Assembly (NCBI GenBank): GCA_024679065.1
Contig: JAGIQG010000009.1
Location: forward strand, 107,694,001-107,758,000
Length of the DNA: 64,000 nucleotides
Reading direction: 5' to 3'
Source: Sphyrna mokarran
Taxonomy: Eukaryota
Each line of letters begins with the position of its first letter. Position 1 is the first letter of the stretch. The notes under the pieces are model-generated. The model was not told the origin of the DNA, ran no database searches, and worked only from the letters and a program-made list of their open reading frames with translations. This document shows, piece after piece, positions 1 to 64,000 of this stretch. Made by a program: the position numbers and the translations under genes.

Positions 1-139
1 TTGTAATGGTTGTAGGAGTTGATGTATTGGTAACTTTTAACAGGGATTCGGATAAATGCTTGAAAGGAAATGCATGCAGGGCTAGTTGAATATTACTTAA
101 GTGGAGAAAGACTACAGAAAACAGCAGCACAGAATGATT

Positions 140-210
140 TGGAATACTGGAATACCACACCTGGAATATCTGGAATACTGGAATACCTGGAATACCACAC
201 CTGGAATACT
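140..210. repeat. Short tandem repeat of TGGAATAC(C)
   Basis: About 7 imperfect copies, two followed by CACAC. Confidence 0.7.
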
Positions 211-740
211 GTAAATAGTTTTGTGCCCCTTTGCTACAGAATAATATATTGATATTGGAGACAATGCAATGAAATTTCACAAGGTTGATCCTGGGTATGG
301 ATGAATTTTCTTTTGAGGAGGGGTTAAGTGCTCTTGTCATCACTGGACAATGAAAAATGATCTAGTTAAGCTATATCAGACTCTCAGGGATCTTGACCAA
401 GTAGATTATGAGAGGTTGTTCCCCTTTGCAGGAGAGTCTAGGACCAGAGGACATAATCTCAAAGTAAGATGTTGCCCATTTAAGACAGAGACGATGAGGA
501 TTTCTTCTCTAAGAACATAGTGAAAGTGTGGAATTCAGAGGACTGTAGAGGTTCGGTTGTTACATATATTCAAGGGTGAGAAATACAGATTTTTAATCCA
601 TAAAGAAATAAAGGATTATGGGATAAGGTTGGAAAGTGGAGTTGTGGATTATCATAACAGATCAGTCATGATCTCATTAAATAATGGGGTAGGCTCGATG
701 GGCAGAATTCCCTACTTTGATTCCATGTTTTATGGTCAAG
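210..740 (+). mobile_element. Degenerate CR1-clade LINE 3' fragment
   Basis: Decayed RT C-terminal and 3' UTR sequence similar to the 3020-3765 copy. Confidence 0.65.
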
Positions 741-1554
741 GTTACACAGGGGTAGAATTGTGTCTATTTAACATTCACAAGATGCACTGCAGCAACTCAC
801 TAAGGCTTCTTCAACATCAACTGCCAAAGTGTGACAACTAACATCTGGAAAGACAAAAGCTGCAGATAAATGAAAATATCACTATCAAAACGGTTGATTG
901 GACATGCTAAATTGCCCCTTAGAGTCACGGGTTTAGCAGGGTATGAAACAATGGTTTCATCGGTAGATTATTAATTCCAGACATTTTTTATTGAATTGAA
1001 ATTCCACCGAGATTCAAACCCAGGTTCCTCAGAACATTAGCTGAGTTTCTGGATTAATAGCCCATTGATAAAAACCACTAGAGCATTACCTCCTCTCATG
1101 TTTTGCTGGGGACTGTGACGACTTTAATCAGGCAATTGAGGTTGGCCTGTTCGAGTATGAATCCCTGATTGAGAGCTACATAGGGTTTGGAGATAGGGCT
1201 TGGGTGGGATTATTGTCGCTGCAGTCTCAATGGGTCAACTGTCGCGATTGTATGATATATCTGTCCTTATATGTAAGCCTAAGTTCCCTTTGCAATTGAA
1301 CCTGCTTCCAACACCCTCTCAGCTCATTAGCACTATAACAGTAACAACATCGCACTCCGTGAAAAAAATCTTAATCATGTTCACCCGCCTCCCTATTTTT
1401 TTTGCCATTTATTTTAATCTCTTCCTTTTGTTTGCTGATCCCCTCCCCTCCCCCTCCTCCACCTCCGAACCCCACACGACCTGCATTATCACTTTCAACA
1501 ACTCTATGAATCTTAAATTCACTTTAACATAGCAACACGGACATAGAGTTTACA

Positions 1555-1802
1555 ATTTAAAGTTTAGTCATTAGTCACAGGTAAGGAACACCGCAATGAT
1601 GTTACTGTGAAACTTCCTCAGTCGCCACAACTCGGTGCCTCTTCGGGTCAATGCACCTAAGCAGTATGTCTTTCAGACTGGGGGAGGAAACCCACACAGA
1701 CAAGAGGAGAATGTGTAAACTCCACACAGACGGTGACCCAAGCAGGGAATTGAACCTGGATCCCTAGTGCTATGAGTCAGCGGTGCTAACCACTGTGCCA
1801 CT
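1555..1802 (-). mobile_element. V-SINE with AATAAA-type tail
   Basis: tRNA-like head and V-domain shared with HE1, tail as at 11041-11345. Confidence 0.7.
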
Positions 1803-2500
1803 GCCTAGAACAAGGAAGTTACGTTGTATTTTATGAGTGATTTCAAGACAAAGACAAATGAGGAAACAGGAGAATAAAGAATGGGTAAGAGAGGCAGGGT
1901 GGAATGGATAATGATAGATCATTTAAGCAACAACGAGAAAATTGTTTCCTTCGCTTCGTGACTGCACAGTTGAATCTTTGAGTATCTTTCTGTATGGCTT
2001 CCCTATTGAGTAAAGTTCAAATGTGATCTGAAAGATTTCACTTCTCTCTGGCAACTGCACATGACTGTTAAACATTGAGATGTTTCTCTTGCTTCCATGA
2101 AAATAGAACAAAGAAAATAGTCTTTTAGCCACTTGATTTGAGATTTTCATTGGGTTTGGGTGAATGAAGGAGCTGACAATGTTCCCTTAACCTGCCCCCT
2201 TCAAGAACACCCTCATTCGAGTAAAGTGTCAGCAGCCTTTGAGTCACCTAAACAATATATCATCATAAGCTCTTGTCAACAGGTTAACAGGAACAAGTAG
2301 ACTTTTAGTAATATTCCCAATAAAGCACAATGCTGGTTTATGCTTCTGCCAACACCATCATGCCTGCTTGTCTGTTTATTTATTTCATATTCATCTTGGA
2401 ACGTGGGCATCACTGACATTGGTTATGCATCCATAATTGTCTTTGATCTGAGTGTAGATGGGGGTAGTGCAGTTGACACAGTCCACATGGACTTCATTAA

Positions 2501-2699
2501 GTAAGAAGTCTCCCAACACCAGGTTAAAGTCCAACAGGTTTATTTGGAACCACGAGTTTTTGAATGTTGCCCCCTTCGTCAGATGAGTCCCATTTTCTCT
2601 GAAAGCTTGTGATTACAAATGATTCTCTTGGACTTTAACCTGGTGTTGGGAAGCTTCTTACTGTGCCTATTCCAGTCCAACGCCGGCATCTCCACATCA
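2501..2699 (+). mobile_element. Short Penelope-like remnant with inverted terminal segments, inserted in a CR1 fragment
   Basis: tcccaacaccaggttaaagtccaa and its reverse complement ttggactttaacctggtgttggga; tail ccaacgccggcatctccacatca shared with other Penelope copies here. Confidence 0.7.
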
Positions 2700-3019
2700 G
2701 GACTTTTTTCAAGGCTTTTAACAATCCACCCACATGGGAGACTAAAAAAGGAGGTCAGAGCCCACATGACCCAGGGCAGTTTGGCAAATTGGTTACAAGT
2801 TTGGCTGAGTGGTAGGAGGCTGTGTGATGGTCAAAGTTTGTTTTTGTGACTAGAAGCCTGTGTCCAGCGGTGTGCTGCAGAGATAAGGGCTGGGACCTTT
2901 GCTGTTTGTAGTGTACATTAAGGATTTAGATGTGAATGGTGGGGTATGATCAGAAAGTCTGCAAATGACACTAAAACTGGTGGTGTTGTAAATTGTGTGA
3001 AGAAAAACCTAGGATAAAA

Positions 3020-3765
3020 CTTAGGAGGTCCTTGTGCATAAATGGGGATCTTTGTGCATGGATCGGAAAAACACAATCTGCAGGTGCAGCAGATGATCAC
3101 GAAGGCGAATGGAATATTGGCCTTTATAGCGAAAGGCATAGAATATAAAAGCAGGAAGGTCTTGCTGCAACTGTATAGGGCACTGCTGAGGACACAATTG
3201 GAGTATTGTGTGCAATTTTGGTCCCCTTATTTGTGAAAGGATATATATTGGCCTTGGAGGGAGTACAGAGAAGGTTCACTAGGCTGATACTGGAGATGAG
3301 GGGGTTAGCCTATGAGGAGAGATTAAGTAGATTGGGCCTGTACTCGTTGGAGTTTAGGAGGCTGAGGGGGGATCTTATAGGGACATATAAGATAATGAAG
3401 GGGATAGGATAGACGTAGAGAGTTTCTTTCCACTTAGAAAGGAAACCAGAACGAGAGGACACAGCCTCAAAATAAGGAGGGGGGGACGTCAGTTTAAAAC
3501 AGAGTTAAGGAGGAACTTCTTCTCTCAGAGGGTAGTGAATCTCTGGAATTCTTTGCCCTTTGAAGTGGTGGATGTTACCTTGTTGAATATGTTTAAGTCA
3601 CGGGTAGATAGATTTCTGATCGAAAAGGGAATTACGGGTTATGGGGAGCAGGTGGGTAAGTGGAACTGATCCACTTCAGATCAGCTATGATCTCACTGAA
3701 TGGTAGGGCAGGCTTGAGGGGCTAGATGGCCTACTCCTGCTCCTAGTTCTTATGTTCTTATGTTT
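3020..3765 (+). mobile_element. CR1/HER1-type LINE 3' fragment nested in an older CR1 fragment (about 2440-4250)
   Basis: Peptides KANGILAFIAKGIEYK..LEYCVQFWSPYL and [35 protein letters not shown]; (TTCTTATG)n tail. Confidence 0.88.
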
Positions 3766-4284
3766 TATGATATAGATGGCTTGGTCACTGGGCAGAATGA
3801 TGACAAATGGAAGTTAATTCTGAAAAGTGTGAGGTGATGCATTTGGAAGGACTAATGAGGCAGGGAAAGTACAATGAACAGTAGGACAACTAGGAAGTAC
3901 AGAGGACCAGAGGGATCTGGGGGACAGGGGGTGCAGGGGGGAGGGGGTTAAGAGGGGAGGGCACATGTCCATAGATCCCTGAAGGCAGCAGGACAGGTAG
4001 GTAAGATGGTTAAGAAGCATATAGGACACTTGCCTTTATTAGTCCAGACATTAAATATAAGAGCAGGAAAGTTATGATGGTGCTGTCCAAAACCCTCATT
4101 AGGCCAAAGTTAAAGTATTGCGTGCAGTTCTGGTCATCGCACTTAGGAAGGAAGTGATTACATTAGAGAGGATGCAGAGAAGATTCACTATGACGTCATC
4201 TGTGCTGGAGCATTTCAGTTGTGAGGAGGGGCTGGATGATGCAGACCAAGTACTGGAAAATGACATTAAAATAGATAGAAACAT

Positions 4285-4612
4285 AGAAATGCTACAGTGC
4301 AGAAGGAGGCCATTTGGCCCATTCAGTCTGTACCAACAACAATCCCATCCCAGATATTATCCCCATAACCTCACACATTTACCCCAGTTAACCTTCTAAC
4401 CTACACATCCTAGGACACAATAGGGAATTTAGCATGGTCAATCAACCTAACCTGCACATCTTTGGACTGTGGGAGGAAATCTGAACAGCTGGAGGAGACC
4501 CACGCAAACACGGGGAGAACATGCAAACTTCACATAGGCAGTGAATCAAGCCAGGAATCAAACCTGGGTCCGTGGAGTTGTGAGTCAGCAGTGCTAACCA
4601 CTGTGCTACTGT
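4285..4612 (-). mobile_element. HE1-type V-SINE
   Basis: tRNA-like head, V-domain and CR1-like tail on the minus strand. Confidence 0.82.
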
Positions 4613-5310
4613 ACACAGCACCCAGATAGGTGCTTGATGGTTGGCACAGACAGGATGGGTGGAAGAATCTCTATTACTCAGTGAGTGATTTGCCAGGCCA
4701 TTTCCTAGGACAGATGAGATTCAACCATTTTGCTGTGTGTCTGGATTGGAAGTACACTAGATTCCCTTCTCCCAGAGACAAACTTCTGCTATGGTGGCCA
4801 TTACTAAAACTTGCATTCATTTTTTTAATAGGTGTTTTCAAAATCGAATTTGCATTCCACCAGATGTGGTGAGATTGTGTTCCTAATAAATTCTTCTGGA
4901 TCTTATTTTTCTGCACCTCTGGATTGACAATCAAAGTGACATTATCAATGCACCATCCACAGAACTCCAGGAGCACTGCCTCTGAATCATCAAACTTCTC
5001 TTATTCCCTCATCTAATATTTAAAATCTTGCTGCTAATTAGTATTTTTTTTTACCAAATCCCTAACCTAGGAAGTTGGATGTGCAAAAAATAAAACCTAA
5101 TTTTGTACATTTGTGTGGCGACTTGGTAGCATAGTTGTTAGCACTGCTGCCTCATAGTGCTGGAGACCCAGGTTCAATTCTCAGCTTGGGTCACTATCTG
5201 TGTGGAATTTGTATATTGTCCCTCTGCCTGCGTGGTTTTCCCCTGGTGCTCCAGTTTCCTCCCACACTCTGAAAGATGTGCAGGTTACATGGATTGGCCA
5301 TGCTAAATTG

Positions 5311-5880
5311 CTAAATGAACACCACTCGACAATCACCAGACAAGACTGTTTCCTTCCTGTTGGCGAACACTTCAGCGGTCACAGGCATTCGGCCTCTGAC
5401 CGTTGGGTAAGCGTTCTCCAAGGTGACCTTCACCTCACTTGACAGCGCAGAGTCACTGAACAGAGACTGATAGCCAAGTTCTGCACACATGAGGACGGCC
5501 TCAACTGGGATCTTGGGTTCATGTTGCACTATCTCTAACCCCCATGACTTGCCTGGGCTTGCAAAATCTCACCTACTGTTCTTTCTGGAAACAATACACA
5601 TCTCTTTAACCTATGCTAATGCTATCTCCACTCACATTGTCTGCATCTTTAAGACTTGAATAGTAGGTTAGCTGTAAAGATTTGCATTCTAATCCGTATT
5701 CTGAAAACTGTGTGTGACTTTCTATGCCCTTCTCTGAACAGAATCTTCCACACACCTCAGAAGGAACACTGTTTTCAAAAGCCTGTGAGTTTCCTGTCAA
5801 ATAAACTGGTTGGACTCTAACCTGGTGTTGTGAGACTTCTCACTGAGTTTGCCTCAGTCCAACGCCGGCATCTCTACATC
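5311..5880 (+). mobile_element. 5'-truncated Penelope-like element (GIY-YIG endonuclease C-terminus plus 3' repeat) inserted in an HE1 SINE
   Basis: Peptide NEHHSTITRQDCFLPVGEHFSGHRHSASD..LIAKF..GLN; direct repeat catgctaaattg at 5299-5310 and 5880-5891. Confidence 0.85.
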
Positions 5881-6845
5881 ATGCTAAATTGGGTCAGATG
5901 AATTAACAGGGTAAATACATGGAGTTAAGGAGATAGGGCCCCTCAGATTAACCAGGTCTCTCTCTTTCCCACAGAAATCATATTGCCATTATAACATATT
6001 TATTCCTTACCCGTTTTACAAATTGAAATGTTTGTTGTCGATGGGCCGAATGACCTCCTTCTGCACTGTAGGGTTTCTATATGTTATCAACATTAACCTC
6101 ACTTTGTGAATCTGTTAACGATGCACTTTTACTGTTCCATTGTACAACTTTTAAGGTTCATTTCCGCTACTGTAAAGGTTCCCTTCTGATCTTCTCCCTT
6201 GGTTTTGACTAGCAGGGAACCATCCTGGTGCTAAATGGCGTGAGGGAGCGGAGGGAGGGTGGCGTGGTTTGCAAGTCCAACACCCATTCATTAACTGCGA
6301 GATAGCTGCGTGCAATATTGCTTAGCCTAGTTCCGCGGGTTGGAAGTTCCAACTTCCATAGAATTCCTGTAGTGCAGAAGGAGGCCATTCGGCACATCGA
6401 GTCTGTACCAACCACAATCCCGCCCAGGCCCTATCCCCATAACCCCATATATTTACCCGCTAGCATCCCCCCTCCCCCACTTATAGGCTAATTTACCATG
6501 GCCAATCAACCTAAACCGATCTACCTTTGCATCCGAGTCCCGACCCCTTTGCAAAAGTCTTAACCTTAACAAACACCATGAGTTTCTACTCGCAGTGTGC
6601 AATCCCCTCAATATATCCGGTGATGCCAATGAAGTATTCAAGCCCAGTTATTTTTAAAACATCGAAACCGCAGTTGGAAAAATTGCTGAAGTTTCTTGGC
6701 GTTGTATGATATCAACTCGCCACAGGTTAGTCTCTTTACACGTCAGCTCCTGCGCTCCGAGCTGTTTTTTTTTTGGCTTTAACATTTCTTCCCATCGCCG
6801 CAGGACGCGTATGAGTTCCTGCTGTTTTCCAGAGCAAGGATCAAG

Positions 6846-6903
6846 ATGCAAACCATTCGCACATGGACATTTCTGAATTTCATGGCAATTCTTCTCCATA
6901 TCG
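6846..6903 (+). CDS. NCR3-like exon 1, signal peptide MQTIRTWTFLNFMAILLHI
   Basis: ATG in aagATGc context, hydrophobic leader, G|GTGAGT donor in phase 1 matching the V exon acceptor. Confidence 0.8.
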
Positions 6904-9900
6904 GTGAGTCTCCCTGTTATCACACTGAATTTATTTAGATTTTTTAACACGTACAAATTGTTTCTTTTTGCACAGATGAACGATAAAGCTTGTTGTGCTG
7001 AGACAACGGTTTTGTTTAACAACGCTGCCTTACCCTTTTGCAAATTTGCTTCTTGATTTGATTTGTTACTGTTAGATTTATTTGTGTACAGTGAAAAGTA
7101 TTGTTTCTTGCACTCTGTGCAGACAACATACCGTTCATAGAGAAGGAAAGGAGAGGGTGCAGAATGCAGTGCTACAGTCAGAGCTTGGGTGTAGAGAAAG
7201 GTCTACTTAATGCAAGATAGGTCCATTCAAAAGGCTGATAGCAGCTGAGAAGAAGCTCTTCTTGAGTCCGTTGGTATGTGACCTCAGGCTTTTGTATCTT
7301 TTGCCCCACAGAAGAAGATGGAAGAGAGAATGTCTGGGGTGTGTGAGTCCTTAATAACGCTGTGTGCTTTTCTGAGGCAGCGGGAAGTGTAGACAGAGTT
7401 AATAGATTGGAGGCTGGTTTGCATGATGGACTGGGCTACATTCACAACTTTTTATAGCTTCTTGCACTCTTGGTCAGAGCAGGAGCCAAACAAAGCTGTG
7501 ATACAACCACAAAGAATGCTTTCTGTGGTGCACCTGTAAAAGTTGGCGAGAGTCATAGCTGACACGCCAAATTTCTTTAGTCTGTTCTTATTGTTGAAGT
7601 TCATTTAAGCAAGAATCATAGAAACCTTATAGTGCAGAAGAGGCCATTTGACCCATCGAGTCTGCACTGACCACAATCCCACCTAAGCCCTATCCCAGTA
7701 ATCCCACATATTTATCCAGCCAATCCTCTGATCTATGCATCCCGGGGCACTAAGGGGAAATATAGCATAGCCAATGCACCTAACCAGCACATCTTCAGAC
7801 TGTGGGAGGAAACTGGAGCACCCAGACGAAGCCAATGCAGACAAAGGGAGAAAGTGCAAACTCCACACAGACAAGCCTGGAATCAAATCTAGGTCCCTGG
7901 AACTGTGAGGCAGCAGTGCTAACCACTGTGCCACCATGCCACCAGTGTCCCATATTGTATCACGATGTACCAATACAGAGGGATAGGCTTTGGTGGAAAA
8001 ATGGCAGATGGAATTTAATCTGGGCAAATGTGAGGTGATGAATTTGAGAAAGTTTAATGCAGGAATGAAGTATACATTAAATAGTTTGGTGGAATCAGCG
8101 GGTGGATCTGGAAAGATGCGACTCTTGTAACCCTCTATCCCAGGGAGCTGTGAGATTGGGTATATCCAAGACATAAGGCAATGGATTGTTGAGTTCAAGG
8201 GAACTCATTGACATGAAGATAATGCAGGAAGGTGGGATTGAGGGAAGAATGCAGTAGACTCAAGGGATCAAACGGGGGTTTGGGTGGCATGGTGGCAAGT
8301 GGTTAGCACTGCTGCTTTGCAGAGCCTAGGGCACGGGTTCAATTCCTGGCTTGGGTTACCATCTGTGTGGAGTCTGCACATTCTCCCCAGGTCTGCGTGG
8401 GTTTCCTCTGAGTACTCCGGTTTCTTCCCACATTCCAAAAATGTGCAGGTCAGGTGGATTGGACATGTTAAATTACCCCTTAGTGTCCAAAGATCTGTAG
8501 GTTAGATGGACTAACATGGGAATTATATGGAGTTACGGTGATAGGATGGGAGAAGGGCCTGTGTCAGAGAGTTGGTGCAGACTCGGTGGACCAAATTGTC
8601 TCTCTCACTATGGGAATTCTATGATTTTTTTGTTGGGGGGGGGGGGCACGGTGGCACAATGATTAGCACTGCTGCCTCACAGTGCCAAAGTCCTAGTTCA
8701 ATTCTCAACTCGGGTAACTGTGCCGACTTTGCACATTCTCCCCATGCCTGAGTGGGTTTTCTCCAAGTGCTCTGGTTTCCTCCAAAGTTGTGCGGGTTAG
8801 GTGGATTGGCCATGCTAAGTTGCCTCTTAGTGTGTGTGTGTGTGTGGGGGGGGTGGCTAGCAGGGTAAATACATGGAATTATGTGGATAGGGTCTGAGAG
8901 GGATTGATGTCGGTGCAGGCTCGATGGGCCGAATGGCCTCTTTCTGCGCTGTAGCGGGTCTATGACTGTCTGCCCCAGCTCCTGTTTCAGATGTCTCTAT
9001 GATTACATTGTTCTATTTGTACTCCAGACTATGGGCTGAGGGGTGAAATTCAAGTGTTCCAGTCTCCGGATGTCATCAATGTCACAGAAGGCGACTCGGT
9101 GCAGCTAAACTGTACGTTTGAATCGAATCAGAGTGTCGGGCATGTTTTATGGAGTCGGGCCTTGGAAAACATGGAGCTTTCGGACGGCAATTTTTTCTAC
9201 CACAGCCGGATACAGAAGTCAGGGCCAAAGTTATTCGCCCAGCGCATGGCTTTCATTAGAGTCAACAATGTGGTGAAAATGGACTCTGATTTTTACTACT
9301 GCAAGGTGGAAGTTCAGGGAGTTGGAAGTGGAAACGGGACAGGAACCCAACTCATTGTGACTGACAGTAAGTCAAACATACCCGAGTTCGAATCAGTTCC
9401 CACAATTTGACTTGTGTATGGCTTGTGCGTTTAACATGCTCCTGGATTTCAATTCCCTTTTGTGTCTCCAAGTGTAAATCATTTATAAAGTCTTTCTAAT
9501 CAAAAAAGAACCAAATTAGATTGATGTCCGAGCCATTGGTAATTAAATGACACATAACTTCAAATCAATAGACAGTATCAATGCTCTTCGGAAATCTGGC
9601 TGCCTCTACCCTAACTGGCACCCAGTTCATCCATTATTCTCACTGGCTCCCCATCTAATCAATTTTAACATTGTCTCTTCAACCTTCTTCCACTGGGAAA
9701 AAAAATTCCAAAAGTCTGAAAACAGGCATCAAGCGACTCAAGAACAGTTTCTTCTCTGCTGCCATCAGGCTTTTCAGAGAACCGTACAGTGCAGAAGGAG
9801 GCCATTCAGCCTATCAACAATAGGCAACAATCCTGTCTATAACCTAATCCCTGTAACTCCACACATTTGCCCCACTAACACCTCTAAGCTATGCATTCCA

Positions 9901-12900
9901 GAAAACTCAGGGCAATTTGGACAGTGATAGCCTTTTTCCTAGGATGGAGAAAGCTAGCACGAGGGGACACAGCTTTAAATTAAGGGGTGATAGTTATAGG
10001 ACGGATATCAGAGGTAGGTTCTTTACCCAAAGGGTGGTTCGGGAGTGGAATGCCCTGCCTGCAGCAGTTGTAGATGCGCCAAGTTTGGTGGCGTTTAAGA
10101 GGTTAGTTGATAAGTATATGGAAGAGAAGGGAATGGTTTAGTTTGGAGGGGCATTGCTTTTTATATTGGTCGGCGCAACATCGAAGGCCGAAGGGCCTGT
10201 TCTGTGCTGTAATGTTCTATGTTCTATGTTCTAATTTTGCATGGCCCTGTACAAACAGTACAAACAGCACATGTTTGTACTGTGGGAGAAAATTGGAGCA
10301 CCCAAAGCAAACGGCATGGTAGCACAGTGGTTAGCACTGCTGCTTTGCAGCTCCAGGGACCTGGGTTCAATTCTCGGCTTGGGTCACTGTGTGGAGTTTG
10401 CACATTCTCCTCGTGTTTGTGTGGGCTTCCTCTAGGTGCTCTGGTTTCGTCCCACAGTCCAAAGATGCACAGGTTAGATTGATTGGCCATGCTAAAATTG
10501 CCCCTTAGTGTCCTGAGATGCTTAGGTTAGAGGGATTAGTGGATACATATGTCGGGGTGTTGGGAGCCTCATAATCAGAGAATGCCTACAATGGAGAAGG
10601 AGACCTTTTGGCCCATCACTACATCCAATACAGATTTAAGTTTAATTGAGAGGAGAGGGAAAGTTTTACCCTATTCCTCCCCCACTTGCCCTGTCACCTC
10701 TTCATTGAATGTGTTTGTATTACTCACTTCCTTACTCACAGAAATCTATTCCTTCTGAGTTGATCCATTTCTGCTTGACCTCCTTCTTTACCCCCAACTT
10801 ACTTCTAACACATGCCAGTTGAAAAATAATTCATTTCCCCAAATTGTGAAGTGCCTGTGATCACGTTGTTTTATTCTTTGATATGGTATAGGATCATAGG
10901 AATTGGTTGTCCTATTTAGGACAATGTGATCAGCGCAGGCTTGGTGGGCTGAAGGGCCTGTTCCTGTGCTGTACTGTTGATGTGCTTTGTTCTCTTTAAT
11001 TAGTGGCAGAAGTCGGCAAAATCAGCCTTGAAGTCTACAGCATGGTGGCACACCTGTTAGCACTGCTGTTTCACAAAACCAGGATCCAGGATTTGATTCC
11101 TGGCTTGGGTCACTGTCTGTGTGGAGTTTGCATGTTCTGCCCATGTCTGCATGGTTTTCTTCCGGGTGCTCTGGTTTCCTCCCACACTCCAAAAGACATG
11201 CTGGTTAGGTGCATTGGCCATGCTAAATTCTCCCTCAGTTTACCCAAACAGGCGCCGGGGTGTGGTGTCTGGAGGATTTTGTCAGTAACTTCATTGCAGT
11301 GTTGGTGTAATCCTACTTGTGGCACTGATAAATAAAACTTTAAAATTTAAATAATCTTTATAAACTCCATTGCATTGACTGGATGTCACAGAAAACCTCA
11401 GTTCAATTATTTTGATTTAATTTGATTTATTATTGTCACCTGTATTAGTGAACAATGAAAAGTATTGTTTCTTGCACTATACAGACAAAGACAAAGAGAA
11501 GGAAAGGAGAGTGCAGGATGTAGTGTTACAGTCATAGCTAAGGTGTAAAGAAAGATTAATTTAATAGGAATGTCCACTCAAAAGTCTGATGGCAGCAGGG
11601 ACAAAGCTGTTCTTGAGTCGGTTGATACGTGATCTCAGACTTTTGCATCTTTTTCTCAATGGAACAATTAGAAGAGAATGCCTGGGGTGTGGGGACCTTG
11701 ACTAAACTGGCTGCTTTACTGAGGCAGCAAGAAGTCTGGACCGAGGCAATGGATGGAAGGCTGATTTGTGTGATGGACTGAGCTTCATTCATAATCTTTG
11801 GTAGCTTCTTGTGGTCTTGGGCAGAGCAGGAGACATGCCAAGTTGTGATGCACCAAGAAAAAATGCTTTCTACGATGCATCTGTAAAGGCTGATGAGAGT
11901 TGTAGCTGACGTGCCAAATTTCCTTATTAATTAAGTTAATTAATTAATGAATTAAGTTAAACTTAATGAATTAAGTTGATTACTCAGGTCTACTTAATGC
12001 ACTGAGTTCACAAACCCTGCAATGTTTTTCAAGTGTCCTGTTGCCAATAATATCCAACTTGACTTTCAGGGAAGTTCTCCCCAATCTATTTTTTTCTCAG
12101 GGTTTCAGATTGCTAATGGTTAAACTGTGAATGGTGAACTAAATGCTCTCTGTTGTCTCACACCAGGGAAGGTAACTGATTGTCCCCCAGCACACGTGGC
12201 AACCAAAGATCAACTACAACCACTGATACTGGGGTTCCTAGGGTTATCCATTCTGATAATGATACCCCTAACTGTGCGGATATACTATCAACATAAAGGT
12301 ATGATGTGACTGCTGTAGTAATCATAGCATTATCAGGGAGGTGATGGCATTGTGGTATTGTCACTGGACTCATAATCCAGACACCCAGAGTTGTGTTTGG
12401 GGGAACGTGGGTTCAAATCCCACCATAGCAGCTGGTAAAATCTGAATTCAATTAAAAAATTTTGGAATTGAAAGGGGAGAAATACAAAAGTGTCCGGAGG
12501 AACCATTTTTTTTATCACACAGAGGACGGTGAATATCTGGAACAAGCTGCCAGAGGTAGTAGTGGAGCCAGGTATAATTTTCTCTTTTAAAAAGCATTTA
12601 GACAGTAACATGGATAGGATGAATATCGCGGGATAAGGGCCAAACATGGGCAATTAGCACTAGCATTGAGGTTAAAAAGGGTGCGGCATGGACAAGTTGG
12701 GCCGAAGGGCCTGTTTGCATGCTGCAAATCTCTGACTGTGTGACCTCTAATTAAAAAAAATCAAAAGATGACCATGAAACTGCTGTCAATTGTAAAAATC
12801 TGTCTGGTACACTAATGTTCTTTAATGAATGAAATCTACTAGCCTTAACTGGTCTGGCCACATGTGACTCCAGATCCATGTATGGTTGACTCAACTGGAA

Positions 12901-15900
12901 ATGGGCAATAAATGTTGGCCCAACCATATCCCATGAATGGATAAAAGAAAGCTTTTCTGTTAATTGTTTGAATAATTCAGGCCATCCTGTAATTACAGAT
13001 CTGTGGCAAATTTGGGCAATGAATACGGAAATTGTGCCTTTTAATCATACATGTAATTCTACAAACATTAACAGCTGTTATTTGCAAAGACCCTAAAAGA
13101 CAGCCTCTAATCTTAAATCCTTTCTTTTTACTTCAGTGATCTCAAGATTTAAAAGGTATGTAACATTGTTATTCATGGATGCATTGGCGTTTACAATTTA
13201 GCAATATGGAATCTTGCATTACATTTAACTTGTTCTTATCTTGCAGTGCACAGAGAGTCACACTGGCCAGAAGACCAGATTTTGTATACGGTAATCCTTC
13301 ATTTTCGGCAGTAGTACAGTTGAAAGTCAAATGCGGTGTCTTTTCAGGCTGATTTTCTTGCCGCGATGCATAATGGCAATTAGGTTTCGATTCTAGAAAG
13401 AGTTGTCAGTAATTAATGAGACATTGGCCTTGCAATCAATAGCGATAACCAGAACCATGCATGGACCAATCACCTCACCTTCAAGAAGAACCTCCCTCCT
13501 ACTCACTGTGTGTACAGCTTTTGATTTGATTTATTATTATCACGTGAATTGGGATTTTTACTTAATATATAATAGGTCCATTCAAAAGTTAGCACTGCTG
13601 CTTCACAGCGCCAGACACCTGGGTTTGTTCCCCAGCTTGGGTCATGCATCTTCTCCCCATATGTGCTTTGGATTCCGTCTGGGTGCTCCACAATCCGAAA
13701 GACGTGCTATTTAGGTGCATCGGCCATGCTAAATTCTACCTCAGTGTATTTGAAAAGGCGCCAGAGTGTGGCGACTATGGGATTTTCACAGTGACTTTGT
13801 TGCAGTGTTACTTGTGACTCTAATAAATAAACTTTAAACTGTAATGATGGCAGCAGGGAAGAAGCTATTCTTGAGTCAGTTGTTACATGATATCAGACTC
13901 TTGTATCTTTTTCCTGAAGGAAGAGAATATGTCTGGGATGATTATGCTTTCCTTCATAATAAGTGGGAAGTGTAGATGGTGGTTAGTGGATGGGAGGCTG
14001 GTTTGAGTGATGGACCGGACTACATTCACAACTCTTTGTAGTTTCTTGCGGTCTTAGTCAGATCAGGAGCTGTACCATTCTGTGATATAATTGGAAAGGA
14101 TGCTTTCTATGGTGCATCTGTAAAAATTGGTGAGAGTAGTAGCGACTCTATGGAAACAAAATGAATGAGGGTCCATTTAGTACCAGTCACCTCTTGACTC
14201 AGAAAGGTGAGGGTTTATGTCCTTTTCAGCTTATGAGCAGATAAAATCTCGGCTGACCTCCTTCAATGCTGAGCTGTCTTACAATGCTGTCTCACAAGTG
14301 GGATGTCAAACAGTCTGACTGCTCAGCTGGGCGTAAAGAAAATCCCATGTGATGCTCTTAAAGGGGCAGTCAACACAAATCACAATATTGGATGTAATAA
14401 TGTGTATTGTCCTTAAAGGTGCAATATGGATCTGGAGTAACAGAGTACTTCTACAGAGTACTACTTCTGATATCAGTAGTCGATATCAGATCTTTATGTT
14501 CTATCACAGTGCTGTTTTTGGGAACTTGCTGAGTGCGAATTGTCCAGCATGTTTCTTACATGTGGAGCCACAGCTATACTTTAAGATGCTCTTAGAGGTT
14601 GGGAATTACATTATCACAGAGAGAGTATAGAAATCTGGAACTGTCTCTCTGTCTCAAAAAGCTACTGGGGCTTATTAAACATTCAAAACTAAAATTGAGA
14701 AACTTTGCATGGGCCAGGATATCATTATGGAATCCATGTAGCTAGGTAGGCTTCAGACAAAGAACTGGCATGATCCAACAGAATGGTAGCCATAAGGTGA
14801 AGATGCCGGCGTTGGACTGGGGTGGGCACAGGCAGAAGTCTCACAATACCAGGTTAAAGTCCAGTGGGTTTATTCGGAATCACGAGCTTTCAGAGCACTG
14901 CTCCTTCATCAGGTCACTTGATGAGGAAGCAACTGAATAGTGACACAGGATCAAGGGGCTATATCGCCTCATCCTGTCACTATATTTCAGGTATCATTCC
15001 TGACTTTGGAAACTTAAAGGTTGGTGAATCTTAATAGGGTTTGGCTATTGTGAGAGCATTGCTGATGGGGAAATTCTAACTCTCCTACTTGCGTGTTATA
15101 TATGAAAAATGCCTACTTGTACAAAGTATTGTATGACAAGCAGTAGACCAAGCTAATGTCAATTTGTCTATGACCAGAATGAAGGAAGGGGTTGGGGAGA
15201 AGGAAGTAGCAAGTAGGATCTGTTGATTAAGAGCAATGATACTATGTCTGCTTTATGTAACTATTATAATATTGTATGTTTATTTTACAGATACAATTGA
15301 CCTTCAGGTAAGACCATTTCTATTCCAATTTCAAATCACATTATACACATTGGATATATTTCCCCCAAATCCCAGTTAGCTTCAAAATGGGTGTTATGTT
15401 TCATAGTTACAATTGAAATCATAGCTGACGAGGCCAGAATTCTTTCCGCATCTTAAATTGCCCTTGGGAACGTGGTGGATGAGCTTCCTTCTTGAAATAT
15501 TGCAGACCATCTGCCCTGCTGGTCCTCCTGACTTGGCATGGCCAATCAACCTATGGACCATGTGATAGGGCCTGGGGATGGGATTGTTATCAGTGAAGTC
15601 TTGATTGGCTGAATGGCCTTCTTCTGCTCTGTAGGGATGCCATGATTCCCTCGGCCACAGTCCACTGGATGTGTCTCCTCGTATCTGTGTGGGTTTCCTC
15701 CAGGTATTCTGCTTTCTTCCCACAGTTCAAAGATGTGCGGGTTAGGTTGATTGGCCATGCTAAGAAATTGCCCCTTAGTGTCCAGGGATCCGTAAATTAG
15801 AGGGATTAGTGGGTATAATATGTAGGAATTTGGGGCAGGACCTGGGTGGGATTGTGTTCAGTGCAGACTCGATGGGCTGAAGGTCCTCTTTCTGCACAGT

Positions 15901-17116
15901 AGAGTTCTATGATTCTATGATTGTGATCTTAAACTTTGAATGGACATGGATATGTCAGTACATTGGGCAGAGAAGTGGTGGATGAAGTTCAGTGCAGCGA
16001 AGTGTAAAATGATTGAGAACGAGTGGGGAGAGACAATAAAGCAAGAAATTCTAAAGAAGGTGTTGGACCAGGGGGACCTTGGTGTATATGTACATAAGTG
16101 ATCGAAGGTGCCAGGATGTTTTGAGAATGCAGTTAATAAAGCTTGTGGAATCCTAGGTTTGATTCATGGGGCACTGAGCACAAGGGTAAGTCATATTGTA
16201 CTTGTACAATATATAGTCAGCCTTCACTTGGAGAACTGTATCCAGTCCTGGGTGCGAAACTTGAGAGATGATGTGAATTGGGGAGAGTACAGAGGAGATT
16301 CACAGAGAACTGCAGCTGGGATGATATTTTGGAGAGGTTGGGATGATTTTCCCTGGAAACTGAAAGAAGACTTGCTTGAAGTATTCAAGATCCTGAGAGA
16401 TACGGAGAGGGTAAATCATGAGAAAATGTTCCCACTCAAAGTTACATCGTGAATTGGAAGTCACAGTTTCAAACAGAGGGTGAAACGGGTAGTAGTATTG
16501 TGAGATTCATTGATTCACTCATTGGAATTTCCTGAGATGAGGGTGGAGACAGGTTCAGTTGGAACATTTTTGGAAAGAAAGTGCATTGCTATGGGAAAAT
16601 GAAGAATGTGCAAACATATGGGGATAAGGCAAAGGAGTGGGACTGGGTAGAATGTTCTTTCCGAGAGCCGGTGCAGACATGATGGGCCGAGCGGCCTTCT
16701 TCTGCATTGTAAAGAGTGATCCTGATTCCCATTGGCTTCAGCTTTGCTGGGGCTCTCTGAGTTTACTGGGATGGTTTGATGAAACTGACTAGTCACTGGG
16801 CCATTTCAGAGGGCATTAGAGAGTCAACCATCGTGCTGTGGCTCTGGTCAGAATGCGTAATGGTGGCAAATTTCCTTCCCTAAAATACATTAGAAAATGC
16901 AAGTGGATTTTGACCATAGTACTGCGGTTCTGGAGTCCAGATCGAGTAATAAAAATTTCCCACCTTGTTGATGAGATTTGAACTCATGTCTCCGGAGCAT
17001 TAGTCTGGTCACCTTGATTACTGGTGTTGTAGTGTTATCCCTGTGGCATCATTGCCATAGACTGGGTTCAACTTGGCCATTTCCTGTTCAAACTCCATTC
17101 TGGCGTCAAGCCCCCA

Positions 17117-17149
<33 letters not shown>

Positions 17150-17622
17150 AGTTCTAATATTACACTGCAGTGCAATCCATGTGAAATCAGCAGAAGCCAT
17201 TCCGTCTCTCCCACAGCCCACCAATGTCCAAACTGACGGTTAGCGTGGTGCAGTTTGCGGGTGGGATCATGCTGTGCGAAGCCTGGCTGCCACATGTCCG
17301 AAACGATGGCACTTCAAAAAAGTGCTCCGACGGCTGGGAAAGGCTTGTTTGGGATGCACAGTGTACATGATACCAACCTAAGTTATTTCCTTAAATAATA
17401 AGTTCAAAATAAGTCATTTTTTGTTGATTTTTTTTTTTGTGTGGTTGCATCTTTTTTCTTCGTTCCTAGGAAACATCTTTTGACAGCAGACTGGGGACAA
17501 CTGTGCCACAGAACTATAATGCTTCTGTCCCTGAGTACAGCACCGTAAATGCACCGAGCACCATTAAAGGATCCTACCCTTCAAACCAGTGTGTCACCTT
17601 TACCCAGTCTACGTTCCAATAG
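6846..17622 (+). CDS. NCR3: NKp30/NCR3-like Ig-V type I membrane receptor, 7 coding exons (6846-6903, 9028-9366, 12167-12298, 13137-13155, 13247-13290, 15291-15307, 17470-17622), 762 nt, 253 aa
   Basis: All introns are GT-AG and phases match (1,1,1,2,1,0), giving one open frame: leader, V domain, stalk/TM, tail. The V domain end YYCKVEVQGVGSGNGTGTQLIV resembles human NKp30 YVCRVEVLGLGVGTGNGTRLVV. The TM end ..GFLGLSIL..IYYQHK resembles NKp30 ..GFYAVSFL..VYYQGK. Orthologue versus paralogue status is not resolved. Confidence 0.72.
7050..7585 (-). mobile_element. Rex1/Babar-type LINE 3' end
   Basis: Minus-strand RLKxSFF-type RT end with (AAATC)n tail. Other copies at about 11410-11925, 13840-14140, 18195-18825, 20295-20835, 35180-35700(+), 37010-37400, 50800-51470(+), 52330-52745(+), 60220-60700(+), 62430-62848(+). 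Confidence 0.7.
7615..7940 (-). mobile_element. HE1-type V-SINE
   Basis: Full head, V-domain and tail. Confidence 0.82.
8283..8965 (+). mobile_element. Two tandem HE1-type V-SINEs
   Basis: Heads at about 8283 and 8645, each followed by V-domain and tail. Confidence 0.8.
9028..9366 (+). CDS. NCR3-like exon 2, VJ-type Ig V-set domain
   Basis: Acceptor tactccAG, donor A|GTAAGT, phase 1-1. Canonical Cys (LNC), Trp (VLW), DxxxYYC and J-like GTGTQLIV. Four N-glycosylation sequons: NVT, NCT, NQS, NGT. Confidence 0.93.
9919..10232 (+). mobile_element. Young CR1-type LINE 3' end inserted in an HE1 SINE
   Basis: TRGHSFKLRGD..RFFTQRVVREWNALP peptide, (TATGTTC)n tail, AATTT on both flanks. Confidence 0.8.
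11041..11345 (+). mobile_element. V-SINE with alternative tail ending AATAAATAAAACTT
   Basis: HE1 head and V-domain followed by aaattctccctcag..caggcgccgg..gtaacttcattgcagtg..aataaa. Confidence 0.78.
12167..12298 (+). CDS. NCR3-like exon 3, stalk plus transmembrane segment (KVTDCPPAHVATKDQLQPLILGFLGLSILIMIPLTVRIYYQHK)
   Basis: Acceptor tctcacaccAG, donor G|GTATGA, phase 1-1, hydrophobic stretch of about 19 aa followed by YYQHK. Confidence 0.88.
13137..13155 (+). CDS. NCR3-like exon 4, 19-nt microexon (VISRFK)
   Basis: Strong polypyrimidine acceptor tttctttttacttcAG, donor AG|GTATGT, phase 1-2. Confidence 0.7.
13247..13290 (+). CDS. NCR3-like exon 5, 44 nt (SAQRVTLARRPDFVY)
   Basis: Acceptor ttcttatcttgcAG, donor G|GTAATC, phase 2-1 fits both neighbours. 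Confidence 0.72.
14175..14590 (+). mobile_element. Ancient Deu-domain SINE (SacSINE1-like)
   Basis: Decayed match to the recalled Deu core (gctgttt.tggga.cttgctgtgcgcaaattggctg); similar copies at about 19410-20000, 39090-39420, 50240-50680(-). Confidence 0.55.
14795..14932 (-). mobile_element. Penelope 3' terminal repeat with minimal hammerhead motif
   Basis: Shared Penelope tail; minus strand CTGATGA-A-GGAGC-AGT-GCTCT-GAAA-GCTC at 14881-14915. Confidence 0.72.
15291..15307 (+). CDS. NCR3-like exon 6, 17-nt microexon (DTIDLQ)
   Basis: Acceptor tttattttacAG, donor CAG|GTAAGA, phase 1-0, completes the YDTI motif. Confidence 0.7.
15940..16710 (+). mobile_element. Degenerate CR1-clade LINE 3' fragment
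   Basis: KACGILGLI..HLENCIQSW..DLLEVFKIL peptide remnants. Confidence 0.7.
17118..17149. repeat. Poly-C homopolymer (32 nt)
   Basis: Direct; similar G/C runs at about 26138-26158, 28900-28919, 31289-31310, 34674-34691. Confidence 0.9.
17470..17622 (+). CDS. NCR3-like exon 7, terminal cytoplasmic exon (ETSFDSRLG...PEYSTV...STFQ*)
   Basis: Long T-rich acceptor ending ttcctAG, phase 0, open to TAG at 17620-17622, contains YSTV. Confidence 0.78.
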   Translation, partial: ETSFDSRLGTTVPQNYNASVPEYSTVNAPSTIKGSYPSNQCVTFTQSTFQ

Positions 17623-17764
17623 CTGTGGAAAAGACGGGTACTGAAGGACCCTTAAGGAAGGAATAACAAGTTTTAACCCATGAGTCAGTTGCATTTCAGC
17701 AGTATTCTTGAATGGTACAATGTTAATGGAATTTCGATCAGAAATGATTGTTAGCATTATGCAT

Positions 17765-17770
17765 AATAAA
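17765..17770 (+). terminator. Probable polyadenylation signal of the NCR3-like gene
   Basis: AATAAA about 140 nt after the stop, in non-repeat sequence. Confidence 0.5.
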
Positions 17771-19649
17771 CATGAAATACTTACACTGTGGCTACATTTC
17801 AGCATACTGAGTTGGCTGCCACTCGCATTTATCCAAGCTCTACAAACTGTTCATTTTCCTGCTAATGTAATTAGCATTTGTTTTGGGGTCAGACAGGGAG
17901 AGGATATGTCCCCTTCTCTTCATGCTGTCCCACTTTTCTTTCAGCCCATGTCTAACTCTTGTTGCGCCTGTAATGCCTTATCCTTATCTTGTGATTTGTT
18001 GCCTTCTTGTCTCCTGGACCTTTTTCTGTACCTTTTTGATTTATTACTACTCCTGTTATTGTTTTCAAGTGTGGAGTGGTGAATGGGAGGTACTCTCGAA
18101 TGGCGGAACAAAAAGGGATGATTGTGGGTCGGGGGGAGAGGAAAATGGTTTGCTTCTGCCAATTTTAGGTGGTTGAGGGGAGGTGATTGCTGAGGATTGA
18201 TTTGATTTATTATTGTATTAACACAGTGAAAAATATTGTGCCTTGTGTGCTATACAGACACCATTCATAGAGACGGAAACGAGAAAGTGCAGAATGTAAC
18301 GTTACAGTTATAGCAAGGGTGCAGAGAAAGATCAACTTAATGCAAGGTAGGTCCATTCAAAAGTCTGACAGTAGCAGGGAAGAAGCTGTTCTTGAGTTGG
18401 TTGGTACATGACCTCAGACTTTTGTATCTTTTTTCCCGACAGAAGAAGGTGGAAGAGAGAATGTCTGGGGTGCGTGGGGTCCTTAATTATGCTGGTTACT
18501 TTGCCGAGGCAGCAGGAAATGTAGACATAGTCAATAAATGGGAGGCTGGTTTACGTGATGGACTGGGCTACACTCACGACCTTTTTGTAGTTCCTTGCGG
18601 TCTTGGGCAGAGCAGGGGCATACCAAGCTGTGATACAACCAGAAAGAGTGCTTTCCATGGTGCACCTGTAAAAGCTGGTGAGAGTTGTAGCTGACAAGCC
18701 AAATTTCTTTAGTCTTCTGAGAAACTAGAGGCGTGGGTGGGCTTTCTTAACTATGGTGTTGGCACAGGGGGACCAGGACAGGTTGTTGAGGATCTGGACA
18801 CCTAAAGCCCTGAAGCCCTTGACCTGTTCTACTTCATGTGTGTTAGGGGGAGAGGTCTGTTAAGTTGGGGGTTTCTGGGGTAAATATTAAGGTGACATGA
18901 GTGTTGAAGAGACCTTTTGGGGGTTTCGTGACTGTGATGTTTTGTACCTGTTGCTGAGTCAGACTCAGGTTTTGTTGTGGGTGGAGGGGGGGGAGGTTTG
19001 TAGATGGTTACTGGGGGATTGGGGGGGGGGGGGAGGTCAGACAGCAGGGGGGACAAAACTTCTGAGGGGTTTCCTAATAGGGAGTGTTGGTGGGTAGGTG
19101 TTGGCTGAAGGATGGGTTATTGTCGTTAAGGTTTAACTCGATGCCTAAACCTCTTGCATTGATTTGATTTATTATTGTATTAACACAGTGGAAAGTATTA
19201 TTCCTTGCTATACAGATACTCCCAAAATTGGGAGTTTGAACCTCAGTGCAACGATTGAGACAAAAACATAAAGTTTGGAAAATCTCAGCGGGTCTGGCAG
19301 CATCTGTGGAGAGAGAATTGAGCCAATGTTTCGAGTCTGGGTGATCCTCCATCAGAGCTTTTGTTTCAGATTCCAGCATCTGTAGTATTTTGCTTTTATC
19401 GAAGTTTGGAACGTGGGCAAATCCAGTATTGAGGGAGCGCTGCACTGCCATAGATGCTGCTTTTCAAAGGAAATTTTAAACCGAGACTCAGTCTGACCCC
19501 TCAAGGTGGGTACAAAATACACCCGTCCCCCTAGCCACAATTACATGGAAGAGTAGACTGATTCTCCCAGATTGCAACTCCACATTCATCTCTCAATTTA
19601 CATCGCTGTCCCTCTGGCAAGATTCAGTGCAAATTAGCCAGCACGTTTC

Positions 19650-19936
19650 TCGGCCTTTGGCTAAAATCAAGAGTAGTTTTGCTGTTCTGCACTTGATAGA
19701 AATCAATGGGGTTACACTGGGACGTCAGTTGAAGCAATTTAGCCCTTTTAGCTAAGATGCAAATGTGATTAAGCCTTGGAGGAGGTGCAATGCCTGCTCC
19801 TATCAACTTGCATCATGTAGATCGAGCCCAAGACGAGAAGAGGGCAGCCTGTCTTGTCAGCTTGGATCTGTAATGTCTCGCTGGTCTAGCCTTTGAATTG
19901 GACTTTGATTAGATTTGATTAGACATAATTTTTTCA
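19650..19936 (+). mobile_element. U2-snRNA-headed retroposed insertion (SINEU-like) with 19-bp degenerate TSD
   Basis: ttcTCGGCCTTTGGCTAAAATCAAGAGTAGTTTTGCTGTTCT matches U2 nt about 6-46; flanks 19631-19649 and 19937-19955 are 15/19 identical. Confidence 0.65.
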
Positions 19937-22559
19937 AAAATAACCGGAACGTTTCCACAGATTACAAGAATCTCTTCAAAATTCAGCGGTTGTGGAGGGC
20001 AATTAAAAAGAATATGCAAATATTTATTTATTTTAAAACCTACTTGATTTGCCATAATTTGCCACAGATTATGGTTTGCCTACAGTGCAGAGTTGCATTG
20101 TCCAAAGATGTGCCAGTTACATGGATTGGCTACACTAAATTGTTTCTTTGTGTCCCAAGATGTGTAGATTAGGAAGATTAACCATGATAATGGGTTCCAG
20201 GGATAGAGAAGGGGACTAGGGAAGACGCCCTGGGTGAGATAGTCTGTCAGAGAATTGGTGCAGACTCTATGGACTGAATGGCCTCTTCTGCACTGATTTG
20301 ATTTATTGTTGTTACACATATTGGTACAGTGAGAAGTATTGTTTTCTTGCATGCGATACAAAGTCTACCGTTCATAGATAAGGAGAGAGTGCAGAATGTA
20401 GTGTTACAGTCATAGCTGGGATGTAGAGAAAAGCCTATTCAAAAATCTAACAGCAGCAGGGAAGAAACAGTTCTCGAACTGCTTGCTGTGTGTCCTCAGA
20501 TTTTTGTATCTTTCTCCTGACGGAAGAAAGTAAAGTATGTATGGGTTGCGTGGGGTCCTTAATTATGCTGGCTGCTTTCCAAGACAGCGGGAAGTGTAGA
20601 CAGTCAGTGGATGGGAGGCAGGTTTGAATGATGGGATGGGCTTCATTCCTGGTCCTTTGTAGTTTCCTGCAACCTCAGATAGAGCAGGAGCCAAACCAAA
20701 CTGTGATACAACCAGAATGTATGCTTTCTATGGTGCATCTGTAAAAGCAGGTAAAAGTCATAGTGGACATGCCAAATTTCCTTAGTCTTCTGAGATAGCA
20801 GAGGCATTGATGGGCTTTCTTAACCATAGTGTCAATATGTCGAAATTCTTTATTGATTGTGACTTATTATTCTATATTGATATGAAGGTCAGTTGGAAAC
20901 TAAACCTTTGCACAAGATAAATTCTTGGAAATGTAATTTATGAATCCTTCCTGCGCTGTATTGAAAACTTGCATTAAAAATGCGCAAGATGTTTGGAACA
21001 AAATATCCTTTGGGATATATTGCAAATAGACGATACAGCCTCAAAATAAGGTGGGACTGCAGCATAGAACAGAGCTGAGAAGGAACTTCTTCACTCAGAG
21101 TGGTGAATCTCTGGAATTCTCTGCCCATTGAAATGGTGGAGGCTACCTCGCTGAATACGTTTAAGTCACGGGTAAATAAGTTTCTGATAGACAAGAAAAT
21201 TAAGGGTTACAGGGAGCCGGCAGGAAAGTGGAACTGATCCACTTCAGATCAGCCATGATTTTATTGAAAAGTGGGGCAGATGAGTTTTTCTGACAAGATT
21301 TCATGATCATCAATAGATTCTAAATTCCAGATATTTTTTAAAATTGAATTCAAATTCCACCATTTGCCATGGCAGGATTCGAACCTGGGTCCTCAGAACA
21401 TGAGTTTCTGGATTAATAATTTAATACATGTGCATAAAAATCATCAACAAAATTAGATGGTGTAAGTTAGGGAAGAAAGGCTAATCAATCTTCATTCTCT
21501 ATTCCAATAGAATTGGGCTCAAATGGGATGTAAGTTAGGTGCAATTCTAGACTACATTAGGAACATTGCATTCAGTTGGGTGAACACCATATAGCTCTGG
21601 AAGGATGTCTCTGGAGAGGTTTCCACACAGGCTTTCATTTTAAGAAGATGCAAAAGCCTGGGTTGGCATTCTGTGGAATATCATCAAATATAAAAAGCAT
21701 TGGTTAGCCTCATTTGAAATATTGAATGTTAGCCACCACACTATCGGAAGGACATGAAAGCTTGAGAGGGTGCAAAGAAGGTTCACCAGGACGTTGCCTG
21801 GACTCGAAGGTGTTGAGTATGAGAGGTTAAATAGACTAGGATTGTTTTCACTGGAAGGACAGAGGCTGAGAGGAGACTTGACAGAGGTCTACAATTATGA
21901 GAGGGAGGGATATGGTCCGAGTAGGGGCAGAAGATTTTTTTTAAGTTTGATCGTGATTGGCACAGGTTTGAAGGGCTGAAGAACCTGTTCCTGTGTTATG
22001 CTTAAAGAGTGGTGAAACTGAGGATTACGGAGTTATTTAATTTGATATTGATGAGGCGGGGAGAGGGGTATTCTCCTTGCTGGTAGTGAGAATTTGGAAC
22101 CTAAAATTTCCTAAGCGAGTTCAGAAGAACTTTACAGGGTAGTGAAAAATCCTGGTGATCTAATCTCCCACCTTTCTATCCTCCACGCCTCGTCCAAACA
22201 TAGGTAAAGGTGTAAAAGATCAATGAATGTTTCCAAAGCGGGTGACTTGGGTTACAGAAATGAAGGTAGAAAACTCTAGTGATCTATTTGAATATGGACA
22301 GATTGGTGTCCTCTATACATACAACACACCCACTCACACACACATAGCCTAGGAAGAATATTTACACCACACTATGATTTTCAAGGCAGATTCTCAGTTT
22401 TATTGTCACTTATAAAGGAGACGTGGTACAAAAGATGGGATTTTAGTCTCAGAAATAAAAAGCACCAAGTGATTTGACTCTGCCTCAGCTATACTGATCC
22501 CAATCCAGGGGAAAATTGGGATGAGGGGACACACTGGAAGTGGATTGGACTGCAGGAAG

Positions 22560-22865
22560 AATCAGAATCCCTACAGTGCAGAAAGAGGCCATTTGGTCCA
22601 TTCAGCCTGCACTGACAACAATCCCACACAGGCCCTATTCTTGTAACCCCACATATTTATCCTACTAGTCCTCCTGATGCTAAGGGGCACCTTATCACAG
22701 CCAATCAAGCTAATCCACACATCTTTTGGACTGTGAGAGGAAGCTGGAGCACTGGAGGAAAGCCACATAGAGAGAATCTGCAAACTCCAACAGACAGTGA
22801 CCCAAGCCGAGAATTGAACCTGGGTCTCTGGCACTGAGAGGCAGTAGCACTAACCACAGTGCTGC
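22560..22865 (-). mobile_element. HE1-type V-SINE
   Basis: Head, V-domain and tail on the minus strand. Confidence 0.8.
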
Positions 22866-23375
22866 CTGTTGATGAAGTACATAAAATCTGATCCACATTA
22901 CAGCTGTAAAGATTGAGGGGGATCCGCTTATACAGTGCAATGTTAAGTTGTCGCTGCACAAGAAAACATGTCTATTTTCAGGTGTTAAAAAAAATCTTGC
23001 ACTAGAATCATAGAATCCCTATAATGCAAGAGGAGGCCATTCAGCCCATTGAGTCTATACTGACCACAGTCTCACTTAGGCCCTATTCCTGTAACTCCAC
23101 ACATTTACCCTGCTAATCTCCCTGACACTAGGGTCAACTTAGCATGGCCAATCAACTCAACCCGTACATCTTTGGACTAAGAACGCTCTCAATCATATTG
23201 TGTATGATGCACACACAGAGATGACATGGGCTGTGTATCTGAATTAGACAATGTAACATTCACGGGCTGCACTATCAAAAGGGAACTTTTAGATGCTAAC
23301 GAGTTTGCAACATTGATGACTTGTTGCTCTCTGTTAATTCAAAGAGCAAAGAACAAAGATTGGCCAAGAAAGTTG

Positions 23376-24227
23376 TGATGTAAAGATGCCGGCGTTGGAT
23401 TGGAGTGGTAAGAACTCAGTAAGAATTTAGCAACACCAATTATTAATCCAACCGATTTATTTGATAGAAAAAAGCGAGCTTTCAACACTCGTGTCTTCTC
23501 AGGCAAGTGCAGTGTTCTGGTCTGCAATAGCACACATCAGCACAGACAGTCAGAGATTGCTGATTAGAATGCGAATCCTTACATCTAACCTGCTATTCAA
23601 GTGTTAAAGTGGCTAACAATGTGTGTGAAGGGTCCTGAGCATTGTTAGAGAATTGTGTATTTTCTCCAGACAGCACAGTAAGTGAGGTTTTTTGCTAACC
23701 CAGGCAAGTTACGGGGGTTACAGATAGTGTGTCATGAAGCCAAGATCCCTGTTAAGACCGTCCTCATGTGTGCGGAGCTTGGCTATCAGTCTCTGTCAGC
23801 GACTCTGCGCTGTCGTGTATCACGAAAGCCCCTTGAAGAACATTTACCCGCAGTCGGAGGCGAATGCCCATGACTGCTGAAGTGTTCGCCCACAGGAAGG
23901 GAACTGTTTTGCCTGGTGATTGTTGAGCGATGCTCATTCATCCGCTGTCGTAGTGTTGCATGGTCTCCCCAATTACATGCTTCGGGACATCCTTTCTTGC
24001 AACGTATTAGTAGACAACGTGCCGAGTGCAAGAGTATGTACCGTGACCTGGTGAATGGTACCTCACGTTTGATGATGTGTCCATGTCTATGTCTGGCATG
24101 TCTTGCAGAGGTTGCTTGGCAGACCAGAACACTGCACTTGCTGATGAAGACACGGGAGTGTTGAAAGCTCGCTTTTTTACTATCAAATAAATCGGTTGGA
24201 TTAATAATTGGTGTTGCTAAATTCTTA
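23376..24227 (-). mobile_element. Penelope-like element with inverted terminal repeats of about 108 bp, GIY-YIG fragment and 12-bp TSD
   Basis: Inverted repeats 23419-23525 and 24119-24228; direct repeat ccaagaaagttg at 23364-23375 and 24228-24239; minus-strand LIRCKKGCPEA..LRQRMNEHRSTITRQNSSLPVGEHFSSHGH. Confidence 0.88.
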
Positions 24228-24548
24228 CCAAGAAAGTTGAGCAGAGCTGTCTATGTTCCTGCAATATTGTTTTCCAACTCTAGGTGGTGCAGTTGCTCAC
24301 AGGGTCAGGCAGAGCTGTTACAGGAAGCTCGCAGAGTATTAATGTGCAAATTGGTCTTTGGGTTTACAACTGGTTTGTAATGGAATATTTGTTTTCGTAA
24401 ACCCAACAACTGACCTGCAATGCCGGGTTTGCGCCCAGTGACTTGGGCCACTGTGGATTGCAGCAAGGAGCAAAAGGGGAGCTTCACCACATGTTTCCGT
24501 TCTGTTAACTCTAGTTAAAAATAACTTTGGGTTCAGGGAGAGAGCACA

Positions 24549-25086
24549 GTAAGAACTCTCAGAAAACCAGGTTAAAGTCCAACAGATTTATTTGGTAGCA
24601 CAAGCCACAAGCTTTCGGAGTGCTGCTCCTCCATCAGGTGAGCAGGAGTTGTGTCCACAAACAGGGCATATGTTGATACAAACTCAATTTACAAAATAAT
24701 GGTTGGAATGCGAGTCTTTACAGGTAATCAAGGCTTAAAGGTACAGGCAATGTGAGTGAAGAGAGGATTAAGCACAGGTTACAGACATGTGTATCACCTC
24801 CAGACAGGATAGTTAACATCTCTTTAACCTGTGCATAATCCTCTCTCCACTCACATTATCTGTACCTTGAAGACTTGATTACCTGTAAAGACTCACATTC
24901 CAACCATTATTTTGTAAAGTGAGTTCGTGTCTATATGCCTTATTTGTGAACACAACTCCCACTCATTTGATGAAGGAGCGCTGCTCCAAAAGCTTGTGCT
25001 ACCAAATAGACCTGTCGAACTTTAACCTGGTGTTGAGAGACTTCTTACCATGTTTACTCCAGTTCAACACCGACATTTCCCCATCA
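24549..25086. mobile_element. Penelope-derived palindrome (two inverted terminal repeats of about 240 bp with a short spacer)
   Basis: 24549-24790 is the approximate reverse complement of 24815-25048, followed by the Penelope tail. Confidence 0.8.
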
Positions 25087-26207
25087 AGGGGAGACACAAA
25101 TGGTCACCAAGCATCCCAAGACTTCTCTTCACTTCCCAAATCTCCCCGCTTTGAGAAAATCCTCCTGGCTTCCAAATGCACCAATTGATTTAATGTGATC
25201 ACAGTCATACATTGTTCTTTTTTTAAAACCACAATAACATGAAGCAGTGAGTGATGAATATACGAGGGAGGCTGGTGGGGGGTGGAGCCCAGACATCCGT
25301 CCCATGTTCTCTGAGAAGTTTCTGAAACATTAAAAGACCGTGTTAATTGCAAAACATTCCTTGCATGGTTTCAATGCTGAATTAAGTCAGAGAAGGGTTT
25401 GACCACAGCTGGGATTGGGATGATTCCTAGATTGAAGAATTTGACATTTTTGTCTCCACCCCCACCCCCTCCGGATATTTAAGCCAGATTTTGGCCAGAC
25501 AGGAAATTCAACACAAAAAAAAAGCGAGCTGGGAAATTCCTCCCCCCAGAAGAATCCACCATATTTGAGAAAAAACTGGGATGAGATGGGGGGGAAAAAG
25601 CTAGGATGAGACTTCTTGGAAGTCTGTATAGAATTAGGAAGATCTCCCTTATGCCAAGTTTCAATAACATCCAGATCAAAAATCAAGCACGCATTCTTAG
25701 AGAGAAAAGAAAGAACAGAAAGGGGGAAATGGAAACGTGGGAGGGGACCTCGGATTTCAGGGAACGGGATGGAAGGATATGACACTCCTCGCTGGGAGCA
25801 CTGAGTGGTAAAATGGACATGTTTGCCCCAGATTAGGGGCAGTGTATTAGGTAATGCTGAGGCCTTCAACACCCCCCACACCCTCCCCATCTTGAAATGT
25901 CTCCTACAATAAAGGCTTTCCTCTATAAGTTAGGCCATGGGTTACATTGAAGGTAAATCCTCAATCTCTAGTTTGGTGCGTGGAAAGAATCCAGCTTCAT
26001 TGTTGGGATAGGGGGTGGGGAGATAGACCCTGATCCAAATATTCCAGTGTGTCCCCCTTATATCCGTGGCATCCATCAAATCAGAACCCATTTCTGCTCG
26101 ATTCCACTGTGGGATTAAGGCAGGTGCGTTGGGGGTTGGGGGGGGGGGGGGGGGGGGGTAAGAGAAGAGGGGGCACAAGAGGACCATTCCCCTTCCACTA
26201 GTTGCTT

Positions 26208-26324
26208 CTAGTATTCAAACTTCTTGTTGATTAGAATGGAGCAGGAGCTCAGGGCTGCTCCCAGTTTGGCCACTTCCGTGCAGGAGGCTGGGATCAGAGT
26301 GTAGTCTGGAAGCTTCTTGAAGGC
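26208..26324 (-). CDS. DDAH2: DDAH2 terminal coding exon 6
   Basis: [38 protein letters not shown], acceptor cttcacttccAG, TAG stop. Confidence 0.92.
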   Translation of the reverse strand, partial: AFKKLPDYTLIPASCTEVAKLGAALSSCSILINKKFEY

Positions 26325-29300
26325 CTGGAAGTGAAGATGAAAAAATAATTTAAGGAAAAAAGGACCACGATAGCAGTTTCAAACCACGTCAGAGCCCCCT
26401 GCACAGTGAGCACTTGATGGAATCCCTACAATACCCATCAAGCCTTCACCTACACCAATCCGCTCCAGTTACCTCCCACAATTTCAGATATGCAGGTTAG
26501 GTGGATTGGCCAGGCTAAATTGCCCCTTAGTGTCAGGGGAATTAGCTCAGGTAAATGCATGGGATTATAGAGATAGGGCCTGGATGGTCAGTACAGACTC
26601 AATGGGCCAAATGGCCTCCTTCTGGACAGCTATAATTCGATAAAAATCCGACCTGGCGCCTTATCTACCTAATTCCATGTATTTACTCTGCTAATCCCCT
26701 GCCCGCTGACACACAAGGGCAAATTAACACGGCCAGTCCACCTAACCTGCACATCTGTGGAGGGCGGGATGAAACTCCGGAGCACCTGGAGGAAATCCAC
26801 GCAGACATGGGGAGAATGTGCAGACTCCACACAGACAGTGACCCAAGCCAGGAATCGTCCCTGGCACTGTGAGGCAGCAGTGCTAACCACTGTGCCGCCC
26901 AAATAAACAATAAGGTCTCCTCACTTTGTTAACTGTCCCGTTAACATAATTATCTACCATAGAATGTAACTGAAGCATGATTAAATCAGACACTCAGATA
27001 CATCTTTTTCAATTCATTCTTGGGATAAGCGTATCTTGGGTAAAGCCACCACTTGTTACACTTCCCTAAAAGAGGGGTCCTGGTGAGCCTCCATTCTGAG
27101 TCTCCCCCAGTGACTCTTCCTTTTAGAACCCGGTTCTTCTAGAGACTCCCAGGAGAGCAATGGAAAAAGCTTTAGAGACATCCTTGGTACAATGGTTAGC
27201 ACTGCTGCCTCACCGCGCCCAGGACTCTGGGTTCAATTCCAGTCTGGGACGACTGTCTGTGTAGAGTCTGCACATTCTTCCTGGGTTGATGTGGGTTTCC
27301 TCCACGTACTCCACAGTCCAAAGATCTGTAGGTTGGGTAGATTGGCCACGCTAAGTTGCTCCTTAAGTGTCCAAAGATGTGCAATGCTAGGTGGATTGGC
27401 TACAAACAATGCACGTGTTTAAGGTGGTGGAGTGGGCCTAGGTAAGATGCTCTGTCAGAGAGTGGGTGCACACTCCATGGTTCGAATAATCTTCTACTGC
27501 ACTGAAGGGATTCTCTGAATTCCTCAGAAGTATTCCTGAAGACATCAAATATCTCTGATGACTTCTGACTGTTATTGGACTAAAGTGGGGGAGGCCCATT
27601 CGAGAAGACATTGAACATATCGAGTGACTTCACCAGGAATGTGCGGAGGTGAATTTGGCGTGTCGGAGAGAACACGCACAAACCCACCCAACCCTGCATT
27701 GGACCGAGGGATCATCTCAGACCCAATCGAAACAGGAATAACCCTCAATCCAGAGGGACTGCCCAGGAAGAGGAAGCCACGTTCTGAATGAAGAAATTCT
27801 TCCCAATTGTCCCTCTTCTGTGGATTATTTTAAAGCGATGACTTTGACTTAGTTGCTAGAGGAAAGGCTTACTTTCTTGCGCATTGAAAACCCCTCCATT
27901 CTAAGCAGCTCCAGTACCTCTCCCTCTAACTTAAGGAAGGATGTCCTTGCTATAGAGGGAGTATAGCGAAGGTTTAACCAGGTTGATTCCTGAGATGGCA
28001 GGTATGCCATACAAGGAGAGACTAAGTCAGTTAGAATTGTATTAATTGGAGTTTAGAGTGGGGGAGGGAAGGGGATCTTGTAGAAACTTATAAAATTCTA
28101 GCAGCGTTAGACAGGGTGGATTTAGAAAGAATGTTTCCAATTTTTGTGTGTGTGTCACAAGTAGACTTCATTGCAGTTTTATTGTAAGCTACTGTGAAAA
28201 CTTCCTAGTTGCCACATTCCAGCACCTTTCTTATACCATGGGGGAGAATTTAGCACATAACCAGCATGTTTTTGCACTGTGGAGGAAACTAGAGCACCTG
28301 GAGGAAGCCCATGCAGACATGGGAAGAATGTGCAGACACCGCATGGACAGTAACCCAAGCTGGGAATCGAACCCAGGTCCCTGGTGCCATGAGACACCAG
28401 TCTTAACGACTATTCCAATGAAGAGTCGAGAACTTGGGGTTCACAGATTGAGGATGAGGGCTAAACCTTTTAGGATTGAGATGAGGAGAAATTTCTTCAT
28501 CCAGAGAGTGGTGAATGTGTGGAATTCACTGCCGTAGAAAGTAGTTGAGGCCAAAACGTTGTGTGATTTCAAGAAGAAATTAGATGTTGCTCTTGGGGCT
28601 AAAGGGATCGAAGTGGGGGGGGGGGGAAATCAGGATATTGAATTTGATGATCTGCCATAATCAAAATCACAGGATCGAATGGCCCACTCCTGCTTCTATT
28701 TTTCAGTGCAATTTTCGCCACTTCTCTCTGCTTCAGAAAGATTAACCCACAAGCAAGTAACCCATACACAGAATCAACACTGCCAGAGACAAAAAGCAGG
28801 GACATACTCCCAGCTGTGGGACTCTCTGCTACGCACGTCCTTGCTTGCCAGACAAGATAAAAAAGTAACTAAGTTTGCCAACATCTTTTTCACACACACC
28901 CCCCCCCCCCCCCCCCCCCTTCCAATTAGTCACTGTGAGCACGACTGGCTAACTTGCCCTTTTCTTTTAAGCAGCATAGCAGATATATCCAACATTGCCA
29001 AGATCCGAGTTTAAAAACCTGCTCACGTAACCCTTAAGGATTTAAGCACAACCACGGCTGTTAATTCCTTTCCTACATCGACTAAAGACATTGTCAGATG
29101 AGGGTTAGGCTTGGCCCTGTCTCTTTAGCAATAGGACAGAGCAGGGGCAATGATCCCCAGCAGTGTAGGGACAAGCTCCTCATATTTCAAGACATTTTTC
29201 AGATCCACCAGTTCTCACAATTGCCTGTCAACAATGAAAAGCGTCCCGTGGGACTTCTTTCTTATAAAAAAAACTGCTGTTTGGTCTGTTATTAAACAAG

Positions 29301-32300
29301 CATTCAGACTAATACAAAACTGGCTCCCGATACTTTCACTATCACTGCAGCTGGGACCAGCAGAGCAGACTCAATAACCCCGCGATATTGTAATGCGTTT
29401 GGAAAAATAGGGGGAAGGAATAAAAGCACTCAGGATAACATGGGGGTGGTCCAGAGAGTCAGATTCTTTCACGCTTGAGATTGGGTGGTCCCTGAGAAGG
29501 TTTCAAGGGAGAGACAGCATTGGGGCTCTTGAGAGAGCATTGAGAGAGAGGGAAAGAGAAGGGAGAGAACTGGGGAGGGATTCAGAGTGTGTGTGTGTGA
29601 GAGAGAGAGAGACGGCAAAAGGTGGTGGGTGGGGGGAACCAGAGGGTCGGGGGGTGGGGGTGGTGATGAGACTGTGTGTTTGTATTTGGAAGGGTGCTGG
29701 GGTAAACAGGGAGAGAGACCCAGAACATGAGAGGAGGTACAGAGAATCAGATACTCACAAATGTACAGAGACACACACACACACACACACATACACACAA
29801 ATACTGAGATACACAGGGACACAGAGGCAGACACATGTAGGAACAGTGACAGACAGATTCACACAGACGGGGGCACAGAGACAGTTAGATTCACACACAT
29901 AGAAACACACGGGCTCCTAATGTACCACATTTCTGCATAACTTTCAAACATCTGTGAAGTATTAAGCAAAGTACAGACACGTTGCAGCTGTGGTGCTAAT
30001 TGAACACTGCCTGGGTTACAGATTGCAGTTAATTTATGCTGAAAAATAACTTAACACCTTCTCAGAACATGCACAGCATGTCCCTCACATAAACCAAATC
30101 CAGGAGAACAGAACGATTCTGCTCCACAGGGTTAACTCGAAGACGGGAAGGTGGGGCCGTGGGGAGGATTTAAAACTGGTCAGTTTGGCTCCTCCGATCC
30201 TGTTCTTACAGCAGAGCCCGTTCTCCCTCCTCTGCTAACTCTGCAGTGCTGATCTCCAACCAGCAGGTGCCAATGTTGGACTCAGAACTTGAGCAGTCTT
30301 GAGTAATATTAAATTCCTTAAACAAGAATACACAAAGCTCACCTACCCTGCCCTTAAAGGGGAATGCACACCAATGTCACCACTCACCTACGCTGCCTTA
30401 AAGGGGAGTGCACTCCAATGTCACCACTCCCAACCCTTGCTTAAAGGGGAATGCACACCAATGCAACTGCTCATCTACCCTGCCTCAAAGGGGAATGCAC
30501 ACCAACTTCACCACTCACGAATCTTTGCTTATAGGGAATGCACATCAATGTCACTGGTCCCAAACCCTTGTTTAAAGAGGAATGCCACCAATCAGCCTCA
30601 CTCTAAAACATCCCAGAGGCTTCCCATGACTAGGATAGAATCTAATTCGCCTCATTTTGAACCATTTGAACATTTTTTTGTTAAATCCTGAAGCAGTGGT
30701 TCTGCGTGCCATTGCCCCCACACCTTCCACTCCCATCTGGAGACAGGCCACCAGTGAGAAGATCCTAGGCAGACATTATTGTAATCCACAGCTTTGCTCA
30801 AACACCCAAGGAAACCAATCCAAAAATAAAACACTTCTGACCTGGGAACTTTCTGGAAACTCATCCGCTGTCCGATGGACCAGGGTGTTGCTCTTATTGC
30901 CAACTCGTGCGTAGATGCAGTTGGCTGCGGCGTCATCCGGCACACTCAGTTTGTCGTACTGATAGTCTGTTAGCTGCTCCATCGCCTGGTGACAGAGAGG
31001 AAAGCGGTCAGACGCCTGAAAAACACAGGCCTGGTTCTGTCATCGCTCCCCAACAGCAACTCAATCCTATCAACTACCATCCAAAAATGGAGTGAATCCC
31101 CTCTACGCTGTGTCTAACCCTGTGCTGTACCTGTCCTGGGAGTGTTTGATGGGGACAGTGTAGATGGAGCTTTACTTTGTATCTAACCCCGTGCTGTACC
31201 TGTCCTGGGACTGTTTGATGGGACAATATAAAGAAAGCTTTATTTTGTAGCTAATCCTGTGCTGTACCTGTTCTGAGAGTGTTTGATTGGGGGGGGGGGG
31301 GGGAGGGGGGAGCAGTGTAGAGGGAGCTTTACTGTGTATCTAACCCCGTGCTATACCTGTCCTGGTATTGGTTGATGGGGGACAATGTAGAGGGAGTTTT
31401 ACCTTGTGTCTAACCCCGTGCTGTACACATCCTGGGAGTGTTTGACGGGGACAGTGTACAGGGATAAATATCTGATGAGAAAAAACTGGAAGAAGGCAGG
31501 GGAGTGGGACCAGGTTATTATTACAAAAGAACCAGCACCAATAACAAATTGAATGGTCTGTTTCTGGGCTGTAACCATTTTGTGAATGGAGGCGGCATGA
31601 GGGAGTGTGAGGCAGCACAGAGAGTAAGCACGAGAGAGATCGAGTGAGAACAAGGTATTGACATTGAGATTGAGCGACAGAGACAGCGAGACAGAGAGCA
31701 AGAACGGGAGAGTGAGAGCGAGACAGCGAGAATGTGAAATGGGTAATATTGTGGGTATCACAGTGGTTAGCACTGCTGCCTCACAGCACCAGAGACACAG
31801 GTTTGATTCTGGCCTCAGGCCACTGTTTGTGTAAAGACTGCACATTCTCCCCGTCTCTGCATGGGAGGTTTCCTCTGGGTGCTCCACTTTCCATCCACAG
31901 TCCGAAAAACGTACTGGAGAGTACGTGTGGCGTGGGGGGAACAGGGGGAGAGCAGCAAATAAGCAGCAGCTGAAGCATAGGGAGGGGGAAGGGTGTGGAT
32001 ATTGGGGGAGAGCAGAGGGGCATAAGAATGGAGAAGGATTCCTGATTGAGGGGCTAGAGGGCTGGGGGTTATAAATGGGTAATTCTGGAGGCTGCTGTGT
32101 GTGAGGTTTTGCATTCAGAGGGGAGAGTGCTGGGGATGGGTAAAGTGGAGTAACCTCACCTTGATGGCCTTTCGAGCAGCTTCACTGTTCCCGATGATGA
32201 TGGTGCTGGGACCTCCCATGCTGCAAAAACTCTTCAGATGATGGGGTTCGGGAATATGCAGGATGGAGACAGTAAAATCCTGGATAGCGAAACAAAACAG

Positions 32301-35300
32301 CAATCCATTAGCATCAAACCCACCTTTACTGTAGGAGAAACTTCACCCACCAGCTCACTGGCTCCACCAGATCTTGTCTGGATTGTCAGTGAACAGAGAT
32401 TCCTAGGTCCTGTCTCTACCCCCAAAATACTCCCCCTCCCTCCAGATGGGAGAGGGATGGGGACAGAGTAAGATCGTTAACAAATCATCCATGTACAAAA
32501 TCAGCCTAAAATTGAATTTTTTTTTAAACACGGTTTTTAATAATCTTTATTTTGGGGATGGAAATCTAATCCTTTACATCAACTTGACACTACAAAGCCA
32601 GTTGAAAAATCACAACCTTTCCACTAAACCGGGCAAACCGCGCCCTCCCCCGCCCCACCAAAATACCTGGTCAGCTCACCATTTTACAGCATAGAACGGT
32701 ACCGCACAGGAATAGGCCCTTTGGCCCACAATGTGCTGAAATAAACTAACCCCTTCTGCCTCCACTTGGTCCACATTCCTTTATCCCTTGCATATTCACA
32801 TAAAAAGATAGAAACTACAAGGAGTAGGCCATTCGGCCCTTCGAGCCTGCTCCACCATCCATTATGATCGTGGCTGATCATCGAATTCAATATCCTGATC
32901 CCCCCCCCCATATTTCTTAATCCCTTTAGCCCCAAGAGTTATATCTAATTTCTTCTCAAAATTTCACAATGTTTTCATAGAGCATAGAATCTTACAGTGC
33001 AAAAAGAGGCCCTTTATCCTATCGAGTATGCACAGACCACAATCCCACTCAGGCCCCACCCTCATATCTCTACATATTTTACCCATTAATCCTCCTAATC
33101 CATCTCAAGACACTAAGGGGCAAATTTTAGCATGGCCAATCAACCTAACCCACACATCTTTGGACTGTGGGAGGAAACCAGAGTACCCAGAGGAAACCCA
33201 TGGAGACATGAGGAGAACGTGCAAAGTCCACATAGACAGCAACCCAAGCCAGGAATCAAACCCAGGACCCTGAAGCTGTGAAGCAACAGTGCTAACCACT
33301 GTGCTACCTTGCTGCCTAGTTTTAACCTCAACTACTTTCTGTGGTAGTGAATTCCATGCATTCACCACCCTCTGGGTGAAAAAATTTCTCCTCACCTCAG
33401 TCCTAAAAGGTTTACCCCTTACCCTCAACTATGACCCCCTAATTCTGTACTCCCCCCCCCCACCATTGGGAACATTCTTTCTGAATCTACCCTGTCTAAC
33501 CCTGTTAGAATTTTATAAGTTTCTATGAGATCCCCTCTCATTCTTCTAAACTCCAGTGAATATAATCACGGTGAATACATGTCTTTCCTCATATGACAGA
33601 CCTACCGCCCCAAGAATCAGTCTGGTAAACCTTTGCTGTACTCGCTCTATAACAAGGACATCGTTCCTCAGATAAGGACACTAAAACTGTATACAATACT
33701 CTGGCCTCACCAATCATGTACTTATCTAAAAGCCTCTTAAGGGCCCCTGTCATATCCAACTCCACCACACCCCTGACACTACATTCCAGACGCACATCCA
33801 CACACACTGTGTAAAATAATTTGTCCCTCACGTCTCCTTTGAACTTTTCCCTTCTCACCTTAGGTGCCTGCCCCCTAGTTTCAACTCTGCTTCTCAACTC
33901 TACTGATGCTTCTCGTCATTTTATAGACTTCAATCATGTCTCCTCTCAGCGTCCACCATGCCAGAGAAAACAACCCTAGTTTGTCCAGCCTCTCTTTATA
34001 ACTTATACCCTCTAATCCAGGCAGCATCCTGGCAAACCTCTCCTGCAGCCTCCTTTCCCCAGTCTCAGTACTGAATCCCACATTCATAGAATCCCTACAG
34101 TGCAGAAGGAGGCCATTCAGCCCATCGAGCCTGCACCAACAACAATTCCATCCAGGCCCTATCTCCACAACCCCATGTATTTACCCTAGCTAATCCCCCT
34201 GACACTAAGGGGCAGTTCAGCATGGCCAATCCATCTAACCGGCACATCTTTAGAGTGTGGGAAGAAACTGGAGCACCACCTACACAGACACTCGCAGAAG
34301 TTGCAAACTCCACAGAGGCAGAGACCCGAGGCTGGAATCGAACCCGGGTCCCTGGTGCTGTGAGGCAGTTGTGCTAACCTCTGCGCTGCCTCCACCTGTG
34401 AGGAATGTGGCTGGGTTGTGTGGGGTCAAGGGTTAATGTGAAATATGTCAACAGGTAGTCCACATCATTGGTGATGTAAGATCACATGATAGCAGAGTAC
34501 GCCAAGGAAAAGTTCTTGGTGCACCACTGTGGTAATAAAAAACTGCCCGCTGCCAACTACCCATCATACCCCCCTCTCTGAATACACACCCACCCGCTTG
34601 CTTTGCCCCTTGACCATCTCCCAACTCTCCCAGAACCAATGGACTCCAGGAGGTTGTTCAGGGGAGGTGGACTGGGGGGGGGGGGGGGGGGTGGTGTGCA
34701 GTGCGGTGGGAGGTGGGGTCTCACCTTGAATGCATCCGCCACATACTCCGCTCCTTTGTGATTGGTCCATTTTGAGATCCCGACAAAGAATTCACGCCCT
34801 GGAACCGAATAAAAGGAGAGAAGGGAGAGGTCAGATCAGAGAGAAAAAAAACACCAAGGAAAACTGGAAAAAATGTCACAGGGTTAGGAGAACGTGCATG
34901 AACTGGCGACAGAGGGGATAGTGATACGACACGCAAAACACAGCCTGAGGAAAAGGGTGGAGGCAGATTCAAGCTCAAATTTGGGAGAGAGCTGTGGTGT
35001 GTGTGGAGCTAGCTCTGTCAAAGGGCTAGCAGAGGCCTGATGGGCTGAATGGCTTAATCATTCACTGGTTTTGACCCTTGCAGGAGAGAGCCCTCTGCGT
35101 AGGGATGAAATGGGTGCCACCTCCTCACTTCAATCTACTCTGACCTAGGAAGGCCTAGTCAGACAAGAAGGATAGTCACAGGAGGCTAAGGAAATTTGGC
35201 TCATCCGCTACAACTCTCACCAAACTCTTACAGATACAACCGAAAAAAGTGTTTTCTATGATGTATCACAGCTTGGTATGGCTCCTGATCTCACTAAGAC

Positions 35301-38300
35301 TGCAATAAAACTACAATGACTGAAGCCCAATCCATCACATGAACCAATCTCCCAATCATTGACTCTGTCTACACTTCCCGTTGCCTTGGAAAAGCGGCCA
35401 GCATAATTAAGGATCCCATGCACCCTGGACATTCTCTCTTCCATCTTCTTCCTTCGGGAAGGAGATACAAAAGTCTGAGGTCATGTGCCAACCGACTCAA
35501 GAACAGCTTCTTCCCTGCGCCGGTCAGATTTTTGAATGGACCTATCTCATTAAGCTGACCTTTCTCTACACCCTAACTACAAATGTAACTTCTGCACTTT
35601 CTCCTTTCCTTCTCTATGAATGGTATGCTTTGTCTGCATAGCATGCAAAAAACAATATGTTTCACTGTCTGCTAATACATGTGACAATAATAAATCAAAT
35701 GCCAATCAGCACACCTGATAAAACAAGTGTACGGATGCCACATTCTCTTAATCGGTCCCGTGATCATATATCACCCATGCCGGAGAGTTACCATTCACCA
35801 GTAACTGAACTGGAGCAGGCAGGTAGGTGCTGTGGCCACAACAGCAGGTCAACATCCACAATAGCACGGTAGCACAGCGGTTAGCACTGCTGCCTCACAG
35901 TTCCAGGGACCTGGGTTTGATTTCCGGCTTGGGTCACTGTCTGTGTGGAGCTTGCACATTCTCCTTGAATCTGCGTGGGTTCCCTCCAGGTGCTCTGCTT
36001 TCTTCCCAAAGTCCAAAGATGTGCGGGTTAGATTGATTGGTCATGTTAAAATTGCCCCTTAGTGTCCTGAGATGAGTAGATTAGAGGGATTAGTGTGTAA
36101 ATATGTAAGGATAAGGGGCAGAGCCTGAGTGGGATTGTGGTGATGCAGACTTGATGGGCCAAATGGCCTCTTTCTTGCACTGTAGGTTCTATGATTCTAT
36201 AAATGCTCAAATAAGGAGCGTTATAGTATACTCTGTACTGCCTGGATCTCCAATGTACCATCGACAAGATGGACTACAGCAACTTGCGAAGTCTCCTTCA
36301 AGCACAATTCTTGGAAGGACAAGGACGGCAGATACTGGCGAACACCACAATCTTCAAGTTCCCCTGCAGGCCGCACACCATCCTGACTTGGAACTACATC
36401 GCCCTTCCTTCACTGCCATTGGGTCCAAATCCTAAATCTTCAGCAGCACCATGAGTATAGCGGCATCATATAGACCACAACAGCTCAAGATGGCAGCTCA
36501 CCACCACCTTCTCAAGGACAACTAGGAATGGGCAATAAATACTGGCCCAGTCAAGATGCTGCGACACTCAAATCTCATGAAAAACTCAAGTAAAAACAAA
36601 TAAGGCTGTCCAGAACTTAGTGCCTAGGCTTGAACAGGAAACCTATCAGGAGACACAAAGTCAGTTAGGATTGTACTCATTGAAGTTTAGAAGAATGAGA
36701 GGGTATTTTGCTGAAACTTATAAAATTCTAACAGAGTTAGAAAAGGTGGATTCAGAAAGAATGTTCCCAATGGTGGGGGAAGTCCAAAACCAGGCGTCAC
36801 AGGATAAGGGGTAAACCTTTTAGAACAGAGATTAGGAGGAATTTTGATTTGATTTATTATTGTCATTTGTATCAATTTATCCTGAAACTATGACCCCTAG
36901 TTCTGGACTCCCCCATCATCAGGAACATTCTGAATCTATCCTCCCTATCCTTTGAGTGTCACAGCACTTTGACTCAGCCAGTATTTATCACCCATTTCTC
37001 GTGAAATGTTTTGTTTCTTGCATTAACAGAAAGCATACCATTCATAGACAAGGAAACGAGAGAGTGCACAATGTAATGTTACAGTCATGGCTAGGGTGTA
37101 GAGAAAGATCAACTCAGTGCGAGGTAGGTCCATTCAAAAGTCTGATGGCAGAAGGGAAGGAGCTGTTCTTGAGTCAGTTGGTACGTGATCTCAGATTTTT
37201 GTATCTTTTTTCCAGTGGAAGGTGGAAGAGAGAATGTCCGGGATGCGTGGGGTCCTTAATTACGTTGTCTGCTTTTTCAAGGTGGGGGGAAACGTAGACA
37301 GAGTCAATGGATGGGAGGCTGGTTTGCGTGATGGATTGGACTAAATTTGCAACCCATTGTAGTTTTTTGCAGTCTTGAGCAGAGCAGGAGTTGTACCAAA
37401 CTTAAATTTCTTCACTCAGAGTGGTGAATGTGTGGGATTCACTACCACAGAAAGTAGTTGAGGCAAAAACATTTTAAATCTTTTAGAACTGAGCTGAGGA
37501 GAAATGTCTTCACCCAGAGAGTGGTCACTTATGGAATTCACGACCACAAAATGTAACTGAGGCCAAAACATTGCATGATTTCAAGAAGAAATTAGAAAAA
37601 GCTTTTGGGTCCAAAGGGAGCAATTGTGGGGAGGAGGCGAGATCAGGATATTGAATTTAATGATCAGCTATGATCAAAATTAATGGCAAAACAGGCTCGA
37701 AGGGCCAAAAGGCCTACTTCCAGCTTCTATTTTCTTTGTTTCTAAGTAAGCACATCAAGTTGCTCGAGGTACAGTTAGGCATCCAACACAAGAAAAGAAG
37801 CAAAACTACTTCAAGATTGCCCGGTGTACAGGGGACACAGAGACCCTTCAGAACAACATTCCCCTTCCCCCCATCCCAACCACCAAATAAAAGGGGGCTT
37901 CACTCATATCGTCAGTACTTCGCACCAACCACTTCCTCATTTGAGTCAAAGTCCAGAATAGAACAGCGAGTGAAAAGTATAGCCTTGTCTAAAAGTGGCA
38001 CTTCCTGAATGAGAAACAGAGGAGGGGAGGAGTTGAACAGGCTCAGGGAGGGACTGGGTTGATGCAGGTGCCAAATATCCAATTTAAACCTACATAAGCT
38101 TCACATGAGAGAAATTTTCTCCGTTGACTAAGGGCCGCAAAGCCAGATAGATTTAACATTCTGGAGAGGTCCTCCAAATCTAACAATTTCATCCCAACAA
38201 AGTGGTGTGGAAAATGCAGCAACGTCCCCTGGGATCAGAGCGTGATGGGGTCGGATTCAGCCGTAGCTTCCAGAGAGGGAATTGGATGAGCATCAGTAGT

Positions 38301-38890
38301 GAATAAGATTTGCAGGGCCCAGGGAACGTGGGACGTGGTGAGCTATATGCTCAAATATCTAGCACAGAGACAATGGGTTGAAGGGCCTCCCTCTGTGCTG
38401 TAACCATTCTTACAGACGAAAGTTAACAGATTCCCAGCCTATGGTCAATGCGTGCGTCCAGTGAATGAGCCTGCAGTGCCACAGGGGCTATTGGCACTCA
38501 TGAAATCATGCCCAAGCCATCAGGAATGTCTTTGACAGGGTGGCCATTTTATTGCGGCTAATTTTGCCAAAACTGAGTTTCAGACAGGGAAGCAGGGCTA
38601 ACTGTCAAGAAGGCGAGTGCGAGAGTGAAAATGAGCGAATGAGTGAGGTGAAGAAAAAGAGAACATAAGAGAGAACAAGCAAGAGAAAGAGCGAGTGAGC
38701 GAACCGTGAATGAGAGCGTGTGTGAGAGAGGAAGAGGTAGAGCAAGCAAGAAAGAGGGAGAGAGAGCGAACAAGAGACACCAGCTTTCACCTGTGAAGAA
38801 GACATCGCTGCCGTCGAGTGTCGCTTTCTCATCCGTCACCTCAAACACCCGTAGCTTCAGCTCTTCCAGAACATTCTTCACTGTCTCCAC
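26208..38890 (-). CDS. DDAH2: Dimethylarginine dimethylaminohydrolase 2, coding exons 2-6 (38890-38791, 34798-34725, 32279-32160, 30985-30842, 26324-26208); 5' partial
   Basis: Spliced translation [108 protein letters not shown]. Exons of 100/74/120/144/117 nt, all GT-AG. SKWTNH, CSMGGP and LSS are DDAH2-type (DDAH1 has SKRTNQ, CSMAGP, LTCC). Confidence 0.94.
29540..29910. repeat. Compound (GA)n/(GT)n/(CA)n low-complexity region
   Basis: Direct; similar GA-rich tracts at 31595-31730 and 38600-38780. Confidence 0.8.
30338..30600. repeat. Minisatellite of about 43-bp units, about 6 copies, DDAH2 intron 5
   Basis: Unit similar to ctcacctaccctgccttaaaggggaatgcacaccaatgtcacca. Confidence 0.85.
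30842..30985 (-). CDS. DDAH2: DDAH2 coding exon 5 (144 nt)
   Basis: [48 protein letters not shown], caccAG acceptor and CAG|GTCAGA donor. Confidence 0.93.
31105..31462. repeat. Tandem repeat of about 69-bp units, about 5 copies, DDAH2 intron 4
   Basis: Unit ctaaccccgtgctgtacctgtcctgggagtgtttgatggggacagtgtagagggagctttactntgtat; the third copy has an expanded G run. Confidence 0.88.
32160..32279 (-). CDS. DDAH2: DDAH2 coding exon 4 (120 nt)
   Basis: [40 protein letters not shown], atccAG acceptor and AAG|GTGAGG donor. Confidence 0.93.
32800..33700 (-). mobile_element. CR1-type LINE 3' fragment interrupted by an HE1 SINE (about 32975-33312)
   Basis: [26 protein letters not shown] peptide; LINE sequence continues on both sides of the SINE. 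Confidence 0.8.
34725..34798 (-). CDS. DDAH2: DDAH2 coding exon 3 (74 nt)
   Basis: [25 protein letters not shown], ttccAG acceptor and AAG|GTGAGA donor. Confidence 0.93.
35863..36200 (+). mobile_element. HE1-type V-SINE, near full length
   Basis: gcacggtagcacagcggttagcactgctgcctcacag head through ttctatgattctat tail. Confidence 0.88.
38791..38890 (-). CDS. DDAH2: DDAH2 coding exon 2 (100 nt)
   Basis: [33 protein letters not shown] with ttgcAG acceptor and G|GTGAAA donor. Confidence 0.93.
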
Positions 38891-41800
38891 CTGCAACACA
38901 AGAAGCTGCTGGTCAAAACTTGGCCCCGCTGAAAGAAAAACGAGCTGCAAAATCACACTCCCCAAGTAGGGGGTGTCGTTAACCCTGCCAACAGTCTCAA
39001 TACACTCCGAGGCAAGCAATGCCAGAATTAGATGGCAAAAATCGTCTTATAGAATGGTGCAGCGTAAGAGGCTGATTGAGCTTTTCAGCTCTGTGTAAGA
39101 TGCAAACACACAGGTAGATGGTTACCAATTTTCCCAGTGTCCAATGGGCAAATGCACTGATCCAGAGGCTAGTCTTCAATCTCATCCATCTTCAAGCAAG
39201 GATGTTAACCAGAAACCCTCTCTTCCCTCTCTGGTCAAAGGAAAAGATCCTGTGGCCTAGCATTTTGAAGAAGTTTCCACACCAATATTTCCCTGTCACG
39301 GCAAGTCATTCGATCTGGGGTCATATCCTCAAAGCTGGCCATGGGATCTTGCTGTGCGCAAATTGGATTCTGGATGTCTTACATTACAGTGGGGACCGAT
39401 CTCAACAAAATGAAATTGTCCTTCACTGCCTGGTGGAGGGTTGCCTCACAGTGCCAGGAACCCGAGTTCAATTCTGGCCTTGGGTGACTGAGAAGTTCTC
39501 CCCGTGTCTGCGTGGTTTCTTCCAGGTGCTCCAATTCCTACCACGCTTCAAAGATGTGCCCAAAAGGTAGATTGGCTGTGCTAAGTTGTCTCTTATTGTC
39601 TAAAGGTGTGCAGGTTAGGGGGATTGACCGTGCTAAATTGCCCCTTATTGTCCAACAATGTGTAGGTTGTGTGGATTGACCATGGTAAATTATCCCTTAG
39701 TGTCCAATGATGTATATGTTAGGTGGATTGGCCATAGGAAATGTCTGGGGTTATGGGAATAGGCTGTGAGGAGGGCACAGATCAAATACCTTCTCGGAGT
39801 ATCTTCTGCATAGCAGGATTCTATGAATCATAAATTGAGCTCGGTGCCAGTGAAACAACTCATAAAAAACAAGGATAGTACATTCAGCCCCTTGAGCCTG
39901 CTCACCATTCTGCTAACACATTATCCTGCCTGCCCTCCCTCATATCCCTCAATTCCACTGTAGATTAAAACGCTATTGGACTCAGCTTTCAGCATATTTG
40001 TCTCCACTTCTCCTGCCATATACAATGCCAAAGTTTAAAATAACGATAAGGGAAACTTTTCCTCCTCATCTGCACCTTCAAAGGGAGACGCCCCATTCTG
40101 AAACTGATTTGATTTATCATTGTTACGTGTACTAACGTACAGTGAAAAGTATTGTTTCTTGCGGACTATATAGAGAAAACACACTGTTCATAAAGGAGGA
40201 AAAGAATGAGTGTTACAGTCGTAGCTAGGGTTAGAGAAAGATCTCTACATGGCATGGTAGCACAGTGGTTAGCATTGCTACTTCACAGCTCCAGGGACCT
40301 GGGTTTGATTCCCAGTTTGCACATTCTCCTAGTGTCTGCGTGGATTTCCTCTGGGTGCTCCAGTTTCCTCCCACAGTCCAAAGATGTATGGGTTAGGTTG
40401 ATTGGTCATGCTAAATTGCCACTTAGTGTCCTGAGAGGTGTAGGTTAGAAGGATTAGTGAGTAAATATGAAGGGATAGGGGGGTAGGGCCTGGATGGGAT
40501 TGTAATCGGTGCAGACTCGATGGGCTGAATGGCCTTCATCTGCACTGTAGGATTTCTAATGATCAACTTAATGTGAGGTAGGTCCATTAAAAAGCCTGCC
40601 GGCAACAGTGAAAAAGCTGTTCTTGAGTTGTTTGGAAGGTGACCTCAGACTTTTGTATCTTTTTCCCTGTGGAAGAGAGTGGTGCGTGTGGTCTTAATTA
40701 TGCTGGCTGCTTTGCTGAGGCAGTGGGAAGTGTAGACAGAGTCAATGGATGGGAGGCTGGTTTGTGTGATGGATTGGCCTACTCCGATCCTAGAGGAAAC
40801 CCAGGGAGAACCTGCACAGTCACCTAAGGCTGGAATTGAACCTGGATCTCTGGTGCCATGAGGCAGCAGCGCTAATCACCATGCTGCCCCACTTCACGCA
40901 ATTTTAGTGACGGTTGTCACTGCAGATTTGATGGGCCTTTTGTGGACTATACGATTCTGTGACTCATGTCAAGGAACCAAAACCATACTCCATTGCACCA
41001 TTCACCTGCAGGAAGACTTCCCAACTGTATAAGCCATCTCCCCCTGCAACAAGGTCCAGCATTGAAAAAGCATTTGTTTGGCCATGTTTGGCAAAATATC
41101 GGGTTGGATCAGCTGCGGCTCCACATTTCTTTCAATCTGCAAATTTCACGTACAGGGAAGCTACACTGCCCTCTGTCCACCTCCTCCCCCCACCACACAC
41201 ACACACCCACACTCTTCTGGGGAGGCCGGCGGAGTTAAGTCTGTCAGAACACAACTCAACTCAGTGGAGATTCAGGCCACAATCCTGCCTTGGTGCAGGC
41301 CAGCGGTTGCCAAGGAGACCAGCTACACGGCGGCGCACGCTTGAGGTCTGACGACTTCCCAGCAGCTGGCCTGGAACCAGGAGTCTTATTCGCAGCCCAG
41401 TCAGACACCTTCCCCCCCCAGCAGCTGTTCCGCTGAGCCGACCTTTCCTGCTGTAACGTGTTCAAATGAAGATGGACTGACAGCCGCTGCATCCAAACAC
41501 TGCGGGCGCCGCAATTTGGAAGGACATCAAGGCCTTGGAGAGGGCGTAGAGGGAAGCTCCTTTCGGGAGGGGAAAGCTAAGGCAATTCAGACAACAGAAA
41601 GGAGAAAGGGTGAGGAATGGTGCCAAACCTGACTGACTGGCACAGTTCAGGCACTGGATAAAACAACAATTAAAAACCTTTATTGAAAAAAATCTTTTAA
41701 AAATAAGTGAGGTAGCTTGCATTCTGGAATTTGACGGTGGGGAGGGAATAAAAGGTTTTCTCTAGTTGGAGACTGAGACTCTGCGATCCGGCATGTTTTA

Positions 41801-42381
41801 GTCACCACTGACGGCGCTATACAAATTCAAATTGTAGAGATTCGCTACGCTTTTAAAAACCCGTGAACCATTTTGGTCGGAGTAAACAAGGCAAAACAGC
41901 TTTCAGCAAGAGAAGAATCTGCAAACAGAAGGCGCAGATCTTAGGAAGCTTGGCGAACGAGGCAGAGGTGAGATGAGGAAACGCTTTTAAACACACAGCT
42001 AGTTTTGTTTATGACGATCTGGAACGCCTGACAGGACGAGAATTGGGTAAATATTTGGAGAGAAAAATCTGCTCAACAGCAGAAAAGGAGCAAGAGATAT
42101 ATTGGCGAGGTTTTAAGACACAGGCACAAAGTGGCGAATGTTGTGAGCCTGTTATTCTTCTGAACTCACTCAGCAGGGCAAAACGCAAAAAAGGTCCCAC
42201 TCTGGAGTTGATCAGGGTTCTTTAAAGTTTAATTTCAAGTTTATTTTATTACTGTTGTACATTAACAATGCAGTGAAGTTACTGTGAAAAATCCTCTAGT
42301 CGCCACACTCCGGTGCCTGTTTGGGGACACTGAGGACGAATTTAGCACAGCCAATGCACTTAACCAGGAAGAAACCACAGG

Positions 42382-42720
42382 GTGGCATGGTGGCACAGTG
42401 ATTAGCACTGCTGCCTCACAACTCCAGGGACCTGGGTTCGATTCCTGGCTCAGGATACTGCCGATGCGGAGATTGCACATTCTCCCCATATCTGCGTGGG
42501 TTCCCTCCAGGTGCTCTGATTTCCTCCCACAGTCCAAAGATGTGCGGGTTAGGTTGATAGGCCATGCTAAAATTGTCGCTTAGTGTCCTGAGATGCATAG
42601 GTTAGAGGGATTAGTGGGTAAAATATGTGGGGATATGGGGTTAGGGACTGGGTGGGATTGTGATCGGTGCAGACTCGAGGGGCCAAATGGCCTCTTTCTG
42701 TGCTATAGGATTTCTATGCT
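42382..42720 (+). mobile_element. HE1-type V-SINE, near full length
   Basis: Head, V-domain and tail. Further copies at about 10312, 27185, 34085(-), 40250, 44310(-), 45120, 46400(-), 56290, 59030(-). Confidence 0.86.
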
Positions 42721-44614
42721 TCTACAATCACCAGCGACCCGGGTTCAATCCTGGCCATCTATGTAAATTCGGGTGACCGTCTATGTAAAGTTTGCACATT
42801 CTCCCCGTGTCTGTGTGGGTTTCCTCCCTTTGCTCCGGTTTTCTCCCATACTCCAAACATGTGCGGGTTAGATGGATGGGCCATTCTAAACTCAACCTAC
42901 TGTCAGAAAGATTGGCAGGATAAATGTGTGGGGTTATGGGAATAGGGTCTGGATGGGATTGTGGTCAGTACACACTCTATGGGCTGAATGGCATCCTTAT
43001 GCACTGTAGGGATTTGATAAACTGGAGCACCTGAAGGAAACCCATGTAGACATGGGGAGAATGTATACGGACATTGACCTGAGTTGGGAATCGAACTCGG
43101 GACCCTGGCATTGTAAAGTGGCAGTGCAAACAACTGTGTCGCCCCCCCCCACCCCCCACATTGTTACAGTACAGGCTGGGAGGGGTATTCTGATCACTAT
43201 CCATGCTGAAAAATACAGGGACAAGATTAAAGCCACAGAGAGACAGAGAATGGCATGGTAGCACAGTGGTTAGTGCTACTGTCTCAACGCTAAGGACCCA
43301 GGTTCAATAACCTTCTTGGGTGATTGACTGTGGAGTTTGCACAATCACCCAGTAACCAGGAGCTCCAGTTTCCTCCCACAGTCCAAAGATGGACCAGCCA
43401 TGTTAAATTGCCCCTTGGTGTCAAAAGATGTTTCAGATAGGTGGATTTTTAAAAAATTCATTTGTGGGACCTGGGCGTTACTGGCTGGCTGGCATTTGTT
43501 GCCCATCCCTGGTTGCCCTTGAACTGAGCTGCTGGCCAGTCCATTTCAGAGGGCAGTTGAGAGTTTGCTCAATGGTAAATGCATGGGGTTAAGGGGATAA
43601 GGTAGAGGGGAAGGTCTGGATGGAATGCTCTTTCGGACGTTGTGCAGACTCATTGGGCTGAATAATCTCTTTCTGACTGTAGGGATTTAATGATTCTATG
43701 AATCCTGGAGAAGCCGGAGTTGCGTTTGGCTTCGGTGACACCAACCCTGCAAATCTGTCTCTTCCCCAAGCTTCCCTATCTCTGCTCACTTCCTCTCTCT
43801 CCGCCCCTGTCCCAAAACCATGGGTGGAAACGGTCCCAGTTGCTCGCCTGAAAGATCCGCGTTTCGCTGACACAAGAGTTTTACCTGGCACGCTGATCGA
43901 TATTAAGCTCCTCAGTTAACATCACATGAGGGGGCATTAACTTTCTGTGTGCAAATTGCCCAAAATGTTCCACAACAGCAACTGTACATCAACAAATGGC
44001 TTTATTGGCTAAAAGATGTTTTAGGGCAATGCGGACAAGTACACAGATATACCAAGGGATTATATTACAGCTGACATATAAAAACACAGAAACTAGAACG
44101 GCCCTACAGTCTATCCCGCTATTCATTATAATCAAAGCTGATCATCAAATTCAAACCCCCTTCCCCTCCATATCCCTCTATCCATTTAATCCCAAGAGCT
44201 ATATCTATTTTTTTTCATGAAATTACATTACATTTTGGCCTCAACTACTTTCTGTGGTAGTGAATTCCATACAGTCACCACTCCCTGCGTGAAGAAATTT
44301 CTTAGAATCCTAAATTCACAGAACCCTACAGTGCAGAAAGAGGCCCTTTGGCCCATGAGTCTGCACCAAACACAATCCCACCCAGGCCTTACCCCCACAT
44401 CCCTACATGTTATATCAACTAATCCCTCTAACCTATGCATCCCTAGATACTAAGGGGCAATTCCTTAGCATGGTCAATCAACCTTAGCCACACATCTTTG
44501 GTCCGCGGGAGGAAACCGGAGAAGAATGTGCAAACTCCACACAGACAGTGACCCGAGGCGGGAATCGAACCAGGACTCTGGAGCTGTGAAGAACCAGTGC
44601 TAGCCACTGTGCTA

Positions 44615-45055
44615 CCGCGCTACCCATATTCCCCTCATCTCCTCCCTCGAAGGTTTACCCCTTATCCTCAAACTATGACCTCCTCCCCCCAAGTTCTGGA
44701 CTTTCCCCATCATCGGGAACGTTCTTTCTGAATCTACCTTGGGAATAGGGCCTGGTTGGAATTGTTGTTGCTGCAGACTGGATGGGTTGAATGGCCTCCT
44801 TCTGCACTGTAGAAATTGTGTTAGAATTTTATAAGTTTCTATGAGATCCCCTCTCATTCTTCTGAAGTCCAATGAATATAATCCTAACCAACTTAGTTTC
44901 TCCTCAAATGATAGACCTGCCATCCCAGGAATCAGCCTGGTAAACCTTCGCTGTATTCCTTCTATAGCAAGAGCATCCCTCTTCAGATAAGGACACTAAA
45001 AATGAACATAATACTCCAAGTGTGGCCTCACCAATGCCCTATAAAGTTGCAGTAA
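44615..45055 (-). mobile_element. CR1-type LINE 3' fragment
   Basis: [35 protein letters not shown] peptide. Confidence 0.8.
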
Positions 45056-46787
45056 ACATTCTAATCCTATTATATGTTTCTACATATGTGTCGATATGAA
45101 TGCACAAAGTTGCAGTTGGAGGGCACAGTGGTTAGCAATGCTGCCTCACAGTGCCAGGAACCAGGTTCAAGTCCAGCCTGGGGTGACTGTGTGGTGTTTC
45201 TCCCTGTGTCTGCGTGGATTTCCTCCCACAGTTTAAAGCTGTGTGGGTTAGGTTGATTGGTCATGCCAAATTGCCCCTTAGTATCAGCGCCCCTAGGAGG
45301 GGGTTACGTAGATAGGACCCGGGTGGGATTGCTATCGGTGCAAGCTCGATGGGCTGAATGGCTTCCTTCTGCACTGTAGGGATTCTATGATTCTACGAAA
45401 TATAGATGCCCTTTTTAGAAAGACAACCTCCTTCATTGAGACAAATTGCTCGCTCTTAAGTTCAGCCTTTCCTAATGCTCCTGTGGGATCAGTCAGCATT
45501 TCTACTGCCAATTAAAGTTTTACTGGAAAATAAAAGGAGATGGTTTTACTGCTGGGACGTTACAGAAACACAGAGATGCTGAAAGAGTAGCAAAGCTGTT
45601 TGTCCTTCTCTTCTTTTCCTCCCCAATGGTCCCACCCTGCCAGAAACGAGAAGGCCAAAGCATTTGAGAGAGTTAAATTAGACTGATGGAAGATTCAAGC
45701 GGAGGGGGGAGGCCATTCAGCCCATTACACCTCTGCTGGCCAAACAAATGTCACGCTCCAGCTCTTGATCTATAGCCTACAGGGTTACCAAATTTTCAAG
45801 TGCATCCAAGTACTTTTTAAACACAAGACATTCTGCCTCTACCACCCACTCAGGCAACGAGGTCCAAATCCCCACCAACCACTTTAGTGAAATATTTCTC
45901 GATTTCACATCAGTTTGAATCTAAGCTCCCCATGTTGTTAATCTGCCAGGGAAGTGGGATCTTCCTCTCCCTTTTGTCCAGTCCTCTCAATTAAACCTCC
46001 CTTCAGCCTCCCGTCACCATTCCAGCCAGCCTGAATTTTCCTTTCATCTTTACTTCTCCATTATGTGCCCTCTGCAAATCTCCCCCGGACCCTCACCCGT
46101 ACCCTCCCTGCAGTGCAGCAGCCAGAATTGTTTGCAGTGCTGTCGCTGTGATATAATAGAAGTTTAATGTATTTCTAGCATGTCCGGGCACCAGAGCACC
46201 CCAAAATACGTCATAAGGTCCGATTAGATTCCAGTGGACTTTCTGTTTTAGCAATATAAGCAGCCTCACAGCACTAGGTTAAAGTCCAACAGGTTTATTT
46301 GGTATCACGAGCTTTTGGAGCACTGCTCCTTCATCAGATGAGTCAACATTGTAACCTACGCATCTTGGGACACTCAGGGACAAGTTAGCACGGATAATCA
46401 TAGAATCCCTATAGAGCAGGAGGTGGCCAGTTTATCTAGTCTGTACCGACCACAATCCCACTCAAGCCCCACCTCCATAACCTCACTTATTTACTTTGCT
46501 AATCCCCCTGACACTAAGGGGCAATTTAGTGTGACCAATCTATCTAACCTGCACATCTTTGGAATGTGGAAGGAAACCGGAACACACGGAGGAAACCCAC
46601 ACAGTTATGGGGAGAATGTGCAAACTCCACACTTCAAGCTGGGAATCAAGCCCTGGTCCCTGGCACTGTGAGACAGCAGTTCTAACCACTCTGTCACCAT
46701 GCTGTTTGACATTCATTTCACCCAGGCCTGGTGATTTAGCCATTTTCAAAGAGACAGCACTTCTTACTATATTATGCAGTAAGAAGT

Positions 46788-47117
46788 TCACGGTAGCACA
46801 GTGGTTAGCACTGGTGCTTCAGAGCTCCACGGACTTGGGCTCGAATCCCGGCTCGGGTCACTGTCTGTGTGGAGTTTGCACATTCTCCTCGTGTCTGCGT
46901 GGGTTTCCTCATGGTGCACCAGTTTCGTCCCACAGTCCAAAGATGTGTGCGCTAGGTTGATTGGCCATACTAAATTGCCACTTAGGGTCCCGGGATGCAT
47001 AGGTTAGAGGGATTAGTGAGTAAATATGTAGGGATATAGGGATAGGGCCTGGGTGGGATTGTGGTTCATGCAGACTCGATGGGCTGAATGGCCTCATTCT
47101 GCACTACAGGATTCTAT
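46788..47117 (+). mobile_element. HE1-type V-SINE, near full length
   Basis: Well-preserved head, V-domain and tail. Confidence 0.88.
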
Positions 47118-47631
47118 ACTTATACTTGGACATGCATGCACGCATGGCAATTGCTTTTCAAGGAAGAGACATTAAACAGTGTTGTGCAATGAGAACATTA
47201 GCTGATTTTCCAGTTCTCTGGCCCCTGCTGGAGAATCATTCCATTACCCTCCCCGCGCACCCCCAATGCAGCTGACACCAGGCACCTCATCCTAGGCAAT
47301 ATCAAGCAGTGGCTAGATATTGGGGCGAATGGGATCAAAGGTCATAGGGAGAAAACAGGATTAGGCTATTGAGGTGGATGAACAACCATGATCGTGACGA
47401 ATGACAGAGCAGGCTCGAAGGGCCGAATGGCCTCTTCCTATCTTCCACTGTTTCTATGCGTAATGACACTATTATAATCCAGGTCAGAAACTCCAAGGCA
47501 TTTTATGACGTCAGCCTAGACCACAAGATTTGCACTTTTGAAATTGGCTAGAGTAAGCACAAGATGCCTCACTTCAAGGTATGATACAAATGACCCTCTA
47601 GGGAGCTTTTATCGAACAAAGTTTATTTAAG

Positions 47632-47852
47632 TAAAAAAAAAGCAAATTATTGCAGATGCTGGAATCTGAAACCAAAAGAGAAAATGCTGGATAATCTCAG
47701 TGGGTTAAGCAGCATCTGTAAGAAGAGAGAAGAGCTGATGTTTCGAGTCCAGATGACCAGCTTTATAATCTAGTTTTGACAAAAGGGTCACCTGGACTCG
47801 AAATGTCACCTTTTTTCTCTCCTTACAGATGCTGCCAGACCTGAGATTTTCC
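47632..47852. mobile_element. Second Penelope-like family remnant with inverted repeats
   Basis: tttcgagtccagatgacc versus ggtcacctggactcgaaa, and cagcatctgtaag versus cttacagatgctg; related pieces at 19255-19398 and 62845-63170. Confidence 0.6.
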
Positions 47853-49744
47853 AAAGCCTATATAAGAATACAGTTAATATTTAGAAAGAAAACAGCAATA
47901 CTGTTTACTAGTTACAAACAAAAAAAAAAACAAGATATTGTACAAACCTTAGCAACTAAGTGCACTGCTCTAACCAAACAAGTCCCTTAAACAAACACCA
48001 TTGCTGGAATTAGCACAGGAAGCTCTTACACTCACGTTTTGTTGTGGGATTTTGCAGCTTTCTTGACACACACCCACCAAGCTTGAAGTCAGAACAGTTT
48101 CCCAAAATACCAGACAGAGAAAGACAGAACACTGTATTCCAACCCGTAGTCAAAACATCTTCTACCCAGCCAGCAGCCAGAAGTGAAACAACGCTTGGAA
48201 GGTAAACTGTCCCACTTATACAGTCAATCATTCTTCCCACTGCAACTCAAAAAATTATAAACCCTCAGGAAGTGCATTAGGCCCAGAGTAAAAATAAACA
48301 AAACCCATTTAGGCAGCAAGAAATGGACATCTAATCAAGCAAAAAAAAATACAAAGCTGCAGAGAATATGGTTAAAATATACATTTGTTAATGACACAGT
48401 AGCACCTGATTCTACTTATAGCAGTCTACAAAATAATGAGGAGCAGATATAAGGGGATAGTCAATATCTTTTCCCAAAAGTAGGGGAGTCTAAAACTAGG
48501 TTTAAGGTGAGAGGGGAGAGACACAAAAAGGCCAGATGGACATTTTTTTCCACAGAGGGGTGAAGTGTCTGGAACAAGCTGCCAGAGGTAGTAATAGAGA
48601 CAGGTATAATTTAGACAGTTACATGGGTAAGATGGGCATAGCAGGATATGGGCCAAATGCAGGCAATTGGAACTAGCTTTGGGGTTTCAAAATGAAGGGA
48701 TGGCATGGATAAGATGGGCCAAAGGGCCAGTTTCAACACAGTAAACTTATGACACCAATCTGAGTCATAAACGAAATGAGTTTAATTTAAGAGTGGCTAT
48801 TATAAACTTATGTACAGGAAGCATTATTGCGTAATGGAACAGGCAACATATACCACGGGACAGTAGCATGACAACAGTTACCAATTTAAGTCTATCCTGT
48901 TCTTTAAAAACTAAATGTGTTTTGAATTTTTTTTGGCTAAAACTTAAACTATTCTTATTGCTCACCTTCCAGTTATCCATTGGCCCAGTTACATCCGAAA
49001 TTTGAGGCCTTCATTCCAGGCCCAAACTAATTAGGACTTCTTCACTCAACATCCCCTGCATGTCTTATACAGAACAAGATAGGATATGAACACGTAACAC
49101 TTGTGATATTAACACAAGACTATTAATCCAGAAACTCAGCTAGAGTTCTTGGGACGCTGGTTCAAATCCTGCCACAGCAGATGGTGGAATTCGAATTCAA
49201 TAAAAAATATCTGGAATTAAGATTCTACTGATGACCATGAAATTGTCATTTGTTGGAAAAAGCTCATCTGGTTCACTAGGGAAGGAAATCTGCTGACTCT
49301 GGTCTATGTGTGTCTCCAGAGTCAGAGCAATGTGGCTGACTCTCAATTGCCCTTGTGTCACAAGTAGGCTTATATGAACACACATCATGAATGTACTGCA
49401 AAAACCTCCTAGTCACTACACTCTGGTGCCTATTTGGGGGAGAATTTGACATGGCCAGTGCATCTAACCAGTATGTCTTTTGGACTGTGGGAGGAAATTG
49501 GAGCACCCAGAGGGAACCCGTGCAGATATGGAGAGAACCTGCAGATTTCACACAGAACAGTGACCCAAGTTGGGAATTGAACCTACGATCCTGGTGTTGT
49601 GAGGCAGCATGCTAACCTCTGTGTTACTCTATCACCCGAGACAGCCAGCAACATCCGTGTCCCATGAATGAATAAGTCCTTTAGCTGAAGTCTGCATACT
49701 CTGTAGCTCAGAGACATCATCAAAACATTTGGCCCAGCTTCCAG

Positions 49745-49860
49745 TTTCCATGCACGTGCATACAGGCGTGTGTAAAAATGTGTGCATGTATAAGTATGTT
49801 TGTGTACACATGCAAAGATATGTGTCTACATGCTGTACGCACGCATACGTGCGCGCGTAC
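49745..49860. repeat. Alternating purine-pyrimidine tract
   Basis: tgtgtgcatgtata..tacgcacgcatacgtgcgcgcgtac. Confidence 0.7.
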
Positions 49861-52800
49861 AACTGTGTTTTAGAAAAGGCAGCTTAAAAGCTGCACCACA
49901 TTCCCCAAGGGAAGGCCTGCTGTTTATCAGCTGATTCTCAATGTGAAGCAGCTGCTCACAACACACCCTCTGCCTAAGTCGACAGAAATAATAGACAGAC
50001 AATGGAAAGCAGGAGGAGAACTTGGCACACCACACACAATACCATTTAAACGCAGCCCTCCCCGAGCTCGACAGCAGTTAGGCAGCCACAGTCTGTCAAT
50101 CTGTCTCCCCTCAGTTTGAAAATCATTACCAACATGGTCATTACGCCGGACATTTCTTTGTTGCCGTGGAGCTCTAAGTGGCCTCCTTGCATCATTGCTG
50201 TATTGAAAAGTAAGCTCTCATTATTTCTTAAGATCTAAAGAAAGCCTCTCCCCCTCAATCCACAGACTTTAACAACACAACAAGTGCAGTAAGAAAATAA
50301 TTTTACATGGTGCGGTGAGTGATGTAATGTAGGATTCATGGTAGCCAGCCTTTCGCACAGCGAGATCCCCTAAACACATTTTAATAAGACCTTGTCTCTA
50401 ACCATGTGTACGCATCTTCATACGAGATCGGTTAAGACTATGCTTAATTAACCCTCTAACACCTTCCCTTCTCCCAGTTTTTCTTTTGAATAGCACCATC
50501 GGATCTATATATCTAACTGAGGGAGCAGTCAGAATCCCCGTGTAACATCTCATCTGAAAGCCAACAATTCAGCAAATGCAGTACTCTGGGAATCTGGAGT
50601 GCAGGAGTGGGACTTGAACCCAGGAACTTGGCCAAGTCAAGAGATGAGAATGCAACCCAGCTGAGCCACAGCTAACCCCATTACTCAGCTGTCTGAAGAA
50701 TCTTTAACCATCAGTGTTTGTGGGGGAAGGGAAGAGGGAGAACTTTGGGGTTGCCAATACTGGTACACAGAAGCTAGTCTACACTTCCCACTGCCCCAGG
50801 AAAGCACCCGAACACTCTCTCTTCTGTCAGGAAAAAGATACAAAAGCTTGAAGTCACGTACCAACTGAGCCAAGGACGGTTTCCTCCCTGCTGCCGTCAG
50901 ACTTTTGAATGGACGCTATCTTCTATTAAGCTGATCTTTCTCTACACCCTAGAAACGTAGGGTGACCGTAACATTACGTTCTGTAGCCCTTCCTTTCCTT
51001 CTCCCCTACATACTCTTAACATTGCAACATAAAAGAGAGGAGGAAGAGGAGGCCATTCGGCCCTTCGATCCTGCTCCGCCATTCATCACTGACGGTCCAA
51101 CTTAATAGCCTAATCCTGCTTTCTCCCCATAACCTTGATCCCGTTTATCTCGAGTGCTTTATCCAGTCACCTGTTCTATTCACATTCAGTGTTTTGGCAT
51201 CAACTACTTCCTGTGCTAATGAATTCCACAGGCTCGCTCCTCCTTAGGTGAAGAAATGTCTCTGTACAAAATAATTTACCTCAAATCCTCAGGCTGTGAT
51301 CCCTTGTTCTAGACAACCCCATCATCAGGAGCTTCCTTCCTGCATCTACCCTGTCCAATGCTGTTAGAATTTTATAAGCCTCTCACGAATAGTAAAGCTT
51401 TGTCTGCGTAGCACGTAAGAAACAATGCTTTTCAATGCATCCTAATACACATGACAATAATAAATCAAATCTGCACTCCAAGTGTGGCCTCACTCTGTAC
51501 AACTGCTCCCAAGTATCAGCCACTCATGAGAACCCCGCCTCCCCCGCAATTCAAGAGCGCTGAAGACAAAAACAAGGCAGTCTCCCCCTCTCGCAGAGAG
51601 AGGGGCTGATTTCTCTGCCTCTCACAGGGCTCCCTGATTGGATTCTGTGCACAAAGTTGATTTCCTTCGAGGGCCGGGTGCTGCTCCGCTAGAGTGCAGA
51701 AATGTAGTGTTTCAGTCAAAGCGTGTGAAGAAAGATCAATTTAGTGCGAGGTAGGCCCATTCAAAACTCTGACAGCAACAGGGGAGAAGCTGTTTTCTCG
51801 AGTCTTAACCTCAGACTTTTGGACGAACACAGGGAGCGATGGTTAGGACAATGTCAGCCGTTTATAAAACACTCTTCAATACAAATACAACTGTGTTTGT
51901 GTTGAGATACAGAATATCCAGGGCGATGCGCGGAACGTGCAGCTAAACAGCTTTTAACGATACTTCCTAGTCACACGGTACCCAAGGAGGGATCAGCCGA
52001 TAAATCACAGAATCTTCAATAAACACCAGGGTCTAATCGCCGTGCAAAGACCCATTTTGGGTCTTTATCTCCACTAGCAACCAGATAACCTGACTGGATT
52101 CCTGACTCCCCGTTACATGGACTGTACTGCATCAAACTTTTGCCTCCAAGAGCCTCACAACACTTCTCCAATACACACACTTGCTACAAAGTTGCTGATT
52201 AACAGAAGTGCTCCAACAACAGCTCAAGTTTTAAAATCATCATCCCAGCATTCAAATCCCAACCCCTCTCTTTTCTCCCACAGCCCCTTCTCAAGCCTCC
52301 TCCAGCCCAATTGCAGATCGAGATCAATGCAATCACGACTACTCCTCTCGTCAATTTTTACAGATGCACCATAAAAAGCACCCTTTCTGACTGTACCACA
52401 GCTTGGTATGGCTCCCGCTCTGGCCAAGAAATGACAAAAAGTTTTGAACGTAGCCCAGTCCGTCACGCAAGCCAGCCTCCTGTCCACTGACTCCGTCTAC
52501 ACTTCCCCACTGCTGCTTCAGGAAAGCAGCCAGCATAATCAAGGACCCCATTCCAACCCGGACATACTCTCTTCCACCACCTTCTGACAAAAAGCTGAGA
52601 ACATGCACCAAGAACTCCAAACTCAAGAACAGCTTCTTTCCTACTACCATCAGGCTTTTGAATGGATCTATCTCTGCACCCTAGCTGCAACAGTAATGCT
52701 ATGTTCTATATCCTCCCCTTTCCTTCTCCCCCATGTATTCTATGAGCAGCATAGAAGTCATAGAAACTATCAGTGCAGAAGCAGACCATCTGGCCCATCG

Positions 52801-55800
52801 AGTCTATACTGACAACAACCCCATCGAGGCCCTATCTCTGTATTCCCTCATACTTACCTCCCTCATCCCTCGAACCTATGCACCCTGCGAGAGGAAGGAA
52901 CAACTTAGTATGGCTAATGCACCTAACCCGCACATCTTTAGACTGCGGAAGGACACTGAAGCATCAGGAGAAAACTCATGCAGATATAGGGAGAACGTAC
53001 AAATTCCACATTCTCTGTATGGGTTCCCTCCACGTGCTCCCATTTCCTCCCACAGTCTGAAAGATGTGCTGGTTAGGTGCATGGGGAAAATTTAGCATGG
53101 CCAATGCTAAATTTTGCCTCAGTGTACCTGAACAGGCGCAGGAGTGTAGTGACTGGTGGATTTTCACAGTAACTTCATTGCAGTATTAATGAAAACCTAC
53201 TTGTGACTAATAAATAAACTTAATTCTGTCACTGGAATTCCCTCTCTCCATACCAAAATTTGAGGGGCCCCTTAAAACTCACCTCTTGGGCCACCCTCTC
53301 TTAACGTTCCCTGTAGTAGTCAGTGTTAAATATGATCTGGTGTAGCACATGGAATGCTTTGCTCTTCAGGCTGTTACTGCAGTGGCAACACAGGGTGGGG
53401 GAGGGGATGGCAGATGGTGTAAGCACAGATGCAGAGAACACATTGAGCATGACTCAAAACATCAGTGTGACTTCGAGCGCAGGACCAAACAAGGAGAGTT
53501 TCAGCTCTGACCGGGCTAAGGGTTGGTTAGCACAAAGGAATGGAAATTCTCCAATTCACATCAGCAGACAAACCTCCCCCCAGATCACTGCTAGTTCCAC
53601 CATACCCCAATCCAGTAATGTGCTACCCACTTGAAACTCCGAACGTGGATATATTGAGAAAACATAACAGTCGCAATCAATAGAATAAAAGCAGCACAGT
53701 GGTTAGCCCTGTTGCCTCACAGTGCCAGGAACCTGGGGTCGAGCTTACACATTTGCCCATATCTGCGTGGGCTTTCTCCGGGTGCTCCAGTTTCCTCCCA
53801 CAGTCCAGGGATGAGCAGCTCAGGTGGATTGGCCTTGCTAAATTTGCCCCTTAAATTTGGGGGATTAGCAGTGTAAATCTTGGGGTTACGGGATAAACCT
53901 GGGTAACCGTACAGACTCAATGGGGCAAATGGCCTCCGCATATTTATCTTGTCAGTCTCCCTGACGCTAAGGGGCAATTTAGCACCGACAATCTACCTAA
54001 CCAGCACATCTTTGGAGTGTGGGAGGAAATCCATACAGACATGGGGAAAATGTGCAAATTCCACACAGACAGTCACTCGAGGCCGGAATTGAACCTGGAT
54101 CCTTGCTGCTGTGAGGCAGCAGTGCTAACCACTGTACCATCATGAACTTAATTTCTTTTCTTAATTCTGAGGGAGTGTTAATAAGTAGATGAAAAATTCT
54201 AGAGCCTAGAGCAAGGGCACCAATGTGCAATAGGAGCGGAGGTAGGCCATTCGGCCCCTCAATCCTGCTCCACCATTCGAAGGTCACGCATGAACTGTGT
54301 GTGTTTCCTATTCTACACTCTCATCTATCTTCCTGCTGCTTTTGGGGCAGTGGCAGCTTTTGACTGGCCAGCATTTATTGCCCATCCCTAGTTGCCCTCG
54401 AGAAGGTGGTGGGGAGATACCTTCTTGAATCGCTGCAGTCCATGGGCTGTGGGTTGACCCAGTATGCTGTTAGGGAGGGAATTCCAGGATTTTGACCCAG
54501 CGACTGCGGGGGAACGGCAATAGATTTCTAAGTCAGGATGGCGAGTGGCTTGGAGGGGAACTTACAGGAAGTGGCACTCCCAAATATCTTAAAGTTTATT
54601 TATTAGTCACAAATAAATCTTACATTAACACTGCAATGAAATGACTGTGAGATCCCCCAGGTAGTTGTTGCAGTTGTTTCTTTTTTAGTGGCCCTGGGTT
54701 TGGAAGATGCTGCCTAAGGATCTTTAGTGAATCGCTCTTGTAGATACTGCTGCCACTGAGCATTGGTGGAGGGAGTGGATATGGTGCCAAACAAATGGGC
54801 TGCTTCGTCCTGGATAGTGTCAAGTTCCTCGAGTGTTGTTGGAGGAATGCAGAGTTTGAGGGTTGTGGGGCTGAAGGAGGCTAAAAGATGGGGAGGGAGA
54901 CATTGGACAGGAGACAGAAAATTTTAAGAATAATGTTTTTTTTTAAGTTTATTGATTAGCATCACAAGTAGGGTTACATTAACAATGCAATAATGTTACT
55001 ATGAAAATCCCCTAGTCGTCACACACTGGCGCTTGTTTGGGTACATTGAGGGGGAATTTAGCATGGCCAATGCATCTAAGCAACAAGTCTTCTGGATTGA
55101 GGGGGGAAACTGGAGGAAGAAATCCACGCAGACACAAGGAGAACGTACAGACTTCCCACAGCCCCAAGCCGGGAATCGAACACAGGTCCCTGTGAAGCAG
55201 TAAGTGCTAACCACTGCACCATCCCCTGGCCTTCTTAAATGCACCGCGAGTACAAGCAACGTAGTTCAGTTCAACTGAAATCCGACACCAAGCAAAGAAA
55301 AAAAAGTGTGAACAAAAGCAAAGGGAGTTTCCCCAATTCAGATCCTAGTAAATTTTAAATCGGTGTCTATAAAGGCACATTAGTGGATAAAGCCAGCAGA
55401 CGAATGAAAACTTAATCCCATCAGCTCAGTCAAGGTTGAAGACAACACCAGAGGTTAACACCTCACGTCCCCCAGCACCAAATTCTACACCTGGCATCCC
55501 GCCAAGTCTCACTTAAAATAGAAGCAGCTTGAACTTACACTGAAAAACAAGAGAGGATGCTGGAAATCTATACTCGAGAAAAGAATTCAGGAAGTAGATC
55601 GATCAACACCTGCGACGGCAGATGTTTCAGGCTGATGACCTTTCGTCCGAACTCGCTGGAAGGTCACCCGCCTGAAAATTTTAGCCCCATCGTCCTACAA
55701 ATCCCATCATGCCCTGGGTTTGGATGGAGGGCACCAACACTGTGTGATGGCAAATTGATTCACAGAAAGAATCCAGTAGCAGGATAAAGGCAATTCTGTT

Positions 55801-56904
55801 CGAATTATCCACACAGTAACCAATGGAGAAAACACTCAAGAGCCAACACTCCCATTGCTGAAGTCTTGCCGGTTTAGGGCAAATTCAGGATTACAATGTT
55901 GTCCACGATGGAATAATAGAAACGCAGAAAATAGATGCAGGAAAAGGCTATTCGGCCCTTCAAACCTGCTCCACCATTCATTATCATGGCTGATCATCCA
56001 ACTCAATAGCCTGATCTGATCTACTCTTGGATATCCTTTCATCCCCCTTCACCTCAAGTGCTGCATCTGACTGTTTCTTGGAAACCTTCAATGTTTTGGC
56101 CTCAACCGCTTCCTGTGGTAACGATTCCACAGATTCACCAGAAGAAGAAATTTCTCCTCGCTCTCTTCTAAATCATCTATCCTATACTCTCAGACTGAAC
56201 ACCCTTGTTCTGGATTCCCCCACTAAAAAGGAACTTCCTTCTCATACCTACTCTATTAGAAATAAAGTTTTGTATGAGATTCGCCCCATCACGGCAGTAT
56301 GGTGGCACAGTGACTGGTACCCTGCCTCGCAGCTCCAGGCACCTGGACTCGATTCCCAGCTTGGGTCACTGTCTGTGTGGAGGTTTCACATTCTCCCCAC
56401 ATCTGCATGGGCTTCCTCACAGTCCAAAGATGTGTGGGTTGGGTTGATTAGCTGAGCTAAATTGCCTCTTAATACTCGGGTATGTGTTGGTTAGAGGGAA
56501 TAGCAGGGTAAGTATGTAAGGTTATGGGGACAGGGCATGATGAGATTATGTTATCATTGCAGACTCGATGGGCCAAATGGCCTCTTTCTTCATTGTAGGG
56601 ATTCTTTGATTCTATGCTTCTGAATTTCAGTGACTATAATCCCAACAGACTCAATCTCTTCTCAAAGATCAGTCCTGCCATCCCAACAATCACCCTGGTA
56701 AATCTTCTCTGTTCTCCCTCTAGAAGAAGGGCATCCTTCTTCAGATAAGGAGATGAAAAGTACACACAATGTTCCTCTGAGGCTCTGTTGCAGACACCCC
56801 TGCTCCTGCATTCAAATAACCATGTACTCAGTACCACGGCTTACAAAGCTGGGGCAGCGCCAGTTAACCGCTTTGCTGGAGTTTGTGGCAATATTGTGCG
56901 GGGT

Positions 56905-57535
56905 TATAGAGTCATAGTCAGAGAGGTTTACAGCATGGAAACAGGTCCTTTGGCCCAACTTACCCATACTGCCCCTTCTTTTTAAAAAAAAAACCAGTAA
57001 GCTAGTCCCAATTGCCGCATTTGACCCATAACTCTCTATACCCATCTTATCCATGTGACTATCTAAATGCTTTTTAAAAGACAAAATTGTACTCACTTCT
57101 ACTACTGCCACTGGCAGCTCATTCCAGACACTCACCACTCTCTGTCCCTCTGGGCCCTTTTCTATCTCTTCCTTCTCACCTTACATCTATGCCCTCTAGT
57201 TTTAGACTCCTCTACCTTTGGGAAAAGATGCTGAACATCTAGCTGATCTATACCCCTCATCATTTTATAGACCTCTATAAGATCACCCCTCAGCCTCCTA
57301 CGCTCCAGAGAAAAAAGTCCCAGTCTATCCAACCTCTTCTTATTACTCAAACCATCAAGTCCCAGTAGCATCCTAGTAAATCTTTTCTGCATTCTTTCTA
57401 GTTTAATAATATCCTTTTTGTATTACGGTGACCAGAACTGTACACAGTATTCCAAATATGGCCGTGTACAACTTCAACAAGGTGTCCCAACTGCTGTATT
57501 CAATGTTCTGACCAACGAAACCAAGCATGCTGAAA
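56905..57535 (-). mobile_element. CR1/HER1-type LINE 3' fragment
   Basis: [53 protein letters not shown] peptide. Confidence 0.88.
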
Positions 57536-58309
57536 TCCCTTAAAGTTTAATGATTAGTTCCATGTAAGGCTCACATTAACACTGCAACGAAGTTACGAGA
57601 AATTCCCATGGTTCGGTGCCTGTTCGGGTCAATGCATCTAACCAGCACACCTTTCAGATTGTGGGAGGAAATTGGAATGCCCGGAGGAAACCCAAGCAGA
57701 GATGGGGAGAATGTGCAGACTCTACAAGATAGTGATCCAAGCTGAGAATCAAACCTAGGTCCCTGGTGCTGTGTGGCAGCACTGCCAATCACCGTGCCAC
57801 CACTCTGTCCACCTGTGACTCCACTTTCAAGGAGCTATGTAACTGTACCCCTGGATCTCTTTCTATAGTTCTATCAGTGGTGTGTCTTTAAACCGATGGC
57901 AGAGCAGAAAACGGATTACCCACCTTCACGTTCTGAATTTGAGTCCGAGTAAAGCAGGAGTGCAGGTGGCAAATGGGGAGACATGTCTGACCACAGGGCA
58001 GCAAAACCCATCATCAACTGCTGCTAGGGTACAGGAAGGGTTATAGAAGAACCAACTGGGAAGACTAAGGGGGCGAGAGATTCAGGACGGAAACGAGGAG
58101 GAATTATTTCCCTCAAATGTGCTGAACCTGTGAAATTCTCTACCCCAAAACAAACTGGAGCTTGGTAGAGAGGTTTATAATTAGTACGGGATGCAGGGTT
58201 AAGGGTAGCTGGCAGGAGGGTGGAGATGACTCTGAGATGAGATCAGCAACGATATCATTGAAGGGCAGAGCAATCTGAAGGGGCAAAAATCGCCCACCCC
58301 TGGCAGCAC

Positions 58310-58597
58310 ATTGGCATGGTGGTTAGCAGTGTTGCCTCACAGCGCCAGGGACCCGAGTTCGATTCCCAGCTTGGGTCACTATCTGTGCGGAGTTTGCATG
58401 TTGTCCCCATGTCTGCATGGGTTTTCTCCAGGTTCTCTTCCCATAGTGCAAAAGACGTGCTGGTTAAGGCGCATCGGCAAGACTACATTCTCCCTCAGCG
58501 TACCCGAACAGGTGCCGGAGTGTGGCAACTAGGGGATTTTCACAGTAACTTCATTGTGGTGTTAACGTATGCCTATTTGCAACACTAATAAGTAAAC
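58310..58597 (+). mobile_element. V-SINE with alternative AATAA-type tail
   Basis: Same structure as 11041-11345; also 61880-62152. Confidence 0.78.
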
Positions 58598-61500
58598 GTT
58601 AGTTCTTATGTTCACTTAATCACAGCCACCACCTTCCTGCCTCCAAATCCAATGTCAATAACACAAGTCTTTTAGAGAGCTGGGCACACACAAAAAATTT
58701 CACAGCTTGTTGCTTTCGGTTTGTATCATTGTTATGCATTCAGACTAGCTGAGTCAGGGAGCTCAGGGAATAAGCCACGCCTCACGGTTACAGGGGAGTT
58801 GGGAACATTTCCTTAATTGTGGTTGGAACGATGATGTGTTTTTTTTAAACGCTTTGTTGAATATTCATGTCGGTATCCAGCGGCACCCTCGTTACTCCGT
58901 GGAGCATGAACAAACTTGCAACTTTCACCTTCCCCTCCTTTCCAATGCATTGTAAAAGAGATTGCCTCACTCCACTCTCAGCAGGGGTAATGGACAGGTT
59001 GTCGATGAACTAAAATGCCCCGTTCCTAGAATCACACAATCCCTACAGTGCAGAAGGCGGCCATTCAGCCCATCAAGTCTCCACAGACCGGAATCCCACC
59101 CAAGCTCTATTCCCATGCATTTACCCTAGCGAGTCCCCCAACACACAAGGTGAAATTTAGCATGGCCAATCCACCTAACTGGCACATCATTGGAACTGGC
59201 ACAATCGCAGGAACCCAGAGGAAACCCACACAGACACGGGGAGAATGTGCAAACTCTTCACAAACGGGGTAGATGCAGACTGGGAATTGAACCTGGCGCT
59301 GTGAGGCATCAGTGCTAACCGTAACACCTGAGAAGTGTGAGATAATGCATTTTGAGAATACATTGGGAATATGGGTAGATGAAATGAGAGATCTTGGCGT
59401 ACATCGGTCCCTAAGGCAGCAGTTCAAGTAGACAAGGTTATAAAGAAACCATATGGAATGCTGTTCCTTCATTGGCAGAGGTACAGAATATAAAAAAGAA
59501 TATAATGTTGGAATTGCTATAAAACACTGGTGAGGCCAAAACTGGGAGTATTGTGGGCAGTTCTGGTCAGCGTGTTACTGGAAAGATGCAACTACTCTGG
59601 AGAGAGTGCAGATGAAGTTAACAAAAACATTGCGAGGGTTTGAAAAGTGCAGCCAAGGAGAGAATCAAACCCAAGTCACTGGCACTGGGGTAGTAATGCT
59701 AACCGCTCTGCCATTTGTTCTTGTCAGCCAACACCCCGAGATGGAGCCACATAGACAGCAACATAGCAGTAGTAGGCCACTCAGCCCTTCAAGCCTGTTC
59801 TGCCATTCGTTAAGTTCATGTCTGATCATCCATCTCAACAACTGGATGGGATTGTGGTCAAGCTTGCACTGACCACAATCCCACCCAGGCCCCTATCCTT
59901 TATCCTGCTAGTCTCTCTAACACTAAAGGTCAATTTACCATGACCAATCCAGCTAACCTGCATATCTTTGGAAACTGCAGCACTCGGAGGAAACCCATAC
60001 AAACACAGGGAAAATGTGCAAACGCCAGACAGTGGCCCAACGTGGAAGCAAACCTGGGTCCCTGGTGCTGAGAGGCAGCAGTGCTAACCACCGTGCACCC
60101 AGAAAGGTCCTTTATACCGAGAAACATTTTCTAATTTCATTCCTGAAAAGTCCAGGTCTAGTTTTTAAATTATGACCTGTAGTCCTAGATTTGCTAGCTG
60201 GAAGAAACGAGAACGGATGGAGAGAATGCTGTTTAATATCTTTTATAGATGTGCCATAGAAAGCATTCCTTCTGGTTGTATCACAGCTCCTGCTCTGCCC
60301 AAGACTGCAAGGAACTACAAAGGGTCACGAACATAGCCCAAACCATCACACAAACCAGCCTCCCCATCCACTGACTCTGTCAACAGTTCCTGCTGCCTCA
60401 GAAAAACCAGCCAGCGTAGTTAAGGACCCCACACATTCTCTATTCCGCATTCTTCCATCAGAAAAAAATACAAAAGTCTGATGTCACGTACTAACAAACT
60501 CAAGTACAGCTTCTTCCCTGCTGCTGTCAAACTTTTGAATGGACCTACCTTGTATTAAGTTGATCTTTCTCTACATTTTTGCTATGACTGTAACATTACA
60601 TTCTGCACGCTATTATTTCCTTCTCCATGAATGATATCCCTTGTCTGTATAGCGCGCAGGAAACAATTTTCACTATACTAATACATGTGACAAAAAATAC
60701 ATCAAAACCTATCCTTAAAACAGTGCAGCAGGGGCCATTCAGCCCATTGAGTCTGCACTGACCACAATCCCACCCAGGCCCTAGCACCATAAACTCACCT
60801 ACTTACCCTAGCTTGCTGCCCTGATACTAAAGGGCAATTTGGCATGGCTTACCAACATCATAGAGTCACTGCAGTGCAGAAGGAGGCCATTCATCCCATC
60901 AAGTCTGCACTGATTACAACCCCAGACTGACCCTATTCCTCTAACCTTAGATATTTAGCCTGCTAGTCCCTTTGACACTATCGGGCAATTTAGTACGGCC
61001 ATTCAACCTAACCCACATGTATTTGCACTGTGGGAGGAAATCCACGCAGACACGGGTAGAATGTGCAGACTCCACACCGACAGTGACCCAGGCAGGGATT
61101 CGAACCCTTGTCCCTGGTGCTAGAGGCAGCAGTGCTAACTACTGTGCCACCCAATGAGTTCAAGGGGTGAAGTGTTAACCCTTTCACAGCCTCCTTCCCA
61201 ATTTAATAATCCCCTATAGCTTGACTGAAGGGCATTTAACGCCATCAATTTCACTCACGATTGCCGAGCCTTAAGGTGATGGTGCAGTATTTAGCCTCAC
61301 AGCACCCAGTTTCAATGCCAGCCTCGGGTCACTATCTGTATCTGCATGGGTTTCCTCTGGGTGCTCCAGTTTCCTCCCACTGTCTATACATGTGCAGATT
61401 AGGTTGATTGGCCATGCTAAAATGACCCTTAGTGTCCCAAGATGTTCAGGGTGGGGGGATTAGCAGGCTAAATGTATAGGGTTATGTGGGTGGGGTTGTG

Positions 61501-64000
61501 ATCAGTACAGGCTCGATGGGCTGAATGGCCTCCTTCTGCACTGTAGGACCTGTCAATGGAATTGTTTTCGAGAGGATGTCTTGGTGTAGTCGGGTTGTAC
61601 CCCAGTAGTGCTGTGTTGTGATGGGTGTACGAGGCTGCTTCAGAGTTCGGTTCTCAATTATTGCAAAGGAAATGTTCGCTGGGCTGCCAGTTCTCCTCTC
61701 TGGCTCCCATTTCAGGAAAAGAAAATTCCAGGAGGAGAGAATCCAGACTTCCTTTTCGCAGAGGCCCCCCTTCACTAGCTTCCAAAACACTGGAGTACCC
61801 TTCACCTCTATCAACTGCAAGAAATGCAGTTTGTACAAGCTACCACAAATAGCAATGAGGCGGGTGGGCCAGACACTGACACAATGGTTAACACTGCTGC
61901 CTCACAGCGCTGGGTTCAATTCCTGGCTTGGGTCACTGTCTGTGTGGAGTCTGCACATTCTCTCTGTATCTGCGTGGGTTTCCTCCAGGTGCTCTGGTTT
62001 TCTCTCTCCGTCTGAAAGACGGGTTAGGTGCATTGGTCACGCTAAATTCTCTCTTGAATAGGCGCCGGAGTGTGGCGACTAGGGAATTTTCATAGTAACT
62101 TCATTGTAGTGTTAACGTAAGCCTACTTGTGACAACTAACAAATAAACTTTAATCTGTGTTGGTTGTAGGATAAACCTTGTTCATCAGCAGAGAGCTCCC
62201 CTGCTCTTCGAATTGTCTCGTAGAATCTTATACTTTTGTCGAGAGATTAGTGTCAGAAGGTTCTCTTCTGAGCATCAGCCCGGATTATGTGTCCAGGTTT
62301 CGGGGGAGGAATGTTTAGGCTCGGAATTAGTGTTCCTGTTCATTTAGGTCGATTAGACGATCAAAATCTGCTGAATGCATTAGTCCTGTTGCGATTGAGG
62401 CACAGTCTTTAGTGCTGAGGCCCATTAATATGGTTCCTGCTTTGCCCAAACCGCAAGGAAGTGCAAAGGGTACGAACATAGCCCCATCCATCACACAAAC
62501 CAGCCTCCCATCCATTGACTCTGTCTACACTTCCCACTGCCTCGGAAAAGCAGCCAACATAATTAAGGACCCCACGCACCCCGAACATTCTGTCTTCCAC
62601 TGGGAAAAGGATAAAAAAATCTGGGGTCACATACCAACCGACTCAAGAACAGCTTCTTCCCTGCTGCCATCAGACTTTTGAATGGCTCTACCTCGCACTA
62701 AGTTGATCTTTCTCTACGCCCTAACTATGACTGTAACTACATTCCACACTCTCTTGTTCCCTTCTCTATGAATGATATGCTATGAGTGTACAGCAAGCAA
62801 GAAACAATACTTTTCACTGTATATGTGACAATAATAAATCAAATCAAACTGAAAATGCTGGAACATTTCAGCAGGTCTGGCAGCGTCTATGGAAGGAGAA
62901 AAACAGAGGTAACTTTGCGAGTCCATTTGGCTCTCATTCAAGGACTTCACACACAAGCCTGCTGGTAAAGATGGTGCTGCAGCTACCTGGTGTTTCCACC
63001 TTACTGAGCACCAACTCTGACAGGTTTTCCTATGTGTCTCTGGACCACGACCCTACTACAACTCCGAAGAAGCTTCACAGACTTGGAACAATATTTCTCT
63101 CCCCACAGGTGCTGCCAGACCTGCTGTGTTTATCCAGCGTTTAATTCCCCATTCCCAGTATTTTGCTTTCACGTTAAAATCTAACCCTCTGACCGAGTCC
63201 TCGATCGCCTGATTTTGTGACTCAGTGCTTGATGACCCCAGGCAATTTGCTGGAAGGTTACGTGGTCACAATTAGACAGAGACTGCATACATTATTGTTA
63301 CATAAGCTAACGCTTTCCCCTCTCCTTGCTGGAGATTAGAACAGCCACTGCTTGCTGAGAAACTAATTTGTTTGCACCACGATCCATCTTAACCACATTA
63401 CTGCAAGGCAATGATCTGATTTCTTTGATGAAGTGATGTGGTATTACTGCAACTGCACTGCTGGCTTCTTTGTGTCGGCAACGGGCGTAGATCATAACGC
63501 TGCTAGCAACCTATAAAAGATTAATCTTTCTCGTTCCCAGTGGTTCATAAGATCAGAGAATCTTCACGGTGCAGAAGGAGGCCATTCAGCCCATCAAAAG
63601 ATGTACAACACAGGTGGGTTGGCCATGCTAAACTGTCCTTTAGTGTCAGGGGAACTAGCTAGGGTAAATGGGGATGGGGCCCGGGTGGGATTGTGCAGAC
63701 TCAATGGACTGATTCAACAAAAATTGCTCCTCAATGTCAGGGGGATTAGCAGAGTAAATTCATGAGATTGCAGGGATAGGCCTGGGTGGGGTTGTCGTCT
63801 CAATGGGCCGAATGGCTTCATTCTGCAATTTTGGGATTCTATAATTAAGTCTGCGCTGACTTTCTGACAGAGTATCTTACCGAGGACCTATCCCCAATAT
63901 TTTTACCCTGCGAATCCTGCCAAACCACACATTTTTGGACACCAAGGGGCAATTTAGCACGGCCAATCCACCTAACCCACACATCTTTGGACAGTGGGAG

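What the first reader, a model, noticed from the sequence alone, without database searches (positions are those of the whole stretch)
6846..17622. NKp30-like receptor built like an inhibitory checkpoint receptor
Seen: the V domain and TM end resemble NKp30, but the TM position of the NKp30 Arg (LLLRAGF) is uncharged here (PLILGF); the only Arg sits at the cytoplasmic edge (TVRIYY). The tail of about 80 aa has two Tyr motifs, FVYDTI and PEYSTV, 29 residues apart. Known: mammalian NKp30 has a short tail and activates through its TM Arg pairing with CD3zeta/FcRgamma, whereas PD-1-type receptors use tandem ITIM/ITSM motifs about 25 residues apart to recruit SHP-2. Inference: this is a self-signalling, possibly inhibitory NKp30-family member, perhaps half of a paired activating/inhibitory system that recognises B7-family ligands. 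Neither motif is a strict ITIM or ITSM, because the -2 residues are F and P.
Basis: partly seen in the sequence, partly recalled or inferred. Interest (0 to 1): 0.85.

Follow-up and report, generated by a model that had tools for sequence, protein, structure and literature searches.

The report
Shark NKp30-like receptor with tyrosine tail
This is an intact shark gene for an NKp30-family immune receptor that has no charged residue in its membrane span and carries its own tyrosine-bearing tail; the same gene is already on record from nurse shark and other sharks, so it is a solid but fairly ordinary family member.

Summary
A seven-exon, 253-codon gene lies on the + strand at 6846-17622, and all six introns are GT-AG. 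Its single-exon VJ-type V domain matches human NKp30 best, both by sequence and by fold. The 21-residue membrane span has no charged residue. The tail is about 84 residues and carries FVY|DTI (split across an exon junction) and PEYSTV, 29 residues apart.

The exon pieces line up in order with six full-length shark proteins. One of these is nurse-shark NCR3 QTT61903.1, a public record.

Across 7 taxa, the PEYSTV tyrosine (Y-S-[T/N]-[V/I]) is the only invariant tail tyrosine. The FVYDTI tyrosine is present in 4 of 7. A third, C-terminal tyrosine is present in 4 of 7 and is Phe here. The window copy has no strict ITIM or ITSM; 3 of 6 orthologues have one.

An inhibitory, self-signalling role is plausible but unproven. 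The effector could be SHP-1/2 or, as I propose, Csk.

The "paired" idea is weak. The Lys-TM neighbour seen in other sharks shares only 35% V-domain identity.

No RNA run was listed and no shark genomic DNA could be fetched. The scan holds many first-stage notes of NKp30-like clusters elsewhere in this genome.

Verdict: a new member of a known kind, of moderate to low interest.

The parts
6846..6903 (+). Exon 1: start codon and signal peptide (MQTIRTWTFLNFMAILLHI), ending in phase 1. The donor is GTGAGT.
   Evidence: It is 79-94% identical to the N-termini of the Scyliorhinus and Mustelus models.
9028..9366 (+). Exon 2: a single-exon VJ-type Ig V domain of 112 full codons, with a J-like G-x-G-T-x-L-x-V segment (GTGTQLIV) and four N-x-S/T sites.
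   Evidence: It matches Pfam V-set at 9.6e-09 and human NKp30 (3noi) at 9.5e-11.
12167..12298 (+). Exon 3: stalk with Cys (TDCPP), an uncharged 21-residue TM, and the start of the tail (RIYYQHK). The donor GTATGA is at 12299.
13137..13155 (+). Exon 4: a 19-nt microexon (phase 1 in, phase 2 out) encoding (V)ISRFK(S). Orthologues have AISRLKG or VISRLKG here.
13247..13290 (+). Exon 5: 44 nt encoding AQRVTLARRPDFVY. The Tyr of motif A is at 13287-13289.
   Evidence: Cetorhinus has TVTLARRNDY and Scyliorhinus has TVTPARRRSADMY.
15291..15307 (+). Exon 6: a 17-nt microexon encoding (D)TIDLQ. It completes motif A, FVY-D-TI.
17470..17622 (+). Exon 7: the last 50 codons plus a TAG stop. Motif B, PEYSTV, lies at 17530-17547. 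Phe at 17599-17601 sits where 4 of 7 taxa have a third Tyr.
17765..17770 (+). An AATAAA that could be the polyadenylation signal, 143 nt after the stop.
   Evidence: This is a pattern match only.

Best explanation
Identity (shown). This is the orthologue, in a carcharhiniform-type shark, of nurse-shark NCR3 QTT61903.1. That makes it one lineage of the shark NCR3 (NKp30) multigene family. It encodes a 253-residue type I membrane protein with a signal peptide, one germline-joined VJ-type V domain, a stalk Cys, an uncharged TM and an 84-residue tail. The tail is encoded by four small exons of 19, 44, 17 and 153 nt.

Mechanism (inferred). The TM has no basic residue, so the receptor cannot couple to CD3zeta/FcRgamma-type adaptors the way mammalian NKp30 does. 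It must signal through its own tail. The core docking site is the invariant Y-S-[T/N]-[V/I] tyrosine (PEYSTV here). A second tyrosine lies 28-29 residues upstream (FVYDTI here). After phosphorylation by Src-family kinases, these sites would recruit SH2-domain inhibitory effectors and dampen activating signals in the same cell. The effector is unresolved. My estimate is tandem-SH2 phosphatases SHP-1/2 about 0.3 and Csk about 0.2. The stalk Cys may make the receptor a disulfide-linked dimer.
For: Gene model. All introns are GT-AG and the phases are consistent. The exon pieces are colinear with 6 of 6 full-length orthologues.

Family. In the phmmer search of PDB the top four hits are all NKp30, at 9.5e-11 to 4.2e-10, and the next is SIRPalpha at 2.5e-07. 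With the orthologue profile, NKp30 scores 5.4e-14 to 1.1e-13 against SIRPalpha at 2.3e-09. In Foldseek the top four hits are all NKp30, with TM 0.77-0.82. The window V domain falls in a 10-row elasmobranch clade with SH-aLRT 97. The orthologue P0156 is QTT61903.1, named NCR3. PMC12227049 cites nurse-shark NCR3 genes MT914154-914161 (passage seen).

TM. It is uncharged in the window, in 5 of 6 full-length orthologues and in the Cetorhinus fragment. Bichir and sturgeon NCR3-like proteins have an Arg in the TM and tails of only 8-11 residues.

Tail constraint. 13 of 74 ungapped tail columns are invariant in 7 taxa, and these include the Y-S of motif B.

Inhibitory leaning. Canonical ITIMs occur in 3 of 6 orthologues: LEYSTI at the motif-B site in Heterodontus, and LTYAQV in Ginglymostoma and Stegostoma. 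VEYATI occurs in another nurse-shark NCR3. The A-to-B spacing is 28-29 residues in 3 of the 4 taxa that have both motifs. PD-1 has an ITIM at Y223 and an ITSM, TEYATI, at Y248 that docks SHP-2 (PMC10901852, passage seen). Csk binds YSSV, and Src-family SH2 domains bind YEEI/V, in Cbp/PAG (PMC3492796, passage seen).
Against: In the window copy, none of the six tail tyrosines fits [SIVL]xYxx[IVL] or TxYxx[VI]. I read this by eye.

The -2 residue of the invariant motif is Pro in 5 of 7 taxa.

The motif A tyrosine is missing in all three orectolobiform orthologues. The C-terminal tyrosine that forms the canonical ITIM in nurse and zebra shark is Phe here.

There are no expression data for this locus: no RNA run was listed. 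I found no functional data for any shark NCR3 in the papers I could read.

The Heterodontus orthologue carries both a TM Arg and the long tail, so the lineage is not uniformly of the uncharged-TM type.

Only one of the five AlphaFold models was confident (mean pLDDT 83, against 47-55 for the others).
Confidence: 0.5

Rival explanations
1. The tail is activating, co-stimulatory or switch-type rather than inhibitory. The phosphotyrosines would recruit Src-family kinases or small SH2 adaptors and pass on a positive signal, as CD28-family and SLAM-family receptors do.
For: There is no strict ITIM in the window copy. Motif A (Y-[D/E/G]-x-[I/V], with YEII in Heptranchias) resembles the Src SH2 class YEEI/V. 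Heptranchias has YSTL followed ten residues later by YSTV, an ITAM-like spacing. The stalk Cys recalls CD28-type dimers.
Against: 3 of 6 orthologues and another nurse-shark NCR3 carry canonical ITIMs. No YxxM or YxN motif is present in the window tail. ITAM-like spacing is seen in only 1 of 7 taxa.
Confidence: 0.15
2. The two Tyr motifs are mainly Yxx-hydrophobic sorting signals. They would control endocytosis and surface level, as in CTLA-4, rather than serving as phosphotyrosine docking sites.
For: Both YDTI and YSTV fit Yxx[LIVMF], and so does every orthologous motif A and B. The stalk Cys gives a CTLA-4/CD28-like layout. The comparison with CTLA-4 is recalled, not from a call.
Against: A sorting signal does not explain the invariance of the +1 Ser or the [T/N] at +2. 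It also does not explain the canonical ITIMs in the orthologues. The two functions are not mutually exclusive.
Confidence: 0.15
3. The locus is not used as modelled. It could be a silent or decaying copy, or its main product could be a short-tailed isoform. Retention of intron 3 would end the protein three codons after exon 3.
For: No RNA run was listed. Reading on past the exon 3 donor gives G-M-M and then a stop. The window has Phe where relatives have the ITIM Tyr. It also differs at two V-domain columns that are invariant in the six orthologues: Pro to Phe in N-P-F-Y, and Lys to Arg.
Against: All seven exons are open, with canonical splice sites. Mustelus shares the loss of that Pro (NIFY), so it is a lineage trait and not decay. 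Tail identity to the orthologues is 40-50%, not far below the V domain's 56-68%.
Confidence: 0.08
4. The gene is not NCR3 proper. It could belong to the paralogous NCR3H lineage or to another VJ-type family.
For: A review passage states that NCR3H paralogues exist in most non-mammalian vertebrates (PMC11999971, passage seen). In my tree the bichir, sturgeon and axolotl NCR3-like rows do not join the shark clade with support. I had no sequence named NCR3H to compare.
Against: The nurse-shark orthologue was deposited as NCR3. A DDAH-family gene lies tail-to-tail in the window. Unchecked scan notes place AIF1 about 432 kb away and call the DDAH gene DDAH2. I recall that both are MHC class III neighbours of NCR3 in human.
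Confidence: 0.1

Closest known systems
Nurse shark NCR3 QTT61903.1 (P0156). I take it to be one of the nurse-shark NCR3 genes MT914154-914161, on recall of Kinlein et al. 2021, a paper I could not read.
   Same: The layout is colinear across all seven exon pieces. The V domain is 56% identical and the tail 41%. The TM is uncharged, the stalk has a Cys, and the Y-S-T-V motif is invariant.
   Different: The nurse shark lacks the motif A tyrosine (it has DEAIEV there) and has a canonical C-terminal ITIM, LTYAQV. The window has FVYDTI and a Phe at the C-terminal site.
Human NKp30 / NCR3 (PDB 3noi, 3pv6, 6yjp)
   Same: It is the best sequence and fold match of the V domain, at 31-32% identity and TM 0.77-0.82. 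Both have the J-like G-x-G-T-x-L-x-V end of the domain.
   Different: By established knowledge, the human receptor has a TM Arg and a short tail and signals through CD3zeta/FcRgamma. I could not fetch the full-length human sequence here. The window protein has no TM charge and has an 84-residue tyrosine-bearing tail and a stalk Cys.
PD-1 (ITIM VDYGEL at Y223, ITSM TEYATI at Y248; PMC10901852)
   Same: Both have a single V domain, an uncharged TM, and two tail tyrosines 25-29 residues apart. The distal one is of the E-Y-[A/S]-T-[I/V] type.
   Different: The V domain is not PD-1-like: no PD-1, CD28 or CTLA-4 chain appears among the 60 rows shown. The window motifs have Phe and Pro at -2, so they do not meet the ITIM or ITSM definitions.
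Cbp/PAG1 (Src SH2 sites YEEI/V plus the Csk SH2 site YSSV; PMC3492796)
   Same: Motif A (YDTI, YEII, YGII, YDQV) resembles the Src-SH2 class, and motif B (YSTV, YSTI, YSNI) resembles the Csk site. These SH2 classes read mainly the +1 to +3 positions. That would fit the unconstrained -2 residue.
   Different: Cbp/PAG is a palmitoylated adaptor with almost no ectodomain, and it is not homologous. The resemblance is at motif level only and is untested.
Xenopus MHC-linked NKp30-like (XMIV) genes. This is recalled from Ohta et al. 2006 and Flajnik et al. 2012, neither of which is held in the library.
   Same: As I recall, this is a non-mammalian NKp30-family expansion with both charged-TM and long-tailed tyrosine-motif members. 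A frog NCR3-like protein fetched here (Hyperolius, P0101) has an uncharged TM and an 80-residue tail with several Tyr.
   Different: The frog sequences fall in a separate clade, and the tails are not alignable with the shark tail.

Membership tests
NCR3 / NKp30 family | Single-exon, germline-joined VJ-type V domain with a J-like G-x-G-T-x-L-x-V end. | tested here: met
   One 339-nt exon encodes the whole domain and ends ...GSGNGTGTQLIVTD. It matches Pfam V-set at 9.6e-09.
NCR3 / NKp30 family | The V domain is closer to NKp30 than to other V-set receptors. | tested here: met
   The top four PDB hits are NKp30, both by phmmer (9.5e-11, against SIRPalpha at 2.5e-07) and by profile (5.4e-14 against 2.3e-09). 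The top four Foldseek hits are NKp30. The margin in Foldseek is small: rank 5 has E 4e-09.
NCR3 / NKp30 family | Linkage to the MHC (class III region). | tested here: inconclusive
   Two exons of a DDAH-family gene lie on the minus strand, at about 38780-38893 and 32154-32294. PDB holds only DDAH1, so DDAH2 could not be told from DDAH1. The AIF1 note from the scan is unchecked.
NCR3 / NKp30 family | Basic residue in the TM for CD3zeta/FcRgamma coupling (the mammalian activating form). | tested here: not met
   The 21-residue TM has no R/K/H/D/E. So this gene is a family member by its ectodomain but not an activating, adaptor-coupled NKp30.
NCR3 / NKp30 family | Binds B7H6. | not testable with these tools
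   There is no ligand gene in the window and no binding data.
ITIM/ITSM inhibitory receptors (PD-1 type) | At least one [S/I/V/L]xYxx[I/V/L] or TxYxx[V/I] motif in the tail. | tested here: not met
   The six tail Tyr in the window are RIYYQH (two), FVYDTI, QNYNAS, PEYSTV and GSYPSN, and none fits (read by eye). It is met in 3 of 6 orthologues.
ITIM/ITSM inhibitory receptors (PD-1 type) | Two tyrosine motifs about 20-30 residues apart, suited to tandem SH2 phosphatases. | tested here: met
   The spacing is 29 residues in the window, 28 in Heterodontus, 29 in Scyliorhinus and 36 in Heptranchias. The B-to-C spacing is 20-21 in four taxa.
ITIM/ITSM inhibitory receptors (PD-1 type) | Recruits SHP-1/SHP-2 on phosphorylation and inhibits. 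| not testable with these tools
   No biochemical data.
Paired activating/inhibitory receptors | A neighbouring gene with a near-identical ectodomain but the opposite signalling module. | tested here: not met
   The Lys-TM neighbour seen in Mustelus (P0154 part 1) and Heterodontus (P0077) is 35% identical to the window V domain over 140 columns and lies in a different starred clade. The neighbour in this genome lies outside the window and was not seen.

The most novel reading that the evidence does not exclude
This tail may not be a degenerate ITIM/ITSM pair. It may instead be a receptor-borne copy of the Cbp/PAG logic. Motif A (Y-[D/E/G]-x-[I/V]) would dock a Src-family kinase, and the invariant motif B (Y-S-[T/N]-[V/I], with Pro at -2 in 5 of 7 taxa) would dock Csk. 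Ligand engagement would then bring Csk to the very kinase that phosphorylated the tail. Where motif A is lost, a C-terminal ITIM replaces it, so the lineage keeps two docking tyrosines while changing which ones. On this reading, the ancestral NKp30-family receptor was a self-signalling, Cys-linked dimer, and coupling through a TM Arg, as in mammals, came later. The Heterodontus orthologue, with a TM Arg plus the long tail, would be a living dual form.
Probability: 0.2. Interest if true: 0.6.

Novelty: new member of a known kind. Interest (0 to 1): 0.3.

Why it matters
NKp30 is the one NK receptor with clear orthologues from sharks to humans, so how its signalling end evolved bears on how activating and inhibitory immune receptors arose. 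This locus adds a cleanly resolved seven-exon model, including 19-nt and 17-nt microexons. Four public models of the same gene in other species are truncated or fused (Mustelus, Pristis, Chiloscyllium punctatum and Cetorhinus); missed microexons are my suggested cause, which I did not test. It also adds a cross-shark picture of which tail tyrosines are constrained. It does not reveal a new kind of receptor, because long-tailed NCR3 sequences with an uncharged TM and ITIMs are already public from nurse shark. The testable point that is new here is that the only invariant tail tyrosine has a Csk-type context rather than an ITIM-type one.

Tried and rejected
RNA evidence. The look-up of sequencing runs (kind rna, window:12000-17700) listed no run. 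Read laying therefore had nothing to lay and was not called.

I could not compare exon structure or synonymous change at DNA level, and used protein models only.

Literature. Kinlein 2021, Flajnik 2012, Ohta and Flajnik 2015 and Janes 2023 are not held. I know them only from reference lists and from recall. Whether they already discuss these tail motifs is unknown to me, and their supplements could bear on it. Searches for XMIV, NCR3H and NCR3+ITIM gave nothing usable.

Mammalian full-length NCR3. I searched with a turtle protein and got 23 proteins, all of them turtle.

More orthologues. A profile search returned 6 proteins among 5100 candidates, all already known to me. Heptranchias P0152, which was part of the query alignment, was not among them. 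No protein flagged as the window's own was returned.

Exon 4 frame. Finding the 19-nt microexon resolved this.

A short match of the exon 7 start (FDSRLG) to SINE-derived ORFs looked like repeat origin. I rejected this because the segment aligns with orthologues (ETPSESRQG and similar) and no repeat overlaps it.

A weak TM-like match at 30950-31102 (E 0.003, with an in-frame stop) is not convincing.

The Atlas search with an orthologue tail found no usable hit. Rfam gave no match in the window. Pfam gave no family for the DDAH exon ORF.

Tree limits. The tree covers 94 rows: only stored proteins of 350 aa or less, and only domains covering at least 85 profile positions. P0151 was dropped as a duplicate of P0002. 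It was built with 'quick' on 116 columns. 32 of 90 inner branches are unresolved. It lacks named PD-1, CD28 and TMIGD2 rows, so it cannot define NCR3 monophyly.

Full report
WHAT IS THERE

The + strand between 6846 and 17622 carries a complete seven-exon gene. I fixed the exon borders by reading the sequence:
- E1 6846-6903: ATG and signal peptide.
- E2 9028-9366: the V domain.
- E3 12167-12298: stalk, TM and the first tail residues.
- E4 13137-13155: 19 nt.
- E5 13247-13290: 44 nt.
- E6 15291-15307: 17 nt.
- E7 17470-17622: 50 codons and a TAG stop.

All six introns are GT-AG. The phases run 1,1,1,2,1,0, and the sum is 762 nt, or 253 codons plus the stop. My first exon 3 end, 12306, was wrong; one search showed it and the donor GTATGA is at 12299. 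An AATAAA lies 143 nt after the stop. The introns are full of SINE-type repeats, but none overlaps an exon. The window has no N and only one Ig exon. The V exon finds nothing else in the window below E about 2. Fifteen related proteins find no other Ig exon at E 0.01 or better.

PLILGF, TVRIYY and PEYSTV are at the stated places. FVYDTI is not contiguous. It is FVY at the end of E5, a split Asp codon, and TI at the start of E6. I first thought E5 was out of phase with E3. The two tyrosines are 29 residues apart, and the tail after a 21-residue TM is about 84 residues. The TM has no charged residue.

INDEPENDENT SUPPORT FOR THE MODEL

A search of 1.84 billion representatives with the V exon alone gave 289 proteins at E 0.001 or better, 46 at 1e-10 and 6 at 1e-30. 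Six full-length shark proteins are colinear with the window's seven exon pieces, with no gap or overlap:
- Heterodontus francisci NCR3-like (P0002/P0151).
- Heptranchias perlo (P0152).
- Scyliorhinus canicula LOC119976535 (P0153).
- Chiloscyllium plagiosum (P0155).
- Ginglymostoma cirratum NCR3 QTT61903.1 (P0156).
- Stegostoma tigrinum (P0006).

Four further models are partial or fused: Mustelus asterias P0154, Cetorhinus P0078, C. punctatum P0004 and Pristis P0008. The Mustelus V domain is 82% identical to the window's, so the window comes from a related carcharhiniform-type shark. Identity of the window to the six full-length proteins is 56-68% in V, 36-58% in stalk plus TM, and 40-50% in the tail. 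The joined step is left out.

FAMILY

The V exon matches Pfam V-set (9.6e-09). Among solved structures the four best sequence matches are all human NKp30, at 9.5e-11 to 4.2e-10. The next is SIRPalpha at 2.5e-07. A profile of ten shark rows widens the gap, with NKp30 at 5.4e-14 and SIRPalpha at 2.3e-09. None of the 60 rows shown is PD-1, CD28, CTLA-4 or TMIGD2.

An AlphaFold model of the V exon had mean pLDDT 83.0 and pTM 0.76, but the other four models scored only 47-55. Its four best Foldseek matches are NKp30 chains, with TM 0.77-0.82. SIRPalpha and shark VNAR domains come close behind.

In a tree of 94 V domains, the window sits in a 10-row clade with SH-aLRT 97, made only of elasmobranch rows including a sawfish. 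Rat SIRPalpha lies far away. However, bichir, sturgeon and axolotl NCR3-like rows do not join the shark clade with support, and 32 of 90 inner branches are unresolved. The tree alone does not define NCR3.

PMC12227049 cites nurse-shark 'NCR3 genes' MT914154-914161 (passage seen). I take the two nurse-shark proteins found here, QTT61901.1 and QTT61903.1, to belong to that set. I recall that these come from Kinlein et al. 2021, which reports eight NCR3 subtypes linked to the shark MHC. That paper is not held.

CONTEXT

Two exons of a DDAH-family gene lie on the minus strand, tail-to-tail with this gene. One is at about 38780-38893 (DDAH1 residues 102-139, E 1.5e-05). The other is at about 32154-32294 (E 1.1e-09). 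Unchecked scan notes call it DDAH2, place AIF1 about 432 kb away, and list many NKp30-like clusters in this genome. This fits an MHC class III setting but does not prove it.

TM AND STALK

The window, 5 of 6 full-length orthologues and the Cetorhinus fragment have an uncharged TM. The Heterodontus orthologue has an Arg at position 7 of 21, exactly where the window has a one-residue gap. Bichir and sturgeon NCR3-like proteins have a TM Arg and tails of 8-11 residues. Turtle and axolotl proteins also have a TM Arg. So the window protein lacks the feature that couples NKp30 to adaptor chains. The stalk Cys (TDCPP) is present in the window, in 5 of 6 full-length orthologues and in Cetorhinus. This agrees with scan note s1-887827.

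TAIL

Of 74 tail columns ungapped in all 7 taxa, 13 are invariant. They include the Tyr-Ser of motif B and an S-N-Q near the C-terminus.
- Motif B reads PEYSTV (window), LEYSTI, PDYSTV, REYSNI and PVYSTV (three taxa). The Tyr is present in 7 of 7. The -2 residue is Pro in 5 of 7. The motif is a canonical ITIM only in Heterodontus.
- The motif A tyrosine is present in 4 of 7, as FVYDTI, HQYDQV, ELYEII and DMYGII. It is absent in the three orectolobiforms.
- A third, C-terminal tyrosine is present in 4 of 7. It is a canonical ITIM (LTYAQV) in nurse and zebra shark. In the window it is Phe.
- A-to-B spacing is 29, 28, 29 and 36 residues. B-to-C spacing is 20-21.

The window copy has six tail tyrosines, and none fits the ITIM or ITSM pattern. 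The lineage therefore keeps two or three tyrosines at about 20-30-residue spacing but changes which ones.

MECHANISM

It is shown that the receptor cannot use a TM charge and that it has a constrained tyrosine site. The rest is inferred. I propose that it signals through that site after phosphorylation, most likely negatively, for three reasons. First, canonical ITIMs appear in 3 of 6 orthologues and in another nurse-shark NCR3 (VEYATI). Second, the spacing suits tandem SH2 phosphatases. Third, the distal motif resembles the PD-1 ITSM TEYATI, which docks SHP-2 (PMC10901852, passage seen).

Against a plain ITIM/ITSM reading stands the Pro at -2. An alternative that explains this comes from Cbp/PAG, where Src SH2 domains bind YEEI/V and Csk binds YSSV (PMC3492796, passage seen). 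Motif A resembles the first class and motif B the second. My estimates are: inhibitory of any kind about 0.5 (SHP-1/2 about 0.3, Csk about 0.2), activating or switch-type 0.15, sorting signals only 0.15, and unused locus or short isoform 0.08.

PAIRED SYSTEM

In Mustelus, the gene model P0154 fuses an upstream NCR3-like gene with a Lys in its TM to this gene's first two exons. In Heterodontus, a Lys-TM NCR3-like protein (P0077) has the next accession number on the same contig. Scan note s1-886659 places a gene with a TCR-beta-like TM 11 kb before the window. So an activating-type neighbour is likely. Its V domain, however, is 35% identical to the window's and lies in another starred clade, together with QTT61901. 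This is a mixed cluster of divergent subtypes, not a classical pair sharing one binding domain.

NOVELTY

The gene, its orthologues and the inhibitory-type layout of shark NCR3 proteins are already in public records. New here are the resolved microexon structure, the cross-shark motif table, and the Csk-type reading of the invariant site. I rate this a new member of a known kind, with interest 0.3.

Noticed in passing
window 32154-32294 and 38780-38893, minus strand: Two exons of a DDAH-family (dimethylarginine dimethylaminohydrolase) gene lie tail-to-tail with the NCR3-like gene. They match human DDAH1 residues of about 156-224 (E 1.1e-09) and 102-139 (E 1.5e-05). A scan note calls the gene DDAH2, which would fit MHC class III synteny, but the paralogue was not determined and the other exons were not located.
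   Followed up: partly
window 30337-30592: A tandem array with periods of 44, 87 and 131 nt, about 5 copies at 77-82% matches, gives an open frame with repeated L-T-Y-P/A-A-L-K-G units. It looks like a simple tandem repeat and not a coding tail.
   Followed up: partly
window 30950-31102, + strand: A weak match (E 0.003-0.004) to the TM and juxtamembrane part (…RKA[IV]RRLK…) of the Heterodontus orthologue, interrupted by an in-frame stop. It could be a relic of another NCR3-like TM exon or a chance match.
   Followed up: partly
P0002/P0151 (Heterodontus francisci orthologue): This orthologue has both an Arg in the TM (position 7 of 21) and the long tail with a canonical ITIM (LEYSTI). It may be a dual or intermediate signalling form.
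   Followed up: no
P0152 (Heptranchias perlo orthologue): The tail carries an extra YSTL ten residues before YSTV. This is an ITAM-like spacing produced by a local duplication of the motif.
   Followed up: no
window 6000-19000, introns: At least nine families of dispersed direct repeats (tRNA-like SINE heads and others) fill the introns. Their translations (…GFDSRLG…, …NPGPW…) recur all over the window and dominate the ORF lists.
   Followed up: partly
P0154 (Mustelus), P0008 (Pristis), P0004 (C. punctatum), P0078 (Cetorhinus): The public gene models of this orthologue are fused with the neighbour or truncated after the V or TM exon in 4 of 10 species' models. The 19-nt and 17-nt microexons may be the reason; I did not test this.
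   Followed up: no
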